From assembly GCA_963764165.1 (NCBI GenBank), contig CAVXRD010000002.1, positions 2,592,001 through 2,656,000 of the forward strand: a DNA stretch of 64,000 nucleotides, read 5' to 3'. Positions 1 through 64,000 of this stretch are shown here, piece by piece. The number at the start of each line of letters is the position of its first letter. Within the stretch, counting starts at the first letter, position 1. Origin of the DNA: an uncultured Verrucomicrobiae bacterium (GTDB taxonomy: Bacteria; Verrucomicrobiota; Verrucomicrobiia; Limisphaerales; Palsa-1400). Position numbers and translations under genes: made by a program. Below the pieces are notes generated by a model. The model ran no database searches and had not been told where the DNA came from. It was given only the letters and a program-made list of their open reading frames with translations.

Positions 1-198
1 TATCCGCTGAGCGCGCTGCACGAGGAATTCGTGAAGTTGAACCCGAACCAGCAGATTTACATTCACTGCAAGAGCGGTGTGCGATCGCTGCGGGCGCTGC
101 ATTTTTTGCGCGACCAGGGATTCAAATACGTGAAGAGCGTCAAAGGCGGCATCAGCGCCTGGTCGGACGAAATTGATCACAATGTTCCCAAATATTAA
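1..198 (+). CDS. C-terminal rhodanese domain, probably of a MoeB/MoeZ-type adenylyltransferase (5'-truncated by window edge)
   Basis: Frame 1 reads ...IYIHCKSGVRSLRALHFLRDQGFKYVKSVKGGISAWSDEIDHNVPKY*: rhodanese active-site loop HCKSGVRS and the GGIxAWSxxIDxxVPxY tail typical of MoeZ. Confidence 0.8.
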   Translation, partial: YPLSALHEEFVKLNPNQQIYIHCKSGVRSLRALHFLRDQGFKYVKSVKGGISAWSDEIDHNVPKY

Positions 199-223
199 GA
201 AATGGAAGTGAAGGCTGGACTGA

Positions 224-772
224 ATGGAAGGCTCCATCCCCCAACCAACCGGGACGCAAATCCTCCCGGCCACCGAGCAGGACCTGCCGGCCTTGGCTGA
301 ACTGGCTGGTGTCATCTGGCGCGCCTATTATCCGGGCATTATTTCACACGAGCAGATTGATTACATGCTCGCGCGCATGTACTCGCTGGACACGCTGCGC
401 GAGGATATTTCGCGCCGCTCGGTTCGTTACGAACGCCTTATAGTTGACGGCAAGTTCGCCGGTTTCGCGGGCTGGGGGCCGGCTGATCAGGCGGGGCTAT
501 TCAAGCTGCATAAACTTTACGTTGATCCATCCTGCCACGGGAAGGGATTGGGCACGCTGCTCCTGAGACATTGCGAACAGGCGGCGGCGGCGCTGGGCGC
601 CACGCAATTGTTTCTGACTGTCAACAAACGGAATGAAAGAGCCATCAAGGCGTATCGCCGCAGCGGATTTCAAGTGACCAGTTCGGTGATCGCGGACATT
701 GGCGGCGGATTTGTGATGGACGATTTCGTCATGTCCAAGGCCCTGAATTATCCGCCAGACGAAGAACATTGA
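224..772 (+). CDS. GNAT family N-acetyltransferase
   Basis: KLHKLYVDPSCHGKGLG acetyl-CoA motif A; LTVNKRNERAIKAYRRSGF motif B. Confidence 0.9.
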   Translation: MEGSIPQPTGTQILPATEQDLPALAELAGVIWRAYYPGIISHEQIDYMLARMYSLDTLREDISRRSVRYERLIVDGKFAGFAGWGPADQAGLFKLHKLYVDPSCHGKGLGTLLLRHCEQAAAALGATQLFLTVNKRNERAIKAYRRSGFQVTSSVIADIGGGFVMDDFVMSKALNYPPDEEH

Positions 773-802
773 AGCGCGCGCAAGAAGTTGTAGATTGGAA
801 TC

Positions 803-1423
803 ATGGCTGCTGAAGAACGCGTCCTTTGTTTTGAACGAAAACTCCTCGATAGCATAGGTGATTTTCAGGGATTGAGCCTGGAGGCGGAAAAATATCTGCC
901 CGTCCTGACCGCCAAGGCGAACCTCTCTTACCACAACCGCAGCGAGGCCGAGCAAAACAAAAATTTCAAACAGCTCATCCCGTATGTTTTGCTGCTTTGC
1001 GGCGATAAAATCCTGCGCTACCGCCGCGGCAAAACCGGCGGCGAAACGCGACTGCACGGCTTGTATTCCGTCGGCATCGGCGGCCACATCTCCGAGGAGG
1101 ACCACGGCCTGTTTTCCGAAGGCCCCGGCTACCAGGACGGCATGAAGCGCGAATTGATGGAAGAAGTGGGCATCGATGCCGGCGTCGAACCCGCCCTGGC
1201 GGTCATCAACGACGACAGCACGGAAGTGGGCCAGGTGCATTTTGGCGTGGTGCACATTGTGCGGCTGCCGGACGAAACCGTCGCCACCCGCCGCAGCGGC
1301 ATCAACAGCCCGGAATTCGTGACCATGGAAGAAGCCGTGCGGGATTTGTCGATTTACGAGACGTGGTCTTCGCTGTGCCTGGAGAGTTTTGCGGCGCTGG
1401 CGGCTAAAGCGTCGGTGAGTTAG
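803..1423 (+). CDS. NUDIX-like phosphoesterase (YmaB-like)
   Basis: FKQLIPYV, GETRLH, SVGIGGHI, RELMEEVGI (NUDIX-like box), INDDSTEVGQVHFG. Confidence 0.8.
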   Translation: MAAEERVLCFERKLLDSIGDFQGLSLEAEKYLPVLTAKANLSYHNRSEAEQNKNFKQLIPYVLLLCGDKILRYRRGKTGGETRLHGLYSVGIGGHISEEDHGLFSEGPGYQDGMKRELMEEVGIDAGVEPALAVINDDSTEVGQVHFGVVHIVRLPDETVATRRSGINSPEFVTMEEAVRDLSIYETWSSLCLESFAALAAKASVS

Positions 1424-1454
1424 AGTGTGTTTTGCATATAATCTCCAAAAAGGG

Positions 1455-1533
1455 GCAACACCCGCTACACTGTTGATATCAAGGCGTTTAAGTAGCTACA
1501 AAAAGGCAACAGGGGGGCAACAAACCCGCTACA
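1455..1533. repeat. Phased GCWACA hexamer array
   Basis: GCAACA/GCTACA at 1455, 1464, 1495, 1506, 1517, 1528; the last four are exactly 11 bp apart. Confidence 0.6.
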
Positions 1534-1897
1534 TTTTGAGTCTGCGCCGGCTCTCAGCCCAATGTGCCCGTTAAACTTCGCCCTCTGAGTTTCACACCCG
1601 CTTCCACATGTTTCCAAGTCACGCATGGAAGCCATTCGAGCTATTGATACAAAGACGCGGCGATTTTGCAATTCACGCTGCCGGCCCGTGCGCATAAAAC
1701 CGTCTGGATGGCTAGCGGCACAAAACATGACCATATAGAGGTGCTCGGGCTTCGAGAGTGTGCAAGGTGGCGCGGCGGGTCGCTTTCCACAGTGCAATCG
1801 AATAAAGCTGGCCCCGCATCTTGATGCGATGGTTTTTCGGGCAACTACTGCAATATTCCCCCCGTCGCCGCCGTAATGGGATTGAAAGGAAATTATT

Positions 1898-2029
1898 ATG
1901 ATGCTGGCACACATGTTTGGATTTGGTTTTCACGGGCGCGGATTTGGCGGCGGACTGCTCGTGGTTCTCATCGTTCTCGCTTTCGCGGTCATTATTGCGA
2001 CGTGGCCGAGCAAGACAGAGCCGAAATGA
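1898..2029 (+). CDS. Small (43 aa) single-pass membrane protein, absent from the ORF track
   Basis: MMLAHMFGFGFHGRGFGGGLLVVLIVLAFAVIIATWPSKTEPK*; GAAAGGA Shine-Dalgarno-like sequence 7 nt upstream; clean hydrophobic helix and basic tail. Confidence 0.6.
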   Translation: MMLAHMFGFGFHGRGFGGGLLVVLIVLAFAVIIATWPSKTEPK

Positions 2030-2090
2030 CTTAATTTACGCCTGGGTGTGCCCGATTTCGAGCCGCCCAGGCTACGGTGCATGGAGGCAA

Positions 2091-2864
2091 TTACTTCAAC
2101 GGAATTTTCAGGAGCTCTTCTTCCGTCTCGGGCTTTGGATGCGGTTCGGCGCGGGCGGCTTCGGACAAATCGTCTTTGATCTGAGCCGCGCCTTCGCCGC
2201 CCCATTTTGAGCGGATGAAATTCAAGACAGTCGCGATCTGTTCGTCATCCAGATTTTCCCGCCACGGCGGCATGGTGAGATTCCAGGTCTGACCTTGAAC
2301 GTGGATGGGGCCGGTGACGCCGTTCAACACGATGCGCACCAGCCTGTCGCCGCTGGGCGCCTTGATCCATTCGGAACCGGCCAGCGGGGGCGCGAGACCC
2401 TCTTTGCCTTCGCCGTTCGGTTGGTGGCAGGCGGCGCAGAGTTTGGTAAATATCGCCCGGCCCTTGCTTGCCGTATCGCCGTCGCTGGTCATGACCGAGC
2501 GCAGGAACGATTGCAGCACTGGATCGCTGGTCGCGTAGTTCAAATAGATGATGCGATTCGTATCGATGAAAAAGCCGGGCTCGGATGCGAGTGAAGGCGC
2601 GTTGGTTTTCACTTGCTCGCGCAGCTTCGCCAGATCCATCGAATCCTGCCGGAGATATTCGATTTCCTTCGCATTGCGCGCCATCAAAGCCTCCGCCGCT
2701 TTGCGGGCCGATTCGGATTTTTCGAGATCCTCCTGCAAAGACGATACATTGCTGCGCCACCCTTCGATTTCTCGCCGTGACATGTGCGTCAAGATAGTCG
2801 CCGTGAGGGCGGCCCCGAGAAGCAACCCGAAAAGAGCGCCAACAATTAAAGTCAACCCTCGCAT
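2091..2864 (-). CDS. Membrane-anchored monoheme cytochrome c with coiled-coil linker
   Basis: N-terminal TM, coiled coil, CAACH heme motif, PPLAGSEW and MPPW (axial Met). Confidence 0.85.
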   Translation of the reverse strand: MRGLTLIVGALFGLLLGAALTATILTHMSRREIEGWRSNVSSLQEDLEKSESARKAAEALMARNAKEIEYLRQDSMDLAKLREQVKTNAPSLASEPGFFIDTNRIIYLNYATSDPVLQSFLRSVMTSDGDTASKGRAIFTKLCAACHQPNGEGKEGLAPPLAGSEWIKAPSGDRLVRIVLNGVTGPIHVQGQTWNLTMPPWRENLDDEQIATVLNFIRSKWGGEGAAQIKDDLSEAARAEPHPKPETEEELLKIPLK

Positions 2865-2873
2865 GTCAACAAT

Positions 2874-4019
2874 TCAGCTCCCGATCAACCGCTGGTGTTC
2901 GGAGATGGCGTAACGGTCCGTCATCCCGGAAATATAATCGCAAATCGCGCGAGGCCAGCCCGTCTTGCGGGCGCGTTTGCGCGACGCTTCCCCGATTTGC
3001 TGGCGGTTCGCTGTGAAAAAGGCGAACAAATCCTTGAGCATTTCCCCCGCGCGCTCATTCGGCTTCGCGACCTCTGGATGAGAGTAAAGATTCTTGTAGA
3101 GGTATTTGCTCAATTCCGCATTCAGGCTGCGCCGCCCTGGGCTGTAACGCACCAGCGGGCGCGGCTGGCGGCGGACGTCATCGGCGGTTTTCACGCCGGA
3201 TTTCAAAATGGCGGCTTCGCTCGTTTCCACCACGTCGCGCACCTGATCGTCGATGATGCATCGTATGATGAAATAATGACGAACTTCCGCAGGCAATTCG
3301 CCGTGCTCCTTTTTCAGCGTTTCCAACGCTTGCGCGAAAACGCGCACGTTGCGCTTCAAATCCTCCTCGGACAAAAGCCCGGAATCGAGGCCGTCATCCA
3401 AATCGTGGCTATTGTAAATGAGCGCGTCGGCGAGATTCGCAATTTGCGCTTCGAGGCTCGGTGAAGTGGCGGAGAAGCCTTTGTGCAATCCGGGCTGGTC
3501 GTAGGAAGTTTGGTGCTTGATCAATCCTTCGCGGACTTCCCACGTCAGATTCAATCCGCGAAATCCCGGATATTTTTCCTCCAGCTCCTCGACGATGCGC
3601 AAACTCTGGCGATTGTGCTCGAACCCGCCGTGCTCGCGCATCAAGCGATTCAAAACATCCTCGCCGCGATGGCCGAACGGCGAATGCCCGAGGTCGTGCG
3701 CGAAGGCAATCGTCTCCGCCAGATCCTCATTCAATCGCAAAGCGCGGGCCAGGCTGCGCGACATGGCGGCGACTTCCATCGTGTGCGTCAGCCGCGTGCG
3801 AAGATGGTCGCCGGTGCCGTTGAGAAAAACTTGCGTCTTGTATTCAAGGCGGCGGAAGGCGCGCGAATGAATGACGCGGTCGCGGTCGCGCTGGTATTCG
3901 GTGCGCCAGGAGGCGGGTTCCTCCGGGAAAATGCGCCCGCGCGTATCCCCGCTGAATTGCGCGTAGGAAGCGAGCGTCTGGCGCTCTCGCGTTTCGAGTT
4001 CTTCCCGGGAGCAAGGCAT
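2874..4019 (-). CDS. dgt: Deoxyguanosinetriphosphate triphosphohydrolase (HD family)
   Basis: RDRDRVIHSRAFRRLEYKTQV, RTRLTHTMEV, AHDLGHSPFGH, DYISGMTD; start taken at MPCSREE. Confidence 0.92.
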   Translation of the reverse strand: MPCSREELETRERQTLASYAQFSGDTRGRIFPEEPASWRTEYQRDRDRVIHSRAFRRLEYKTQVFLNGTGDHLRTRLTHTMEVAAMSRSLARALRLNEDLAETIAFAHDLGHSPFGHRGEDVLNRLMREHGGFEHNRQSLRIVEELEEKYPGFRGLNLTWEVREGLIKHQTSYDQPGLHKGFSATSPSLEAQIANLADALIYNSHDLDDGLDSGLLSEEDLKRNVRVFAQALETLKKEHGELPAEVRHYFIIRCIIDDQVRDVVETSEAAILKSGVKTADDVRRQPRPLVRYSPGRRSLNAELSKYLYKNLYSHPEVAKPNERAGEMLKDLFAFFTANRQQIGEASRKRARKTGWPRAICDYISGMTDRYAISEHQRLIGS

Positions 4020-4032
4020 GGCGCCGAGTGAG

Positions 4033-5256
4033 TTAGTTGGCCAGCAATTCCTGCACCGAAATGCCGCGCAACTCGAACAGCCGCTTGATCGCGTCTTCAA
4101 TCAAGTTGTTGGGGCAGGACGCGCCAGCGGTGATGCCCACGGTGATTTTGCCGGGCGGCAGCCAGTTGGCCGTCTCCACTTCCTTCTGCTGCGAAAGGCT
4201 GTAGTGGCGGATGACCTTGTCGGATACCATCATCGCCGCATTCTTGACAAAGTAAGTCGCCAGCCGCGCCTCGCCCATTTCGGCCAGATGCGACGTGTTG
4301 GAGGAATTGTAGCCGCCGATGACCAGCAGCAAATCCATGGGCTCGCGCAAAAGTTTTTCGAGCGCGTCCTGGCGATCCTGCGTCGCGCCGCAAATCGTGT
4401 CAAAGAAGCGGAAATGCTTTTCAACTTCGGATTCGCCATAGCGCGCGATCATGGCCTGCTTGATGCGGCGCTGCACTTCCTCCGTTTCGCCGCGCAGCAT
4501 GGTGGTCTGATTGGCCACGCCCACGGCTGTCAAATGAACTTCCGGATCGAACCCGGCGGAATAAGCGCCCTTGAACTTGTCGAGAAATTCCTGCTTCGAT
4601 CCGCCGCTCTTGATGAAATTGCAGACGTAATCCGTCTCGGATAAATTATACACGACAAGATAATGCCCCGGCCCGTGCGCGGTCGCCTGCGAAGTGGTCG
4701 CCTTGGTTTCCTCGTGCTTGGCCTTGCCGTGAATGATGCTGGTGACGCTTTCCTTGGAATACTGCCGGACGCGCTTCCACACGCTCATCACGTCGCCGCA
4801 CGTGGTGTCGACGAGCTCGCAGCCCTTTGCAATGAGTTTCTGCTTCGTCTCCACTTCCGTGCCGAAGGCGGGAATGATCACCACGTCGCTGGCTTTCAAA
4901 TCAGCCAATTCTTCGTCCGTCGGTTTGGGCGAAATAATGTGAATGCCCATGTTCCGAATCTGGTCGTTGACCTCGGGATTGTGAATGATTTCGCCGAGAA
5001 GATAAATCGCCGTGGGCGGCGGAAAAACTTTGCGGGCCGCGTAAGCGAGATCAATGGCGCGCTCGACGCCGTAGCAAAAGCCGAATTCCTTCGCCAGCTT
5101 GATGGTCAGCAAACCATCCGCGGACAAGACGTGGCCCTTGTCCCGGATTCGATTGACCAATCCGCTGCGATAATGTGAAAGCACCTGGGCCTGCACGGCC
5201 TCCATGACATCGGGCCGGCGCAGGTTGATTTTTTTCCGCTCATCCAAAGTTGACAT
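4033..5256 (-). CDS. ispH: 4-hydroxy-3-methylbut-2-enyl diphosphate reductase (long form)
   Basis: Three Fe-S cysteines (GFCYGV, DTTCGDV, TICGAT), IIHN, NQTTM, GGYNSSNT, TAGASCP; start taken at MSTLDE. Confidence 0.95.
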   Translation of the reverse strand: MSTLDERKKINLRRPDVMEAVQAQVLSHYRSGLVNRIRDKGHVLSADGLLTIKLAKEFGFCYGVERAIDLAYAARKVFPPPTAIYLLGEIIHNPEVNDQIRNMGIHIISPKPTDEELADLKASDVVIIPAFGTEVETKQKLIAKGCELVDTTCGDVMSVWKRVRQYSKESVTSIIHGKAKHEETKATTSQATAHGPGHYLVVYNLSETDYVCNFIKSGGSKQEFLDKFKGAYSAGFDPEVHLTAVGVANQTTMLRGETEEVQRRIKQAMIARYGESEVEKHFRFFDTICGATQDRQDALEKLLREPMDLLLVIGGYNSSNTSHLAEMGEARLATYFVKNAAMMVSDKVIRHYSLSQQKEVETANWLPPGKITVGITAGASCPNNLIEDAIKRLFELRGISVQELLAN

Positions 5257-5442
5257 GCCAATTTGAAGATACCGATGGTTTTGCCCCGCGTCGAGAACGA
5301 TTCCGCGCAGGGCCGAACCGCCGCGTGAGGGTATGCGGCCTGGCAGGGACACCGCCATTTCAGCATTGCAGGCCGGGTGCCGTTCGTGCGCGCATGCGCC
5401 CGTATATCGCTCGTCCGCACCCGCTGATTTCGGCAAAAACAT

Positions 5443-5469
5443 TGTAACCAATCCTGCACGAGCGGCATT
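5443..5469 (+). promoter_or_regulatory. Possible ECF-type promoter upstream of the ECF sigma gene
   Basis: TGTAAC-N16-GCATT, ending 9 nt before the ATG; resembles ECF -35 AAC boxes; inference only. Confidence 0.3.
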
Positions 5470-5478
5470 TATCTATGG

Positions 5479-6486
5479 ATGCAGGAATTGGACGACATTT
5501 CGTTGTTGCGTGAATACGTCGAGTGCGAATCTGAGGACGCGTTCGCTGCGCTCGTCGCGCGTCACGTCAACAAAGTCTATTCCATTGCCTTGCGCCACGC
5601 GCGCAATCCACATCAAGCCGAGGAAATCACGCAGGCGGTTTTTGTCATTCTGGCCAGAAAAGCCGGGCAGTTGGGCGCGCAGGTCATCCTCTCGGGCTGG
5701 CTGTGTCGAACCGCGCAATTGACGGCGGTGACGTTCGTCCGCAGTGAAACCCGCCGTGCCCGGCGTGAACAGGAGGCTTATATGCGAAATCCGCCGGTCG
5801 AAACCGAGTCTGAGGTCTGGCCTCAAATCGAGCCGCTGCTGGACGCGGCGATGGCCGGATTAAGCGAAGCGGACCATCACGCGGTGGTGCTGCGGTTCTT
5901 CGACAGGAAAAGCATGAAGGAAGTGGGTGCGGCCCTTGGCGCAAGCGAAGGCGCGGCCAAGGTGCGCGTCAATCGCGCCGTCGAAAAGCTGCGACTATTC
6001 TTCTCCCGGCGAGGCATCGCTGTTTCGGTCCTGATTTTAACGGCGGCAATTTCCGCGAACTCGGTTCAATCCGCGCCCGCGACCCTGGCGAAAACGGCAA
6101 CGACGGCCGCGTTGACCAAAGGCGCGACAGCTTCCACCCCGACCTTACACCTCATCAAAGGAGTTTTGAAAATCATGGCATGGACAAAAACAAAAATGGC
6201 CATCGTGGCTGGAGTCGTCACGCTGCTCGTGGCAGGAACCGCGACTGTCGTCGTCGTCAAAAAGACATCACACCCGGCTCGCATTTCTGCCGACCGAAGG
6301 CCGGTCGATTTTCCTCGGGGTGCGCGAGTTGTGGGTCCCAATCGCCCGGGCCTGGACGGTGTGGCTCCGGGTGATCCGATAGCGAAACCCAGCCCGAATA
6401 TTCGTTTTGCCGACTTGACTCCCGGGCAGCGGGTCCAGGAAGCCCGCCGACATCTGCCGGAGTCCATCGATCATCCACGGAACTAG
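5479..6486 (+). CDS. ECF sigma-70 factor with C-terminal transmembrane extension
   Basis: AFAALVARH..AEEITQAVF..LSGWL (region 2); VVLRFF..EVGAALG.SEGAAKVRVNRA (region 4); then a hydrophobic segment MAIVAGVVTLLVAG. Confidence 0.9.
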   Translation: MQELDDISLLREYVECESEDAFAALVARHVNKVYSIALRHARNPHQAEEITQAVFVILARKAGQLGAQVILSGWLCRTAQLTAVTFVRSETRRARREQEAYMRNPPVETESEVWPQIEPLLDAAMAGLSEADHHAVVLRFFDRKSMKEVGAALGASEGAAKVRVNRAVEKLRLFFSRRGIAVSVLILTAAISANSVQSAPATLAKTATTAALTKGATASTPTLHLIKGVLKIMAWTKTKMAIVAGVVTLLVAGTATVVVVKKTSHPARISADRRPVDFPRGARVVGPNRPGLDGVAPGDPIAKPSPNIRFADLTPGQRVQEARRHLPESIDHPRN

Positions 6487-6507
6487 ACCTCCAACTTCCA
6501 TTCTCCC

Positions 6508-7125
6508 ATGTATAAAAAATCTTCCGCCTTCACGTTGACGGAGTTGCTCGTGGTGATCGCAATTATCGGCATTCTGGCCGCCTTGCTGCTGCCCGCGCTC
6601 GGCCGCACGAAAGGTCAGGCCCGCAATTCAGTCTGCACGAATAACCTCCGGCAGCTCGGCATTGCCACGCGGCTTTATTCCGACGAAAACGGGGGACGTC
6701 TGCCAAGCGCCGAAATCCTGCCCACGGACCCGATTAATCCCGCCCGCCCTCTGCCTCGTATTTGCGACGTGCTCGCCCCCTGCATCGGCAGGGCCACTGG
6801 CATGGATACAAATCGCGTGACCGTTTTTAAATGCCCCTCCGACAATACGAGCCTGTTCACCACTGAAGGCTCCAGCTATGAGTGGAACGAGGGCCTGAAC
6901 GGCCAGCGCATCGACCAAACCACAACTACAAACGTCATGGCCACTATCGCGAACGACCAGACCGGCGAAGTGGCATTCAGCACCAATTGGGCGTTGACGT
7001 TGCCGCCCCAAACCACTCCTCTTTTGCTGGACTACGAGGACTTCCATCCTCGCCCGCCCAAATCGGGAAAGAATGCTGTTTACATGGACAACCATGTGGC
7101 GGCTCTTGATGTCTTGCCTAAATGA
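6508..7125 (+). CDS. Prepilin-type N-terminal cleavage/methylation domain protein (PVC H-X9-DG-like family)
   Basis: [41 protein letters not shown]-terminal H...NAVYMDNHV variant of the H-X9-DG motif. Confidence 0.85.
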
Positions 7126-7146
7126 GCAAGCGGCATGCCGTCGTGT

Positions 7147-8598
7147 TTACACCACCCAGCCCTTCCGATCCTCGCGCTTAATCCAGCGGTTCAATTCTGT
7201 CAGGTTTGTCACGCGCATATTCGGGCCGTCCCATTTGACGAGGTTGTGCGGGCCTGCGTGCTGGGCCAGATTCCCCAGCAGCGTGAACTCGGTCAGGCGC
7301 GCGCCGTACTCAAAGGGCGTCGCTGTATTGGTGCGGCCGGCCTTGCAGGCTTGCATGAAATCAACGAAGGGGTTTTGGTTTGGACGAGGCAGCGTCTTTG
7401 GCGGCTGTTTGATGGAATCCATTTTTTCCATTGGCACCACGTGCATTGGGTTCGTGTTCGTGCCGCCGTAGGTCGCGGTGAAGATCACTCCTTTTGATCC
7501 GACGTAAAGAGTGCCGCTATCGCCTTTCAAAAGTTCTTCGTCGGGATACTGCTTTTGCAATTCGAGCGCTAAGGCGGGGTAATACCGCGCCGAGCCGGAT
7601 GCGGCATGCAGATCGCCTTTGATCTCGGCTGGAGCTGTCGGGTTCAAACCCTCGTACCAATACGCCTTGAAGGCTGGCATTTTGCCGCGCGCCGGAACAT
7701 CCCACCGCACCCGGCTGCCGAGCGGATACCGCTCGTCGCTGCCGCCGCGGACGTATTCCATCTCCATGCTCGTCGGGTGCTCGACTTTCAGCGCCCAATA
7801 AACTCCCTCCAAAACGTGGCAGCCCATGTTGCCAATCGAGCCGTTTCCAAAATCAAACCAGCCATGCCATTCGTGCGGGTGCAAATCCGCATGGAAATCG
7901 CGATACGGCGCCGGCCCAATCCACGAATCCCAATTCAGGCCCGCTGGCACCGGCAGGGTTGGCGGACGCGGGCCTTCGCCGCCGTTGGCGCGATTTGTCC
8001 AGCTATGCGTTTCGGTGATGTCGCCAATGACGCCAGCTTCAACAAATTCGCACAGGCGCCGATAACCCTCGCCGCAATGCCCCTGGTTGCCCATCTGCGT
8101 GGCGCACTTGTTGTGGCGCAACGAGGCTTCGCGCAGTTTCCGCGCTTCGGCGATGTCGTGGGTCAGCGGTTTCTCGCAATAGACATTCTTCCCCGCCTCG
8201 AGCGCCATGAGCGCCGCGTTGCAATGGTGATGGTTCGGCGCGGCCACAAACACGCAGTCGATCTCCTTGCCGATCTTGTCGAACATCTCGCGGTAATCGG
8301 CGAAAACTTTCGCGTCCGAAGCGTCGACATTCTTTTTTGTGAATTCCTTTTTCTTCGCGCCGATCTGCTTCGGATCCGGATCGACCATGGCCACGAGATG
8401 CTGTTTTCCCTTGACGATGACTTCGTCAAGGTGCGTCGAGCCGCGTCCGCCGCAGCCGATCTGCACACATTTGAGCGTGTCACTCGGCTGACGCGCCGAG
8501 AGAATGCTGGGAAAGCCAATGATCTGCGCGGCGGCTGCGGCTCCCGCCGCCATGGTGGTACGCTTAATAAACGTCCGGCGAGTAAAGTTGGGTTTCAT
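7147..8598 (-). CDS. Tat-exported Gfo/Idh/MocA oxidoreductase
   Basis: TRRTFIK twin-arginine signal, IGCGGRG, VYCEKPL, WDSWIGPAP, GNMGCH. Confidence 0.9.
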   Translation of the reverse strand: MKPNFTRRTFIKRTTMAAGAAAAAQIIGFPSILSARQPSDTLKCVQIGCGGRGSTHLDEVIVKGKQHLVAMVDPDPKQIGAKKKEFTKKNVDASDAKVFADYREMFDKIGKEIDCVFVAAPNHHHCNAALMALEAGKNVYCEKPLTHDIAEARKLREASLRHNKCATQMGNQGHCGEGYRRLCEFVEAGVIGDITETHSWTNRANGGEGPRPPTLPVPAGLNWDSWIGPAPYRDFHADLHPHEWHGWFDFGNGSIGNMGCHVLEGVYWALKVEHPTSMEMEYVRGGSDERYPLGSRVRWDVPARGKMPAFKAYWYEGLNPTAPAEIKGDLHAASGSARYYPALALELQKQYPDEELLKGDSGTLYVGSKGVIFTATYGGTNTNPMHVVPMEKMDSIKQPPKTLPRPNQNPFVDFMQACKAGRTNTATPFEYGARLTEFTLLGNLAQHAGPHNLVKWDGPNMRVTNLTELNRWIKREDRKGWVV

Positions 8599-8674
8599 AG
8601 TAAGCCCGTTGTAATCCTGCCGTCCAAAAACTGCAACCTTTTCCCACCCCCCCGTTTGAGGGGTCGCTCCTGAC

Positions 8675-8755
8675 CGGCGATTTTCATTATTCGCATTATT
8701 CCTATAAATTCCCACTTCATGGGAGGAATTGGAATTATGCGAATCATGGGAGCGG
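8675..8755. repeat. Imperfect inverted repeat built from ~9-mer CCCATAATT-like units
   Basis: ttttcattattcgcattattcctataaattccc ... gggaggaattggaattatgcgaatcatggg; the same unit type fills the spacer of the REP doublet at 11035-11086. Confidence 0.55.
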
Positions 8756-8855
8756 TTCAGCTTTCACCCGGCTTTTCCTCTGGCCAAGTAGGTGCCGACC
8801 CAATAGATTGCGCATTCGGTGTAGCGGAAATTAACCTGAATATTAGACTCCGATT

Positions 8856-10970
8856 ATGGCTCTTTCATTCAATGGCCGCGCTCGTCCGGCCCTCTTGGCT
8901 GGCGCTCTCTTGCTCTCCACCGTTGCCGCATTTGCGGATGACGTCAAAGTGATCCTCGACGATCCATACATGTGGCTCGAAGACGTCAATGGCGACCGCG
9001 CCATGACGTGGGTGCGCGGCGAAAATTCCATTTGCACGAACCAACTGGACACGGTGCCGGGCTTCAAGGACATGCAGGAAAAGCTGCTGACGATCATGAA
9101 TTCGCGCGAACGAATTCCGGGCGTCGCCAAGCACGGCAAATATTATTACAACTTCTGGCGCGACGACAGCAATCCCCGCGGCGTCTGGCGCCGAACCACG
9201 CTGGACGAATACAAAAAGGCATCGCCCAATTGGGAAGTCGTTTTGGATGTCGACGCACTCGCCGCGACGGAAAAAGAAAATTGGGTCTGGCACGGTTACG
9301 AAGTTCTCCAGCCTTCTTACGACCGCTGCTTGATTCAGCTTTCGCACGGCGGAGCGGATGCAGCGGTCGTGCGCGAGTTCGATCTCAATACGAAGTCCTT
9401 CGTGACGGATGGATTTCACCTGCCCGAAGCGAAGAGCCATATTTCCTGGCGCAATCATGATGCCGTTTACGTCGGAACAGATTTCGGCCCTGGCTCGATG
9501 AGCAGCAGCGGCTACCCGCTCGTCATCAAGGAATGGCATCGCGGCACGCCTCTTTCTTCGGCTGCCGCCGTCTTCCAAGGCAAGCCTGACGACATGGCGG
9601 TCAGCGCCTTTGTCTCGCATGATCATGGGCAGGTCTACGAATGGGTCGTGCGCACGCCGACGTTTTTCACGGACGAAATGTATCTGCGAAAAGGCGATCA
9701 ATGGGTGAAAATCGAAAAGCCGGCCGACGCCAGCGTCTCGACTTACGGCAAGCTGGCCATGTTCCGGCTTCGCTCGGCGTGGACGGTGAATGGCGAAACA
9801 TTCGCAGCCGGCTCGCTCATCGCGACCGACCTTCAGGAATACATGAACGGCGGAAGGAATTTCACCGTCATCTTCAAGCCCAGCGAGCGGGTTTCGCTGG
9901 CCTCGATCAGCGACACGAAAAATTATCTCATCTTGACAGAGTTGGATAACGTCCACAGCCGGCCTTATCTCGTCCAATATGACAACGGAAAGTGGGTCCA
10001 ATCACCAATCCCGGCCCCGGATTTTGGAGCGGTGGAAGTCAGCGGCATCGATTCGGATGAGTCCGACGATTATTTCGTGACGCAGACGGATTTCCTGACG
10101 CCTTCGACACTGCTGATCGGCACCGCAGGAGTGAGCGCGCCGGAAAAAATCAAGGCGATGCCGTCCCTGTTCAACGCGGGCGGACTGGAGATTCAGCAAT
10201 TCCAGGCCAAATCCAAGGACGGCACGATGGTTCCTTACTTTGTGGTGAACCGCAAAGGAATGCGCCTTGACGGGCAAAATATAACGCTGTTGTCAGGTTA
10301 CGGTGGATTTGAAATCGCGCGTCTTCCTTCCTACAGCGCGGCGATGGGGGCGGCGTGGCTCGAGCGCGGAGGCGTTTATGTCCTGGCCAACATTCGCGGC
10401 GGCGGCGAGTTTGGCCCGCAATGGCACGAGGCGGCCCGCAAGGAGCATCGCCAGCGCGCTTACGACGATTTCATCGCGGTGGCGGAGGATTTGATCACGC
10501 GCGGCATCACCTCGCCCAAGCGCCTCGGCATCGAAGGGCGCTCCAACGGCGGTTTGCTCATGGGCGTCATGATTACCGAGCGGCCTGATTTGTTTGGCGC
10601 GGTTCATTGCGGCTCGCCGCTGCTGGACATGCGCCGTTACAATAAATTGCTGGCGGGCGCGAGCTGGATGGATGAATACGGCGATCCGGACAAACCGGAG
10701 GATTGGGCCTACATTCAAAAATATTCCCCGTATCAAAATTGCCGTGCCGATAAAATTTATCCGCCGATCCTCATCACGACTTCAACGCGAGATGATCGCG
10801 TGCATCCCGGCCATGCGCGAAAGTTTGCCGCGCGTTTGAAAGAGCAAGGTCACGAAATGCTGTATTACGAAAACATCGAAGGCGGCCACGGCGCGGCGGC
10901 AAACAATAAGCAATCGGCGTTTATGGAAACGCTGGCGTATGCATTTTTGTGGGATCGCCTGTCTCATTAG
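8856..10970 (+). CDS. Prolyl oligopeptidase (S9A), exported
   Basis: Signal peptide; DPYMWLE; ANIRGGGEFG; nucleophile GRSNGG; DDRVHP; EGGHG. Confidence 0.93.
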   Translation: MALSFNGRARPALLAGALLLSTVAAFADDVKVILDDPYMWLEDVNGDRAMTWVRGENSICTNQLDTVPGFKDMQEKLLTIMNSRERIPGVAKHGKYYYNFWRDDSNPRGVWRRTTLDEYKKASPNWEVVLDVDALAATEKENWVWHGYEVLQPSYDRCLIQLSHGGADAAVVREFDLNTKSFVTDGFHLPEAKSHISWRNHDAVYVGTDFGPGSMSSSGYPLVIKEWHRGTPLSSAAAVFQGKPDDMAVSAFVSHDHGQVYEWVVRTPTFFTDEMYLRKGDQWVKIEKPADASVSTYGKLAMFRLRSAWTVNGETFAAGSLIATDLQEYMNGGRNFTVIFKPSERVSLASISDTKNYLILTELDNVHSRPYLVQYDNGKWVQSPIPAPDFGAVEVSGIDSDESDDYFVTQTDFLTPSTLLIGTAGVSAPEKIKAMPSLFNAGGLEIQQFQAKSKDGTMVPYFVVNRKGMRLDGQNITLLSGYGGFEIARLPSYSAAMGAAWLERGGVYVLANIRGGGEFGPQWHEAARKEHRQRAYDDFIAVAEDLITRGITSPKRLGIEGRSNGGLLMGVMITERPDLFGAVHCGSPLLDMRRYNKLLAGASWMDEYGDPDKPEDWAYIQKYSPYQNCRADKIYPPILITTSTRDDRVHPGHARKFAARLKEQGHEMLYYENIEGGHGAAANNKQSAFMETLAYAFLWDRLSH

Positions 10971-11007
10971 GCATTCACGCGTCTTAACCGTGCTCCATTG
11001 AGACGCT

Positions 11008-11113
11008 CGGTAGGGCGAGGCTCCTGCCGAGCCGGCCTATAATTCCCATTTTTATGGGATGAATGGGAATGATGGGAGTTATGGGGCGGCTCGGCAGGAG
11101 CCTCGCCCTACCG
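11008..11113. repeat. REP doublet, family A (GTAG-type)
   Basis: Perfect 27-bp inverted repeat cggtagggcgaggctcctgccgagccg (11008-11034 / 11087-11113). Confidence 0.9.
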
Positions 11114-11133
11114 TGCCATATAAACTAACACGT

Positions 11134-11166
11134 CTTCATCCAATCTTAAGGTTCGCTCTGCATAAT
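11134..11166 (+). promoter_or_regulatory. Putative OmpR-family direct-repeat box and -10 element
   Basis: CTTCAtccaatCTTAAGGTT followed by CATAAT; matches CTTCAcgcatcCTTAAGGTT at 13591. Confidence 0.6.
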
Positions 11167-11209
11167 GGCTGTCGTGACGCAGGAAGTCATGATAGCGTCG
11201 GCCCAAGCC

Positions 11210-11860
11210 ATGCGGCTTTTGATTGTCGAAGATGAACCGGATTTGCGCAGCGGACTTGAACAAGCCCTGCGCGAGGAAGGCTACGCGGTGGATTCCGCAG
11301 GCGAAGGAACCGAAGCTCTTTACAAGGCGGAAACCTGGGATTACGACACCATCGTGCTGGATATCATGCTTCCAGGCATCGACGGCTGGGAAATTCTCAA
11401 GCGCATTCGGAAAACAAAAAAGGTTCCAGTCCTCATGCTGACCGCGCGGGATGCCTTCACCGACCGCGTTCGCGGCCTTGATCTCGGGGCGGATGATTAT
11501 CTCGTCAAGCCGTTTGATCTTTCGGAACTTCTGGCCCGCGTTCGCGCTTTGATCCGCCGCTCGGCGGGTTCCCCGAATCCCGTTTCTGTCCTTGGCCCCA
11601 TCGCCATCAACACTGCTTCGCGCCATGTCGAAGTCGAGGGCAAGCACGTCGAGCTGACAGCGCGGGAATACGCGTTGCTCGAATATCTCGTCAACCGCCG
11701 GGGCGTCGTCGTCAGCCGCACGGAATTGTATGACCACCTGTTTGCGGAGGAGGACGAGTCATGCTCAAATCTTCTTGACGTTCACGTTTGCAATCTGCGT
11801 CGGAAGCTCGGCAAGGATTTGATTCAAACCCGCCGCGGCCACGGCTACGTGGTGGAATAA
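11210..11860 (+). CDS. OmpR-family response regulator
   Basis: MRLLIVEDE, LDIMLP, GADDYLVKPF, winged helix LTAREYALL...TRRGHGY; an in-frame GTG at 11174 is an alternative start. Confidence 0.93.
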   Translation: MRLLIVEDEPDLRSGLEQALREEGYAVDSAGEGTEALYKAETWDYDTIVLDIMLPGIDGWEILKRIRKTKKVPVLMLTARDAFTDRVRGLDLGADDYLVKPFDLSELLARVRALIRRSAGSPNPVSVLGPIAINTASRHVEVEGKHVELTAREYALLEYLVNRRGVVVSRTELYDHLFAEEDESCSNLLDVHVCNLRRKLGKDLIQTRRGHGYVVE

Positions 11861-11864
11861 CCGC

Positions 11865-13304
11865 ATGTTCCCCAAATCCATTCGCTGGCGGATTCAATTG
11901 TGGCATGGCGCTCTTCTCGTTTGCCTGGTGGCTGTGATGCTCGGCACTTTTTACGTCTACGTTCGCGCCGAGAAATTCCGTTTGGTTGATGATCAGCTTG
12001 AATCTTATTTGACGCCCTTGATGCCGCATTTGTTTCCGCCGGGCGGCGGGCGCGGATTCGGGCCACCGGCCGGCCCGGACGATGATCCGCCAGAGGACGA
12101 GCCATTCGGCGGACCGCACGAGCGCGGCCGGCCCGAACCAACGGAATTCGGCAGCGAGCAATCCAAAGGAGTCTACTACACCGCGTGGTCGTCGCGGGGA
12201 ATGGTCGTTGCCAAAACAACGAATTCCCCGGCTCTGACACCACCTCGCGCGGAAGAGGGCCGTCATCGCGCCAGCCGCCTGCGGGGCACAGCGCGGGAAT
12301 TAATCGTCTTCACTCCGCACGACGGTGTCGTCGTTCTTGGCATGCCGATCGGCACCACACTGGACGAGCTTCACCGGCTGGCTTGGATCGAGGCGCTGGC
12401 GGGCGTGGGATTGGTGGCCTTCGGATTGGCGGGCGGCTGGTGGGTGGCTGGACATACGTTGCAACCCATTCAAGAAATCAGCAAAGTCGCTGACAACATC
12501 GCGGCTGGCGATCGAGCGCGTCGCATCAATGTCCAGGAGGCAGACAGCGAATTGGGAAAATTGGCCACCGTATTAAACACAACTTTCGACAAGCTCGACA
12601 AGGCCTTCGAGCAGCAGGTTCATTTTACCGCCGATGCCTCCCATGAACTGCGCACTCCTGTTTCCGTTATCCTGACCCAGACTCAGTTGGCTTTGTCCCG
12701 CGAGCGTGCCGGCGCCGAATATCGCGAAAGCCTCGCCGTCTGCCAGCGCGCCGCCGAACGGATGCGCGGCCTCATCAACACGCTGCTTGACCTCGCACGG
12801 GCGGATGGAACCGGATTCGACTTGACGGTGGCCGATTGCGATTTGCGCCGCATAGCTGACAGCGCCATTGATCTCGTTGGAACGCTCGCGGCACAAAAGG
12901 AAACGAAACTGCAAGTCAACGTCGACGCCATTCATTTGAAAGGCGATCCATCCAAATTGGAGCAGGTGCTGGTCAATCTTTTGCAGAACGCCATCCTCCA
13001 CAACCCTCCCGGCACGCAAGTTTGTTTGTCGATCCACTCGAAGGAAGGTTACGCCGAGATTCGTGTCTCAGACGATGGAGCGGGCATCCCAGCCGAGGCG
13101 AGAGACCGTATATTTGACCGGTTTTTCCGTGTCGACAAGAGCCGGTCCAGCGCCACGGGGGGGAGCGGATTGGGGCTGGCCATTTGCAAAGCGATTATCG
13201 AAGCGCACGACGGGACTATTATCGTCGAAGATAAGGCGGCCAAGGGCACTGAGTTTCGCGTTCTGCTGCCGTTGAATTCCACGCCCGAGCCATCGAAAGG
13301 ATAG
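11865..13304 (+). CDS. Sensor histidine kinase (CusS/heavy-metal-sensor-like architecture)
   Basis: Two TMs, HAMP, H-box ADASHELRTP, N-box NLLQNA, G boxes DDGAGI and GSGLGL. Confidence 0.93.
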   Translation: MFPKSIRWRIQLWHGALLVCLVAVMLGTFYVYVRAEKFRLVDDQLESYLTPLMPHLFPPGGGRGFGPPAGPDDDPPEDEPFGGPHERGRPEPTEFGSEQSKGVYYTAWSSRGMVVAKTTNSPALTPPRAEEGRHRASRLRGTARELIVFTPHDGVVVLGMPIGTTLDELHRLAWIEALAGVGLVAFGLAGGWWVAGHTLQPIQEISKVADNIAAGDRARRINVQEADSELGKLATVLNTTFDKLDKAFEQQVHFTADASHELRTPVSVILTQTQLALSRERAGAEYRESLAVCQRAAERMRGLINTLLDLARADGTGFDLTVADCDLRRIADSAIDLVGTLAAQKETKLQVNVDAIHLKGDPSKLEQVLVNLLQNAILHNPPGTQVCLSIHSKEGYAEIRVSDDGAGIPAEARDRIFDRFFRVDKSRSSATGGSGLGLAICKAIIEAHDGTIIVEDKAAKGTEFRVLLPLNSTPEPSKG

Positions 13305-13308
13305 CGTC

Positions 13309-13485
13309 TTAACTTGGATTGATCTTGGGTTTCTCGAGACAGAGGACCAAGATACACACAAAACAAATGTCGTCGCCGGCTTCTGCGTACGGACTAAGCG
13401 AAATCCAATGTCCGCTGCGAATGATAAGACATATCAACCAAATAACTAGAAGAGTATTCAGCAGCGGTTTTCTTTTTGGATTCAT
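13309..13485 (-). CDS. Possible small membrane protein (58 aa)
   Basis: MNPKRKPLLNTLLVIWLICLII...ICFVCILVLCLEKPK; two hydrophobic stretches; AGAGGA 9 nt upstream; lower GC than flanks. Confidence 0.35.
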   Translation of the reverse strand: MNPKRKPLLNTLLVIWLICLIIRSGHWISLSPYAEAGDDICFVCILVLCLEKPKINPS

Positions 13486-13567
13486 TAGTCCATTTCCTCT
13501 CGACAGCATTATCCGCGAAATTTGCCGATCGCAATATAAATCACGGCTCTGCGCATGATATATTATG

Positions 13568-13624
13568 TTTCACGCATCATTTCCTGCGCCCTTCACGCAT
13601 CCTTAAGGTTGATTGCGCTAGAGT
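13568..13624 (+). promoter_or_regulatory. Putative OmpR-family direct-repeat box and -10 element for the YHYH-mbnPH unit
   Basis: TTCACGCATC twice (13569, 13592); CTTCA-N6-CTTAAGGTT at 13591-13610; TAGAGT 6 nt before the ATG. Confidence 0.6.
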
Positions 13625-13630
13625 GGCCGC

Positions 13631-15463
13631 ATGAAAAACAAATTTCATATACCCATCAAGTTTTCAAAAACGTTTTGGACTCTTGCGGTGGTGATCGGGA
13701 TGGCGGGCGGCGCTTCGGCGGATCCGCTTATCACTTCCTGGTTCACCACTTACTCCGGCAGATACGCCCGGATCTACACCACGGACAGCGCCAAGCTGGC
13801 AGGCGCCGCGGTCACAACGTGGACCAACGGCTCGCTGATCCAATCGCTTCCGGCTTACGACGGAATTCAGGAAGTCGATGACTCGTCCAATTGGGTTTAC
13901 ATCCGCAGCACCGGGCTGGGCTCGCATGTCATGGGGCCGTGGTATTTGGATGCGGCCCATACCCAGGCATTTCCCAGCTATCCCACCAATCAGCAGGTGC
14001 TTTATCGAATCCCTCGCTCGCCCGCGGCGGGAACAGGAACGCTGAACGGCGGTGGCGCGATTGGATATTTCGTGGATGGCGTTTCCATGTTCAACAGTTG
14101 GGATGCATTTTATTGGAACGGATCGGCGGATGTTTCCGGCGGCGCGGGCAACGGCGCTGCGTGGAATCGCGATGCATACGTCAACGAAGGCGTCACCTTC
14201 GATCCGGGCAATGCTCACCAGCCCGGCAGCGGCCAATACCATTACCACGCCAATCCCCCTGCCCTGCGCTATCTGCTGGGAGATCACGTCAATTACAATT
14301 CCGCCACGGACACTTACACCGAATCCACCAACGCGCTGACGCAGCATTCGCCCATCCTCGGCTGGGTCGCGGACGGCTGGCCGATTTATGGCCCCTATGG
14401 CTATTCGAACGCCACCAATTCCGGCAGCGGAATTCGCCGGATGATTTCCGGTTACGTTCCCCGCAACGGCGAATATGGGACGGACAATCTCTCGACCACC
14501 GGCGCAGCCCGCACGACGATCCCGGCGTGGGCGCAGAGGTTCTACAGTTTGTCCGCCGCGCAAAGCGGCCCAACCGTTTCCACCAGTTATCCATTCGGGC
14601 GTTACATGGAGGATAACGATTACCTGGGCGATCTCACTAATTCCGCGACGCACGCGGTTTACCAGCAAGGCACCGACTTCGATTTGGATGAATACAATGG
14701 CCGCTATTGCGTCACGCCGGAATATCCCAATGGCACCTACGCCTACTTCGTCGCCATAGCTTCGAATGGCACGCCCGTGTTTCCGTATAACATTGGCCGC
14801 GCCTACTACGGAGACCCGGTGGGCGGCGCGGTGTCAGGCATCGCCGAAACGGTGACGACGAATTTTGTGGGAGGCCCGAGCCTCGCGCCGGAGATCAATC
14901 CGCCGACTGTCAAGAATACAACCGTCACTTTGACCTGGAGCGCCACCGAAGGCGGAACTTACCTCGTGGCCTCCAGCACGAATCTGCAAACCTGGACAAC
15001 AAATTCCACCAACGTGTCCGCAGTGATGAACACGGGCTCATATACGAATACAAGCTTGTCCACCGAACGCTTCTACGTCGTGGCGCGGACGGCGCTTGCG
15101 GCCTATTCGCCGGTAACTGGAACAACAACGACGAGTGGAGGCGGCGGCAATCTGGTGACGATGTCTCCGAATTCCGGCGCGCGCGGCAGCACGATCACGG
15201 TGACCGCGACAATTAGCGCCAGCGCCAATCCGCCTCCGCCGCCAACAGCGGGAGCGCCGGTGGCGACCTTCACCGTCGGAACACTTAGCGTCACAAGTCC
15301 GGTGTATACAGTCAGCAGCGGCGCGGGAGTTGTGACCGGCAAACTGACAATCCCATCCACAACCGCAGCGGGAAGCCAGACGGTGACGATCACGTTCTCG
15401 CCACCACCCGGCCAAACGCAAGGGCCGACCTACACGCAATCCGGCGCGTTCACCATCGAGTGA
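13631..15463 (+). CDS. Secreted YHYH domain protein
   Basis: Signal peptide; GAIGYFVDGV, AHQPGSGQYHYH, HSPILGWVADGWPIYGPYG, DLDEYNGRYCVTPEYPNGTYAYF; C-terminal T/P-rich Ig-like tail. Confidence 0.88.
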   Translation: MKNKFHIPIKFSKTFWTLAVVIGMAGGASADPLITSWFTTYSGRYARIYTTDSAKLAGAAVTTWTNGSLIQSLPAYDGIQEVDDSSNWVYIRSTGLGSHVMGPWYLDAAHTQAFPSYPTNQQVLYRIPRSPAAGTGTLNGGGAIGYFVDGVSMFNSWDAFYWNGSADVSGGAGNGAAWNRDAYVNEGVTFDPGNAHQPGSGQYHYHANPPALRYLLGDHVNYNSATDTYTESTNALTQHSPILGWVADGWPIYGPYGYSNATNSGSGIRRMISGYVPRNGEYGTDNLSTTGAARTTIPAWAQRFYSLSAAQSGPTVSTSYPFGRYMEDNDYLGDLTNSATHAVYQQGTDFDLDEYNGRYCVTPEYPNGTYAYFVAIASNGTPVFPYNIGRAYYGDPVGGAVSGIAETVTTNFVGGPSLAPEINPPTVKNTTVTLTWSATEGGTYLVASSTNLQTWTTNSTNVSAVMNTGSYTNTSLSTERFYVVARTALAAYSPVTGTTTTSGGGGNLVTMSPNSGARGSTITVTATISASANPPPPPTAGAPVATFTVGTLSVTSPVYTVSSGAGVVTGKLTIPSTTAAGSQTVTITFSPPPGQTQGPTYTQSGAFTIE

Positions 15464-15470
15464 TCACCAC

Positions 15471-17360
15471 ATGAGCGATTGCAACATCACGCGAGTCCTG
15501 ATGCTCCTTGCATTGGGACTCGCCTTGGGCGCGCAGGGCGCCTCGCTGGAAATCGGCATCACGCCGAAGTTTTCGAGCGAGGTGATCCAACCGGCTTCGC
15601 TCCGTTACCGCACCTCGGCGGGCGAGGCGTTTTCGATCACCCGCGTCAGTTTCCTCGCCAGCGATTTTGCGCTTCAACGAATGGACGGGACGTGGTTGGA
15701 GATGACAAACTCGGCGGCCTGGTTCGATCTTGAGCGCAATCGAAATTCATTTCGCCTCGATGAGATTCCTGTGGGCGAATACGGATCGATTCGCTTTTGC
15801 ATCGGCCTTGAGACGAATCTCAATCACGCCGACGTTGCGCAATTCCCCGCAGGGCATACCCTCAATCCGGAGGTCAACGGACTCCACTGGAGCTGGCAGG
15901 GCGGTTACATTTTTCTCGCGCTTGAGGGTTTGTGGAGAAACGCGGGCGGCCAGTTTGACGGCTGGGCCTACCATCTGGCGCGCGATCCCAATTGCACGCG
16001 CATCACGCTCGCGGCGCCGTTGACAATTACGGACCGCTCTCGCGTCGATATCGACTTTGATATTGCCACACTTCTCAACGCGCCTCGTCCGCTTTCGTTC
16101 GCGCAGGACGGAACTTCGACACACTCACGCGACGGCGATCCGATTGCGGCGGCGCTCGACTCGAATTTGCCGGGCGCGTTTCGGATCCATGGCGTCAATA
16201 CGAATATCGAAACCGCCGCATCCCTTGCGCGTGTGGAGCCGTTGTATTTGCCAAAGAAATTCACTCCATACGCGTTCAACATGAATGCCACGTTTCCAAT
16301 CCCCGACCTGCCCCGCGACAATCCGCTCACGGTGGAACGCGTCGCGCTTGGCGAAATGCTCTTTCACGAAACGGCGCTCTCGCGCGATGGCACGTTGTCC
16401 TGCGCCTCGTGTCACAAAACATCCGAAGGCATGAGTGACGCGCGGCAATTCAGTGTCGGCGTTCGCGGTCAGGTAGGAGTCCGCCACGCCATGCCGTTGT
16501 TCAATCTGGCGTGGAAACGAACGTTCTTTTGGGATGGGCGTGCGCCTTCACTCCGCGCGCAATCGCTCATGCCCATTCAAGACCATTCCGAAATGGATGA
16601 ATCGCTGGCCAGCGTCGCGACCAAACTCGCAGCGGATTCAAATTATCGCGCGGCTTTCCAAACGGCCTTTGAGCCCGGCGACATCACGCCCGAAAAAATC
16701 AGCCTCGCGCTGGAGCAATTTCTACTGACCCGCATTTCTGGCGACTCGAAATTTGATCGAGCCATGCGCGGAGCAGAAACACTCACGGACGAAGAGAAGC
16801 GCGGTTTCCAATTATTCTCAACCGAATATGATCCGCGCCGCGGACAATTTGGAGCCGATTGTTTTCACTGCCACGGCGGCATGCTTTTCAAGAGCCAGGA
16901 ATTCGGAAATAACGGGCTCGATTCGGATGTCAAAGACAGCGCGAACCAATCGCCGGTAGGGACGCCTCGCCGAGGCGTCCGGGGTGAGGCGATTTCCACG
17001 CGCAACCTAGGACGCCTCGGTGAGGCGTCCCTACCTTTAAGCCCCAAAGACATCGGACGCGCCAAGGTAACTGGCAAGGATTCGGACGCTGGCAAATTCG
17101 CCGTTCCTTCGTTGCGAAATGTGGAATTGCGAGCGCCTTACATGCATGACGGACGTTTCAAAACATTGGAGGAAGCCGTGGCGCATTACAGCACTGGAGT
17201 CAGACGGAGCGCCACGCTTGATCCCAATTTGGCAAAGCATCCTGATGGCGGGCTTCATCTGAGCGATTCGGATCAAAGGGCGTTGGTTGCTTTTCTAAAA
17301 ACGCTGACCGACGATTCACGGCGCACGAACGCTGACAGAGTCGTCGCGAGCACCCTCTGA
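15471..17360 (+). CDS. MbnP-MbnH fusion (copper-binding MbnP domain plus di-heme cytochrome c peroxidase/MauG-family domain)
   Basis: N-terminal half has HWSWQGGYIFL (MbnP WxW motif); C-terminal half has CASCH, FWDGRA, CFHCH, VPSLRNV..RAPYMHDG. Confidence 0.82.
   Translation: MSDCNITRVLMLLALGLALGAQGASLEIGITPKFSSEVIQPASLRYRTSAGEAFSITRVSFLASDFALQRMDGTWLEMTNSAAWFDLERNRNSFRLDEIPVGEYGSIRFCIGLETNLNHADVAQFPAGHTLNPEVNGLHWSWQGGYIFLALEGLWRNAGGQFDGWAYHLARDPNCTRITLAAPLTITDRSRVDIDFDIATLLNAPRPLSFAQDGTSTHSRDGDPIAAALDSNLPGAFRIHGVNTNIETAASLARVEPLYLPKKFTPYAFNMNATFPIPDLPRDNPLTVERVALGEMLFHETALSRDGTLSCASCHKTSEGMSDARQFSVGVRGQVGVRHAMPLFNLAWKRTFFWDGRAPSLRAQSLMPIQDHSEMDESLASVATKLAADSNYRAAFQTAFEPGDITPEKISLALEQFLLTRISGDSKFDRAMRGAETLTDEEKRGFQLFSTEYDPRRGQFGADCFHCHGGMLFKSQEFGNNGLDSDVKDSANQSPVGTPRRGVRGEAISTRNLGRLGEASLPLSPKDIGRAKVTGKDSDAGKFAVPSLRNVELRAPYMHDGRFKTLEEAVAHYSTGVRRSATLDPNLAKHPDGGLHLSDSDQRALVAFLKTLTDDSRRTNADRVVASTL
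16955..17035. repeat. REP doublet, family B, inserted in-frame inside the MbnH domain
   Basis: ggtagggacgcctcgccgaggcgtcc ... ggacgcctcggtgaggcgtccctacc; 81 bp = 27 codons; same family at 19511 and 39204. Confidence 0.9.
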
Positions 17361-18587
17361 AGTTTCCGGCGCCGTAATGGCAAACACTTTTCCGTCCAGC
17401 GTCAGCGCGTAAACTTCGCCGTCAAGATCCTCCGCAAAGCTGGTGATGTTTTTCGGCTGCTCCAGCAGCGTGTCCATGGCGGTGACTTTGCCGTGCTCGT
17501 AACGGAATCCCCAAATGGTGCCGAGCGCGTAATCCGCATAGAGGTAAACGCCGCGCAGTTTCGGATATTTCGCGCCGCGATATACATAACCGCCAATGAC
17601 ACACGCGCCGATGCTGTGCTTGGGAAAAAGCGCTTGCGACATGAAATTTGTCTTATGCGGATATTCCATCACTGGGTCGATGAAGCGAGCCCCATCCGGC
17701 CCGGGCTTGAAATGGTGCGCGCCTTCCCGAATGCCCCAGCCGTAATTGCCGCCTTTGACAATTAAATCAACCTCCTCCCAGGTATCCTGCCCGACGTCAC
17801 CGGCCCACATCTCGCCCGTCTCACGATCCCAACTGAAGCGCCACGGGTTGCGCAGTCCGTAAGCCCAGATTTCCTTGCGGATGCCGTTCTCGTAAAAATC
17901 CGGCTCGCCGGTGAATGGGTTGTCCGAAGGAATTCCGTAAGGCAGCGTCTGCGCTTTGCCCAGCACTTGAATTTTCTGGCGCGAATTGACGTCAATGCGA
18001 AGGATCTTCCCGCGAATCGTGGAAGTATTTTGCGCCGCGCCGAATTCGTCGTTTTGCCCGCCTCCATCCCCAACGCTGACGTAGAGAAAACCATCGCGGC
18101 CAAACGCCACCAGTCCCGATTTATGAACGTCGGAAGGCTGGGGAATTTGGAGCAGCGTCCGCATCGAGTTCGTGTCCGCGCGATCCTGGCCGGGTGGGAC
18201 TTTCCATTCCGTCAATTCCGTGCGGCGCGGATTCTCCCGGCTGTAAAAAATATAAAACAACCCGTTCGTCTTGAAACCCGGATGAAAAGCGAGGCTGAGA
18301 AGCCCCTGCTCCGTTGAAGTATGCGGCTGCCACGCTTCGATATTGAGCAGCTCCTTGGCGCCCGAGCCGTCCTCGCCCTTTTTGACGGTCACAATTCTGC
18401 CATCCTGCTCAACAAGCGCGAAGCGATCCGAGCCATCCGGCGCGGGCGTCATCCAGACGAGATTCTCTGACTTGAACTTCGGAAAAACGGGCTGGAGTTT
18501 GACTTTGGGCAGCGGCTCATCCGCCGCCCACGCTGTCAAGCAAAATGAAGATATCCATGCCACCAGGCCAATGACTTTCCGATGCAT
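17316..18587 (-). CDS. PQQ-dependent sugar dehydrogenase (GSDH family)
   Basis: EQGLLSLAFHP, DGFLYVSVGDGG, GKILRIDV, IWAYGLRNPWRFSWD, GGNYGW; signal peptide. Overlaps the 3' end of the convergent mbnPH gene by 45 bp. Confidence 0.9.
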   Translation of the reverse strand: MHRKVIGLVAWISSFCLTAWAADEPLPKVKLQPVFPKFKSENLVWMTPAPDGSDRFALVEQDGRIVTVKKGEDGSGAKELLNIEAWQPHTSTEQGLLSLAFHPGFKTNGLFYIFYSRENPRRTELTEWKVPPGQDRADTNSMRTLLQIPQPSDVHKSGLVAFGRDGFLYVSVGDGGGQNDEFGAAQNTSTIRGKILRIDVNSRQKIQVLGKAQTLPYGIPSDNPFTGEPDFYENGIRKEIWAYGLRNPWRFSWDRETGEMWAGDVGQDTWEEVDLIVKGGNYGWGIREGAHHFKPGPDGARFIDPVMEYPHKTNFMSQALFPKHSIGACVIGGYVYRGAKYPKLRGVYLYADYALGTIWGFRYEHGKVTAMDTLLEQPKNITSFAEDLDGEVYALTLDGKVFAITAPETSEGARDDSVSVRAP

Positions 18588-18627
18588 GGCCCCACCGTAG
18601 CTGATGAGTTGCGGATTTCAATGGGGT

Positions 18628-19233
18628 CTATTTCGCCCCTTGGTCAATCCACGCCCGAAGAATGCCCACTTGATCGGCTGTCAACGGTTTCGGGCGATTG
18701 CGCCCACCGGGACCGCCGGGACCACCGGGGCCAGGGCCGGGACCGCCTTCAGGAGGTGGGCCACCAGGGCCAGGGCCGCCAGCGGGAGGAGGGCCGCCAG
18801 CGCCACCCGCTTGATCGGGAGCGGGGCCGCCAGGAGGAGGTCCGCCGGGGCGTCCGCCGCGAGGACCGCGACCTTTTGGAGGCATCGCGATGGAGTCACT
18901 TACCTGGGCGCACGCCGCTACGATCAGGCTGTTCTTGCTGTCGCCAGGGATGACCATTTTGCCTTCCTTTCCACCCTTAAGGACGGCGTCAAGCGAATCG
19001 ACTCGAAAATCGTGTTTCGGACGTTCCTCGCCGTGGCAATTCGCACACGACCCCTTGAGCATTGGCTGAATGTCCTTTTCGAAAGTCAGCCCTGCAGTGG
19101 TCGCGGCCGGCGGAAGTTTGCTGGTATCAATTTTCGTGATATCCCATTTATTGGGCGGCTTTTGATCCTGCGCGACAGCAGGCATGCCAGCCAGAAGCAA
19201 TCCGAACGCGGTCAATGCGAGAGTGTTTTTCAT
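18628..19233 (-). CDS. Planctomycete-type cytochrome c domain protein with Gly/Pro-rich insert
   Basis: FEKDIQPML..SCANCHG, VIPGDSKNS, MPPK...LTADQVGILRAWIDQGAK. Confidence 0.85.
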   Translation of the reverse strand: MKNTLALTAFGLLLAGMPAVAQDQKPPNKWDITKIDTSKLPPAATTAGLTFEKDIQPMLKGSCANCHGEERPKHDFRVDSLDAVLKGGKEGKMVIPGDSKNSLIVAACAQVSDSIAMPPKGRGPRGGRPGGPPPGGPAPDQAGGAGGPPPAGGPGPGGPPPEGGPGPGPGGPGGPGGRNRPKPLTADQVGILRAWIDQGAK

Positions 19234-19298
19234 AGTTAAAAAATCTTCGGCACTATTGCACAGCTTGAGTCCAAGTCAAGCGCAAGGGGAATCCGGCG

Positions 19299-19489
19299 CC
19301 TGACCGGGCTGTGATTGAAAATGGGTGAGGCGTGTGATTTCGCTTTGAGCGCGGCTGTGTCGAAGACCAGCCGCAGCAACGTGGAATTGACCGGCGCGCC
19401 CGGCGCTGCGACGCGCTGCGGCTGGTCTCCGACACAGCCGCGCTTGTCGGCCTGCGTCCATCACCCATTTTCAATCACACCTGGTCAGG
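19299..19489. mobile_element. MITE-like element with ~29-bp terminal inverted repeats enclosing a family C REP doublet
   Basis: cctgaccgggctgtgattgaaaatgggtga / tcacccattttcaatcacacctggtcagg; inner IR agcgcggctgtgtcgaagaccagccgcagc (19348-19377 / 19415-19444); related copy at 29526. Confidence 0.7.
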
Positions 19490-19510
19490 GCAGACGCATC
19501 TGAATTCCGA

Positions 19511-19685
19511 GGTAGGGACGCCTCGGCGAGACTGTCTCAAAACTCAAAAATGGCTTTAAAAAGCACCACAAAAACACCCTCGCCGAAAATAAAAATGCGC
19601 CATATCGCAAATGAGAGAGTCGTAGTATTGACACACTTTGAGGATTTTGTAGTTTTGAGACAATCTCCGGCGAGGCGTCCCTACC
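19511..19685. repeat. Family B REP palindrome interrupted by a MITE
   Basis: ggtagggacgcctcggc [insert] cggcgaggcgtccctacc. Confidence 0.8.
19528..19667. mobile_element. 140-bp non-autonomous MITE with 4-bp flanking direct repeat
   Basis: TIR gagactgtctcaaaact / agttttgagacaatctc (16/17 match); CGGC on both sides; AT-rich core with no ORF. Confidence 0.8.
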
Positions 19686-20718
19686 AGGATTTGCTTTCTC
19701 GCTCGTAGAACTTATGGAATCTTTTCGATTCGTAGACTTCAACGCGGTCGCCGGGTTTGCGGACAATGCGCGCGGCGGCAGAACGGTTCCTGTCAATAAA
19801 CGCCTTCGCTTCCTCCGGCTTCAACACGCTCATGATTTTGGTCAGGCCGTCGGCGGCAAAATCGTCGGACGCGATCACCGTCACCAGGCTATGATCTGTC
19901 AATCCGATCCCTGTGTGCGGATCGACGATATGCGAGTAGCGGACGCCGTTGATTTCGAGGCGCTGGAACAAATCGCCGGAGGTAGAAATGCCCGCGTGCT
20001 TCAGCATGACGAACCGCGCCGGAGGAGCGTTGGTCGCGTCGAGCGGCGGCAACTCAACCCGCCAGCCTTTTTTTCCGGGTGGCGGATCGCTGACGCCGAT
20101 GTCCCCGCCGCCTGAAACCAGCGCGCTCACCACACCTCGCTCCGCCAGCAATTTGATGGCTTCGTTGACCGCGTAACCCTTTGCGATTCCGCCCAAATCA
20201 AGACGCATGTTCGGGGCGATCAATTTTACACGATGTTGCTTTGGATCGAGCAGCATTTTCTCGCAGCCAACCGATCGCCGCGCCTTCTCGAGTCTCTCCG
20301 GCTCCGGCAATTTCCCCTGGCGCCGCGCATATCGCCAAAGATTGACGTAGGGCCCGACAGTCACGTCAAACGCGCCGTGGCTCGCGCGCGACAGTTCCTG
20401 CGCCCGCTCCAGCACCGTCCATAAATCCGGGCTGACGGGAACGAATTTATCGTGCCCCGATGTTTGCGAAAGCCGGCTCAGCTCGGAGTCGGAATCGTAG
20501 TCCGTCATGATGTCGTTAAGCTGCTTGATGCGGGCGAAGGCGGCTGCGGAGGCTGAGGCAGCTTCATTCGTCGAAGCCGCGTAAAGCACGATGCGAAACG
20601 GCACGCCCATTTCCGTTTCGTGAAATTCAAATCGCTCCACAGACGGTGGAGGCGACATGCAACCTGCGCCGAAAAACGCCGCCAAAATCGCGATGCAAAA
20701 ACTAAGCGCCCATTTCAT
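19681..20718 (-). CDS. apbE: FAD:protein FMN transferase (lipoprotein)
   Basis: Lipobox GAGC; MGVPF, SELSRL, GAFDVTVGP, LDLGGIAKGYA, STSGD, YSHIVDPHTG. Confidence 0.93.
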   Translation of the reverse strand: MKWALSFCIAILAAFFGAGCMSPPPSVERFEFHETEMGVPFRIVLYAASTNEAASASAAAFARIKQLNDIMTDYDSDSELSRLSQTSGHDKFVPVSPDLWTVLERAQELSRASHGAFDVTVGPYVNLWRYARRQGKLPEPERLEKARRSVGCEKMLLDPKQHRVKLIAPNMRLDLGGIAKGYAVNEAIKLLAERGVVSALVSGGGDIGVSDPPPGKKGWRVELPPLDATNAPPARFVMLKHAGISTSGDLFQRLEINGVRYSHIVDPHTGIGLTDHSLVTVIASDDFAADGLTKIMSVLKPEEAKAFIDRNRSAAARIVRKPGDRVEVYESKRFHKFYERESKSW

Positions 20719-20734
20719 GCTTCACTGAAAGGAA

Positions 20735-20873
20735 GCCACAGATTAACACAGATCAACACAGATTTTTTCGCAGAACCCAGATTGAATCGTCTGCCAAGGC
20801 GGCTGCCGTACGTCAATGGCACCCCGGTCAGTTCTTTCAGAAAATCTGTGTTTCATCTGTGTCCATCTGTGGC
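20735..20873. repeat. Inverted repeat of 10-mer ACACAGAT units (family D)
   Basis: gccacagattaacacagatcaacacagatttt ... aaaatctgtgtttcatctgtgtccatctgtggc; a half copy lies at 50699. Confidence 0.8.
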
Positions 20874-20939
20874 CGCCCTCTCTTTCTTCCTTTTCAGATT
20901 TTAAGGTGATCTTTGGCCCGAATAGTTTACACTGCAATT

Positions 20940-23618
20940 ATGGCAGAGGACAGTCGCCCAGACCCGGATGCCTTGCTGGCGGCGATTCAGAAAAGCGAGG
21001 CCGAAACCAACCGCGGGAAATTCAAAGTTTTCCTCGGCATGGCCGCAGGCGTGGGCAAGACCTACGCCATGCTCCGCGCCGCCCAGCGCGCCCAGCGCGA
21101 AGGCCTCGACGTGATGGTCGGATACGTCGAGACGCACGGTCGCAAAGAGACCGAGGCGCTGCTGGCGGGCTTGACGGTTTTGCCGCGCCGCAAGGTGGAA
21201 TATCGCGGCGTGACGCTGGAGGAAATGGATCTCGACGGGCTTCTCGCGCGGCGTCCCAGGCTGGCAGTCGTGGATGAATTGCCGCATACGAACGCCCCCG
21301 GCTCGCGCCACGCCAAACGTTACCAGGACATCCTCGAATTGCTCGACGCGGGCATTGACGTCTATACAACGATGAACGTGCAGCACGCCGAGAGCCGGGT
21401 GGACACCGTCCGCCAAATCACCGGCTCAACCGTGCAGGAGACGATTCCCGACAGCGTGCTGGATGGCGCGGAAATGGAATTGATCGATCTCCCGCCCGAG
21501 GAACTTCTCAAGCGCCTCGACGAAGGCAAAGTTTACATGCCGGAACGGGCCGAACTGGCGATGATGAATTTTTTTCGCGAAGGCAATCTCAACGCGCTCC
21601 GCGAAATGGCGCTCCGACTGGCCGCCGATCATGTTGGGCAGGATGTGCATGATTATTTGCAAGCGATGCAAATTTCCGGCCCGTGGCGCTCCGGGCATCG
21701 CTTGCTGGTCGCCGTAAGCCCGAGTCCCTACTCGCCGCACATGATTCGATGGACCCGCAGGCTCGCGGATAATCTCGATTGCCCGTGGCTGGCTGTTTAC
21801 GTCGAGCAGCCGCGTCCGTTTTCCGAGGCGGACCAGGATCGCCTGAACAAACATCTGGCGCTGGCCCGGGAACTTGGAGCGGAAGTCATCACGACGGCGG
21901 ACACAGGAATTGGCCGGGGCATTTTGCGCGTGGCGCGCCAGCAAAACGTCACCCAAATCGTCGTCGGCAAGCCGGGCGGTTCCGGCTTCATGGATTGGCT
22001 GCGGAGCGGGCGATTGCTTCGGCAGCTTGTGCGGGACAGCGGGAATATTGAATTGCACGTCGTCCGGCCGGAGATGGACGAAAAATTCGCGAGGCCCAAA
22101 CATGCGCTGTTTGCATTTGAATCGCCGCTCGCGCAGTACGGCGCGGGCCTTGCGGTGGTGGCGCTTTGCACCGCCATAAACGCGCTCATTTTTCCGAAAG
22201 TCGGCGAGCACGCCCCGGCTCTGATTTACTTGCTGGGCGTCGTGCTGCTGGCGTTCGGCGTCGGGCCTGGCCCCACGTTTGCGACCGCCACCGCCAGCGC
22301 GCTGATGTGGGATTATTTTTTCCTGCCGCCGCGCTTCACTTTCTACTTGACTAAGCTGGAGGACATTTTGATGTTCGCCATGTATTTCGTCGTTGCGCTG
22401 GTGCTGGGGCAATTCGCCTCGCGCCTGCGCTGGCAGGAGCGCTCCGAGCGGCGGCGCGAGGAGCGCTCCACCGCGCTGTATCTTTTGACGCGCGATCTGG
22501 CCGATGCGGTGGACATCAATGATGTTGTGCAAAGACTCGTGCGGCAGGTGGCGGCTGCGTTCAAGGCGAAAGCCGCCATTCTCCTGCGCGAAACGGACGG
22601 AACTCTCGCCCGCGCGGCGCATCCGGCCAGCGCGTTCGGCGTTTCCGAAAAGGAACAAAGCGTCGCCGCGTGGGCTTTTCGCTTCGGCAAAACGGCTGGG
22701 CGGTTCACTGACAATCTTCCTCTTGCCTCGGCGATTTACCTGCCGCTGCAAACCAATCGAGGCCCCGCGGGCGTGCTCGCGGTGGCGCTGGATGGCGAGC
22801 GCCCACCCACACTTGAGCAGCGGGATTTGCTGGACGCCTACGCGCGGCAGGCGGCGCTGGTGCTGGACCGGCTCCGGCTGGATGCCGAGTCGCAGCAGGC
22901 GCAATTGCTGACGGAGTCGGAAAAATTGAGCAAGGCGCTGCTGAATTCCATTTCGCACGAATTGCGCACGCCCATCGCCGCGATCACCACCGCGGCCAGC
23001 GCGCTGGTGGAAACGAACACGCCCGCCAATATTCGCAGCGCCATGGCGCTCGAAATTCAGGAAAGCGCGGCGCGGCTGAACCGGCTGGTCAGCAATCTGC
23101 TTGACATGACGCGCCTGGAATCCGGCAAGGTGAAGCCGCACATGGATTGGTGTGACGCGTCGGACCTTATCAACGTCGCGCTGCGCCAAAATGAACGCGA
23201 ACTGTCGCGCCATGAAGTCAAACTGCTGCTGGCTCAGCCGCTGCCGCTGGTGAAAATGGATTTTGTGCTGATGGAACAGGCGCTGAACAACTTGCTTTTG
23301 AACGCCGCGCATTACACGCCGGACGGAACGGCCGTCGAAATCAAGGCTTCCGCCACGGCGGACGAAATGACCATTTCCGTCGGTGACCGAGGGCCTGGAC
23401 TTCCCCCGGAGAGCTTGCCGCATGTGTTTGAAAAATTTTATCGCGTGCCCGGCGCGCCGGCCGGCGGAACCGGCCTCGGCCTTTCCATTGTCAAAGGCCT
23501 GGTGGAAGCGCAAGGCGGCAGGGTCGAGGTCCGCAACCGCCCGGGCGGCGGCGCTGAATTTAGCATTTATCTGGCTGTGGAACCACATCCGCAACCAGTC
23601 CTGGAGCAAGCCTTATGA
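20940..23618 (+). CDS. kdpD: Osmosensitive K+ sensor histidine kinase KdpD
   Basis: RPDPDALL, GMAAGVGKTYAML, VETHGR, VDELPHTN, USP domain, 4 TMs, GAF, SISHELRTP. Confidence 0.96.
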   Translation: MAEDSRPDPDALLAAIQKSEAETNRGKFKVFLGMAAGVGKTYAMLRAAQRAQREGLDVMVGYVETHGRKETEALLAGLTVLPRRKVEYRGVTLEEMDLDGLLARRPRLAVVDELPHTNAPGSRHAKRYQDILELLDAGIDVYTTMNVQHAESRVDTVRQITGSTVQETIPDSVLDGAEMELIDLPPEELLKRLDEGKVYMPERAELAMMNFFREGNLNALREMALRLAADHVGQDVHDYLQAMQISGPWRSGHRLLVAVSPSPYSPHMIRWTRRLADNLDCPWLAVYVEQPRPFSEADQDRLNKHLALARELGAEVITTADTGIGRGILRVARQQNVTQIVVGKPGGSGFMDWLRSGRLLRQLVRDSGNIELHVVRPEMDEKFARPKHALFAFESPLAQYGAGLAVVALCTAINALIFPKVGEHAPALIYLLGVVLLAFGVGPGPTFATATASALMWDYFFLPPRFTFYLTKLEDILMFAMYFVVALVLGQFASRLRWQERSERRREERSTALYLLTRDLADAVDINDVVQRLVRQVAAAFKAKAAILLRETDGTLARAAHPASAFGVSEKEQSVAAWAFRFGKTAGRFTDNLPLASAIYLPLQTNRGPAGVLAVALDGERPPTLEQRDLLDAYARQAALVLDRLRLDAESQQAQLLTESEKLSKALLNSISHELRTPIAAITTAASALVETNTPANIRSAMALEIQESAARLNRLVSNLLDMTRLESGKVKPHMDWCDASDLINVALRQNERELSRHEVKLLLAQPLPLVKMDFVLMEQALNNLLLNAAHYTPDGTAVEIKASATADEMTISVGDRGPGLPPESLPHVFEKFYRVPGAPAGGTGLGLSIVKGLVEAQGGRVEVRNRPGGGAEFSIYLAVEPHPQPVLEQAL

Positions 23619-24319
23619 CGGAAAGCGCCGCCCCCCATCAACCGGTCGTCCTGGTCATTGACGACGAAATTCAAATGCGGCGCCTGCTGCGCGTGACGCT
23701 TGAAGGCAATGGCTATCGCATGTTTGAAGCAGCCACCGGCCAGGCGGGTTTGATCGAAGCGGCCCAGCGCCGTCCGGAAATTGTCGTGCTCGACCTGGGT
23801 CTGCCGGATATGGATGGCCTGGAAGTTTTGAAGCGCTTGCGCGAATGGACAGAAGCGCCGGTGATCGTTCTATCTGTGCGCGAAGGCGAAGAGGATAAAG
23901 TCGGCGCGCTGGACCGCGGAGCGGATGATTACATGAACAAGCCGTTCAGCACAGCCGAGCTGCTGGCGCGGCTTCGCGCGGCCCGGCGGCGCGCGCAACC
24001 GGTGGCCGACACCGCGGTTTTTCAATCGGGCCCGCTCGAAGTCGATTTGTCCAGCCGCCAGGTGCGCCGCAAAGGCGAGGAAATCAAATTGACACCCACT
24101 GAATATTCCCTCCTTCGCCTGCTGGTGCGAAACGCCGGGAAAGTCGTCACACACCGGCAAATCCTCAAGGAAGTGTGGGGCCCGACCTACGGCGAGCAAA
24201 CCCATTATCTGCGAGTTTACGTCGCGCACCTTCGCGAGAAACTGGAGGAAGACGCCAGCCGGCCGGAACTTTTGTTGACTGAGCCGGGGATAGGCTACCG
24301 GCTGAAGGCGGAAGCGTGA
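23615..24319 (+). CDS. kdpE: Response regulator KdpE
   Basis: LDLGLPDMDG, THRQILKEVWG, HYLRVYV, LTEPGIGYR; ATGA overlap with kdpD. Confidence 0.93.
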   Translation: MTESAAPHQPVVLVIDDEIQMRRLLRVTLEGNGYRMFEAATGQAGLIEAAQRRPEIVVLDLGLPDMDGLEVLKRLREWTEAPVIVLSVREGEEDKVGALDRGADDYMNKPFSTAELLARLRAARRRAQPVADTAVFQSGPLEVDLSSRQVRRKGEEIKLTPTEYSLLRLLVRNAGKVVTHRQILKEVWGPTYGEQTHYLRVYVAHLREKLEEDASRPELLLTEPGIGYRLKAEA

Positions 24320-24337
24320 GATTTCCTGGAGCATAAT

Positions 24338-24472
24338 GGGAAGCGCGGCCGTCTCGACCGCCGCCTTCGGCGTCCCGCCGAAGGCATCTTGCGCTCAGGC
24401 AGCCCCACCAAATAACGGACTGACTTATTCCGCCACATCCAGTCGGCGAGCAACCGGGACGCTCACGCTCCC
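24338..24472. repeat. Degenerate palindromic repeat (family E)
   Basis: gggaagcgcggccgtctcgaccgccgccttcggcgtcccgccgaagg ... cgggacgctcacgctccc; the arm resembles 50806-50853. Confidence 0.55.
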
Positions 24473-24490
24473 TTTTATAACTGGCTGCGG

Positions 24491-27145
24491 CTACGGGGTC
24501 TGCGAAATCAACGGCTGCTTGTTCAATAGCGCGATGTAATCCGTCATGATATGGCGGGCTTCATCAAGCGCGGGATCGACGGGGCCTTCGGCGGCAACTT
24601 CCGCATCCAGGTCCTCATCGTCGGAAAAGGCCGATGAAGCGGATGCCGTGGCTGAGTTCGTCTTCACCGCCATGGGTTCAAGCTGGGCGAGATCGACATT
24701 TTTCAAGGTGAGATCGTATATTTTTTCCTCCGGCTTCTTGCGGGATGCGATCTCGCGCTTGATGGCTTCCGCGCGGGCCGCGTTTGTTTTTTGTTCCGCC
24801 TGGCGGTCGGCTAAATTCAACGACACCGTTTTGTCCGCCTGCATTTTCAAAAATTCGGCAATGTCGTCGCGAATATATTGATAATCCTTGCTGGCGGCGA
24901 CGCGTTGTTTGGAGCGTTCCAGAAGCGTCGGCAAATACGGACGCACGCGGTGCATGTTGATCGGATCGGCGCTCGTCACTTCGTCGAAGGGCATCGCTTC
25001 CGGCAACGCGCTCTCGCCGATATCGTTCGTGTCCGCGTTCAATCTTGAGGGCAGTTCGATGTCGGAGAGGACGCCCTTGAGCTGGGTCGAACTTCCACCG
25101 GCGCGATAAAACTTTTTGATCGTCAGCTTGAGCTCGCCCGGATCGTAGGCGGTGTCGTAAGGCAAATTGTTCCTGCGCTGAAATTGGATCAGATATGGCT
25201 GCAATCCCTGCATCGTCTGCACGGTTCCCTTGCCGAAGGTGGAATGATCGCCCACGATCAGCGCGCGGTCATAATCCTGCATGGCGCCCGCCATGATCTC
25301 AGAAGCCGAGGCGCTTAAACGGCTGGTCAGCACAATCAGCGGCCCGTCATAGATGGGCGACTTGGAGCTGCTGTCGGTCGAGCAATCGCCGGACGGCTCC
25401 TTCGTTTGGACGATTGGCCCCTTCGGAACAAATAATCCAGACAGGCTGACGGCCTCTTCCAGATAGCCGCCGCCGTTGTGCCGCAAATCCAAAATGATTC
25501 CTCCGACCTTTTCCTCCTTCATCCGGCGGACGAGCTTCGCGACGTCGCCAGCCATGCTTTTGCCGGCTTCGGGATTGGCATAAAACGACGGAATGTTGAT
25601 CACGCCGATGCGCGCGGCCGAACCGGGAGTGTTCGTATTCTCATAAAGGCGCGCTTTGGATTCCTGCTCTTCCAATTTGATTTCGTCGCGGACCAGCGTG
25701 ACCTGTTTCCGGACGGAGGCGTCTATGGCGTCAGCCGGCGTCACCGTCAGCGTCACCTGACTGCCTTTTGGGCCGCGAATCATCTCGACGATTTTATCAA
25801 GCGTCATCCCTTCCACCTCGACCGGCTCGGCATTGCTTTGCGCCACCGCCACGATGCGATCGTTCTCGCGAATCTTGCCGCTCCTTTTGGCTGGGCCCTC
25901 CTTCAATTCCACAATTTTGCAATAGTCACTATCCTTGCCCAGCAAGGCGCCGATCCCGAAAAGCGAAAGCTTCATCTGAATTCCAAAATTTTCGGCGGTT
26001 ACATGGCCCATGAAATCCGAATGCGGGTCGTAAGCGCGGGCGAGGGAATTGATGTACCATTCGAACACGCGGTCGGAATCCAGCTCGTGGTAGTTCCGCA
26101 TCATCTGGTCGTAGCGGTTGGTCAGCGTCTTGTGGATTTCGGCCAGATTCTTTTCATTGAGATGAATCATGGCGATCAGGTTGGTCGACTTTTCTTCGGA
26201 GTTCGTTGCTGACGCATTGGGCTGGGTGGCAGCGGCCGCATTCGCCTGCCCCCCAGTTGGCGAGTAGAGCATGTCCGTATTGGTCGCGGATGAAACCGTC
26301 AAATTCGTCAATGCCGTTTCCAATTTCTCATGATGGAAGGTGACATCGCCAATTTCTTTTCCGTTCATGGCAAGGTGGTTTGTCGTTTTCTTGACGTTTT
26401 CCGGGATCGGAAAATTAAAATGCACCGTGGCGTCGGATCCGCCGTCGGCGAGTTCCACCACCAGGTTTGTCGGGAGCAAATCAAACGAAGCGGGGTGAAT
26501 TTTGTCGCGCTTCAGGGTCACCACGGCGTTGCCTTTGGAATCCAGCGTCACCGGCCCGACGAACTGGACATCCGGCGAATTGAGGAGCTGATCGAGATAT
26601 TCGCAGCGCAGCTCCTGCCGCCAAAAATCCTTGGCCTGGTCGAGGTCTTTCGCATAAGGCAGCGCATGGCGGTTCAGGGCGAAGCGCTCGTGGTTGGTAA
26701 ATTCAAATTGAGCCGTGGCGAGCATGTTGCTGGCGAGATCGTACCGCTGATGGACGCGCTCCATGAACCGCGAAAAAATCACCCAGCACGGCGTGAGATC
26801 CTGCTCCTTCAGCGTCATTATATTGAGCCTGCTCCGGTATTGCTGGAAATCATTAATGTCGCCCTGCACGAAGAACAGATGAAAATAATCGAGCGAGTCA
26901 ATAAAATGATCGAGGAATTTGCCGGACATTTCGGCGTCAAACGGATGCTGCAAATAGTTCCATTCCTGAATTTTCTCGGCGGCAATCCGGCCGACCAGCG
27001 GATCATTCGGATCGGCGGCGGCGGCGAATTCGGCGGCGGTGCGGGGTTCGGCGCCCTTGGGTGCGGCGGAAGCGTGGAAAAGAAAGAAGCAAAAAGCGAA
27101 GGCCGATGCCAGGCTCTTGGCCGCGAAAAACGATCTTGATCTCAT
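24491..27145 (-). CDS. prc: Carboxy-terminal processing protease (Prc/Tsp, S41A) with a large insertion
   Basis: YDPHSD, GIGA (PDZ), IRGPKGS, DLRHNGGG, SASASEIMAGAMQD, TFGKGTVQ; start taken at MRSRSFF. Confidence 0.9.
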   Translation of the reverse strand: MRSRSFFAAKSLASAFAFCFFLFHASAAPKGAEPRTAAEFAAAADPNDPLVGRIAAEKIQEWNYLQHPFDAEMSGKFLDHFIDSLDYFHLFFVQGDINDFQQYRSRLNIMTLKEQDLTPCWVIFSRFMERVHQRYDLASNMLATAQFEFTNHERFALNRHALPYAKDLDQAKDFWRQELRCEYLDQLLNSPDVQFVGPVTLDSKGNAVVTLKRDKIHPASFDLLPTNLVVELADGGSDATVHFNFPIPENVKKTTNHLAMNGKEIGDVTFHHEKLETALTNLTVSSATNTDMLYSPTGGQANAAAATQPNASATNSEEKSTNLIAMIHLNEKNLAEIHKTLTNRYDQMMRNYHELDSDRVFEWYINSLARAYDPHSDFMGHVTAENFGIQMKLSLFGIGALLGKDSDYCKIVELKEGPAKRSGKIRENDRIVAVAQSNAEPVEVEGMTLDKIVEMIRGPKGSQVTLTVTPADAIDASVRKQVTLVRDEIKLEEQESKARLYENTNTPGSAARIGVINIPSFYANPEAGKSMAGDVAKLVRRMKEEKVGGIILDLRHNGGGYLEEAVSLSGLFVPKGPIVQTKEPSGDCSTDSSSKSPIYDGPLIVLTSRLSASASEIMAGAMQDYDRALIVGDHSTFGKGTVQTMQGLQPYLIQFQRRNNLPYDTAYDPGELKLTIKKFYRAGGSSTQLKGVLSDIELPSRLNADTNDIGESALPEAMPFDEVTSADPINMHRVRPYLPTLLERSKQRVAASKDYQYIRDDIAEFLKMQADKTVSLNLADRQAEQKTNAARAEAIKREIASRKKPEEKIYDLTLKNVDLAQLEPMAVKTNSATASASSAFSDDEDLDAEVAAEGPVDPALDEARHIMTDYIALLNKQPLISQTP

Positions 27146-27377
27146 TGCATTTGCGAATGTTAAAGGCGGTCGGAGAAGGCGCGCCAGCCTTCCAAAGGGC
27201 AGGCAACGCAAACCCAACAGAGCATAAACTAACCAATCCCCGCCCGTTCCGCCAGCGAAGTTTTTCGGGGTTAAGTCTCCACTTGTGACGGAAAGCGAAA
27301 AGCCAAATGCCAGACGGAAATGCTCTTTCGCGCAGGGAAGATGAGTGCGCGGAGGAACACAAGACAAATCCGCATCT

Positions 27378-28181
27378 CTAGGTGGGCGGGATAACGTCAC
27401 TCACTATCTTTACATTGTGCTCGCAGAATTTACGCACCGCGTGCAGCGACAAGTAGACCGTCTGCCCATTCGACTGTTCCAGCTCGATAAACTCCGCCCC
27501 GATATCATGCTCACGGATGCTCAACAGCTTCCGTCTGCCTTTGAAAAGCGCATTGCGATAAACCAGTAACTGATTTGTCTCGACGCAATAAACATCGTAT
27601 CGCTTATTCACATCAACTGGATCGAGCTGTGACTTTTGCACGGTCATATTCTTCGGATTACAAGAGGGTTGGCTGCTTTTTGCCGTGCTTGGAGCATTGG
27701 GACCGAGTTCTTTGAGGATTTCGATCCGTGTTTGCTCCGCATGAACATTAAGGTTCTTCAACACACGAGCCGTGACACCGTCGCCTTCGCGGAGCAAACC
27801 CAGCAGAAGATGTTCGGTCCCGATATAAGTGTGATTGAGCGCCTTGGCTTCCCGTGCGGCCACTGCCAGGATTTTCTTAAGGCGCGGTGCATATGGAATC
27901 GGATCGGATAGTGGCTGCTCAAGGCCTTTTCCGACCTGCTTCTCGACTTCCAACCGCACTATTTCAATCTCGAGGCCCATAGTCCTGAAGACGCTCACCG
28001 CCACGCCTCTCTCAAGCGCCAATACCCCGAGCAGCAGATGTTCGGCGCCGACGAAGTTGTGCCGAAGGCTGTCAGCTTCCCGGCGAGCCAACGCCAGCGC
28101 CTGCTGGGCGCGCGGCGAAAAGTTCAACGGTTCGAGCGAACCCATTGCCAGCCTTCTTCGGAATGACTTAAACCAGTTCAC
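27378..28181 (-). CDS. Stand-alone Clp N-terminal repeat domain protein (no AAA+ module)
   Basis: NFSPRAQQALALA..HNFVGAEHLLLG and PRLKKILAVA.REAKALNHTYIGTEHLLLGLLREGDGV; no Walker motifs. Confidence 0.85.
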   Translation of the reverse strand: MNWFKSFRRRLAMGSLEPLNFSPRAQQALALARREADSLRHNFVGAEHLLLGVLALERGVAVSVFRTMGLEIEIVRLEVEKQVGKGLEQPLSDPIPYAPRLKKILAVAAREAKALNHTYIGTEHLLLGLLREGDGVTARVLKNLNVHAEQTRIEILKELGPNAPSTAKSSQPSCNPKNMTVQKSQLDPVDVNKRYDVYCVETNQLLVYRNALFKGRRKLLSIREHDIGAEFIELEQSNGQTVYLSLHAVRKFCEHNVKIVSDVIPPT

Positions 28182-28406
28182 AAAAACAGATGCTGAAATC
28201 TCGGCGGCACCGCACGCCCTAAAGTGCCGCTGACGAAGCGCCGGGGAAAGCCAAAATGGTCACCGGTTGCGCATGGCAGTTGGATTTGTGGGACAATAAT
28301 TCTCGACGCTTTACATGCTGATGCCAGGCGATTATGCTGCGCGTGTTAGCTCGGCTAATGTCTTTCCAAACACGATAGGCATCAAAAAGTAAAAGTGGAG
28401 TCCTGA

Positions 28407-29414
28407 GTGAAAAGCGTTCATTCCCTTTTGTGGGCGTTATTGGCCGCTGTGGCGGCATGCGGCCGCGTTTGCGCGGCGGACAGCGAGGCGGCTAACAGCC
28501 TTTATTTGGTCATCACCAACGGCCCCAGTTCCTTTTCGCTCACCGCCTACAAGACGATTCCCAGTTGCGTTTATCGAATCGAAACGAATGCGGAATTGGC
28601 CAATCCCGCAGGCTGGGGCGAATGGCTCAGGGTTACCGCGACGGGTTCCGTCACACCTCTGGCCTCTTTAAGCGCCACCTTTCAACAACTGTATTTCCGG
28701 GCGGTCATCATGGGGCCCTCCGAAACGGGCGCCGCGGGTGAATTGTTTCTCGGCAAGGTTGTGAACAATGCGAAGGGGGGCACGAACGCGGCGGCGCCAG
28801 ACCTCAAAAGCTGGGGACGCCTGATCAATCCAGACAATGACGGAAAAGCGGCTGTGAACGGAGAGGAACTTGCGCTGAGCGTGCCCGGCGGCGGGCATCC
28901 GCACGATCTCGCCTCGGAAATTGATTTGATCAACTCGCCGCGCGTGGTGCGAAGCGTCGATGGAGATTTTGCGATTCAGGTTCGGACGGACGGGAAATTT
29001 GAACCGGGAGAGATTTCCACCTTTCCCGGCCGCCGAGCCTACAACGGAGCCGCCTTGATCATCATGGCCGGCCCGGGCGATGTGGTTACCTTGGCGCGGG
29101 CGGGACTGCAATACCCCGAAAAAAGCGCATCGTATTATGGGAATCTCGAAATGCGCGCCGGAGGGAATTTGGATCGGATAGGGATGTCTGGCGATTGCAG
29201 GCTGCCAGAGGCCGGTCCGGTGTATCTCAAGCTTGAAAAGCGCGGATTGCAGATCACTGCTTCAACCAGCCTCGACGGCAAGCAATGGCAGACCATTGGA
29301 ACAAAAACCATTCCATCAACATGGCCGCATGCGCTTTCAGCGGGAGTGGCAACAATCAGCACATCCGAGGCGGAATTCGCGCCGCGCTTCGCGCACTTGA
29401 GCATCACGCCATAG
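28407..29414 (+). CDS. Secreted protein with DUF1349-like (ConA-type) domain
   Basis: Signal peptide; NSPRV.RSVDGDF, YNGAAL, VYLKLEKRG, SLDGKQW. Confidence 0.6.
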   Translation: MKSVHSLLWALLAAVAACGRVCAADSEAANSLYLVITNGPSSFSLTAYKTIPSCVYRIETNAELANPAGWGEWLRVTATGSVTPLASLSATFQQLYFRAVIMGPSETGAAGELFLGKVVNNAKGGTNAAAPDLKSWGRLINPDNDGKAAVNGEELALSVPGGGHPHDLASEIDLINSPRVVRSVDGDFAIQVRTDGKFEPGEISTFPGRRAYNGAALIIMAGPGDVVTLARAGLQYPEKSASYYGNLEMRAGGNLDRIGMSGDCRLPEAGPVYLKLEKRGLQITASTSLDGKQWQTIGTKTIPSTWPHALSAGVATISTSEAEFAPRFAHLSITP

Positions 29415-29525
29415 CAATGCTTGTTCCCTAGGAACGATTCATCGGGGAAAGAGATGGGAATTAGCGGGGTGCATCTCACACCAGGTTTGTCCTGTTCCCG
29501 TCAAACGGGGCTGCATCTATAACGG

Positions 29526-29790
29526 GGTGTGAGTGAAAGTGGGGGATGGACGCAGGCCGACAGGCGGAGCGCGGCTGTGTCGAAGACCAGCCGCAGCAAC
29601 TCTCAAACAAACGAAACGGATCTTCCTGTGGCCATCTCCGAAAAATCTATCAAAACTTCGGAACTGCGACTGGCGAGCCGTGCCGCTGTTTCCAACGCGC
29701 CACTTGCTTCGAAGCGGCTGCGGCTGGTCTTCGACACAGCCGCGCTCCGCTCAAAGCGAAATCGGCGGCAATCTCACTTACGCTTAACCC
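29526..29790. mobile_element. Second MITE-like element carrying a family C REP doublet
   Basis: Begins ggtgtgagtgaaagtgggggatggacgcaggccgaca (homologous to the reverse complement of 19445-19482); perfect 34-bp inner IR 29564-29597 / 29717-29750; shared cgctcaaagcgaaatc; right end approximate. Confidence 0.65.
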
Positions 29791-29857
29791 GCCTTTATTC
29801 ATACCCTCTATAGCAGCCTGCCGCGCGTTCCGTTCGACATCGTCATTCATTTTGTGT

Positions 29858-32227
29858 ATGACTGCGGCCTTGCAATCGAAAGCACAATCGCGCGCGCCGC
29901 GCTGGAAATTATGGTGCATGCGGCTGATCGCCGTCATTTTGGTGCCATGCCTTTTCCTGGCGTTGCTGGAATTTGCGCTTCACCTCATTGGATTTGGCTG
30001 CTCGACTTCGTTTCTGCTGAAATCGCAAAACAAGGGCGAGCTAACCTACATCCAAAACAACAAATTCACCTGGCGCTTTTTTGGGAAGCGCATGGCGCGC
30101 ACGCCCAATCCATTTTCCATCGGCCGCGACAAACCGCCCGGCACGGTGCGCATATTTGTCCTCGGCGAATCGGCCGCGTTCGGTGATCCGCAGCCGGCCT
30201 TCGGCTTGCCGCGCGTGCTGTCGGCCATGCTGAGCCTGCGCCATCCGGGCACCAATTTCGAAATCATCAATGGCGCGATGACGGCCATCAATTCGCATGT
30301 GATTCTGCCCATCGCCCGCGATTGCGCCCGCGCCCACGGGGACGTTTGGGTGATTTACATGGGCAACAATGAAGTCGTCGGCCCGTTCGGCGCGGGAACG
30401 ATTTTTGGCTCGCAAACGCTGCCGCTGCCGTGGATTCGCGCGGACCTCGCCTTGAAATCCACCCGCTTCGGGCAGTGCCTTGATGCGCTCCGCGATTCTG
30501 TCAATAAAAAGTCCGCCGACAAGAGCGAATGGGGCGGGATGGAAATGTTCCTCGGCCAGCAAGTCGCCGCGGATGACCCGCGCATGGCCTTCGTTTACAA
30601 AAATTTCGCGAGGAACCTGGAAGATATTATCCAGGCGGGACACAACTCGGGCGCGGGCGTGGTGGTCAGCACGATGGCTGTCAACTTGAGGGATTGCGCG
30701 CCGTTCGGATCCAGGCATCGCGCTGGGCTTTCGTCGGCTGATCTGCGGACGCTGGATGACGAAACGCGCCTCGGAACCCAAGCCCAGGCGGCGGGGGATT
30801 TTCTCACGGCGGTTCAACAATTTGGGAGCGCGGCAAAATTGGACGACGCCAGCGCGGAAATCCAATTTTGTCTGGGGCGCGCGCTGCTCTCCGCCGGTGA
30901 CGCCACCGGGGCGCGCAAAGCTCTCATCGCCGCCCGCGACCTCGACACTCTCCGCTTTCGCTGCGACTCGCGCCTGAACGATTTGATTCGCCAAGCTGGC
31001 AGCGGCCGCGAGCCGCAAAAAATTCTGCTGGCCGACGCTGAAACGTCCTTCGCCGAGGCATCGCCTGACGCATTGCCGGGATGGAATTTCTTCTACGAGC
31101 ACGTGCATTTTACGTTTGAGGGAAATTATTTGCTGGCGCGGGCGATTGCGGAAAAAGTTGAGCAGCTCCTTCCGCAAAACGGGCCGTCGCCGCCAGCGTG
31201 GCCTTCCATTGCCGATTGCGCCCGCCGCCTCGGACGCACCGAGCACGACTTGCAGCCAGCCTTGGCGGATATCTTCGGGAGGCTGGCCGACCCTCCTTTC
31301 GCCACGCAAATCAACCATGCCGAGCAGATGCAATATTGGATGCAGCAGTTGAAAAATTCCGAGGCGCATTCGAGCCAGAAAGAGGCGCTGAGCGTGTTGC
31401 AGGATGCGGTCAAGGCCAGTCCGAACGACGCGCAGCTTTTCGAAAATCTGGCCGTGCTGGAACAGTCGCTTGGACACTCCGCGGAAGCGGAGACCGCGGC
31501 GCGGCGCGCGGCGGATTTGGTGCCGAGCAGCGAATCGGCGTGGTCGGAGATGGGCTACGCTTGCGCGCAGGAGAAAAAATATGACGAGGCGCTGGGCGCT
31601 TTTCAGCAGGCGTTCAAATTAAACGAGCAAGATCCATGGCCATTGCAAAATATAGCGATGGCGCAAACGAAACTCGGAAAAACCAATGACGCGATGCGGA
31701 CCTACCGCCGAGCCTTCACGGTGGCGCCCAAATTCGGCCTCGCCTATTTGGGACTCGGCCAATTGCTCGAAAGCGAAGGCAAGACCAACGAGGCGTCGCA
31801 ATATTACCAGAAGGCTCTGGCCAACCGCATCCATCGTCCCTCGGAATTGGCGACGCTGGCGAAATTTTGCATGGCCCGCGGCTGGATCGAGGCCGCCGCC
31901 ACCAATTACGACGACGCCATTGCCATGGACCGCGTGAACGGGGAGCTTCGATTGGAAGACGGCAAAGCGCATTTCATGCTCGGGCAAAAATTTGGGAATG
32001 CGGGCGATGCGGCGCGCGCGGTCAAGGAATTCCAGACCGCCGCGCAGTTGATGCCGCAAGTCATCGAAGCGCAGTTGAATCTCGGCATTGCGCTTTACCA
32101 AAGCGGCAGGCTGAGTGATGCCCGCGAGCTGTTCGACCGCATTCGGAAGCAGGATCCCAAGAACACCATGGCGGCGCGCTATCTTGATCTCATCCGCCGA
32201 AAGACGGATCCCGAGGCTGGCAAATGA
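29858..32227 (+). CDS. Membrane-anchored SGNH-like domain plus TPR repeat protein
   Basis: N-terminal TM; RIFVLGESAAFG, IYMGNNE, EHVHFT; multiple TPRs. The ORF-track start at 29546 lies within a repeat. Confidence 0.8.
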   Translation: MTAALQSKAQSRAPRWKLWCMRLIAVILVPCLFLALLEFALHLIGFGCSTSFLLKSQNKGELTYIQNNKFTWRFFGKRMARTPNPFSIGRDKPPGTVRIFVLGESAAFGDPQPAFGLPRVLSAMLSLRHPGTNFEIINGAMTAINSHVILPIARDCARAHGDVWVIYMGNNEVVGPFGAGTIFGSQTLPLPWIRADLALKSTRFGQCLDALRDSVNKKSADKSEWGGMEMFLGQQVAADDPRMAFVYKNFARNLEDIIQAGHNSGAGVVVSTMAVNLRDCAPFGSRHRAGLSSADLRTLDDETRLGTQAQAAGDFLTAVQQFGSAAKLDDASAEIQFCLGRALLSAGDATGARKALIAARDLDTLRFRCDSRLNDLIRQAGSGREPQKILLADAETSFAEASPDALPGWNFFYEHVHFTFEGNYLLARAIAEKVEQLLPQNGPSPPAWPSIADCARRLGRTEHDLQPALADIFGRLADPPFATQINHAEQMQYWMQQLKNSEAHSSQKEALSVLQDAVKASPNDAQLFENLAVLEQSLGHSAEAETAARRAADLVPSSESAWSEMGYACAQEKKYDEALGAFQQAFKLNEQDPWPLQNIAMAQTKLGKTNDAMRTYRRAFTVAPKFGLAYLGLGQLLESEGKTNEASQYYQKALANRIHRPSELATLAKFCMARGWIEAAATNYDDAIAMDRVNGELRLEDGKAHFMLGQKFGNAGDAARAVKEFQTAAQLMPQVIEAQLNLGIALYQSGRLSDARELFDRIRKQDPKNTMAARYLDLIRRKTDPEAGK

Positions 32228-33342
32228 AAGCGGCCATGAGATGGCGAGCTGGCATGCTGATGGCGCAGCTCTCATGGCTGGCGCACACAGGGAACGGCGC
32301 CCCTCCCGGCGCAAATTATTTCCCGCTGTGGCGTGATGGAAAAACGAACGCCATTGATATGGCGCTCATTTATCAAGGCGGCGTCCATCGTCCGCAATGG
32401 GCGACAAACCGCTTCGCGCCTTATGTGACTTTCCGCGACACTCAGGCAGGCAAAGAAGAATGGCTTTTTGACACGTTTCTTTTCATCGAATTCAAAGACG
32501 GAAAAGGCCATGCCTACGCAGCCGACTCCGGAAAGAATCCGGCCGGAAAATCAGAATGGCAATTCCTCCTCGACCGGAATTTCGCCGCCAACGACGGCAT
32601 CCCAATGCTTGAGAAAACGTGCGAGGCCGCGAGATCGCGAATCGGCTCCCCGCTTCGCAAGCGAAAGGTTGCCATCACTCTGCCGGAGCCTGTATTCGCC
32701 AAAACAAATTGGGGCGAATTGAACGGGCGGGCGCTGGATTTCAACAAGGCCGATGACCAAATCTCGGCCTGCGAATGGTTCATGGACACCGCGGAAGAAA
32801 AGTGGCGGGAGCTCGCGCCGCGAAATCTCGATTTGGCCGGATTCTATTGGCTGGACGAAACGGCGCCCACCAATGCCGAATTTATTCAAGCCGTGGCGCG
32901 AAGAGTCCATGCCCGCGGCAAACAATTCTATTGGATTCCGTTTTGGCAGCCGTCGCATTGGAAGGGGCAATGGCAGTCATACGGCTTCGACATCGCATGG
33001 CAGCAGCCGAATCATTTCTTCCACCCCGAACTGCCCGATTCGCGCCTGCGCGATGCCTGCTATTTTGCCGACAGCCACGGCATGGGATTGGAAATGGAAT
33101 TCGATCCGCGCATGATCAGCCAGCCGAACATTTTCATGCCGCGATTTGAGGCGTATTTTAAGGCGTTCGATCAGTTCGGCGTGAGCCAAAATGCCAGCAT
33201 GGCCTGGTACGAAGGCGGCGTCGCCATTTACGAATTGGCCACCTCGGAAAACCCGGAGCTTCGCGCGCGTTACAACAGCATCGGAAAATTTGTCCTCCGC
33301 CGGCAGCACATCGCGGACGAGAAATTCGCCAAGGAGCGCTGA
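32224..33342 (+). CDS. DUF4855-like glycoside-hydrolase-fold protein
   Basis: WLFDTFLFIEF, LAGFYWLDE, YWIP, GFDIAWQQPN, GLEMEFD. Confidence 0.7.
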   Translation: MKAAMRWRAGMLMAQLSWLAHTGNGAPPGANYFPLWRDGKTNAIDMALIYQGGVHRPQWATNRFAPYVTFRDTQAGKEEWLFDTFLFIEFKDGKGHAYAADSGKNPAGKSEWQFLLDRNFAANDGIPMLEKTCEAARSRIGSPLRKRKVAITLPEPVFAKTNWGELNGRALDFNKADDQISACEWFMDTAEEKWRELAPRNLDLAGFYWLDETAPTNAEFIQAVARRVHARGKQFYWIPFWQPSHWKGQWQSYGFDIAWQQPNHFFHPELPDSRLRDACYFADSHGMGLEMEFDPRMISQPNIFMPRFEAYFKAFDQFGVSQNASMAWYEGGVAIYELATSENPELRARYNSIGKFVLRRQHIADEKFAKER

Positions 33343-33382
33343 GACAGCGCGGCCTGCAGCGACCACAAATTACACTGCCAGA

Positions 33383-33577
33383 ATGAAAACGGAAACCGTT
33401 GAAATTCCCGCCGCCGTTCTCGCGTCCGTCGAAACTCTCGACGAGCTTCAGGACTGGCTCACGGCACAGCATCCCGGCGTCATCGCCGAATGGCGGGCGG
33501 CGCGGCGCGAAGATGTGGCTGGTAAATTCAAACCTTGGAAACCCCGCCATCAGGCGTGTCCTGCCAAGTCGAAATAG
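33383..33577 (+). CDS. Small protein, probable type II antitoxin (64 aa)
   Basis: MKTETVEIPAAVLASVETLDELQDWL...ARREDVAGKFKPWK; TACACT-N6-ATG start; overlaps a RelE-like remnant. Confidence 0.6.
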   Translation: MKTETVEIPAAVLASVETLDELQDWLTAQHPGVIAEWRAARREDVAGKFKPWKPRHQACPAKSK

Positions 33578-33691
33578 GCGGCAAAGCTTCGGGTGGGCGA
33601 TTATCGCGTCCTCCATTGGATTTATCCCGCAAAAAAGATTGTCCGCATCTGCCGCATCCAGCACCGCTCCGAAGCTTATCGTCATCTCTGA
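33556..33691 (+). pseudogene. RelE/ParE-family toxin remnant (internal deletion, out of frame)
   Basis: GTG-start MSCQVEI, then in another frame KLRVGDYRVLHWIYPAKKIVRICRIQHRSEAYRHL*, the typical RelE C-terminus. Confidence 0.75.
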
Positions 33692-33748
33692 TTGCCGCCT
33701 TGGGACGGCGTGCCACCGTCCGCAGACGCCGCGGCCCCAGCAAACCGC

Positions 33749-33814
33749 TTGGCACTTTACCCCCGTTGTTTTGGCACGCGCATCTCTGGACAACCGATTC
33801 GGCTGATTTAAACT
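33749..33814 (+). promoter_or_regulatory. TTGGCAC direct-repeat operator with promoter (site 1)
   Basis: TTGGCACtttacccccgttgttTTGGCAC-N9-TGGACA-N16-TAAACT. Confidence 0.7.
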
Positions 33815-33927
33815 CGGTCATCACATGCATTTGCGAATTTCGTTGACGGCTTGTATTCTCAGCTCGGAACTCCTAGCGTCAACGCAGTGCAATTTCCTGT
33901 CCTCCAGCCAATAGAAATCGCCTCCCC

Positions 33928-34281
33928 GTGAAACCGCTTTGTTTAACCGCCGCTTGCTGCCTGCTGATCTCCCCCAGCCCGGCGGGCGCCCATCAAAGCG
34001 GCGCTCTTGTTGACAAGATCAACCCATTCATCGGCGCCAGCACCAGCACTGATCTTGGCGAGGGCAAACCGTTCACGGTTCGCGCGCGTGAAAATTCCGC
34101 GGAGAACGATTATATCCAGTCCGCCAAGCTCAGCGGCAAGCTGCTCGGGCGCGCGTGGCTGCGGCACGGCGAAGTCGTGGCGGGCGGAACACTCGATCTG
34201 CTCTGGGCTCCGAAGCCGAATCAAGCGTGGGGATCGTCCCCGGATGTCTTGCCGCCGCGCAATTTTCCGCCGCACAATTAA
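33928..34281 (+). pseudogene. GH92 alpha-mannosidase collapsed by a large in-frame internal deletion
   Basis: Signal peptide plus GH92 N-terminus (LVDKINPFIG) joined directly to the GH92 C-terminus (FTVRARENSAENDYIQSAKL.G..L.RAWLRH.EVVAGGTL); compare the end of the 39299-41593 product. Confidence 0.8.
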
Positions 34282-34288
34282 GACCCAT

Positions 34289-36842
34289 ATGGCCAATATG
34301 ACTCTGCGATGCGTGCCGGCAATCATTTGCTTGTGCGCAGGCTCCGCCATGTCGCAGACGGCCTATTTCGCGGATGGCTTCCACGGCGGATTTTACGGCC
34401 ATTATCCAGCGAACTTCACGCAGTTCATGGTGGACTCGATGCGGAAGAATCCGAATTGGAAATTGAACTTGGAGATCGAGCCGGAGACATGGGATTTTGC
34501 GAGCACCAACACGCCGGATGATCTGGCGGCCTTCAAGGCGCTGGCGGCGGATCAATCCGTGAATGGGCGTGTCGAGTTCGTCAATCCGGCTTACGGGCAG
34601 AGTTATCTTTGGAATATTTCCGGCGAGAGCGTGATTCAGCAATTGGATCGCGGCATGAAGAAAATTCGCGAGCAATTTCCAAACGCGGATTTCTCGACCT
34701 ATTCGAGCGAGGAGCCGTGCTTTACCAGTGCGCTGCCGGGGATTTTGCGCTCGTTTGGATTCAGCCACGCCGTCCTGAAAAATCCAAATACGTGCTGGGG
34801 CGGATACACGCGGGCTTATGGGAAGGAATTGGTGAATTGGATCGGATCCGATGGAACGGCGATTTCGAACTGTGCCGCGCTACGAAATCGAATCGCTCAA
34901 ACCGAACTCCACTTGGGAAACCATCGCGGCCGCCAACGGATCGAATTACGTCACCGCCGCGCTCAAAGACGGAATAGAGCATCCGGTTGGAATGTGCCTG
35001 CAAGATGCTGGGTGGCGATGGGGGCCGTGGCTGAGCCACGGCAAAACCGCGTATCGGCCCACGGAATCAGTGACGTGGCGCGAGTACTTCGACAAGATAA
35101 CGACAAACGCGCCCGCGCCGGATTGGGCGTTCGATCAGGAAGACGTGCGCGTAAGTTTGGTTTGGGGTTCACAAATTTTGCAGCACGTCGCACAAAATGT
35201 GCGGCAGGCGGAGAATCGGATTGTGATGGCGGAAAAAATGGCGACGCTCTCAAGCGCCCTGCTCGACACTCCGTGGCCGAAAGCGCCGCTGGACGAGGCA
35301 TGGCGAACTCTCCTTCTCTCGCAGCATCACGACTGCTGGATTGTTCCTTATAATCGCCGCTTTGATCGCACATGGGCGGAAAACGTCGCGCTTTGGACTG
35401 AATCCACGCGGAAAACAAGCGACGACGTCATTGCCGATTCCTCCAAGAACTTTTGCTCGCATTCGCAAATTGGCGGAGCGCAAACAATTACGGTCTTCAA
35501 CACGACAGCCTTCGCGCGCGCTGAATGCGCAGCGGTCGAATTGCCTTCGGGGTGGTCATCCGCGAAAATGCTCGACTCAAGCCATCACGAAGTCATCTCC
35601 CAATTGATTGTCGAAAATTCGAAAACGAATATCCTGTTCCGTGCGCTAACGCCCCCTCTTGGATTCAATACATATCAATTGCAAAAAGGCTCCGTGCAAC
35701 TGCAGGTTGGAGCCACTGCCACCATCGACGGAAACGGGATGGCGCGAATGGAATCGGATTTTTATTCGATGCTCCTTGATCCGAAGAAAGGTGGAACCAT
35801 CGTGGAATTAACCGCAAAGAAGCTGGGTGGTAAAAATCTCGTGGCGGATGGCGTTGGCGCCGTGCTGAACGAGGCGCGTGGTTTTTTTCCGAAACAAGCG
35901 CGTTTTTATTCCACAACAAATGCCGCGGCGGAGATTCAAATTATTGAAACGGGCCCGTTGGAAATCTCGGTTAAAATTTCCGGGCAAATTGCGGACAATC
36001 ACGTCGATCAATGGATCATAATGCACGAAGGCGAGCCTCGCATTGATTTCAAAACGCGCATGGATTGGAAGGGCGAACAGGAAATCGGCGCGAAGCCGGC
36101 GCCGGGAGGATTCCAGGCGACCGATGATCGCAAAGCGTTTTATGACGACCGCTGCAAGCTTCGCGTGCTTTTTCCCTTCGCGTTGAAGAATGAGAAAATC
36201 TTCAAGGATGCGCCCTTCGCGGTGACGGAAAGCCATTTGACCAACACGTTTTTCGACCGCTGGTCGGAAATAAAAAATAACATCGTCCTTCATTGGGTGG
36301 ACGCGTGCGACGCCTCCAGCGGAATCGGTATCGCGCTTTTCACCGATCAAACCACGAGTTATTCGAGCGCTCCTGGCGAGCCGCTCGGGTTAACCGCGCA
36401 ATACAGCGGCACCGCTTTGTGGGGGCGGAACTACAGTTTGAACGGCCCGACCGAACTTCGTTACGCGTTGCTTCCGCACGCTGGCGATTGGCAGCGGGCG
36501 CGCATTTGGGCCGCCGCCGATGAATGGAACGAGCCGCTCTTCGCATTAACTAATGCAGTCGAGGCTGGCGGACAGTCATTGCTCTCCATCGATGGCGACG
36601 CGCTGGAAGTCCCAACCATGCGAGTCGTTGACGGCAAAGTCGTAGTGCGGCTGTTCAATCCATCGCGCGAAGCGGTCTCGGCGACTCTTTATTACAACGG
36701 AAAAATTCAGAGGGCGGAAATGGTTCAACTCAACGGCGAGGCGATCCATTCGCTCACTTTGCAGAAGGATTCCAGCGGTCACGCGATGTTCACCGCGAGT
36801 TTGCCAAAATTTGGCGTCGGCACGATTCGCATCACCCCGTGA
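34289..36842 (+). pseudogene. GH38-like alpha-mannosidase, frameshifted near 34863 (pseudogene or sequencing error)
   Basis: DGFHGG...LPGIL...WIGSDGT in one frame continues as TVPRY...LSQHHDCW in the next; removing one T from TTT at 34863-34865 joins them. Confidence 0.7.
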
Positions 36843-36849
36843 TCTTCCA

Positions 36850-39177
36850 ATGGTTCGCCAGATCAAATATGTTCTCTTGATGGGATTGGTTTTCGCGCTG
36901 TTCCTGCTTGGGTGCGCCAGGCCGGCTTGCGCGCAAATTCTTTCCAACGGTGGATTCGAGGCAGGCTTGAGCAATTGGAGCGCCCGGCTCGCGGTCGGCG
37001 GCGCCGCCGTGTTTGCAAATACGACCTCCGACATCCATTCCGGCACCAATGCCTGCCTGATCTCTGTCTCCGATGCCGGCACTTCTCCGAACTCGGTGCG
37101 CCTCGTCAGCAGCACGTTTACGGCGAGCGCGGCGGATACGTACGTTTTGAGATTTTGGGCCAGCGCGAGCGTGGATTTCGCCAATTTGGGAATTAATATT
37201 ATCGGAGCCATGCCGACCGCTCCATTGATTCCGTTCGAGATTTCCACCAACGAGGACAACTATCAGGAATACCTGTTCGCCTTCAAAGCGAGCGGGCAGG
37301 CATCGATTGCCTTCAATTTTCAAACGGCCGGAAATTACTGGCTCGATGACGTCGAAGTGTTGGATCTTACCAACAACGACGGATGGGACATCCCGATGAC
37401 GTATCTCTGGCAATGGGGGCAGGAACGATATTCGCTCACGAACTCAGTGGGATGGGGCGGAGGCGACAACGACAAATCGGTCCTTCTGCCGGACGGCAGT
37501 GTGGCTTGGATTTTCAACGACACATGGACGGAGACCTTCAACTTTTATTCCAACATTCACGGCGGCGGCGACCTCCCGCGCAACAGTGTCGTGCATCAAG
37601 TGGGCACCAATCTTTACATGCTGAAAACGAGCACTGTTTTCGTTCCGACGAACACGAACGATCTTTATTGGATCGGCGGGCCAGTGGTGGAAAGCAACAA
37701 GCTGCTCGTCCTGGTCAGCGAAGTGAATGCCACGGCGATCACGCGCGTCGGAACTTCTATCGCGCAGCTATCATTGCCCGCTCTCACGCTTGACAGCATC
37801 ACGACGGTGGCGTCACCGGCTTCGGACGATTACAACCCCGTGCTTAATGGCCAGGACGGATACTACTACATTTACTGGGCATCGAACAATTTTGTCCGCG
37901 TTGCGCGAACGCCCGTCGGCCAGCTCGCCGTCAGTTCGGCGTGGAATTATTGGACGCCCGGCGCGTGGGTCACGAACCACTCGCAGGCCGTCCCGCTGCC
38001 GTATTTGCAGGGCGCATGGTCTTGCGCGCAGCTTGGCGTGAGCAATTTCGCGATGGTTTACATGCCGGATTTGGATTGGAATATCGTGGCGCAATTCGCT
38101 CCGACCCCACTGGGCCCGTGGAGCGCTCCCATTAATGTAGTTGACACACCGTATCAATGGGGCGAGCTGAATTACATGCCGAACATCTGCGCCGGAACCG
38201 GCAGCAACGGGCTTTACACCATCGGCTATTCCGACAACGGATCGCCGGACGGGCTGGCCAAAGTCGCCGCAGACAAGTCGTATTACAATCCGCATTTCGT
38301 CACCGCCAACTTGCTGGCGCTCTCGCCATTTTCGGCCATCGCGGGCGCAGGCGGCCCCGGTTCGCGCATCTCGATCAAGTTCGCCGCCGACCAGGATTAC
38401 GGGAACGATCTCGTGAACGTCACCCAGCCGGCGGGAGTTCTCAGCTCGAGCAACTGGTTTAATTTTTTCGGGCCGGACAGCGCCAGCAAAGGCGCGACTA
38501 ACGTTCCGTTTTACTCCTCGCAAGGCCAGCGTTATCAATCCTCCGCGGTGCTTGTTTATGATTGGGCGGGCGAAATCAACCTCATCGGAAACAACGCGCC
38601 TTTGAGCAACAACGTGGCGCTGATGAACAGCTTCATCAATGTGCAGAACAACGGCTGGTATCTGTCCGTCACCAATCTCGATGCGCCGTTCACAAATGGA
38701 TATTCGGTTTATTTTTACTATCAAGGTGGAGAGGTTGGTCGCGGCGGCCAAAATTATCTGCGCTATTACAGCGGCAAGACGACGAATGGAGCGTCCACCG
38801 GGCTTGAGCGCTGGGATTTGTACTCGACAGCGGCGACCAACAACGGCGTGTTTGTGCAGGGCCTGACGCCGTTGTCCACGAGCGCGGCCAACGAAACGCC
38901 GAACGCCAATTACTGTGTGTTTACAAACCTCTATGGCGGCGCTTTCAGCTTGATGATCACCAATGGAAATTACGGCGGCATCAGCGCCATTGAAATTGTG
39001 GCCAGCAGCCCGCCGCTCTCCGCGCAATTTGTGAACGGAAATATCGTATTGACGTGGTATCAAGGCACGCTCCAGCAAACAAGCGACCTCACTGCTCCGT
39101 GGTCAGATGTCGTCGCCACGTCGCCTTATTCGCTCCCGGCGACTGCGCCTCAGCAATTTTTCCGGATCGCGCCGTAA
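36850..39177 (+). CDS. Secreted multidomain protein (CBM-like N-terminus, DUF4185/DUF5005-like propeller, conserved C-terminal tag)
   Basis: Signal peptide; LSNGGFEAG...WLDDV; GGGD..SV.LPDG..AWIFNDTW, RNSVV, APTPLGPWS. Confidence 0.65.
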   Translation: MVRQIKYVLLMGLVFALFLLGCARPACAQILSNGGFEAGLSNWSARLAVGGAAVFANTTSDIHSGTNACLISVSDAGTSPNSVRLVSSTFTASAADTYVLRFWASASVDFANLGINIIGAMPTAPLIPFEISTNEDNYQEYLFAFKASGQASIAFNFQTAGNYWLDDVEVLDLTNNDGWDIPMTYLWQWGQERYSLTNSVGWGGGDNDKSVLLPDGSVAWIFNDTWTETFNFYSNIHGGGDLPRNSVVHQVGTNLYMLKTSTVFVPTNTNDLYWIGGPVVESNKLLVLVSEVNATAITRVGTSIAQLSLPALTLDSITTVASPASDDYNPVLNGQDGYYYIYWASNNFVRVARTPVGQLAVSSAWNYWTPGAWVTNHSQAVPLPYLQGAWSCAQLGVSNFAMVYMPDLDWNIVAQFAPTPLGPWSAPINVVDTPYQWGELNYMPNICAGTGSNGLYTIGYSDNGSPDGLAKVAADKSYYNPHFVTANLLALSPFSAIAGAGGPGSRISIKFAADQDYGNDLVNVTQPAGVLSSSNWFNFFGPDSASKGATNVPFYSSQGQRYQSSAVLVYDWAGEINLIGNNAPLSNNVALMNSFINVQNNGWYLSVTNLDAPFTNGYSVYFYYQGGEVGRGGQNYLRYYSGKTTNGASTGLERWDLYSTAATNNGVFVQGLTPLSTSAANETPNANYCVFTNLYGGAFSLMITNGNYGGISAIEIVASSPPLSAQFVNGNIVLTWYQGTLQQTSDLTAPWSDVVATSPYSLPATAPQQFFRIAP

Positions 39178-39203
39178 CCGAGGTGTAATTGAAAGTGGGG
39201 CAA

Positions 39204-39305
39204 GAGGTAGGGACGCCTCGCCGAGGCGTCCGAGGACTCTCGCGATTCCGAACGCGGTCGAAAAGCGCCACAGCCCCGGACGCCTCGGCGAGGCGTCCCT
39301 ACCTC
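39204..39305. repeat. REP doublet, family B
   Basis: Perfect 29-bp IR gaggtagggacgcctcgccgaggcgtccg; preceded at 39182 by ggtgtaattgaaagtgggg, a relic of the 19299-type element end. Confidence 0.9.
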
Positions 39306-41593
39306 AACTGCGAGATGGCGGCGGGCGGGCGGGCGTCGCTTCCGGTGGCCCATTTGTAATCGGGGCCGGAGTCCATTTCGAACTTCACTTCGCCGCCAGC
39401 GGTGATCTGTCCGTGCGTCAAATAGATTTTATCCAGCGGCGAGCTGTTGAGCGACGCGCCATGAATGTACGGACGCTGCGGTCCGTTGTTCCGGGCGTTG
39501 ATCACGAAATGCTGGTTGGTGGCGACCGTGAGCGTGGCCTTGTCAAATATCGGGCTGCCAATGGCGTATTGGTCCGTCCCCGGGCAGACCGGGTAAATTC
39601 CCAAGGCGCTGAATACATACCAGGCGGACATTTGCCCGTTGTCCTCATCGCCGCTCAATCCATCTGGCGTGGATTGATAAAGCTCGTTCATCACCTGGCG
39701 AATGCGAATCTGTGTTTTCCACGGCTGGCCAGCGTAATCGTAGAGGTAAATAACGTGATGAACAGGCTCGTTGCCGTGGGCGTATTGGCCGAGGTTTTGC
39801 GCCACCATCTCATTCATTTCATGAATCATTCCGTGATAGGTGCCGGTTTTCACCTCGGAGCCCGCCGCGAACATGGCGTCGAGCTTTGCCGCAAACTTTT
39901 TGTCGCCGCCCATCAATTCAATCAAGGCGGGGATATCCTGCATCACGCTCCAGCTCCATTGCCACGCGTTCCCTTCGACAAACGGGCCGCCCCACTCGAT
40001 GGGATCGAACGGCTCGCTCCATTTGCCGTCCTCCTGGCGGCCGCGCATGAAGCCAACCGACGCGTCAAATACATTTGTAAAATTCATGGCGGAGCGCGCG
40101 AATTGGCGGGCTTCTGCTTCGCGTCCAGCGGCTAGCGCAAGCGTGCCCGCGCAAAAATCGTCATAGGAGTACTCGAGCGTTTTCGCGGTGGTGTCGGAGG
40201 TCTTCGGATTTGGCAAATATCCCAGCGTGTCAAAATATTTGCATCCGCCGCGGCCCATTCCAAAGAAACCTTCGTTATGAGCATCGTGCATGACCGCGCC
40301 AGCCGCATCGGCCGGATTAAACGAGCGGACATTCTTCGCCCACGCATCGGCCAAAACGGAAAATGCGTGATTGCCGATCATCGCATTGCGGTTGCCGGGG
40401 CTCGACCATTGGGGAAGCCAGCCGCTTTCGCGATACGCGTTGAGAACGCCTTGCACGATCTCTGCGCTGAAATCGGGAAACAGCAGATTATAGAGAGGAT
40501 GGGCCGCGCGGAACGTGTCCCAATATCCGGTGTCCGTGTACATGTAACCGGAGTGAATTTTCCCGTCGTAAGGGCTGAAATACGTCGGCTTCCCGTCGGC
40601 CCCGATTTCATAAAATCGATGCGGAAACAAAACGCTGCGGTAAAGCGCGCTGTAAAACGTGCGCCGCTGCTCTTCAGACCCGCCTTCGACGGCGGCGCGG
40701 TTCAAAATGGAATTCCACCGCTCCTCGCCGCGCCGGCGAACCTTGTCAAATGAATCACTGCCGATCTCCTGATCCATCGTGCGCTGCGCCTGCTCAAGCC
40801 CGATGAAGGATGACGCCACCCGGCACTCCGCCACCGGCGTCTTGCCGGTGTCGAATTGCAGATACGCGCCGACGTGATGCCCTTCGATCTTCGATCCCGC
40901 TTGCGCGACATCGTTGGACCAAACGCCGCTCACTTGAAAGGGCTGGTCGAATGTGATTACGAAATAATTCCCGAAATTATCGGGCACCGCGCCGCGATTA
41001 TTTCGCGCCACGCCGATGATTTTATTTTCCTTGGGCAATATCTCGACCGACGAATCTTTTTCGCTAGGAAACAAATCGAGCACGACAAATCCGTCCCCCG
41101 ATTTGGAAAACGAGAAACGGAAGCGCGCGGCCCGTTCGGTGGCCGTCACCTCGGCGATCACGTTCCATTTATCGAGGAGGACTTTGTAGTAATTGGGCTG
41201 GGCCTGTTCGTTGGCGTGGGAAAATTCCGATTTTCGATCCTCCTCGTTGATGGCCAGCCTGCCAAAGACCGGCATGAACGCGAACGCGCCGTATTCTGGA
41301 ATCCACGCGCTCGGCTGATGGGTCTCGCGGATGCCGCGAATCTCGTGGTGCCGGTACTGGTAGTAGAACGAATCCTTTTGCGGCTGCGTATAGGGCGCCC
41401 ACGTATTCATTGGAAACGGCCACGCAATGGCGGGATATGTATTGCCGTGCGAGAACGTCCAGGAGGAGTCCGTCCCTTGAAGGGGATTGGCCAGAAACAC
41501 TGGCGGCAAATTCGATCCGCCCGCCTGCGCGGCATTCGCCGCCGATAGGATTGAGGCAATCCAAAACATCTTAATCGAGCGCAAAAGGGACAT
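39299..41593 (-). CDS. GH92 alpha-1,2-mannosidase
   Basis: HGNTYP, THQPS.W, WDTFRA, MIGNH, KTLEYSYDD, EGNAWQW, QYAHGNEP, GDEDNGQMSAWYVFSALG.YPVCPG. Confidence 0.93.
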   Translation of the reverse strand: MSLLRSIKMFWIASILSAANAAQAGGSNLPPVFLANPLQGTDSSWTFSHGNTYPAIAWPFPMNTWAPYTQPQKDSFYYQYRHHEIRGIRETHQPSAWIPEYGAFAFMPVFGRLAINEEDRKSEFSHANEQAQPNYYKVLLDKWNVIAEVTATERAARFRFSFSKSGDGFVVLDLFPSEKDSSVEILPKENKIIGVARNNRGAVPDNFGNYFVITFDQPFQVSGVWSNDVAQAGSKIEGHHVGAYLQFDTGKTPVAECRVASSFIGLEQAQRTMDQEIGSDSFDKVRRRGEERWNSILNRAAVEGGSEEQRRTFYSALYRSVLFPHRFYEIGADGKPTYFSPYDGKIHSGYMYTDTGYWDTFRAAHPLYNLLFPDFSAEIVQGVLNAYRESGWLPQWSSPGNRNAMIGNHAFSVLADAWAKNVRSFNPADAAGAVMHDAHNEGFFGMGRGGCKYFDTLGYLPNPKTSDTTAKTLEYSYDDFCAGTLALAAGREAEARQFARSAMNFTNVFDASVGFMRGRQEDGKWSEPFDPIEWGGPFVEGNAWQWSWSVMQDIPALIELMGGDKKFAAKLDAMFAAGSEVKTGTYHGMIHEMNEMVAQNLGQYAHGNEPVHHVIYLYDYAGQPWKTQIRIRQVMNELYQSTPDGLSGDEDNGQMSAWYVFSALGIYPVCPGTDQYAIGSPIFDKATLTVATNQHFVINARNNGPQRPYIHGASLNSSPLDKIYLTHGQITAGGEVKFEMDSGPDYKWATGSDARPPAAISQLR

Positions 41594-41624
41594 AGCTTTT
41601 AAACTTCCGTAACCGCCGGGGCTT

Positions 41625-41668
41625 TGTCGATGGGTTTGAGTGCCAAAGCTGCTGGCATTGCGTGCCAA
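41625..41668 (-). promoter_or_regulatory. TTGGCAC direct-repeat operator (site 2), upstream of GH92
   Basis: Minus strand: TTGGCACgcaatgccagcagctTTGGCAC-N9-TCGACA. Confidence 0.7.
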
Positions 41669-41697
41669 AATCGGTCGCATACGATTTTAAGAAGGCC

Positions 41698-41762
41698 GGC
41701 GGTGCGAGGCTGCCGCCGAGCCGTTCCCTTCAATGATGGCTCGGCAGGAGCCTCGCCCTGCC
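41698..41762. repeat. Degenerate REP doublet, family A
   Basis: ggcggtgcgaggctgccgccgagcc ... ggctcggcaggagcctcgccctgcc. Confidence 0.75.
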
Positions 41763-41898
41763 GTAATTCGCCAATTGTCGAGGGAAATTGACCATGCAGA
41801 ACTTGAGTTTCACTGGGGAGCGCCTGTAACCTTCGGCAAGAACTTCAGCCCTTTTCGCGCCCCCGCCTCTGACGGATGGGACGCCGAAGTTTACTGTA

Positions 41899-44800
41899 AT
41901 GCGCGTTGTCCGACATGAAAAAAGCTGGCTCGCCTCGCTCCTAATCGCGGGGATGTGCCTGCATGGCATCGCGGCGGCTCGCGCGGAAGCGGACGGCTCC
42001 CCCCCAATCATCACGAACATTTCGCAACTTTCTCAGGACTTCGAGAATCTCTCCGCGCGCGCCCGGATTCGCGCGGAACTCACCGGCACCGTTTTCATCG
42101 GCGGATCCAACGAGACGGTGGTTCTCATTGACGGCGATTCTCAACCGCATGTTGTCAAATCAAAAGATGGCCAGGCGTTGAATCGCGGCCAGCGGGTCCT
42201 GCTGGAAGGTTATTGCATCCGCGAGGGGACCAATTTGCTCACCGATTCGCTGCCGCTGATCGACAATGACGGGACGCACTCGATGTCCGCAAAATCAGCG
42301 GGCGCGTGGCTTGAGGCCGGCTGGCAGCCCATCGAAGTTCGCTACTTCAATCAACTGGGCGACCGTGGATTGGAGGTTTCCATCGAGGGGCCCGGCCTGC
42401 AGCCGCAAACGATTCCCAACTCGATGCTTTTTCATTCGGAGCGGGAGCCGGGCTTGCTCTATCAATGTTTCGAGGGCGAGTGGCTCGCCATGCCCGATTT
42501 CAATTCATTGAAACCTTTCAAGTCCGGTGTCATTTCCAATTTCAACATCGACGTGGCTGGCCGCGAAACAAATTACGGCGTCACTTTTTCCGGGAGCATC
42601 GCCATTCCGAGCCCTGGATTTTACACGTTCACCTGCCGTTCCGATGACGGCTCGCTGGTGTTTCTTGGGAATGATTTGTTGACAGCAAAAGCCACCGGCG
42701 CGACAAACCTGCCGCCGCTTCCGATTTGCGGCGCGGGCCAATCGCTGGGCGCAAATCCGGCCAGCGGAGAATTTTGCGCCGCGCTGGAGGGGGTGGTCAC
42801 CTTTGCGGCGGTGGACTCCGGACATCTCAATATTGAATTATCCGGTGGCCGCGAACACGCGCTCCTTCAGATGCCGAATGCGACGGGCGTTGTCCCGCCT
42901 GATTTGATGGGTTCGCGGATTCGGGCCGCCGGGATTTGCCGGGCGACGTTTACACCTGACGGAGATCATGTGGCGGGATTCTTGCGGGTTTCGGGCGAGG
43001 AGCAAATCCAGATTCTCCAAAGCTCTCAACACCTGCGTCCTTCGGCCCTGCCGGGAACGGAAGGCGGACTGCCAATCCTCACCACCATTGAGCAAGCAAA
43101 GCAAATGAGCCGCGAGGAAGCAAAGCGCGGTTATCCCGTCCGCGTGCGCGGAGTGATTACGTTTGTGTGGCCCGACGCCGGATTTTTTCTCCAGGACGCG
43201 ACGTGGTCGATTGAGGTCCAAATGACCCCGCAGATTTCGCGGGACAAACCGCGCATTGGGGACTATTGGGAAGTCGAAGGACAAACGCTGGCGGGATTCG
43301 CGCCGGACATTCGCGCCACGCGCGCGGCGCGGCTGGGGCTTGGAGTTTTGCCTGAACCCGTCCGCCCGAATTGGGGCCAATGGCTGGATGGCAGCCTTGA
43401 CACCGAATATGTGGAACTGGAGGGCATCGCTTCGTCCTCGGACGAATCCTCGCTTTCATTGTTGACGCGCGGCGGACGGCTGACGGTGCAATTGCCGGAA
43501 TTGCCGCAAAAAAAATTGGCCGAAGTGCAAGGGGCGCTGGTAAGAATTCGAGGCTGCCTCATTCCGGGCCGCGATCCCGCAACGCAGCAGGTGAAGCTCG
43601 GCTCGTTCGCCCTTCGCAACGCATCCCTCGCCATTGAGGAGGCGGCCCCGGCGGATCCGTTTGCGATGCCATCGGAGCGGACGGCGGATTTGCTGTTATT
43701 CGAATCGCACGCGAGCCCCATCCGCCGCGTCCGGCTCCACGGCGTTTTTCTCCTGCAGCACGACGGCGTTTGCTACCTGATGGATGGCACGAACGGATTG
43801 CAAATTTCGCCCAAACACGCGGTGGACTTTCACGGCGGCGATTTGGTGGATGTGGTGGGTTTTCCCAATTTGGACGGCCCGTCGCCTCTGTTGCGGGATG
43901 CCGAAATGCGTGCCACCGCTTCCGGGCCGCTTCCGCCGCCGCGGACAGTTTCGCCGACAAATTTATTCGGCGAGGAATATGACTCAACACTCGCGCAGAT
44001 CGAGGCCGTCCTGGTGTCCTACCGGATCAGCGAGGCCGATCAAATTCTGCAACTGCGATCCGGCCAGCGCCTTTGGACGGCGCGCCTGCCGATCAGCGCC
44101 GGCAAACTGCCGAGCATCGAACCGGGCAGCGTCCTGCGCTTGACAGGCGTTTACACCGCGCAAGGCGGTGACCGCGCGGCCGGGCGACCGAGCGAATCGT
44201 TCGAATTGCTCTTGAGCAGCCGGGCTGGCGTGGTGGTGCTGCGGCAGCCGTCGTGGCTGACGGCGCGCCACGCGCTCGTGGTGGCGGGCGCGCTTCTGGC
44301 GACGCTGCTGCTGGCCTCGATTTGGATTTGGGCGCTCAAGCGCGAGGTGGATCAGCGCACGGTGGAGCTGAAAGTGGAAATCGAAGACCACAAGCGAACC
44401 GAATTGGAGCTGGAGGAAAAAACAAAAATGCTGACGCGCGAAATCGAGCAGCGCGCCAAGATGCAGGTGGAAATCGACCGGGGCCATCGCGAACTCCTGA
44501 TCACTTCGCGGCGCGCCGGGATGGCGGAAGTGGCGACGAGCGTGCTGCACAATGTCGGCAACGTTCTCACAAGCGTGAATCTTCTCGGAACGTCCATCAT
44601 GGATCGTGTCCGCGATTCAAAAATCGCCAGCGTCACCAAGCTTGGCGAATTGCTGAAAAGCAACAAGCCGCGCCTGAACGAATTCCTGACCTCGGACGAG
44701 CGCGGAAGAACGGTCCCCGGATTCGTCGAGCATCTCGGTGAGCGGCTGCAGCAGGAGCACACGGAATTGATCGGGCTGGTGAAGTCGCTCAACGATAGCA

Positions 44801-45348
44801 TTGACCACATCAACGAAATCGTTTCGACCCAGCAGGCTTACGCGAAGATTTCCGGCGTGCTGGAGACGGTGGCGCCGGCGGAAGTGGTCGAGGACGCGCT
44901 TCGCATGCACGGCGAGGCGCTGCACCGCCACGGAGTCGAGATCGTCCGCAAATTCACCCACACGCTGGCGGCCACGATGGATCGCCACAAAGTCCTGCAA
45001 ATCCTTTTCAACCTGCTCGAAAACGCCAAACATGCCTGCATGCAAACACCCGAACCGGACAAACGGGTGGTGATCACGGTTGAACCCGCGGCCATCAGCC
45101 GGATTCGCATTGTCGTGGCCGACAATGGAATTGGAATTCAGCCGGAGAACTTGCCGCGAATTTTCGACCAGGGATTCTCGACGCGCCGGGACGGCCACGG
45201 CTTCGGTCTTCACAGCAGCGTCCTGGCGGCGCAAGACATGGGCGGCAGTTTGTCAGCGCAGAGCGACGGGCCGGGAAAGGGCGCGACGTTCACGCTCGAA
45301 CTGCCGTTGACGCCGCCCGCCGCAAAACACACAGCGAACGGATCATGA
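41899..45348 (+). CDS. Sensor histidine kinase with PA14 and OB-like repeat ectodomain
   Basis: LIDNDGTH, RSDDGS (PA14); repeated VRVRGVIT/VELEG modules; one TM; H-box EVATSVLHNVGN; NLLENA, DNGIGI, GHGFGLH. Confidence 0.88.
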   Translation: MRVVRHEKSWLASLLIAGMCLHGIAAARAEADGSPPIITNISQLSQDFENLSARARIRAELTGTVFIGGSNETVVLIDGDSQPHVVKSKDGQALNRGQRVLLEGYCIREGTNLLTDSLPLIDNDGTHSMSAKSAGAWLEAGWQPIEVRYFNQLGDRGLEVSIEGPGLQPQTIPNSMLFHSEREPGLLYQCFEGEWLAMPDFNSLKPFKSGVISNFNIDVAGRETNYGVTFSGSIAIPSPGFYTFTCRSDDGSLVFLGNDLLTAKATGATNLPPLPICGAGQSLGANPASGEFCAALEGVVTFAAVDSGHLNIELSGGREHALLQMPNATGVVPPDLMGSRIRAAGICRATFTPDGDHVAGFLRVSGEEQIQILQSSQHLRPSALPGTEGGLPILTTIEQAKQMSREEAKRGYPVRVRGVITFVWPDAGFFLQDATWSIEVQMTPQISRDKPRIGDYWEVEGQTLAGFAPDIRATRAARLGLGVLPEPVRPNWGQWLDGSLDTEYVELEGIASSSDESSLSLLTRGGRLTVQLPELPQKKLAEVQGALVRIRGCLIPGRDPATQQVKLGSFALRNASLAIEEAAPADPFAMPSERTADLLLFESHASPIRRVRLHGVFLLQHDGVCYLMDGTNGLQISPKHAVDFHGGDLVDVVGFPNLDGPSPLLRDAEMRATASGPLPPPRTVSPTNLFGEEYDSTLAQIEAVLVSYRISEADQILQLRSGQRLWTARLPISAGKLPSIEPGSVLRLTGVYTAQGGDRAAGRPSESFELLLSSRAGVVVLRQPSWLTARHALVVAGALLATLLLASIWIWALKREVDQRTVELKVEIEDHKRTELELEEKTKMLTREIEQRAKMQVEIDRGHRELLITSRRAGMAEVATSVLHNVGNVLTSVNLLGTSIMDRVRDSKIASVTKLGELLKSNKPRLNEFLTSDERGRTVPGFVEHLGERLQQEHTELIGLVKSLNDSIDHINEIVSTQQAYAKISGVLETVAPAEVVEDALRMHGEALHRHGVEIVRKFTHTLAATMDRHKVLQILFNLLENAKHACMQTPEPDKRVVITVEPAAISRIRIVVADNGIGIQPENLPRIFDQGFSTRRDGHGFGLHSSVLAAQDMGGSLSAQSDGPGKGATFTLELPLTPPAAKHTANGS

Positions 45349-47384
45349 ATCAAAACCCCGCCATCGATTCGTCCGGCAAGCCTCGAATTTTAATCGTCGA
45401 TGACAATCCGTCCGTCCACGAGGCGTTCACCAGAATTCTCCGCAGCGACGCGCCGGACCAGGAATTGGAGAGCGAGGAAGCCCTCTTGTTCGGCGAGCCA
45501 GACGCTCCGGCAATCAAGAAGCTCGAATACTCCGTCGACCATGCCATGTCCGGCCAGGAAGCCGTCGACAAAGTGCGCATGGCGACGGAACAGAAGCGCC
45601 CGTTTCAAGTGGCTTTCGTGGACCTCCGCATGCCGGGCATTGACGGCGTCAAGACGATTGAATTGATTTGGGAGCTTGATGCGCAGATTCAGACGGTGAT
45701 TTGCACGGCCTACGCCGATTACCGCTGGCGCGATCTGGCCCGGCGTTTCGGCAAGACGGACCGATTGCTGGTGTTGAAAAAGCCGTTTCACGATATTGAA
45801 GTGATGCAGTTGGCGAGCACGCTCACGCAGAAATGGGCGCTTGGAAAACAAGCCGCGCTGAAGCTGGACCAGATGGAGTCGCTCGTCGCCAAGCGAACGC
45901 AGAAGCTCCTCGACCTGCAAAAGAGGGAGCACCAGCGCCAGCGGGATCTTGACCAGGCGAAGCTTCGCAACCTGCTGCAATTGGCGCAGGAATTCCGCAC
46001 GCCGCTGACGCTCATCCTGAATCCCATTGCGGACTTGATGAACGGTGTTCCCCTTGACCGCGCGAAACAGGAGGTCATTCATCGCAGCGCCCAAAACGTT
46101 CTGCGCTGGCTCGACGATGCGGCGCTGATTCGCAGGCTGGAGTCGGAGGACAAGCCTCTGGAACTGGCGGATTTGCATTTGATTCCGTTCCTGCGCGGTT
46201 TGGTTGAATCGTTCTCCGCGCGCGGCCAGGCCAGGGGCGTTCAAATTGATTTTGCCCCGGTTCAAACAGAAATGACGATTGCCACGGATGTGGCGGCGTT
46301 GGAAAAGGCGCTCTTCTCGCTTTTGGGATGGAGCGTCGAAGCTGCGCCAGACAAAGGCCGCGTTCTCATCCGCCTCGGCCTCGAAAACAATGCCGCGGCC
46401 ATCGAACTCACCGTCGCGAAACCGAGGGACCTCCCCTCGCCGCTGACAAAAGAGTCCGACACGGCGCAGCTTTTGGTGCGTGAAATTTTGCATCGCCTGA
46501 ATGGCACGATGGGCATCAGACATTCGGACGAGGCGCTCAAGATGGATATTGGCCTGGGCGAACTTCAACCGCCGGCCACGGCTGCCGCAGCCGCGCCCGC
46601 CGTGGAGCACGCGGAAGAGAAGGAATTGCCGTTATTATTGACGGTGGAGGTGAGTGACGATCTCCGCGCTTTTATTCGCGAGGGCCTGGGCGCGGAATAT
46701 CGATTCGTGGAAACGACGCGAGCCGGCGAAGCCCTCATTCAAGCGCGCGAAAACGTGCCGGATTTGATCATCATCGATTTCGACGCCGTCCCCTCCCACG
46801 CCATCAGCCTTTGCGCGGAGATCAAAAACGACCAACTGACCAGCCACATCCCGGTCATCTTGATTGGGGCGGACGCGTCCGACGCGACCCAGCTCAACGC
46901 CTTGAAAGCAGGGGCTGACGATTGCCTGGCCAAGCCGTTCCGGCTGGCGTTGCTCAAGGCCCGCGTCGGCAACCTGCTGGAAACACGCCGCAAGCTTCAC
47001 CAGCATTTCCAAGGCCCCACCCCGATCCAGCCCGCCGAGATGGCTGGGAACCAGATGGACGCGGAATTTCTCCGCCGAGTCGTGGATACGGTCGAGGCGA
47101 ACCTGGCCGATTACGAATTTGACGTAGAAACGCTTGGGCACCGGCTGGGCGTGAGCCGCAGGCAATTGTTCCGCAAATTCAAGGCCATTGCAGGTTGCAC
47201 GCCGAATGTTTTCATCCGCGAAGTCCGCCTTAAGCGCGCGGCCCGCTTGCTGGAAGAAGGGCGCCTGACGATTTCGGAAATCATTTACGCTGTGGGATTT
47301 TCCGATCCCAAGCATTTTCGGACGGTTTTCCGGGAGCGTTTCGGGGTGCTTCCGGGCGAATACGCCAAAAAGCCGGCCCCATGA
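45345..47384 (+). CDS. Hybrid regulator: REC - degenerate HisKA/HATPase - REC - AraC HTH
   Basis: ILIVDDN..VDLRMPG; AQEFRTPLTLIL (His absent); GADDCLAKPF; SRRQLFRKFK..RLKRAARLL..VGFSDPKHF. Confidence 0.85.
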   Translation: MNQNPAIDSSGKPRILIVDDNPSVHEAFTRILRSDAPDQELESEEALLFGEPDAPAIKKLEYSVDHAMSGQEAVDKVRMATEQKRPFQVAFVDLRMPGIDGVKTIELIWELDAQIQTVICTAYADYRWRDLARRFGKTDRLLVLKKPFHDIEVMQLASTLTQKWALGKQAALKLDQMESLVAKRTQKLLDLQKREHQRQRDLDQAKLRNLLQLAQEFRTPLTLILNPIADLMNGVPLDRAKQEVIHRSAQNVLRWLDDAALIRRLESEDKPLELADLHLIPFLRGLVESFSARGQARGVQIDFAPVQTEMTIATDVAALEKALFSLLGWSVEAAPDKGRVLIRLGLENNAAAIELTVAKPRDLPSPLTKESDTAQLLVREILHRLNGTMGIRHSDEALKMDIGLGELQPPATAAAAAPAVEHAEEKELPLLLTVEVSDDLRAFIREGLGAEYRFVETTRAGEALIQARENVPDLIIIDFDAVPSHAISLCAEIKNDQLTSHIPVILIGADASDATQLNALKAGADDCLAKPFRLALLKARVGNLLETRRKLHQHFQGPTPIQPAEMAGNQMDAEFLRRVVDTVEANLADYEFDVETLGHRLGVSRRQLFRKFKAIAGCTPNVFIREVRLKRAARLLEEGRLTISEIIYAVGFSDPKHFRTVFRERFGVLPGEYAKKPAP

Positions 47385-47393
47385 CTTGAAGGG

Positions 47394-47437
47394 TTGGCAC
47401 TATACCCCCGGCATTTTGGCACATGGCGCCATCGACA
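47394..47437 (+). promoter_or_regulatory. TTGGCAC direct-repeat operator (site 3)
   Basis: TTGGCACtatacccccggcattTTGGCAC-N9-TCGACA; near-identical to site 1. Confidence 0.72.
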
Positions 47438-47596
47438 ACCGCGCTGGAACGTGTTAGAACTCTCTTCAATGACCCATGAAGAACCGCTCCAAGCGTGGAC
47501 GCGCCATCTCCCGTTCGCGCCGTCGCATGTGCCTTGCGGCTCTTCTTTGCGCCGTTTCGGCCAGAAAACGGCTGCAATGCAAATGAAGCAACAATT

Positions 47597-49669
47597 ATGA
47601 AATCCTCACAGAAAAAATCCCTCACCATTGCCTCCGCCTCCGCCCTTGCCGCGAGCATGGCGCATGGCGATATTCTTTATACTCCCATAAACCAAACCAT
47701 TGTCGCGGGTGGCAATGACACCTACACGTTCGACCTTAACCAGGACGGCAGCGCTGACTTTTTGATTGAGTTCGACAACAATAACGCCCTTAAGCCCTAT
47801 ATAAATGATAGCGTCGGCACAACTGGCGCCACGCTGTCCTACGTGCTCTCCGACCCCAGCACGACTGGTTTGCCCTTGGCGACGAATGGCATGCTGATCG
47901 ATCAAAATTATGAATCGGCCCAATCGGTGGGATATTTCTATGAAAATACCGGTGATACCGTCGTCGGCGACTGGGACAGCGGCGGCACAAATATTGACGC
48001 CTATGTCGGGCTGGAGTTGATCGACACCAACGGCGTCACTCATTATGGCTGGGCTCAATTCATTTATAACTCCAAGACGGTCGATAACGGAGTCACCGGC
48101 ATATTGACGATTGTTGATTGCGCCATGAATACGGATACCAATGGAATTTATGCGGGACAAACGGCTCCGTTCGGTCCGCCTTCAATCGTCACGCCGCCCG
48201 CCTCAGAAACGAACGCCATCGGAGGTGTGGCCAATTTTGAAGTCATCGCCATAGGCTCCCCGGCACCAACATATCAATGGATGGCCGGCGCGGTCGGCAG
48301 CGGCATTTACACCAACCTGAGCGATTCCGCGACGGTTTCAGGTGTCACAAATAGCACGCTGACCATATCGAATCTGACCTCGGCAAATGCAGAAGACTAT
48401 ATTGTCCTGGTGTCGAATGTGGACGGCACTGTCTCCAATTCGCCGCCCGCGACGCTGACCGTGCTTCCGCTGCTCATCACTGGGCTGTCGCCGTCACCAG
48501 TAGAGTTGTATGCGGGAGGAACAGCGCATATCACAGCAAGCTGCCAAAGCGCTTCGTCCACCCAGTTTCAATGGTTGAAAAATGGAGCGCCACTGTCAGA
48601 CGGAGGCCGGGTCTCGGGCTCCCACGCTAGCACGCTCACTATTGATTCCCTGTCGCTGTCGGATTCGGGGAACTACTCCGTGATCGCCTCGAATAGCTAC
48701 GGCGCGGTCACGAGCAAGGTGGATGCCGTCACGGTCATCACGCCGCCCAGCCCCTACCAGCAAGCCGTGGCGCAGCTTTCGCCAGTTTGCTACTACAGCT
48801 TCAGCGAAACCAATGATCCGGCGATGACCAATGTCATCGCTTATGACTTCGTCGGAGGATTGAACGGCGTCTACGGTTACCAGGTTGAAAACGGGAATAG
48901 CAATTATAACATTGCCGGCCCGCAGCTTGCCGACGGTTATGCTGGGTTCCCGTCAAATAACACCGCGATGCTCGTCGGCCCGACATCTCACAGCCCGATT
49001 TCCTGGGTCGTGACACCCCCGCCCAATCTTGACACCAACACGGTGACTTACGTCTGTTGGCTGTATCCGACTGAGGCTCAAGCGGCCTGGAACGTGATTC
49101 TGAGCTACCGCTCCCAAGTGGCGGGCACCGCCAACGGAATGAACTTCAGCGGCACCGGGGACGGCGACCTGGCCTACCACTGGAACGACAACGAGTACGG
49201 CTATGACTCGGGACTCTATGTGCCCATATCCGAATGGTCGATGGCGGCGGAAGCCGTCTCGGCCACAAACGTTACGTTCTACCTGTTTAACACCAGCGAG
49301 ATGCTGTCGGCTACCAATGTCTACAATCAAGTCGTCCAGGCATTCAATACCGATGGCAATTTCGGCGGGGATAGCGTTGATGGCAACTTCGTGGGTGAAT
49401 TGGATGAAATTGCCATCTTCAATCAAACACTGTCGTCGAACCAGCTCGCCGGGCTTTTTAATGTCGCTGTCACTGGAATAAATCCGAATGCGCCCGTCAC
49501 GATCACGATTCAGCCCGCCGGAGCAGGCAATGTGACATTGACTTGGCCGCAGGGCACGCTGCTGCAAGCCCCGGCGCTCACTGGCCCTTGGACCACCAAT
49601 GCCGCCACTTCGCCTTATACGACGGCGACTTCGGGAACGCAGCAATTTTACAAGGTGATAGTGCAATAG
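47597..49669 (+). CDS. Secreted Ig-domain / LamG-like protein with conserved C-terminal tag
   Basis: Signal peptide MKSSQKK..AHG; two Ig domains (YQW, FQWLKNG, DSGNYSV); LamG-like PVCYYSF...FVGELDEIAIFN. Confidence 0.8.
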   Translation: MKSSQKKSLTIASASALAASMAHGDILYTPINQTIVAGGNDTYTFDLNQDGSADFLIEFDNNNALKPYINDSVGTTGATLSYVLSDPSTTGLPLATNGMLIDQNYESAQSVGYFYENTGDTVVGDWDSGGTNIDAYVGLELIDTNGVTHYGWAQFIYNSKTVDNGVTGILTIVDCAMNTDTNGIYAGQTAPFGPPSIVTPPASETNAIGGVANFEVIAIGSPAPTYQWMAGAVGSGIYTNLSDSATVSGVTNSTLTISNLTSANAEDYIVLVSNVDGTVSNSPPATLTVLPLLITGLSPSPVELYAGGTAHITASCQSASSTQFQWLKNGAPLSDGGRVSGSHASTLTIDSLSLSDSGNYSVIASNSYGAVTSKVDAVTVITPPSPYQQAVAQLSPVCYYSFSETNDPAMTNVIAYDFVGGLNGVYGYQVENGNSNYNIAGPQLADGYAGFPSNNTAMLVGPTSHSPISWVVTPPPNLDTNTVTYVCWLYPTEAQAAWNVILSYRSQVAGTANGMNFSGTGDGDLAYHWNDNEYGYDSGLYVPISEWSMAAEAVSATNVTFYLFNTSEMLSATNVYNQVVQAFNTDGNFGGDSVDGNFVGELDEIAIFNQTLSSNQLAGLFNVAVTGINPNAPVTITIQPAGAGNVTLTWPQGTLLQAPALTGPWTTNAATSPYTTATSGTQQFYKVIVQ

Positions 49670-49708
49670 TGGAAAACGGGGTTCCTGTGTCGAACCCCGC
49701 ATTTTCCA
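49670..49708. terminator. Hairpin between convergent genes (possible bidirectional terminator)
   Basis: tggaaaa-cggggttc-loop-gaaccccg-ca-ttttcca immediately after the stop codon. Confidence 0.55.
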
Positions 49709-49776
49709 AATTCCGGACATCATGAATCTGGCCGCGCGGCAGCTCCGTCCGGCCAGCTTCCCTATTTGCAGAAGTT

Positions 49777-50643
49777 CTAAATGAGCCGGACGTAGACCCG
49801 GCGCGGCGGGAGTTCCGAACCGCCCATGCGCAGAGCCAAATTCGCCGTTTCGCGGTGCTCATGTTCGCCGCCGCGAAATTGAAGCCATTTCACGGGTTGT
49901 GATGGATCGTAGACCTTCAAATTATGGTAGAGCAGGCAAAGGTTCCCCAATCCCCTCAATCGCGCATTTGGGTGTATGACCACGCGCACATCGTAAAATA
50001 GAACTTCACCTTGACGCCGGATCAGCAGCGTTCCGATTGGCTGGTCGCCATCGAAAAGGATGCTCGACATGTCCGGCTCAAATCCCGACGTCGCGGCCGA
50101 TCCCCAATATCGGAAGAGCTCGCTTTGCGTCATCAATTTGTAGCGGGCGACCAGGTCCAGGATAATTTGGGCGGGAAATTGGCGGATGGACTTTGTCTGC
50201 CACGTTGGAGGAATGTCCTCTTCGTAGCGCTCCATCATTTTGCCAACGCGCTTGGCGGCCACCAAGCCTTCGATGCGGAAGAATCGCTCGGTCCTCAGCA
50301 CGTCGAATCCGTTTGCCTTGAGGAAAGCAACGCGGGGATCGTCGTCCGCCAATAATTCGCCGTAGAGCAATTTGCCCATGTCCGCCACCCGGTATTTCAC
50401 CGCCGCCGCCTCAATGAGCCGCCGGGCAATATCATCGTGAGCGACTCCCGGCTGGCAGGCGAAAACGAAACGGACGAAGTCTGCTTCAACCCAACTGGCC
50501 AGCGCGCCTACGAACCTCTCCACCGGCACGGCCTTCACCGCCGCCAGAAATTCCGAATCGGAAGGATAACTGAAATTCCGCAGCAAATGCCGCACCCGCG
50601 GAACCTCGGAACTTTGCGGAGCGCGCATTAGCAAATCATTCAT
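49777..50643 (-). CDS. Hypothetical protein, possibly tandem GNAT-like fold
   Basis: Long ORF; AFLKANGF and RLRGLG resemble GNAT motifs; no firm family. Confidence 0.55.
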   Translation of the reverse strand: MNDLLMRAPQSSEVPRVRHLLRNFSYPSDSEFLAAVKAVPVERFVGALASWVEADFVRFVFACQPGVAHDDIARRLIEAAAVKYRVADMGKLLYGELLADDDPRVAFLKANGFDVLRTERFFRIEGLVAAKRVGKMMERYEEDIPPTWQTKSIRQFPAQIILDLVARYKLMTQSELFRYWGSAATSGFEPDMSSILFDGDQPIGTLLIRRQGEVLFYDVRVVIHPNARLRGLGNLCLLYHNLKVYDPSQPVKWLQFRGGEHEHRETANLALRMGGSELPPRRVYVRLI

Positions 50644-50698
50644 GTGTTCGCCGCCAATGATACTCGTCTTGACGCGTGATGGGAGAAAAAATGATGAG

Positions 50699-50730
50699 GC
50701 CGCAGACGAACACAGATCAACACAGATTTA
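50699..50730. repeat. Half copy of family D repeat
   Basis: gccgcagacgaacacagatcaacacagattta vs 20735. Confidence 0.6.
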
Positions 50731-50805
50731 TGATGAACCGCCCATCCGCCTCCCCGCAGAAGTTTTATCGTCTTATGGGTTATTAGCCGTAAAATGCAGT
50801 TAAAA

Positions 50806-50853
50806 GGTAGCGCCACCGTCTCGGTCGCCTCCAGTCGGCGTCCCGCCGACTGG
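50806..50853. repeat. Family E palindromic repeat arm
   Basis: ggtagcgccaccgtctcggtcgcctccagtcggcgtcccgccgactgg. Confidence 0.55.
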
Positions 50854-50878
50854 CTTTGCGCAGGCCGTCGACCGGGGC

Positions 50879-52147
50879 TCAATTGCCACGAGCCGCTTTG
50901 ACGGCGTAGCACCAAAGGCTGGCGTGGTCGCGAATGTAGAGGCGTCCGTTGGCGATGACCGGGTAGGCCCAGGACTTTTCCATGGGATTCGAATGAGGCG
51001 CTTCTCCAATGGGATTGAAGCGGCCGCGTTCATGGTAACCTTCAGAAGTTGCGTCCACCAGGCCCACTTCTCCGTTTTCGCCATGCAAATACAGGTGTCC
51101 GTCCGCATAGCAAATAGATGCGGCTCCCACCGAACGCTCCTTCCATTTGGTCTCGCCAGTCAGATAATTCACACATAGCAAAGCGTCACCGGTCGCGCCG
51201 TAAAGAGAATCCCCAACTTTGACCACGCCGCCGATGGCGGCTGGGGCGCCGGCCGCAAAATAGATTTGCTCTGGCTCGACTGTGGACCCTGCGGCCTTGA
51301 GCTTGATAAGCCCGCCGCCTGTTCCAGTCGCGGAGCAGTAAATATAATTGCCGCTGGCGAGCGGGGTCTGAATGTTTGCCCCATAACGGCTGATGGGCTT
51401 GCTGTAACGCCATAAGAACCTCCCGGTCTTGGCGTCGATTCCGACAAGCCCCTTTTCAAGCAAGCAGACATACTGGCGCACGCCGGCCGCTTCCACAACA
51501 ATCGTCGAGGCGAAAGACGCATCGTCGCCCTCAGGCAGCGCGCACTTCCAAATCACCGCGCCAGAGTCCTTGCGCAGGGCCACGACTGTCGCATGGCTGC
51601 CGCCGGGTGCGCACACAACGGCTTCGCCATCAACCAACGGTGATTCAGCGTAGGCCCATTCGCCGGGTTTTCCGCCGAATTCAGCGCGCACGTTCTTTTG
51701 CCAGCGGATATGCCCGGTCTTGCGGTCGAGGCACGCCAAATCACCGTCGGAACCGAGAGCGTAAATTGCCTCGCCCTCGACGGTTGGGGTTGAGCGCGCG
51801 GCGGGGAAGTTGGGATCCTGTTTGGGATTGCCGACTTTGCCAATGCGGGCAGACCAAACGCGTTTGCCGTTGGCCGCGTCGAGCGCCTCGACAAATTCAT
51901 TGTCCAATCCCTCATTGGCCAGCAGGTAGAGGCGATCCCCGGCCACGGCGGGTGTTGAATAGCCGCGGCCGATGTCGTCGGACTTCCAGAGCATCTTTGG
52001 CCCCTCCTTGGGCCATTCCCCGAGCAGTCCCGTCTCGCGGGAAATCCCGTCCCGGCGCGGCCCGCGCCATTGCGGCCAGTCATCAGCTCGAACCAAACTC
52101 GGAATCAAAGCAACGACAGCAACCCAAAGAGCATAACGGAGTTTCAT
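50879..52147 (-). CDS. PQQ-binding-like beta-propeller repeat protein
   Basis: Signal peptide; DWPQWRGPRRDG, GYSTPAV, ESPLVDG, WAYPVIANGRLYIRD. Confidence 0.88.
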   Translation of the reverse strand: MKLRYALWVAVVALIPSLVRADDWPQWRGPRRDGISRETGLLGEWPKEGPKMLWKSDDIGRGYSTPAVAGDRLYLLANEGLDNEFVEALDAANGKRVWSARIGKVGNPKQDPNFPAARSTPTVEGEAIYALGSDGDLACLDRKTGHIRWQKNVRAEFGGKPGEWAYAESPLVDGEAVVCAPGGSHATVVALRKDSGAVIWKCALPEGDDASFASTIVVEAAGVRQYVCLLEKGLVGIDAKTGRFLWRYSKPISRYGANIQTPLASGNYIYCSATGTGGGLIKLKAAGSTVEPEQIYFAAGAPAAIGGVVKVGDSLYGATGDALLCVNYLTGETKWKERSVGAASICYADGHLYLHGENGEVGLVDATSEGYHERGRFNPIGEAPHSNPMEKSWAYPVIANGRLYIRDHASLWCYAVKAARGN

Positions 52148-52315
52148 AAGAACCAAAGCCTGCACCGATACTGGCCGACCTGGCGGGGCGAAGTCAAAGC
52201 GAATTGATTTTGCGAATTTGCGTCGCGAGGCGGTTTCCAATTGACAACCGCGGCGCGAGTTCCAAATATTGCGACCTTGCCTGCCCCTTCAGGCGGCGAG
52301 GTTCGATTTATCCAT

Positions 52316-53329
52316 ATGCAAAAAAAAGCCTTGATTACAGGCATCACCGGCCAGGATGGCTCATATCTGGCAGAACTGCTGCTGGGCAAAGGTTACGAAG
52401 TCCACGGCATCATCCGCCGCGCCAGCAGTTTCAATACGGGCCGGCTCGAATCCGTTTATTCCGATCCCCATGTCAGCCAGACCCGCCTCAAGCTGCATTA
52501 CGGCGATCTGAGCGATGGCAGCGGGTTGAGCCGGCTGCTGGAGCAAATCCAGCCTGACGAAATTTACAACCTGGCCGCGCAGAGCCATGTGCGGGTCAGC
52601 TTTGACGCCCCCGAATACACGACGGATGTGACCGCCACCGGCACAGTCCGGCTGCTGGAGGCCGTCCGGCAGGTCGGGCTTCATGCGCGCATTTACCAGG
52701 CGTCATCAAGCGAAATGTACGGCCGGGTGCAGGACATTCCGCAGACCGAGCAGACGCCCTTTTACCCGCGAAGCCCTTACGGGTGCTCCAAGGTGTATTC
52801 CTATTGGATCTCTGTCAATTACCGGGAATCCTACGGCATGCACGTCAGCAACGGGATTCTATTCAACCACGAATCCCCCCGCCGCGGAGCCACGTTTGTC
52901 ACCCGCAAGATCACGCGCGCGGTGGCGCACATCGCGGCCGGCCTGCAAAAGAAGCTTTACATGGGCAACCTGGACGCAAAACGCGACTGGGGCTACGCAA
53001 AGGAATACGTGGAAGCCATGTGGATCATGCTGCAGCAAGATCAGCCGGACGACTACGTTATTGCCACCAATGAAACGCATTCGGTTAGGGAGTTTTTGGA
53101 GCTGGCGTTTGCCAAAGTGAACCTGAACTGGCAGGAATTCGTGGAAATCGACGAGCGCTACTATCGGCCGGCGGAAGTTGATTTGTTGATTGGCGATTAC
53201 AGCAAAGCCAAACAGAAACTGGGATGGTCACCCAAAACAACCTTTGCGGAATTGGTCAAACTGATGGTGGAAGCGGATATCCAGCTCCTGGCCGACTACC
53301 GCGAAGGGAAGATCCCGGTGCCGGCCTAA
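52316..53329 (+). CDS. gmd: GDP-mannose 4,6-dehydratase
   Basis: [56 protein letters not shown]. Confidence 0.96.
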
Positions 53330-53382
53330 TCCGCTTTTGACCAGGGGAATGCCGACAGGAGGCCGAAAATTCAGCCTGTGAT

Positions 53383-53997
53383 TTAGCGAACGGGGAGGAC
53401 AACCTGTGGGCCGCTTAATTCCCACGATTTGACTTTCATGAAATGATCAAGCCATGCATGAAGGAGCACTTGATGGGCGCACTCAACAATCCCGTAAGTC
53501 CAGGCAGGCACGTAAAAATTCAGGTCGCCGAGCTTCCTCGAAGCATTGTCCGGCTTCATGCCGGAAAGGGTAACCACGCGCATACCTGCCTGCCTGGCGG
53601 TTGCGATTGCCTTAAGGACGTTGGGAGAATTTCCTGAACTGCTGATGGTAGCCAGGAGATCACCTTTTTTCCCAAACCACCCCAAAGGCTGCGCAAAAAT
53701 CTGCTCATAGCCCAAGTCATTGCCGATGGCGGTGAGAAAAGAGATATCGTTGTAAGCCATCGCTTTGACCCCGGCGTTCTTGACCCAATCCACCGCCATG
53801 TGGCTCGCCATGCAGGCGCTTGCGCCGTTGCCGACGAAATGCATGAGCCGGTCTTCCTCACGAACAGAGTGCGACCACGCGCAAAGAGCAGCCAGCGACT
53901 GGTCGCCCTGAACCTCCTTGCCGTCAACTGAAGTCACGCTGACCCGCTCCAGCGAACTGCTCATGCTGGCGCGGTAATTCAACCAATAATCGGTCAT
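53383..53997 (-). CDS. SIS-domain phosphosugar isomerase (GmhA-like)
   Basis: GNGASA..ASH, TAIGND.GYE, ISSSGNSPNV, VECAHQ. Confidence 0.85.
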   Translation of the reverse strand: MTDYWLNYRASMSSSLERVSVTSVDGKEVQGDQSLAALCAWSHSVREEDRLMHFVGNGASACMASHMAVDWVKNAGVKAMAYNDISFLTAIGNDLGYEQIFAQPLGWFGKKGDLLATISSSGNSPNVLKAIATARQAGMRVVTLSGMKPDNASRKLGDLNFYVPAWTYGIVECAHQVLLHAWLDHFMKVKSWELSGPQVVLPVR

Positions 53998-54116
53998 AAG
54001 GTTGCAACTTAAAATATCCAGCGCGCAGATTACCGGCGCAGCTAAATGCGGTCAATAGCGCGGGATGCCTGGCAGTGCGTTTGCTCCCGACAAAACCGGA
54101 CACGGCCAAAGGGTTC

Positions 54117-55181
54117 TCATTGCGCCTGCGCCGCGCGCTCACACCACGACTGGTGAATCTCTGAAAATGTGGTTTCCAAGTCCTTGGTAATTCCCCATCC
54201 CAAAAAGTGCGCCTTCATCTTCGTCAAGTCGGAGATGTAGCAAATATGGTCACCCTGGCGGTTTTGATCCACATACTCATACTTCATGGGTTTGCCAGAG
54301 ATGCGGGAAATCAAGTCGAAAGCTTCGAGGATCGAAACTGAATTGCCGCGGCCGCCGCCCAGGTTGTAGACCTCGCCGCAACGCGGGGCGCTGATGAACC
54401 GCTTCATGAACTCAACGACATCATAGCTGTGGATGTTGTCGCGCACCTGCTTGCCTTTGTATCCGAAAATCTTGTATGTGCGGCCTTCCAGGTTGCACTT
54501 GACGAGGAAGCTCAGGAACCCATGCAATTCGACGCCGCTGTGATTGGGACCTGTCAAACATCCGCCACGAAGACAGCAGGTGGGCAGCCCGAAATAGCGG
54601 CCATATTCCTGAACCATGATGTCGGCGGCGACCTTTGAGGCGCCAAACACCGAGTGTTTGCTCTGGTCAATTCGGAATGATTCAGCAATGCCCCCGGCGT
54701 AGGTGGGATCATCGTAGTCCCAGCGTTTCTCCAGTTCCTTTAGCCGGATTTCATTGGGCGCATCGCCATACACTTTGTTTGTGCTCATATGCACAAAGGG
54801 CGATTCCGGACACGACTGCCTGGCGGCCTCCAGCATATTGACAGTCCCCACTGCGTTGACATCAAAATCATCCCAAGGCCGGCTTGCGGCCAGGTCGTGG
54901 CTCGGCTGGGCGGCGGCATGGACGATCGCCTGCGGCTTGAGGGTCTTCAGCAAATCGAGAATGGCGGGGCGATTGCGGATATCGAGTTCGTGGTGGTGAA
55001 AATCCGGGTGGCGGTCCTTCAGCCGCTGCAAATTCCAGCGCGTATCGCCTTGGGGGCCGAAAAAATCGCTGCGCATGTTGTTATCCACGCCATGCACGAC
55101 CCACCCACTGGTCGAGAACGCAGCGACCACTTCCGATCCGATGAGACCGGACGAGCCTGTGACAAGAAGTTTAGCAGCCAT
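54117..55181 (-). CDS. NAD-dependent epimerase/dehydratase (CDP-paratose 2-epimerase-like)
   Basis: [39 protein letters not shown]. Confidence 0.85.
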
Positions 55182-55466
55182 TTGGCTTTTCGTAAATAAG
55201 CCTTCCTAAGTTCAAAAGCAACGTATTTTCTCGGAAAGATTGATTTTGAGATTTCGCGGCCCGGTCATTTGGGGGATCGGCATTGCGTTCGTCGGTCCAT
55301 CGCCGGTCAACGCATGTGGCAATTGTGATTGACTTGCGAGGCCCGTTTGGCTGCAATGGAGCGATAGTTGTGGTGTTGGCCGCAGCGTGAAAGTGGGTGA
55401 GGGGGGGAACGCAGGCTCGAGAGCTTTGAAGACGGATTCTTCGCTTCGATCACATTCGACGTTGCA

Positions 55467-56177
55467 ATGGAATCAAATTGCCAGTCTGTAAATTCAAGCG
55501 CCAAGAAATTGGATGCCTGCGAATTGACCAGCACGGAGTGTGCCCAGGCGAAACGGACCTCGCGCTTGCGGTTTATTGCATGGCTGCTGGTGTCCGCAAG
55601 CGCCTTATTTCTGGTTGGTTATCTCTATCGCGCTCCACTGCTCTCCGGCATGGCACGGGCGTGGGTGGTCAACGAGCCGACAACGCATGCCGATGCGATA
55701 GTGATACTGGGCGGCGGACTGGAAAGCCGGCCGTTCGCGGCCGCGAAATTATTTCATGCCAACGTTGCCTCGCGCATTCTTTACATGGACGTCAGGCGCA
55801 GCCCGTCCGAGGAGATGGGCATAACCTTGCCGGAGGTGGAGCAGACCCGCCGAATCTTGCTTAGCAATGGCGTGCCCGAGACCGCCATGACTGTGGTCGG
55901 CAGCAAAGTGACCAGCACATTTGACGAAGCGCGGGCGGTCAAAGGATGGGTTGAGAAGAACGGAGCCCAATCGATCATCATCCCGACCGACGCCTTTCAC
56001 ACACGCCGGGCGCGGTGGATTTTTCGCAAGGAACTTCGCGTTGCGAAGGCGGAAATCCACGTCGTTCCCATCGACCCCATTCGCTACAAGCTGAGCGATT
56101 GGTGGACTCATGAGGAAGGTTTGATTTTTTTTCAGAACGAAGTCGTCAAGTCGCTTTATTACCGGCTTCACTATTAA
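55467..56177 (+). CDS. YdcF/DUF218 family protein
   Basis: ADAIVILGGG, STFDEA, PTDAFHTRRA, EVVK. Confidence 0.85.
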   Translation: MESNCQSVNSSAKKLDACELTSTECAQAKRTSRLRFIAWLLVSASALFLVGYLYRAPLLSGMARAWVVNEPTTHADAIVILGGGLESRPFAAAKLFHANVASRILYMDVRRSPSEEMGITLPEVEQTRRILLSNGVPETAMTVVGSKVTSTFDEARAVKGWVEKNGAQSIIIPTDAFHTRRARWIFRKELRVAKAEIHVVPIDPIRYKLSDWWTHEEGLIFFQNEVVKSLYYRLHY

Positions 56178-56251
56178 AATCATTGTCGGGCAAAAGCGCG
56201 CGCACGGGCTTTTGACAATCACCGTAATTCAGCCGTTTTGCATTCCCAGAA

Positions 56252-57103
56252 ATGTCGAGTCTCTCCATCACAATTTATACGCCCGAATCGCCTTTGCGGC
56301 ATCCCGGGCGGCTATTGACCGGCATGCTTCGAGATCTGCTGGCGTCGCGCGAACTGGCTTGGCGCCTTTTTATGCGTGATTTGAGCGCCCAATATCGGCA
56401 GACGTTCCTGGGTTACATTTGGGCATTTCTGCCGCCGTTGGTTGCTTCCATCACTTTTATCTATTTAAATTCGCAGGGCATCGTGAGCATTCAAGGGACT
56501 GGCATTCCATACCCGGCGTTTGCGATAATCGGCACCTTGCTATGGCAGGTTTTTGTAGACGCGATCCAATGTCCGTCGCAAGCCGTCAATTCAGGCAAAC
56601 CAATGCTGGCGAAGATCAATTTCCCGCGTGAAGCTTTGGTGCTGGGCGGCCTTTATATGGTGATATTTAATCTAGGCATCCGGCTGGTGCTGGCTGCCGC
56701 TGTCATGGTGATCTGGAAGATCACGCCGGGCGCCGGGTTACTATTGTTTCCGGTGGCATTGGCCAGTCTTGTTGCTGCTGGACTTGCCATAGGCATGGCC
56801 ATTTTGCCTGTTGGAACATTGTACGGTGATATTACTCGCGGCATTCCGATTATCACTCAATTCTGGATGCTTCTGACGCCCGTCGTATATCCAGCCAAGA
56901 CCGGCGGATTGGCCGGGTTGCTGTCCGGCTGGAATCCCCTCTCTCCGCTCATAACGGTCGCCCGCGAAACTCTTTGCAACCAGCCCGTGACGTTGATTGT
57001 TCCGTTTATTGTTGTCGTCGCAATCTCGCTCGTGTTCGTCTTTTTAGGATTGCTCGCTTACCGGCTGGTCATGCCCTTGCTCATTGAGCGGATGGGCGGG
57101 TAG
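56252..57103 (+). CDS. wzm: ABC-2 polysaccharide transporter permease
   Basis: RDL.AQYRQT.LGY.WA, KINFPRE, TPVVYP, NPLS; six hydrophobic segments. Confidence 0.9.
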   Translation: MSSLSITIYTPESPLRHPGRLLTGMLRDLLASRELAWRLFMRDLSAQYRQTFLGYIWAFLPPLVASITFIYLNSQGIVSIQGTGIPYPAFAIIGTLLWQVFVDAIQCPSQAVNSGKPMLAKINFPREALVLGGLYMVIFNLGIRLVLAAAVMVIWKITPGAGLLLFPVALASLVAAGLAIGMAILPVGTLYGDITRGIPIITQFWMLLTPVVYPAKTGGLAGLLSGWNPLSPLITVARETLCNQPVTLIVPFIVVVAISLVFVFLGLLAYRLVMPLLIERMGG

Positions 57104-57166
57104 CGCACACACCTAGTCCAGTTCGCGCATGGGCAAACCAAACCCACTGCCTCACCTCCATAACGC

Positions 57167-58384
57167 ATGCCCGTGTCCACCGTCACCCATTTGCCATCGT
57201 CCGTTTCAGCGCGTTCGAATGACGAAAGCGATGTGCTAATCAAGGCCGAGAATGTATCCAAGAAATTCTGCCGCAGCTTAAAAAAATCGCTGTGGTACGG
57301 GATGAAGGATATGGCGGCTGAATTGGCCGGGGGAAGCCGCCAGCACAACCAATTGCGCAAGGACGAATTTTGGGCGGTGAACGATATTTCATTCGAGCTG
57401 AAGCGGGGCGAGTGCCTGGGCCTGCTGGGCCGGAATGGCGCAGGAAAGACTACTCTGCTGAAGATGCTTAACGGCTTGGTTAAGCCGGACAAGGGGCAAA
57501 TTACGATCCATGGGAGAGTGGGCGCGTTAATCGCCCTGGGCGCGGGCTTCAATCCCATCCTGACTGGCCGGGAAAATATTTACGTGAATGCTTCGGTGCT
57601 TGGACTTACCAAGAGGGAGATAGACGAAAAGGTCGAAGAAATCATCGAATTCTCCGGCATTCGCGCATTCATCGACACACCTGTGCAAAATTACAGTTCT
57701 GGAATGCAGGTGAGATTGGGATTCGCCGTCGCCACCGCCCTTGACCCGGACGTTCTGCTGTTGGATGAGGTATTGGCGGTGGGCGACGCGGAATTTCGCG
57801 CCAAGTGTTATAACCGCGTCGCAAAACTGATGCGGAGGTCGGCCGTGATATTTGTCACGCATAGCATGGAACATATTGGGCAGATTTGCACGGATGCCTT
57901 GTTTCTTGCGAATGGATCGATCGTAGCAAAGGGTGATCCAGTGGAATGCATAAGGGAGTATGAAAAAGCCAACACCTCACCGTTGTCGAATGAGAGTTTC
58001 ACCCGCATCGAACCGCCAGTCTGCTCGTTCGAGTTGGAAATCCCTCTCGAAATCAACTATGGCGAAGGATTGCTGATACGTTGCAGCGCTAATTTGGACG
58101 CCGATATCTTCGGATGCTTCGCACGCGTCTCCTTTTACGGGCCTTCCGGCGGCATCGCGGCTGAGTACAGCACCGCCTCCTCCAATCAAACATTTGACCT
58201 CAAACAAGGCATGAATCATCTGAAGGTTCAAGTGCCCGCCATTTTGTTGAGAGATGGCAGTTACTCAATTGCGTTCGTGCTTCACGACAACAGTGGTTTT
58301 GCGAGTTTGGCCTTTTCGCGAAATCAATATGCCGTCCGAATTTCAGGAAGTCCGCAAGGGTTTGCAGATTACCTAATCACTTAG
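57167..58384 (+). CDS. wzt: ABC polysaccharide transporter ATPase with C-terminal Wzt carbohydrate-binding domain
   Basis: GRNGAGKT, YSSGMQVRLGFA, LLLDEVLAVGD; ~140-aa beta-rich C-terminal extension. Confidence 0.92.
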   Translation: MPVSTVTHLPSSVSARSNDESDVLIKAENVSKKFCRSLKKSLWYGMKDMAAELAGGSRQHNQLRKDEFWAVNDISFELKRGECLGLLGRNGAGKTTLLKMLNGLVKPDKGQITIHGRVGALIALGAGFNPILTGRENIYVNASVLGLTKREIDEKVEEIIEFSGIRAFIDTPVQNYSSGMQVRLGFAVATALDPDVLLLDEVLAVGDAEFRAKCYNRVAKLMRRSAVIFVTHSMEHIGQICTDALFLANGSIVAKGDPVECIREYEKANTSPLSNESFTRIEPPVCSFELEIPLEINYGEGLLIRCSANLDADIFGCFARVSFYGPSGGIAAEYSTASSNQTFDLKQGMNHLKVQVPAILLRDGSYSIAFVLHDNSGFASLAFSRNQYAVRISGSPQGFADYLIT

Positions 58385-58449
58385 GGAAGAACGTTAAGGG
58401 CACGCTTTTGAAAACGACGCGGAGAGGGCGGAGATAGAAAATTTAACTT

Positions 58450-59232
58450 ATGGCTTTAAATTCATCAGGCAATAAAAACAGCGGCGCGCCAGCCATGTTG
58501 CGAGTTTACTCGGGCGATAAGAAGGGCGCCACGGCATTCTTTCGAAATCGATGCTTTGTGGATACCATTAATTCGTGCCTTTTGCGCCTGAATCAGCCAA
58601 AAATCCGGGTGATGTTCCATTCTTGCTCCGTCGGCGCGGAGCCTTACAGCTTCGCAATAACCTGGCAGAACCAAAAGCAGCAGCCCCTCCCGGAATTGCG
58701 CATCGATACTACTGATATAGAACCTAATTTTGTGGAAACGGCGAAAAAGGCGCTCTACCAAGACCACATCTTAGAGTCCATGAGCGCGGATGAGCAGCGC
58801 TCGTTCGAGCGCGTCGGCGGAGATCAAGTCCGGCCCATAAAAAGCATCAGGGATATTATCACTTTCCGGGAGCCGTCATCCTTGCTGGATTTCGCGGCGG
58901 GGGATCCTTACGACGCAGTCTTTGCAATGAACGTGCTGACTTATTTGACGGAAGCCCAGCAAACCGAGGCCATACAAAAAATGGCACAGTATGCGCGGCA
59001 CTATTTGTGCGTCACCGCATTTCATCCCGATCAAATTCAGGCGGACATCCGCAAGATTGGTTTCGCCCCGGTCACTGACAACCTTGCGGAAATTCACAAT
59101 GCCTGGGGCGACAGGCTCCGGCCCGGCGGAGCCAAGAAGGGAACTCCGGAATACTCGTGGGTCTTGCCCGAATTCGAAACGGTTTCCAAGGATTTTGAAT
59201 GGCGGTATTGTGCCATATTCAGGCGCGTTTAG
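58450..59232 (+). CDS. CheR-like SAM-dependent methyltransferase domain protein
   Basis: TAFFRN, HSCSVGAEPYS, TDI....ETAKKALY, YDAVFAMNVLTY parallel the CheR motifs. Confidence 0.7.
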   Translation: MALNSSGNKNSGAPAMLRVYSGDKKGATAFFRNRCFVDTINSCLLRLNQPKIRVMFHSCSVGAEPYSFAITWQNQKQQPLPELRIDTTDIEPNFVETAKKALYQDHILESMSADEQRSFERVGGDQVRPIKSIRDIITFREPSSLLDFAAGDPYDAVFAMNVLTYLTEAQQTEAIQKMAQYARHYLCVTAFHPDQIQADIRKIGFAPVTDNLAEIHNAWGDRLRPGGAKKGTPEYSWVLPEFETVSKDFEWRYCAIFRRV

Positions 59233-59262
59233 CCCGCCTGCCGCTGAATCAGCAATATTCTC

Positions 59263-60465
59263 TTGAAAACCGTTTTGGCCAACGATACGAGCGGCACCAG
59301 CAACCCGGGGTGCCAAGGGACGGTTTATTGTTTGACAGAAGCTGCGCATCGGCACGGCTTGGATATTGTTTCACGTTTGCCAATCGGGTACGGTTATGAG
59401 GCTTTTTCGGACTGCTTCAAGCGCCCTCCACCGCCTTCGTTGGGCCGGAGAGTTTCGCGCCGCTTGCGCAGAGCTTGTGGCATTGCGCAAGAAAATCGCT
59501 CCATTTCAACTGAATCTGTCCGCCAGATAGACACTTTGAGATGGCATGAAGCGATAGCCAGGATGCGCGAACGGCTGGCTCCGGCTTGGGCCGATGTCGA
59601 TTTGCTTTTGGTCAATGGAGAAGGAACCATCCATCACGACAGCATAGGAGCGCTTGCCTTGAGCGGGCTTTGTGCCGCAGCCAAAGGGTTGAGAAAGCGC
59701 GTCGCGCTTGTCAACTGTTCCATCCTCGCGCTAAGTGAACCGCTCCTGGACACATTGCGCCAGTCGGTGGATTATTTCAGTGTCCGGGAACCGGTCACAT
59801 TCCGCTACCTCCGTGACTGCGACATTCCCGCGACTCAGTCCGCGGATTGCTTATTTCTCGCCAGCCAGCTTCCTGAAACGCATCATCCTGCCCCGCCGAG
59901 GCTGCCCAGCGGCGGGTCCTACGTGGTTTATACGCCAGGAGTTTTAACGGCCTGCGGGCAAATTAACGGCCAGACTATCAACGCCGACATCAAGGCCATT
60001 AGAAGTCTAGGTCACGACGTCGTGTACTATGTTGTTGAAATCGAGGACGAGCGATTCTGTTTGGAGGCGGCCCAGGCTGGCGCGTCGATTCTGCCTTTAG
60101 GCGCGCTGCGATGGAACCACGTTCAACGGCTATTGAGCGGCGCGGAATGGGTCGTTTCAGGACGCTACCATATCAATATCTTCTCGTCTCTGGCTGGCAC
60201 TCCATTCGTGCCGTTGGAAACAAACACGTCTAAAATGGGTGGCTTGCTCGAGCTTCTTGGCGAGCACGGATCGAAATCCATCAGGAGTTGGAAGAATGCG
60301 GAGTCGTCAGCCGATCTCCCCAGCCTGATCGGTCCTGGCGCGGGCATCAAGGTTTCAAATGGCAAAGTCAGGGAATGCGCAACTATGGCTGAGTTATCCG
60401 CTAGCTTTGCCACGCGCCCTGCGTTTGCGAAAACAACACCCCTGGCGCCGGCGAATAAATCATAA
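59263..60465 (+). CDS. Polysaccharide pyruvyl transferase family protein
   Basis: NPGC, LVNGEGTIHH, SVREPVT, SGRYH; TTG start. Confidence 0.75.
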   Translation: MKTVLANDTSGTSNPGCQGTVYCLTEAAHRHGLDIVSRLPIGYGYEAFSDCFKRPPPPSLGRRVSRRLRRACGIAQENRSISTESVRQIDTLRWHEAIARMRERLAPAWADVDLLLVNGEGTIHHDSIGALALSGLCAAAKGLRKRVALVNCSILALSEPLLDTLRQSVDYFSVREPVTFRYLRDCDIPATQSADCLFLASQLPETHHPAPPRLPSGGSYVVYTPGVLTACGQINGQTINADIKAIRSLGHDVVYYVVEIEDERFCLEAAQAGASILPLGALRWNHVQRLLSGAEWVVSGRYHINIFSSLAGTPFVPLETNTSKMGGLLELLGEHGSKSIRSWKNAESSADLPSLIGPGAGIKVSNGKVRECATMAELSASFATRPAFAKTTPLAPANKS

Positions 60466-60489
60466 AGCCATGGGGTCAAGCCTTAGAGC

Positions 60490-61704
60490 GTGAAGATACG
60501 GCTCGCCACTCCCGAGAGCGCCGCGCGCTATCAGCACTATAAGACAGTGGTGGAGGCGCCGGAGTTTGAATGGCTTGGAACCATAGAAGCCCCATACTCA
60601 AGCTTCCGCGATGCCCAGGGAATCGTCATCAGCGATGAGTGGCACAATCCTACTCGCCTCGCCATTGCCGAATGCAAAAAGCAAAAGATTCCGGTATTTC
60701 ATATTATCGATGGCATTCTCGAATGGAGAAATCTCTTCGAACATTCGCGTTCCGTGGATCCAAAAAAGGGCAGCCCGCTTTTCCAGCCGGTCCTCGCGGA
60801 TCATACCTTCTGCATGGGAGCTTTCCAGAAATGGCAATTGGAATGGCTCGGCAACGCCTCGATTCATCCAAGCGGGCTGCCCCGGCTCGATGGCATAAAA
60901 GTGGCGCCTTGCCGATCAAGGGCGGCCTCGGATCCTCCCCGGCTGCTGGTCGCCACCGCCAACACCCCGTGGTTCGACGCCGCGCAGCATCGGCGGTTTA
61001 CTGTGGAGTTCTCGCATTTGGCCGAGCTTTGCCTTAGAGAGACAGCGCGTCCAAGGCCTGATTTCCAATGCACATGGCGCATCGCTGCGGATGCGGCGTC
61101 CCCGTTGGGGCTGTCGCCGGATAGTTCCGGTACCGCCGCCGCCGCTCTTGCGGCATGCGATGGGCTCCTGACAACTCCCTCCACCCTTGCGGTCGAAGCC
61201 ATGCTCGCTGGAGTGCCGACTTTGATATTTGATCCATTTGCCTGTCCGGGATTTATCCCATCGGCATGGCATGCGACCTCCGCTGAAACCGCCTTTGGGC
61301 TGATCCCCTCGCTGCTTCGCCCCGCTGAGGAGCGATGCCGCCTCCAAGATTCTCTGCGAAGCCTGATGACGCCTTCGGACCAAGCGGCATCCGAACGCGT
61401 TCGCAACTGCATTCTTCAAGTCGTTCGCAATGGATGCGCTCCCCCGCCCGCCGCGGCAGAACCGATGTTCGCGGGAAAAGGCAGCCCATTGCACGATTTC
61501 GCCTCGAAAGGCTTTCCTCCGCATTTTTCTCCGGCTGACATTCACGGCTTGCTGGCAAGTCTTCCCTCGCTGGATGCGAAAATTGCGAGTCAACAGCAGC
61601 GCATTGAAGAACTTCAGCGGCAGCTTTACACGCCAAGTTTAAAGGATGGCGTTCGCGCTCTGTTGCGCGGATTTGCGAATACGTTTAGGACACCCGGCAA
61701 GTGA
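60490..61704 (+). CDS. Hypothetical GT-B-like protein in polysaccharide cluster
   Basis: DGILEWRN, SGLPRLD, TTPSTLAVEAML.GVP. Confidence 0.6.
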   Translation: MKIRLATPESAARYQHYKTVVEAPEFEWLGTIEAPYSSFRDAQGIVISDEWHNPTRLAIAECKKQKIPVFHIIDGILEWRNLFEHSRSVDPKKGSPLFQPVLADHTFCMGAFQKWQLEWLGNASIHPSGLPRLDGIKVAPCRSRAASDPPRLLVATANTPWFDAAQHRRFTVEFSHLAELCLRETARPRPDFQCTWRIAADAASPLGLSPDSSGTAAAALAACDGLLTTPSTLAVEAMLAGVPTLIFDPFACPGFIPSAWHATSAETAFGLIPSLLRPAEERCRLQDSLRSLMTPSDQAASERVRNCILQVVRNGCAPPPAAAEPMFAGKGSPLHDFASKGFPPHFSPADIHGLLASLPSLDAKIASQQQRIEELQRQLYTPSLKDGVRALLRGFANTFRTPGK

Positions 61705-62951
61705 AGATTTGCCATGTGTCATCGGCTCCGTTCAATGGAGGTGCTCAAAGGGCTGGTTTGCGCCTTCACCAGGGACTATGCCGCACCGACGGCATCGAGT
61801 CGCTCTGGCTGGATGCGGGTGGTTTGCCAGACGCGCCCTGTGCAAAGCATCTGGACGCTCCCAGCGAACCAGCCCCCTTGGGGACTCGAATCCGACGCTT
61901 GAATTGGCGTCGCAATCTTCTTCGAAGATTTGCCGGAACAAAAACCCCTTTTAGTAATCCGTTCGGCTGGGGCAATCCATCCATTCTCAAGAACATCCCG
62001 GTGCCGGAGGTATGGAACCTTCACTGGGTATCGCATTTTCTCGATTGGGAGCACCTGCTGCCGTGGATGGCGGAACAGGCGCCGATTGTCTGGACTCTGC
62101 ACGACATGAATCCGCTGATGGGTGTCTGGCACTATGTTCCATTCGACGAGGAATGGACCGCGCAACGCAGGCAAATGGAGCAAGAGGCCGTCGAATTTAA
62201 GAGAAACGCGATTTCCCGCATTCCAAAGGATCGATTGACCTTTGTCGGACCTTCGGTGTGGATGGCTGAATTGTGTCGTCAAAGTCCGGTTACGCAAGGG
62301 TTTCCAGCGATCCATATCCCCTATGGGCTTGATACCAAAGTTTTCACGCCAAAAGACAAAATGGTGGTTCGGTCCATGTTCGGCATTCCCAGCGAAATGC
62401 CTGTCATCGGCTTCGTCGCCGACATCGTCACCGATCCGAGAAAGGGCATGCCGCAACTGGAATCGGCCATTCGCGCGCTGCCTTCATCCTTGCCTGTGCA
62501 TGTGCTCACGGTTGGCCATGGCCACGCGCCCGCATTCAGTGTTCCTCATAATCATTTGGGCCCGCTCCAAAGTGACGTCCTTCTTTCCTTTTTCTACTCG
62601 GCGTGCGACGCATTCATCTGCCCGTCCCTGCAAGACAATCTTCCCAACACGGTGCTGGAGTCCATGGCCTGCGGAACGCCGGTAATCGCTTATCAAACAG
62701 GGGGATTGCCCGACATGGTGAGAAATGGCCAATCAGGCGCGGTCGTGAAGCCAGTGGCGGACAGCGAAGCGCTTGCGACAGCCATTTCCAATCTTCTGTC
62801 CAACCCAAAGTTGGGGCAAGAACTCCGGGGAAGAGCCCGGGCCATAGCAGTGGCGGAATATGAGCTTGGAGTCCAAAGCCGGTGTTACATGGAACTTTAC
62901 GAAAGCATGCGTGGTCGTGTTCTTGCTTCATCCGGCGGCCGGGCCAAGTGA
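61701..62951 (+). CDS. Glycosyltransferase family 4 (WcaC-like)
   Basis: GGA.RA, NLHWV, VWTLHDM, DPRKG, PSLQDNLPNTVLESMACGTP. Confidence 0.9.
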   Translation: MKICHVSSAPFNGGAQRAGLRLHQGLCRTDGIESLWLDAGGLPDAPCAKHLDAPSEPAPLGTRIRRLNWRRNLLRRFAGTKTPFSNPFGWGNPSILKNIPVPEVWNLHWVSHFLDWEHLLPWMAEQAPIVWTLHDMNPLMGVWHYVPFDEEWTAQRRQMEQEAVEFKRNAISRIPKDRLTFVGPSVWMAELCRQSPVTQGFPAIHIPYGLDTKVFTPKDKMVVRSMFGIPSEMPVIGFVADIVTDPRKGMPQLESAIRALPSSLPVHVLTVGHGHAPAFSVPHNHLGPLQSDVLLSFFYSACDAFICPSLQDNLPNTVLESMACGTPVIAYQTGGLPDMVRNGQSGAVVKPVADSEALATAISNLLSNPKLGQELRGRARAIAVAEYELGVQSRCYMELYESMRGRVLASSGGRAK

Positions 62952-62961
62952 AGACACTCAT

Positions 62962-64000
62962 ATGACTGCGGGCTTCATTTCTGAGATGTCGGCGAATCCA
63001 GTTCATGGAGGAGGCATCACTTTGCATCGCGTGCTGGGAGAAGACTTGGAACGGTTCGATTGGTTCGCGATGACCCTCCATTACCCGGCGCAAAAGCGGC
63101 CTGAATACAAGGCGCGCCAGCGGAATCATTGTTATCCGTGGTGGGACATTCAGTCATTTCTGCGTCCGATCACCGGATCCAGCCTGGCAAATCGCGTCTC
63201 GTTTCATCCGCTGATGCGGGCAGCTTTCGCCCGCATTGTTGCGCGTCGTTTGCTTCGCGCGCAGCCCGGAATTCTTGGATCTCGCATGCTAGTCTGCCCC
63301 CAGGCGGACATCACGATTCCGGTGTTGGAGGAGTTGAGGCGGCTGGCCCGGATTAGTTATGTGACATGGGTGATGGATGACCACTTGCTCAAGTGGAAGG
63401 GGGGCGAATGGGTTTATCCCAATGGCTTTGAGGGGAAAATGGGACGGCATCTGCGTGAAGCGGAAAAGGTGTATGTGATCAGCCCCGCCATGCGGGAGTT
63501 TTACAAAACCCGCTTTGGCGTCGACTCAACCGTTTTGTGCGGGCCCGCCAGCCCGGGAATCCCGCCGCAACCGCCTATTCAATCCGGCGGAATTCTCCGG
63601 CTAGCCTATTTTGGAAGCCTGGGGCCATGGCAAAATGACGCGATGGAACTGCTTGCCCCCGCGCTTAACCGCCGCGAAATTGCATTGGATGTCTTCTGTC
63701 ATAACCCAGAGGCAATGCCGCCGGCGATTAAAACCGCCGGCGCCCAACTGCGCTCCGGCGTTGCCGCAAAAGACGTTTTGGCCCTGTGCGGCAGCTACGA
63801 CGGAGTCGTCCTTCCCATTAGCTTCAAGGATGAACTGCGGAACATGAGCTACTTTAACATTGCCACGAAGTTTTCGGAGTGCCTGGCATCAGGAGTGCCG
63901 ACCGTGATTATTGGGCCGTCCGATGCCGTCATGGTGAAGATCGCCGCAGCCGGCCAAGCCGCCGTGATCGTCGACACCTACAGTCCCGACGCCGTCACGC
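62962..64000 (+). CDS. Glycosyltransferase, GT4-like (3'-truncated by window edge; not in the ORF track)
   Basis: Open frame from ATG 62962 to the end: VHGGGITL..., WVMDD, ISPAMREFY, YFGSL, IATKFSECLASGVP. Confidence 0.8.
   Translation, partial: MTAGFISEMSANPVHGGGITLHRVLGEDLERFDWFAMTLHYPAQKRPEYKARQRNHCYPWWDIQSFLRPITGSSLANRVSFHPLMRAAFARIVARRLLRAQPGILGSRMLVCPQADITIPVLEELRRLARISYVTWVMDDHLLKWKGGEWVYPNGFEGKMGRHLREAEKVYVISPAMREFYKTRFGVDSTVLCGPASPGIPPQPPIQSGGILRLAYFGSLGPWQNDAMELLAPALNRREIALDVFCHNPEAMPPAIKTAGAQLRSGVAAKDVLALCGSYDGVVLPISFKDELRNMSYFNIATKFSECLASGVPTVIIGPSDAVMVKIAAAGQAAVIVDTYSPDAVT

Follow-up and report, generated by a model that had tools for sequence, protein, structure and literature searches.

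MbnP and MbnH form a pair that is known far beyond methanobactin producers (PMC3621798). Kynurenine copper sites have been described for MopE/SACCP and CorA/CorB, in which two His and a kynurenine are the copper ligands, and the site of MopE* and CorA is given as His/His/Kyn/water (PMC11951088). A peroxidase can also serve a secreted copper enzyme encoded next to it. In the fungal AA5_2 copper radical oxidase/haem peroxidase tandem, the peroxidase gene adjoins the oxidase gene, and the oxidase needs its partner for activation (PMC13390370).

A conserved His triad and an Asp were described for phage YHYH domains (PMC7824862), and two published predictions favour Zn as the metal of YHYH in a Zn/His3 hydrolase (PMC7824862; bioRxiv 2026.10.18.759936). 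According to the 2026 preprint, the family is without metal or enzyme data (bioRxiv 2026.10.18.759936). QseB/PmrA regulators recognise the repeat consensus CTTAA-N6-CTTAA, and autoregulation together with control of adjacent exported proteins, such as ygiW, is described for them (PMC5053249). Our literature search, which left the primary MbnP/MbnH papers outside its range, returned no paper linking YHYH with MbnP/MbnH or describing a fusion of MbnP with MbnH.

We analysed a window of 64,000 nt (contig CAVXRD010000002.1 of GCA_963764165.1, positions 2,592,001-2,656,000, forward strand). The features of the locus, in window coordinates, are as follows.

11133..11153, + strand: operator box 1, a direct repeat of QseB/PmrA type (YCTTCA-N5-YCTTAAGGTT) that precedes the response regulator gene; predicted autoregulation site
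11165..11860, + strand: OmpR-family response regulator, PmrA/QseB-like ("type A"), 231 aa counted from the first ATG; Pfam PF00072 and PF00486
11865..13304, + strand: sensor histidine kinase, 479 aa; Pfam HAMP, HisKA and HATPase_c
13590..13610, + strand: operator box 2, ~40 bp ahead of the start codon of the YHYH gene; predicted to control the promoter of the YHYH-mbnPH operon
13631..15463, + strand: long-type YHYH protein, 610 aa; PF14240 with E 1.7e-35, res. 125-379
15471..17360, + strand: MbnP-MbnH fusion with a signal-peptide-like N-terminus, 629 aa; MbnP and CCP_MauG in a single frame
15540..16205, + strand: MbnP-like domain; PF20243 with E 3.1e-28, res. 25-213, 99.4 bits versus a cut-off of 27
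16260..17330, + strand: MbnH/MauG-type di-haem domain; CASCH 311, CFHCH 464, W354, E374 and the predicted axial Y573
16932..17045, + strand: in-frame 114-bp (38-codon) insertion, a GTAG-type REP inverted pair with an 8-bp direct repeat on both sides

The ORF listing gave the gene order response regulator, histidine kinase, YHYH and fusion, all on the + strand, with gaps of 4, 326 and 7 bp. These coordinates confirmed the layout reported by the first-pass annotation, a YHYH gene 7 bp before a 629-aa fusion gene and behind an OmpR/HK pair. The WxW motif (WSW, res. 140-142) and the two CxxCH motifs that it had read in the 629-aa product were also found. It had further stated that methanobactin genes and a TonB receptor are missing from the window, which was correct for mbnB and the receptor. 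No MbnB or TonB-receptor family match was detected among 42 window ORFs scanned with Pfam; genome-wide, the one PF05114 match lies on contig C3 and all 12 PF00593 matches lie outside the window. A scan for sigma-70 promoters and terminators gave matches no more frequent than chance. A query for RNA runs covering the region listed none, which has no bearing on whether the genes are expressed.

The association of YHYH with the fusion was examined in two genome sets, a 401-genome sample of the phylum and 251 genomes of the order. Among the order genomes, 86 carry MbnP, 74 carry long-type YHYH, 70 carry both, and 56 have the pair within 5 kb. MbnP was present in 70/74 genomes with long YHYH versus 16/177 others, and YHYH lies directly upstream of MbnP on the same strand in 55/86 MbnP genomes. 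YHYH was found within ~3.5 kb in 12/16 MbnP-bearing genomes of the phylum sample, and MbnP at 29/41 metagenome loci having at least 3 kb downstream. The MbnP-MbnH fusion is the standard form in this lineage. In Bacteroidota the genes are unfused, and mbnP and mbnH stand alongside in 5/12 long-YHYH loci. Conservation of the YHYH-mbnPH linkage, a check proposed together with the first-pass reading, thus holds in the order, the phylum sample, the metagenome loci and some Bacteroidota. YHYH may not need MbnP/MbnH, since neither gene lies near YHYH at 6/12 long-YHYH loci of Bacteroidota and the phylum genome G337 has a related-type YHYH with no MbnP match. One Bacteroidota locus (L278) has an mbnH-like gene beside YHYH and no mbnP.

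The two-component system (TCS) very likely controls the YHYH-mbnPH operon through a shared operator box, to which the response regulator is predicted to bind. A search of the 7.0-Mb genome with the strict box gave 3 matches where 0.006 were expected; one precedes the response regulator gene, one the YHYH gene of the locus, and one the sole further YHYH gene that was detected. The third match lies 41 bp ahead of its YHYH ORF and was not part of the box definition. CTTCA-N6-CTTAAG precedes the response regulator gene and both YHYH genes. The regulator box is common to L004, L006, L114 and several order-level loci, and an identical box was found 40-44 bp ahead of a YHYH start in 10/56 related loci. 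In relatives, the cassette is paired with one or the other of two unrelated TCS types, and the box type changes together with the regulator type. Box A occurs in 29/31 type-A loci and box B in none of them, whereas 19/22 type-B loci have box B and one has box A. These counts led us to drop the view that the link to the TCS lacks conservation.

The signal of this system bears on whether the locus is a classical copper acquisition or homeostasis system. There, the TCS would sense copper, the fusion would release or store copper as in methanotrophs, and YHYH would be a MopE/CorA-like surface scavenger. Consistent with this, when mbnP or mbnH is deleted, methanobactin carrying copper stays outside the cell (PMC13729199). 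The best NCBIfam match of the kinase is a heavy-metal sensor family, but it falls under the cut-off (TIGR01386, 263 vs 293 bits), as does the other heavy-metal TCS model (TIGR01387, 213 vs 279 bits). For the response regulator, the best NCBIfam match is PmrA (230 bits, under the cut-off of 330), and the QseB equivalog cut-off was also missed (180 vs 345 bits). Sensors of CusRS/CopRS-type heavy-metal systems carry conserved His/Met residues that bind the metal in their sensor domain. In the alignment of 13 type-A kinases, the sensor region (res. 34-176) has no His, Met or Cys column in at least 10/13, and by this comparison the sensor is not CusS-like. Together with the absence of a TonB-receptor gene from the window, the two unrelated TCS types, and recurrent neighbours without a recognisable copper transporter or chaperone, this makes a copper homeostasis system quite improbable in our judgement. 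The same points (sensor, TCS types and neighbours), with the missing canonical Met ligand described below, leave copper sensing or homeostasis unsupported as the purpose of what the first-pass annotation had read as a copper/metal handling system, and its interpretation as a whole is partly supported. The system is probably induced by envelope stress rather than by copper itself.

The N-terminal half of the fusion matches MbnP both in profile (PF20243) and in fold, in agreement with the first-pass assignment. A single-sequence search missed the MbnP structure 7L6G, a profile search recovered it, and the model (residues 1-220) aligned to it with Z 17.5 and rmsd 3.3 over 208 aligned residues. 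The TIGR04052 equivalog cut-off was missed (32.9 bits vs 140). In the alignment with 7L6G, W140 and W142 fall on its WNW motif and H168 on the His of WMVH, and W140, W142, H168, H218, W354, E374 and Y573 are invariant in 118/118 fusions. Neither candidate Met ligand is present. The Met that precedes WxW is replaced by Leu (Leu138 in our protein; 116/118 and 81/86 at WxW-2), and His218 takes the position of the Met in the CMS motif. The MbnP domain has no conserved Met column and no four-Cys motif of the kind in the 7L6G entry name (Cys columns at most 23/118). Since the WxW and the His are kept and both candidate Met ligands are absent, a His/His/kynurenine site is predicted for the MbnP half. 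With the Met ligand lost, the fusion cannot be assumed to bind copper.

In the C-terminal half, the CCP_MauG Pfam match spans res. 289-436 (E 2e-50). The MbnH structure 6E1C was the best match in both sequence and fold (Z 28.9), with 3L4M tied at Z 28.3. TIGR04039 was the best of its families, though it missed its cut-off (214.2 bits vs 362.85). Y573 aligns with MauG Y294 and with the corresponding Tyr of 6E1C, the axial ligand of haem 2, and W354 is presumably the counterpart of MauG W93, the inter-haem Trp. The MauG variants Y294H, E113Q, Q103N and P107V/S/C were all outscored by the wild type against the fusion query, which is consistent with identity at those sites. As judged from these alignments, the MauG/MbnH catalytic residues are retained.

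The MbnH half also contains the REP insertion, which is absent from the first-pass annotation. Its arms lie at 16955-16985 and 17005-17035, the 15-nt arm core has 254 exact copies in the genome, and the inserted columns are filled in at most 1/117 homologues. The insertion could impair the copy of the fusion in the source genome. In the extreme case, the fusion would be crippled and the locus decaying in this genome, the cassette possibly working elsewhere. The position of the 38 residues, 20 residues past the second CxxCH and not shared by homologues, would fit such decay. However, the reading frame is intact with all invariant residues present, the model folds around the insert as a disordered loop (pLDDT under 50), and the homologues P0032, P0077 and P0093 hold in-frame inserts at another loop. 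The tree branch of the fusion is also of median length (0.29 vs 0.28). Decay is therefore very improbable.

The YHYH protein matches PF14240 with 123 bits versus a cut-off of 25. It is built of a signal-peptide-like N-terminus, a ~390-aa core, and C-terminal ~190 aa without a Pfam match, which are likely an Ig-like stalk. YHYH proteins had been called His-rich in the first-pass annotation, but this one contains only 1.5% His, with four His conserved. The conserved core residues in 146 aligned sequences are W178, E186, D191, H196, H204, H206, H239 and D248; W178, H196, H206, H239, D191 and D248 are present in 146/146 and H204 in 145. The AF2 model of the core reached pLDDT 95.3. Comparison with the PDB by sequence, profile, Foldseek and VIA-align gave nothing convincing (best fold Z 3.2); this lack of a match does not prove a new fold. 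An ESM Atlas search with the core outside PF14240 gave no usable match. The long-type profile matched 4,501 clusters at 50% identity.

The invariant W178 would be the candidate target if the MbnH half oxidised YHYH itself and generated a Trp-derived cofactor or a primed redox centre. The residues for MauG-type long-range oxidation are intact, the L278 locus keeps an mbnH-like gene next to YHYH, and the fungal oxidase likewise depends on its peroxidase. However, a similarly placed Trp exists in short-type YHYH and in G337, and W178 was rejected as a marker of MbnH dependence because it is not specific. The galactose-oxidase giants described below, moreover, have a di-haem-like module of their own. 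Such oxidative maturation seems improbable to us.

YHYH and the fusion may also be co-regulated with no hand-over between them. YHYH would be a secreted Zn-dependent hydrolase, as published predictions suggest, and the fusion would separately buffer envelope copper or peroxide; their linkage would reflect shared membership, with sulfatase-like, EF-hand and beta-propeller proteins, in a single envelope-stress regulon. Among the catalytic domains fused to long YHYH, sulfatase is the most frequent, in 14/81 long representatives scanned versus 1/81 for multicopper oxidase, which we count against copper hand-over. A neighbour cluster, which we take to be sulfatase-like from its N-terminal motif, occurs in 14/56 loci. 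The identical box is also found ahead of other small secreted genes, and in Flavobacterium loci mbnP follows an ECF sigma gene and a Metal_resist (Spy/CpxP-like) gene. Co-regulation alone fits less well with the tight gene order, the near-obligate occurrence of long YHYH with MbnP, and the persistence of the link through changes of regulator and phylum. We regard it as unlikely, but as an explanation that deserves weight.

Our preferred reading is an operon switched by the response regulator, in which the fusion builds a copper site on itself and hands copper to YHYH, a secreted three-histidine metalloenzyme. It is tentative, and our confidence in it stays somewhat below even. Since YHYH and mbnP/mbnH recur as partners in many Verrucomicrobia and in some Bacteroidota, it is likely that the fusion loads YHYH with copper. 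The kinase would phosphorylate the response regulator, which would bind the observed boxes before its own gene, YHYH-mbnPH and the second YHYH gene. With H2O2, the di-haem half would form a bis-Fe(IV) oxidant and convert Trp140, in the MbnP half tethered to it, to kynurenine; the residues are observed, and we infer the chemistry from MauG/MbnH. Kyn140, His168 and His218 would form the copper site, the second His replacing the canonical MbnP Met. In the weakest step, this site would pass its copper to YHYH, at the H196/H204/H206(/H239) centre. Both operon proteins are likely exported.

A different partner was found in some genomes, which we count in favour of copper hand-over. Among the 16 order genomes with MbnP and without long YHYH, 12 were examined, and a galactose-oxidase-like giant adjoins the fusion in 7 of them; it does so too in 3/4 unlinked phylum genomes. 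One aligned giant retains the Cys, Tyr, Tyr-His and His motifs of PDB galactose oxidases. In the tree, 12/13 fusions with this partner form one branch, so that the partnering was nearly one event, a point against copper hand-over. In its favour, multicopper oxidase also occurs with YHYH, as a fusion in L086 and P0282 and as a gene between mbnH and YHYH in L072. With considerable doubt, we extend the copper hand-over reading as follows: YHYH may be a new-fold secreted copper enzyme, and the fusion a self-activating copper chaperone with a His/His/kynurenine site and interchangeable extracellular clients, YHYH in most lineages and a galactose-oxidase-like enzyme in one branch. If true, this would give roles to two unexplained families together.

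The locus links YHYH to MbnP/MbnH and provides candidate ligands by residue, a predicted operator, and enzyme and presumed substrate in one chain. One small operon thereby addresses MbnH acting on MbnP in cis, copper binding with His for Met, and the metal of YHYH. Copper loading is a testable first lead for the orphan YHYH family, which has no solved relative by sequence or fold.

Compared with QseBC/PmrAB, the locus has an OmpR-type pair and a box one base off the consensus repeat, and it is predicted to share autoregulation and control of neighbouring exported proteins. It differs in that its TCS falls under all equivalog cut-offs, has a lineage-specific sensor domain and would target YHYH and mbnPH. 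The YHYH protein exceeds the PF14240 cut-off and has the His triad and Asp of its family, but it is of the long subtype, with a ~390-aa core, and is tied to mbnPH. The fungal AA5_2 tandem parallels the galactose-oxidase-linked branch of fusions; its peroxidase is of another class and has no MbnP domain, and YHYH is not homologous to copper radical oxidases. MauG of Paracoccus denitrificans shares the axial Tyr294, aligned with Y573. In contrast to the MauG system, the locus has no methylamine dehydrogenase genes, TIGR03791 scores 170 versus a cut-off of 444, and the predicted substrate of the di-haem half is the fused MbnP domain. In the MopE/CorA systems, too, a di-haem peroxidase-like gene stands beside the partner with the kynurenine site, and the ligand set is the one predicted for the fusion; MopE and CorA are separate proteins with other folds, whereas the fusion carries His/His/Trp on a tethered MbnP fold. 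With MbnP/MbnH of Methylosinus trichosporium OB3b (7L6G, 6E1C; TIGR04052, TIGR04039), the fusion shares both folds (Z 17.5 and 28.9), the WxW, the aligned His, the Tyr axial ligand of the di-haem half and export signals. Unlike that pair, it misses both TIGRFAM cut-offs, has neither candidate Met ligand, no conserved Cys, and no TonB-receptor or mbnB gene in the window; it is one polypeptide, partnered with YHYH under a QseB/PmrA-like TCS.

The MbnP-MbnH fusion is real and common. The first-pass annotation had placed four genes here, and ORF calling bore this out, all on the + strand: an OmpR-type response regulator (11165-11860), a HAMP-HisKA-HATPase kinase (11865-13304), a YHYH protein (13631-15463, 610 aa) and the fusion (15471-17360), separated by 4, 326 and 7 bp. 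Pfam located the YHYH domain in the upstream gene, and MbnP and CCP_MauG in a single 629-aa frame, whose 3' end is overlapped by 45 bp by the next gene, an opposite-strand PQQ-dependent glucose/sorbosone-dehydrogenase-like ORF (Pfam, ORF coordinates). Judged by hydropathy rather than by a trained predictor, the N-termini of YHYH and of the fusion were hydrophobic and signal-peptide-like. Both Pfam domains of the fusion were present in 119/119 homologues among the matches listed (56-70% identity, 93-98% coverage), and 78/92 MbnP matches in 251 genomes of the source's order sat in ORFs of 500 aa or longer. The names given to homologues suggested Verrucomicrobiota as the probable taxon. The AlphaFold model (pLDDT 84, pTM 0.81) matched MbnH 6E1C (Z 28.9) and MbnP 7L6G (Z 17.5), each over a different half. 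MbnP/MbnH pairs are known outside methanobactin operons (PMC3621798, accessible part). Our literature searches, whose coverage of key MbnP/MbnH papers was incomplete, returned no report of an MbnP-MbnH fusion or a YHYH link.

Two CxxCH motifs, W354, E374 and Y573 were kept in 118/118 fusions, and MauG Y294 was aligned to Y573. The bis-Fe(IV) chemistry of MauG is marked by Tyr-His ligation of a six-coordinate haem and a bridging Trp (PMC6405878, accessible part), and MbnH also shows a near-IR band as in MauG (PMC11951088, accessible part). The MbnH half is predicted to work like MbnH, though it is not filed in the equivalog family because it falls below the TIGR04039 cut-off. By analogy with MauG and MbnH, the fusion would oxidise its own W140 in a peroxide-driven reaction within the same chain. 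The source genome's copy carries an insertion in its mbnH half:

16932-17045, + strand, REP insert: 114 bp in frame, REP inverted pair with an 8-bp flanking repeat.

It adds 38 residues in a loop 3' of the second haem motif, and copies of this REP recur at 39204-39305 and at many other sites in the genome. A copy crippled by this insert is very improbable; the insertion is probably harmless, and genes of this lineage may often take up such repeats in frame. GTAG-type REP elements are abundant, with a further copy at 11005-11116, and three homologues (P0032, P0077, P0093) have other in-frame inserts in a different loop.

According to the accessible part of a review, the copper ligands of MbnP are His, Met, Kyn174 and water (PMC11951088). 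The 7L6G sequence has two candidate Met ligands, one two residues before WxW and another in a later CMS motif. W140 was equated with W174 through a 25-residue offset, itself inferred from the chain range of the structure match. The Met ahead of WxW was replaced by Leu in 116/118 fusions (81/86 in a wider set), and the invariant His218 aligned with the Met of the CMS motif. No Met column was conserved in the aligned fusions. Because of these substitutions, a His168/His218/Kyn140 copper site is predicted on the fusion.

The fusion was frequently linked to YHYH. In a phylum sample of 401 genomes, source genome included, MbnP was found in 16 and YHYH in 30, and the pair lay within about 3.5 kb in 12/16 MbnP genomes. 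Of the remaining four, three carried a galactose-oxidase-like giant next to the fusion; in the last one, YHYH lay far away and was fused to a multicopper oxidase. In the order sample, long YHYH was defined by matches at E 1e-44 or better, weaker ones being set aside as short type. MbnP was present in 86 of the 251 genomes, long YHYH in 74, both in 70 and neither in 161, counts given without a p-value, as assemblies are often fragmented and kin are not independent. The pair lay within 5 kb in 56 genomes, with YHYH preceding MbnP in the same orientation in 55. Among metagenome loci with at least 3 kb downstream, MbnP was found in 29/41. Long YHYH occurred in 13 of 211 Bacteroidota genomes; the 12 loci besides the centre genome had separate mbnP and mbnH (5), only an mbnH-like gene (1) or neither (6).

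Twelve of the 16 order genomes with MbnP and no long YHYH were examined: seven had an adjacent galactose-oxidase-like gene, and the rest a contig edge (2), a broken mbnP (2) or separate mbnH and mbnP (1). On the fusion tree (n=86; quick method, midpoint root), 12/13 galactose-oxidase-linked fusions shared one branch (SH-aLRT 96), so this partner appears to represent about one event, the order of events being left aside.

Several loci showed further arrangements. Giants of 2,200-2,950 aa, a few of them truncated at contig ends or broken up, had the galactose-oxidase-like domain directly 3' of the fusion (L001-L003, L093-L095, L135-L139, L141, L146); three scanned by Pfam also contained lectin or PA14 and PKD domains, two of them a di-haem-like one. 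Separate mbnP and mbnH followed by YHYH were seen in Bacteroidota (L048, L056, L060, L065, L078-L080, L275, L279, L280, L286); among Pfam-scanned loci, YHYH had a T9SS tail at L048 and L056, and an ECF sigma and a Metal_resist gene lay upstream at L056. The fusion was often followed by a kinase-like gene (motif label) and an additional YHYH gene of the short type (L178, L179, L181, L183, L184, L189, L175), and at L147:4193-8008 directly by three tandem serpin genes. The source genome also has one MbnB/TglH/ChrH (DUF692) family gene (contig C3 128044-128829) and a second CCP_MauG-domain protein of 512 aa (L099:9108-10646; C2 near 2877644), with no MbnP match and with MotA/ExbB, TonB and PD40 (tol-like) genes nearby. 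A kdpD-kdpE pair lies at 20913-24319; no KdpABC family matched among 42 window ORFs scanned by Pfam.

Sequences 5' of the regulator and of YHYH have a common direct repeat with an 11-bp period. The pattern matched three times in the 7.0-Mb genome, at 11133, at 13590 and 41 bp 5' of the sole other YHYH-domain ORF found (L100); since the first two defined it, the third alone is an independent test. That ORF (L100:7273-8865; C2 1443272-1444864) encodes a 530-aa short-type protein that has a D-x-C-C-G-H motif and whose N-terminal domain matched no Pfam family. Forty loci from 39/56 adjacent-pair genomes were surveyed for regulators: 24 had a response regulator, mostly divergent from YHYH, and one the window's tandem order. 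The regulators fell into two unrelated types, A and B, the latter presumably CpxR-like. Across these and 80 metagenome loci, box A was found at 29/31 type-A loci and box B at none, while type-B loci had box B (TTTAC-N5-YTTAAC) in 19/22 and box A in one; 46 of 67 loci without regulator had neither. The predicted operator thus changes with the regulator.

Classical copper homeostasis is quite improbable. No copper transporter or chaperone was apparent among the nine neighbour clusters recurring in at least 3/56 loci. One cluster includes an EF-hand protein; the others are presumably sulfatase-like, kinase-like, beta-propeller-like and so on, labelled from N-terminal motifs only. In the alignment of the type-A kinase sensor region neither His nor Met nor Cys was conserved, evidence against copper sensing of the CusS kind.

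The 390-residue YHYH core gave a confident model (pLDDT 95.3), for which neither Foldseek nor VIA-align (best Z 3.2) found a PDB fold match. H196, H206, H239, D191, D248, E186 and W178 were kept in 146/146 aligned sequences and H204 in 145; His content of the whole protein is 1.5%. A Zn site of the His3 kind has been predicted in two papers, one of which also proposes that YHYH acts as a hydrolase (PMC7824862; bioRxiv 2026.10.18.759936; accessible parts). Among 150 representatives listed, 81 long ones were scanned: many had Ig- or cadherin-like stalks, 14 carried a sulfatase and 1 a multicopper oxidase. Stalks and catalytic partners fit a surface-displayed catalytic domain. Multicopper oxidase was fused or adjacent at L086:5667-10874, P0282 (with a sulfatase) and L072:2885-6611 (with an intervening thioredoxin-like AhpC/TSA gene), and several long proteins had two or more YHYH cores, the largest reaching 3,673 aa (L169).

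Gene order, domains, residues, linkage and operator pattern are the observed basis of our model. Because copper enzymes replace or adjoin YHYH and MbnPH has a reported role in copper release or uptake (PMC13729199), we tentatively suggest from gene context that copper may be passed from the fusion to YHYH; this is opposed by the predicted Zn site, by the fusions of YHYH to sulfatase and by YHYH genes without an MbnP/MbnH system. Co-regulation alone of YHYH and the fusion is rather unlikely, and oxidative maturation, in which the MbnH half would oxidise YHYH itself, is unlikely. As for known systems, the QseB/PmrA site CTTAA-N6-CTTAA (PMC5053249, accessible part) differs by one base from the box at the window locus, and the His/His/Kyn site predicted for the fusion has the same ligands as the sites of MopE* and CorA.

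What the first reader, a model, noticed from the sequence alone, without database searches (positions are those of the whole stretch)
33749..47437. Three-site TTGGCAC operator defines a candidate mannoside regulon
Seen: the same architecture, TTGGCAC-N15-TTGGCAC-N9-T[CG]GACA, occurs exactly three times. It lies upstream of the GH92-remnant/GH38/secreted-protein operon (33749), upstream of the intact GH92 on the minus strand (41668) and upstream of the Ig/LamG gene (47394). Sites 1 and 3 also share the spacer core TWTACCCCCG. Known: AraC-family activators bind ~21-22-bp-period direct repeats next to a weak -35. Inference: this is the operator of the AraC-tailed regulator at 45345, tying these genes into one TonB/SusCD-free glycan utilisation system.
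Basis: partly seen in the sequence, partly recalled or inferred. Interest (0 to 1): 0.85.

Follow-up and report, generated by a model that had tools for sequence, protein, structure and literature searches.

The report
Rewired sugar-sensing switch and its operator
Three promoters in this bacterial genome carry the same tandem DNA box, which across 400 related genomes occurs almost only where one particular regulator gene is present; that regulator, likely rebuilt from the tail of a Bacteroidota-type sugar sensor whose own kinase is predicted to be dead, is predicted to switch on nearby mannose-cutting and surface-protein genes.

Summary
TTGGCAC-N15-TTGGCAC occurs three times in the 7.0-Mb genome, all in this window. 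A matrix built from other genomes finds only these three sites. Sixty-four non-redundant sites refine the motif: two AraC-type half-sites, TGGCAC-N6-(C/A)CC, 22 bp apart, then a weak -35 (GCGACA type) and an AnnnT -10 16-18 bp on (62 of 64). In 401 genomes of the order, 10 have the AraC regulator, 9 have the pattern and 8 have both. Changes in the first recognition helix go with changed boxes.

The regulator is the more unusual part. A new receiver domain is fused to the cytoplasmic half of a hybrid two-component system (HTCS). Its histidine survives in 2 of 57 members and its receiver aspartate in 16 of 57, yet the inhibitory latch is kept. It sits beside a separate OB-fold/PA14 sensor kinase.

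'Mannoside' fits this clade but not the whole family, which also carries rhamnosidases. The site-1 operon is partly broken. Binding and activation are inferred, not shown. The scan's earlier notes hold no report of this system.

The parts
33749..33792 (+). Site 1: half-site 1 (TGGCAC 33750-55, CCC 33762-64), half-site 2 (TGGCAC 33772-77, CTC 33784-86), predicted -35 TGGACA 33787-92
   Evidence: 46.2 bits
33809..33814 (+). Predicted -10 of promoter 1 (TAAACT, 16-bp spacer)
   Evidence: sequence; family pattern
33928..34281 (+). GH92 remnant: signal peptide and first ~45 residues joined in frame to the last ~70 residues; about 660 codons missing between two GK(T/P)F stretches; the GDSL gene that precedes this GH92 in relatives is absent
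   Evidence: relatives L238, L241, L246
34289..36842 (+). GH38-like alpha-mannosidase gene, frameshifted near 34865-34869
   Evidence: intact 856-888-aa orthologs in L238, L241, L246
36850..39177 (+). Intact secreted protein, CBM4_9-like domain plus DUF5005/DUF4185 (ORF open from 36811; ATG 36850 inferred as start)
39299..41593 (-). Intact GH92, closest solved relatives are alpha-1,2-mannosidases 2WVY/2WVX (E about 1e-225); start ATG 41593 inferred
41602..41607 (-). Predicted -10 of promoter 2 (GAAGTT, 17-bp spacer); the GH92 ATG is 9 nt further on, so the mRNA would be nearly leaderless
   Evidence: sequence
41625..41668 (-). Site 2: weakest operator (first CCC box degenerate), predicted -35 TCGACA 41630-41625
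   Evidence: 20.5 bits
41899..45348 (+). Membrane sensor histidine kinase: signal peptide, OB-fold repeats with an inserted circularly permuted PA14 domain (SDDG kept), one transmembrane helix, LHNVGN H-box, HATPase_c
45345..47384 (+). Regulator: REC1 - coiled coil - degenerate HisKA (His replaced by Gln) - degenerate HATPase - REC2 - AraC; the part from the HisKA on is homologous to HTCS cytoplasmic halves
47394..47437 (+). Site 3, 10 bp after the regulator's stop codon; predicted -35 TCGACA 47432-37
   Evidence: 42.2 bits
47455..47461 (+). Predicted -10 of promoter 3 (TAGAAC/AGAACT, 17-18-bp spacer)
   Evidence: sequence
47597..49669 (+). Secreted protein: unnamed N-terminal domain, two Ig domains, LamG (ORF open from 47495; ATG 47597 inferred as start); no catalytic domain found

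Best explanation
The three repeats are conserved tandem boxes placed directly against a weak -35 element, and they are likely the binding sites of the adjacent AraC-tailed regulator, which is predicted to activate the three promoters when the neighbouring sensor kinase likely detects a mannose-containing glycan and phosphorylates the regulator's N-terminal receiver. Steps: (1) the kinase's periplasmic OB-fold/PA14 region binds sugar (inferred). (2) Its conserved His passes phosphate to REC1 (inferred from residue conservation and gene pairing). (3) REC1 and the coiled coil form or tighten a dimer (modelled), which would release the inherited SHIP-D.K latch between REC2 and the AraC domain (inferred); the regulator's own kinase is degenerate and REC2 is mostly not phosphorylatable (shown at sequence level). 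(4) Two AraC domains sit on two half-sites two helical turns apart, helix 1 likely reading TGGCAC and helix 2 the CCC box; the proximal one abuts the non-consensus -35 and would recruit housekeeping sigma (inferred). (5) Targets here are an alpha-1,2-mannosidase-like GH92, an Ig/LamG surface protein and a decaying GH92-GH38-DUF5005 operon.
For: Exclusive occurrence in the genome. 6 of 6 full-length ortholog loci from the genome collection carry sites, against 2 weak matches in 74 receiver-only loci of 1.156 Mb and 0 matrix hits in 1.17 Mb of controls. 52 of 77 metagenome ortholog loci and 18 of 22 of those of 10 kb or more carry a site. Order-wide: 8 of 10 regulator genomes have the exact pattern, the other two have variant or relaxed sites, and 1 of 391 genomes without the regulator has it. 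Six loci with the helix variant SRRQLLRK have altered TGGCAC boxes but unchanged CCC, -35 and -10. AnnnT at 16-18 bp in 62 of 64 sites. Housekeeping tRNA/tmRNA promoters here often read TTGACA or TTGCnn-N16-18-(T)AnnnT. REC1 DD/T/K 57 of 57, phospho-Asp 55 of 57; inner His 2 of 57 and REC2 Asp 16 of 57, against 120 of 120 in canonical HTCS; latch His 53 of the 53 members that have REC2, D and K 57 of 57. Three other loci of this genome pair the same kinase type with the same REC1 type. Homodimer model of residues 10-265: score 0.51, best control 0.00; mark reached by 20 of 30 solved homodimers and 1 of 23 monomers; runs agree in at least 70% of contacts, pLDDT at least 74.
Against: No binding, start-site or expression data. 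The order-wide pattern was derived from loci that overlap some of the positive genomes, so the positives are partly circular, and related genomes are not independent. The helix and box co-variation rests on perhaps two or three events on the tree (quick tree). The dimer pass may come from likeness to the solved REC-kinase dimer LvrB (8VC9, top Foldseek hit). In the window's own protein the REC2 Asp is still present (its Thr/Ser is Gly), so phosphorylation there is not excluded. The ligand is unknown: similar PA14 sensors occur on three other kinases of this genome, the fold searches did not list a PA14 structure, and other clades use the same operator for non-mannosidase cargo. 25 of 77 metagenome loci showed no site; most are short. 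No transporter was found in the regulon, so uptake is unexplained.
Confidence: 0.8

Rival explanations
1. Same operator and regulator, but the signal and substrate are not mannosides specifically: the system answers to a complex mixed glycan (for example a microbial exopolysaccharide or a fungal or plant wall polymer), or mainly builds a surface adhesion layer, with glycosidases as variable cargo.
For: First genes behind 64 sites: Ig/LamG-type and related surface proteins 16, GH78-like 9, GH2 7, an unknown secreted family 6, prepilin-type 4, GDSL 4, GH92 3. Among 22 loci of 12 kb or more GH92 is in 11, GH78 in 4. Two of the three mannosidase genes in the window are broken while site 1 stays near consensus.
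Against: In the 5 long loci with the PA14-type kinase, GH2 beta-mannosidase-like genes are in 4, GH92 in 3, GH38 in 3 and GH78 in 0 (the two GH2 queries may cross-hit). The intact GH92 is very close to solved alpha-1,2-mannosidases.
Confidence: 0.35
2. TTGGCAC is the -24 element of sigma-54 promoters (consensus TGGCAC-N5-TTGC, recalled), and the repeats are tandem sigma-54 promoters.
For: Identical hexamer; the kinase is of the AtoS/ZraS type by weak NCBIfam hits.
Against: TTGC or TGC at the -12 position in 0 of 64 sites for either box; CCC or ACC is found instead; a sigma-70-type -10 sits at a fixed distance in 62 of 64; the motif follows the AraC gene across genomes.
Confidence: 0.02
3. The regulator represses, or the conserved CCCGCGAC element is the -35 of an alternative sigma factor or a site for a second protein rather than a weakened housekeeping -35.
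For: C40 and G41 of the element are kept in 63 of 64 sites, more than a merely degraded -35 needs; the first half-site has no such CG. GCGACA-N17-TAnnnT is not enriched genome-wide.
Against: The geometry matches known AraC activator sites, which overlap the -35 (PMC11983282, passages). Two sites in G640 have a TTGCCG/TTGTCG hexamer there instead. No other transcription factor or sigma gene appeared as a recurring cluster among the genes downstream of the sites.
Confidence: 0.1
4. The three copies are passive relics of promoter duplication within one mobile locus and are not bound by anything.
For: All sites lie within 14 kb, the locus is patchy across the order (10 of 401 genomes) and is decaying here.
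Against: Conservation is confined to the boxes, -35 and -10, with flanks near 0 bits; sites also occur on other contigs of regulator-bearing genomes; the boxes change with the recognition helix.
Confidence: 0.03

Closest known systems
Bacteroides hybrid two-component systems (HTCS) and their direct-repeat operators (PMC3878776: section 8, passages, supplement file 2 part 2 of 3; BT4124R structure 12AW, PMC13292587: passages and section 8; PMC11253607: abstract and passages)
   Same: REC2-AraC is the best PDB match to BT4124R (E 1.3e-42); all 120 listed long homologs carry HisKA, HATPase and REC, nearly all with AraC, at 31-45% identity; tandem direct repeats about two turns apart (21 bp on average there, 22 and sometimes 23 here); C/SHIP-D.K latch kept; local glycan regulons; related paralogs share one motif, as HTCS_Man-1/2/3 are predicted to.
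   Different: No propeller/Y_Y_Y sensor or membrane anchor on the regulator; its His and often the whole kinase module are lost; REC2 is mostly a pseudo-receiver; a new N-terminal REC and a separate OB-fold sensor kinase supply the input; no SusC/SusD; sigma-70-type -35/-10 promoter; the TGGCAC motif was not found in that paper's text or supplements (three reverse-complement GTGCCA hits lie in the HTCS_Man alignment, whose colour-marked sites I could not see).
E. coli AraC at PBAD, araI1/araI2 (PMC11983282, passages)
   Same: Two bipartite half-sites in direct repeat, the proximal one meeting the -35; the published consensus TAGCxxxTxxxxCCxxA has its TnGC and CC at the same spacing as TGGCAC-N6-CCC (sequence comparison by eye).
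   Different: Period 22 rather than 21; AraC binds its sugar directly, whereas this protein is predicted to be phosphorylated; different bases in both boxes.
Leptospira LvrB (REC-kinase hybrid, 8VC9)
   Same: Top Foldseek match to the N-terminal REC - coiled coil - DHp - CA part of the model (E 1e-15, 14% identity).
   Different: LvrB has no REC2-AraC output; here the kinase part is degenerate or deleted. Low TM-score (0.20 by query).

Membership tests
AraC-family tandem activator operator | Two bipartite half-sites in direct repeat about two helical turns apart | tested here: met
   TGGCAC at positions 2-7 and 24-29, CCC at 14-16 and 36-38 in 64 sites
AraC-family tandem activator operator | Proximal half-site abuts or overlaps a non-consensus -35, with a -10 at 16-18 bp | tested here: met
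   AnnnT at 16-18 bp in 62 of 64; other offsets 0-7 of 64
AraC-family tandem activator operator | Co-occurrence with one AraC-domain protein | tested here: met
AraC-family tandem activator operator | Direct binding and activation of transcription | not testable with these tools
   needs EMSA, footprinting and start-site mapping
Canonical HTCS | Sensor, membrane anchor, kinase, REC and AraC in one polypeptide | tested here: not met
   Two genes in the window and in every locus where both were seen; a search among proteins of 1190-3395 aa found none above 45% identity (weak evidence by the tool's own note)
Canonical HTCS | Phospho-accepting His in its own HisKA | tested here: not met
   His in 2 of 57, region deleted in 33 of 57; 120 of 120 in HTCS
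Canonical HTCS | Phospho-accepting Asp, Thr/Ser and Lys in the REC next to the AraC domain | tested here: not met
   Family: Asp 16, Thr/Ser 19, Lys 30 of 57; the window's protein keeps Asp and Lys but has Gly for Thr/Ser
Canonical HTCS | C/SHIP-D.K inhibitory latch | tested here: met
   His 53 of 53 with REC2, Asp 57 of 57, Lys 57 of 57; D and K are 39 residues apart, as D1344/K1383 in BT4124
Bacteroidota PUL | SusC/SusD pair in the locus | tested here: not met
   SusD family 0 matches in G000 (97% complete; control rings in B. thetaiotaomicron); 12 TonB-receptor matches elsewhere, none in the window; one TonB receptor among 95 stored regulator-locus stretches, outside a site-led operon
Sigma-54 promoter | -12 element TTGC five bases after TGGCAC | tested here: not met
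   0 of 64 for either box; consensus recalled
PA14 sugar-binding domain | PA14 sequence and fold with the Ca/sugar-binding DD motif | tested here: inconclusive
   Sequence matches two solved PA14 proteins in swapped order; SDDG invariant in 42 homologs; fold searches returned OB folds only; the role of the DD motif is recalled
Mannoside-specific regulon | Induction by mannosides; targets limited to mannoside use | tested here: inconclusive
   Clade cargo is mannosidase-rich, family cargo is mixed; no expression data

The most novel reading that the evidence does not exclude
A Verrucomicrobial lineage captured the cytoplasmic half of a Bacteroidota-type HTCS, plugged it into its own sensor-kinase/receiver pair, and then shed the captured kinase and receiver chemistry step by step while keeping the latch. 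The result is a signalling design in which a distant receiver opens a pseudo-receiver latch through a coiled coil, with interchangeable periplasmic lectin modules (permuted PA14 or a discoidin-like domain) and one shared operator for all paralogs. Its regulon of Ig/LamG, prepilin-type and other unknown surface proteins would be the parts list of a SusC/D-independent glycan capture system.
Probability: 0.3. Interest if true: 0.75.

Novelty: new variant of a known kind. Interest (0 to 1): 0.56.

Why it matters
The relatives' record titles point to Verrucomicrobiota, a group described as abundant degraders of plant matter in soil and peat (PMC11596606, abstract start only), and my searches found no described regulon of this kind for them. 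This gives a complete predicted promoter (operator, -35, -10) with a matching regulator, usable as a marker that ties several unnamed surface proteins to glycan use without SusC/D. The family also supplies a natural series (His intact, His lost, kinase deleted, REC2 deleted) that makes a question from HTCS biochemistry testable: whether the REC-DBD latch can be opened without phosphorylating that REC.

Tried and rejected
Sigma-54 reading: rejected. Distal regulon members in this genome: none at 12 bits or more. Autoregulation here: no site in front of the kinase gene, though sites head the kinase operon in two relatives. A third repeat: the GCGACA element is out of phase with the 22-bp period and was read as the -35. 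G009's exact match lies in a coding region of a genome without the regulator and lacks the core, so it was treated as chance. Sequencing runs: none was listed, so the GH38 frameshift could not be checked against reads and there is no expression evidence; 2 of 97 conserved genes in this assembly look frameshifted, this one included, so an assembly error is possible. Fold searches did not list a PA14 structure for the sensor model, which is no evidence against it, and the Foldseek library did not return 12AW, so the closed REC2-AraC arrangement was not compared. The careful tree did not finish; the quick tree was used, with rows de-duplicated at 93% (56 of 80 kept). Literature searches without a description of this system: 0 papers; 0 papers; only listings and abstract starts were seen for these, apart from the four papers cited. 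Subscription journals and RegPrecise were not searchable.
Full report
Observation. The composite pattern matches at 33749 (+), 41668 (-) and 47394 (+), and in none of 100 shuffles. In the whole genome (7.0 Mb, 5 contigs, 97% complete) TTGGCAC occurs 876 times, but as a pair only at N15 and only at these three places; all other spacings from 10 to 24 give 0. A matrix built from 61 sites of other genomes recovers exactly these three at 12 bits or more and nothing in the reversed genome. The regulon in this genome is therefore local.

Anatomy. Site 1 heads a GH92 remnant, a GH38-like gene and a secreted CBM4_9/DUF5005 protein. Site 2 heads an intact GH92 whose closest solved relatives are alpha-1,2-mannosidases. 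Site 3 lies 10 bp after the regulator's stop codon and heads a secreted Ig-Ig-LamG protein. Between sites 2 and 3 lie a 1149-aa sensor kinase and, overlapping its stop, a 679-aa REC...REC-AraC protein. In relatives the site-1 operon reads GDSL, GH92, GH38 (L238, L241, L246). Here the GDSL gene is absent, the GH92 has lost about 660 codons in frame between two similar GK(T/P)F stretches, and the GH38 is frameshifted near 34865. The frameshift could be an assembly error: 2 of 97 conserved genes look shifted, and no reads were listed.

Motif. Loci were collected by the regulator protein, not by the motif. All 6 full-length ortholog loci from the genome collection carry one to three sites; 74 loci with only the receiver domain give 2 weak matches in 1.156 Mb. 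Of 77 metagenome ortholog loci, 52 carry a site, and 18 of the 22 that are 10 kb or longer. Of the four long exceptions, L187 holds only a 75-residue remnant of the regulator; for L157, L161 and L170 the sites may lie beyond the stored flank, as they lie about 10 kb from the AraC domain in similar loci (inference). The 64 non-redundant sites (window included; 80% identity filter) give nTGGCAC-nn-TW-n-CMCC-S-nnn-TTTTGGCAC-N6-CCC-GCGACA-N17-tAnnnT, with flanks near 0 bits. CCC recurs at 14-16 and 36-38, so the unit is TGGCAC-N6-(C/A)CC at a period of 22; six further loci have a period of 23. AnnnT follows the -35 position at 16-18 bp in 62 of 64 sites, against 0-7 at other offsets. Many tRNA and tmRNA promoters of this genome read TTGACA or TTGCnn with a (T)AnnnT 16-18 bp on, so GCGACA/TCGACA is a weakened -35 of the housekeeping type (inference). 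The sigma-54 -12 element is absent in 64 of 64. E. coli araI1/araI2 have a similar bipartite layout and overlap the -35 (PMC11983282, passages).

Link to the regulator. In 401 genomes of the order the AraC profile rings at E 1e-35 or better in 10 and the pattern in 9, with 8 shared. The two regulator genomes without the exact pattern have matrix sites of 29 and 38 bits nearby (G611, G739). The one pattern-only genome (G697) is 80% complete and its site is on a 6.6-kb contig. The backwards pattern matched once each in 4 listed genomes. The positives are partly circular and kin are not independent; the 390 negatives are not circular. A phylum-wide sample of 401 held one ortholog besides the window's, in the same order. 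With the TGGCAC columns masked, six loci whose first recognition helix reads SRRQLLRK show TTGGCG or GTGGCT in box 1 and TGTCYC-type box 2, with CCC, -35 and -10 unchanged; two loci with FMSRRQLFRK show TTGGCC. Two further SRRQLLRK loci were short and showed no site. Helix 2 is nearly invariant. This is the expected result if helix 1 reads TGGCAC, but it rests on few independent events.

The regulator. Its REC2-AraC part matches the HTCS fragment BT4124R best (12AW, E 1.3e-42), and its long homologs are canonical HTCS at 31-45%. The middle region aligns with HTCS kinase domains (32% over 155 aa). In 57 distinct full-length members REC1 keeps DD, Thr and Lys in 57 and the phospho-Asp in 55; the inner His is kept in 2, replaced in 22 and deleted with its domain in 33; REC2 keeps Asp in 16 (Glu in 22). 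All 120 canonical HTCS keep His and Asp. The latch that holds the DNA-binding domain shut in Bacteroides HTCS (PMC11253607 and PMC13292587, passages) is kept: His 53 of 53, Asp and Lys 57 of 57. The family forms one clade against 12 HTCS rows (support 99, quick tree, midpoint root). Three other loci of this genome pair the same kinase type (47-52%) with the same REC1 type (44-47%) followed by a kinase module, which suggests that a native kinase-receiver pair had its output replaced by an HTCS tail (inference; no donor test). The AlphaFold model shows one 83-residue helix from REC1 into the DHp. Residues 10-265 pass as a homodimer: score 0.51, best control 0.00; the mark was reached by 20 of 30 solved homodimers and 1 of 23 monomers; runs agree in at least 70% of contacts, pLDDT at least 74. 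This may reflect likeness to the solved LvrB dimer.

The sensor. The periplasmic part holds OB folds (Z 9.7, rmsd 2.4, 84 residues) with a PA14 domain whose two halves are in swapped order. That order is shared by all 8 homologs checked, and SDDG is invariant in 42. Other clades have a different N-terminal domain in its place, which I label discoidin-like from recall only.

Cargo. The window's clade (14 rows, support 97) has the PA14 kinase; in its 5 long loci GH2 beta-mannosidase-like genes occur in 4, GH92 in 3, GH38 in 3 and GH78 in none. The 15 long loci with the other sensor have GH92 in 7, GH78 in 4 and GH38 in 1. First genes behind the 64 sites are most often Ig/LamG-type and related surface proteins (16), then GH78-like (9), GH2 (7), an unknown secreted family (6), prepilin-type (4), GDSL (4) and GH92 (3). 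G012 has three paralogs that share the operator, so cross-regulation is likely. No SusD was found in the genome; TonB receptors exist elsewhere, and one lies in a single regulator locus outside a site-led operon. How the sugars enter is unexplained.

Verdict. The motif is real and is very likely the activator site of this regulator (about 0.9); the full phosphorelay-and-latch mechanism is about 0.8 given the sequence evidence, and mannoside specificity for this clade about 0.6. It works like an HTCS regulon but fails HTCS membership on three defining features. I found no description in the searched library. The scan's index returned nothing near this place or like this protein and one unrelated XylR-type regulon in another Verrucomicrobial genome. 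Class: new variant of a known kind; interest 0.56.

Noticed in passing
window 33383-33691 (+): A 64-codon ORF followed in frame, after one stop, by a 37-residue ParE/RelE-like fragment (Pfam E 0.0036, below cut-off): a decayed toxin-antitoxin pair just upstream of site 1, possibly marking the edge of the inserted locus.
   Followed up: partly
window 49777-50643 (-): A 288-aa GNAT-like gene with no operator travels with the regulator (8 of 22 long loci), often next to a phosphodiesterase/sulfatase-TPR gene (7 of 22). Role unknown.
   Followed up: partly
window 41593 and many family sites: The first ORF starts at operator positions 71-83 in 14 of 61 sites with a downstream ORF, within about 10 nt of the predicted start site, which suggests leaderless or near-leaderless mRNAs; start codons were picked mechanically.
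   Followed up: partly
L237:1900 and 4231 (G640:C32): Two good operators on a contig away from the regulator, with a near-consensus TTGCCG/TTGTCG -35 shifted by one base; they head an ECF sigma factor fused to a secretin-like domain and a GH92.
   Followed up: partly
L114:1860-2492, window 47597-48200: The unnamed N-terminal domain of the Ig/LamG targets clusters with small PEP-CTERM proteins that also sit behind operators; the domain has no Pfam or NCBIfam hit.
   Followed up: partly
L160:10908-13697, L171:763-3753, L030:1967-4372: Three recurrent large secreted families behind operators have no Pfam or NCBIfam hit in these representatives; one relative has CBM6 repeats. Candidates for new glycan-active proteins.
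   Followed up: partly
G000:C2:442708, C2:3515948, C3:176385 and six more: The genome has a family of about ten kinases with the same periplasmic OB-fold repeat, three of them with the full PA14-containing region; my one literature search for this found 0 papers.
   Followed up: partly
L035: This ortholog locus is titled as an Actinomycetota bin although it nests among Verrucomicrobiota rows in the tree and matches their gene order; probably a binning or labelling error.
   Followed up: no
G000:C2:1559019-1561157: A cluster of about nine tRNA genes, one called tRNA-Stop by ARAGORN; possibly a mobile tRNA array.
   Followed up: no
G000 genome-wide: CGGACG-N17-TAnnnT is strongly enriched (143 against about 29), probably from a repeated element, not a promoter class.
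   Followed up: no
PMC3878776 supplement file 2, BT2629/BT3784 upstream alignment: The Bacteroides HTCS_Man upstream region holds GTGCCA and GCGACA 21 bp apart on the coding strand; the likeness to the reverse of TGGCAC and to this family's -35 may be chance.
   Followed up: partly
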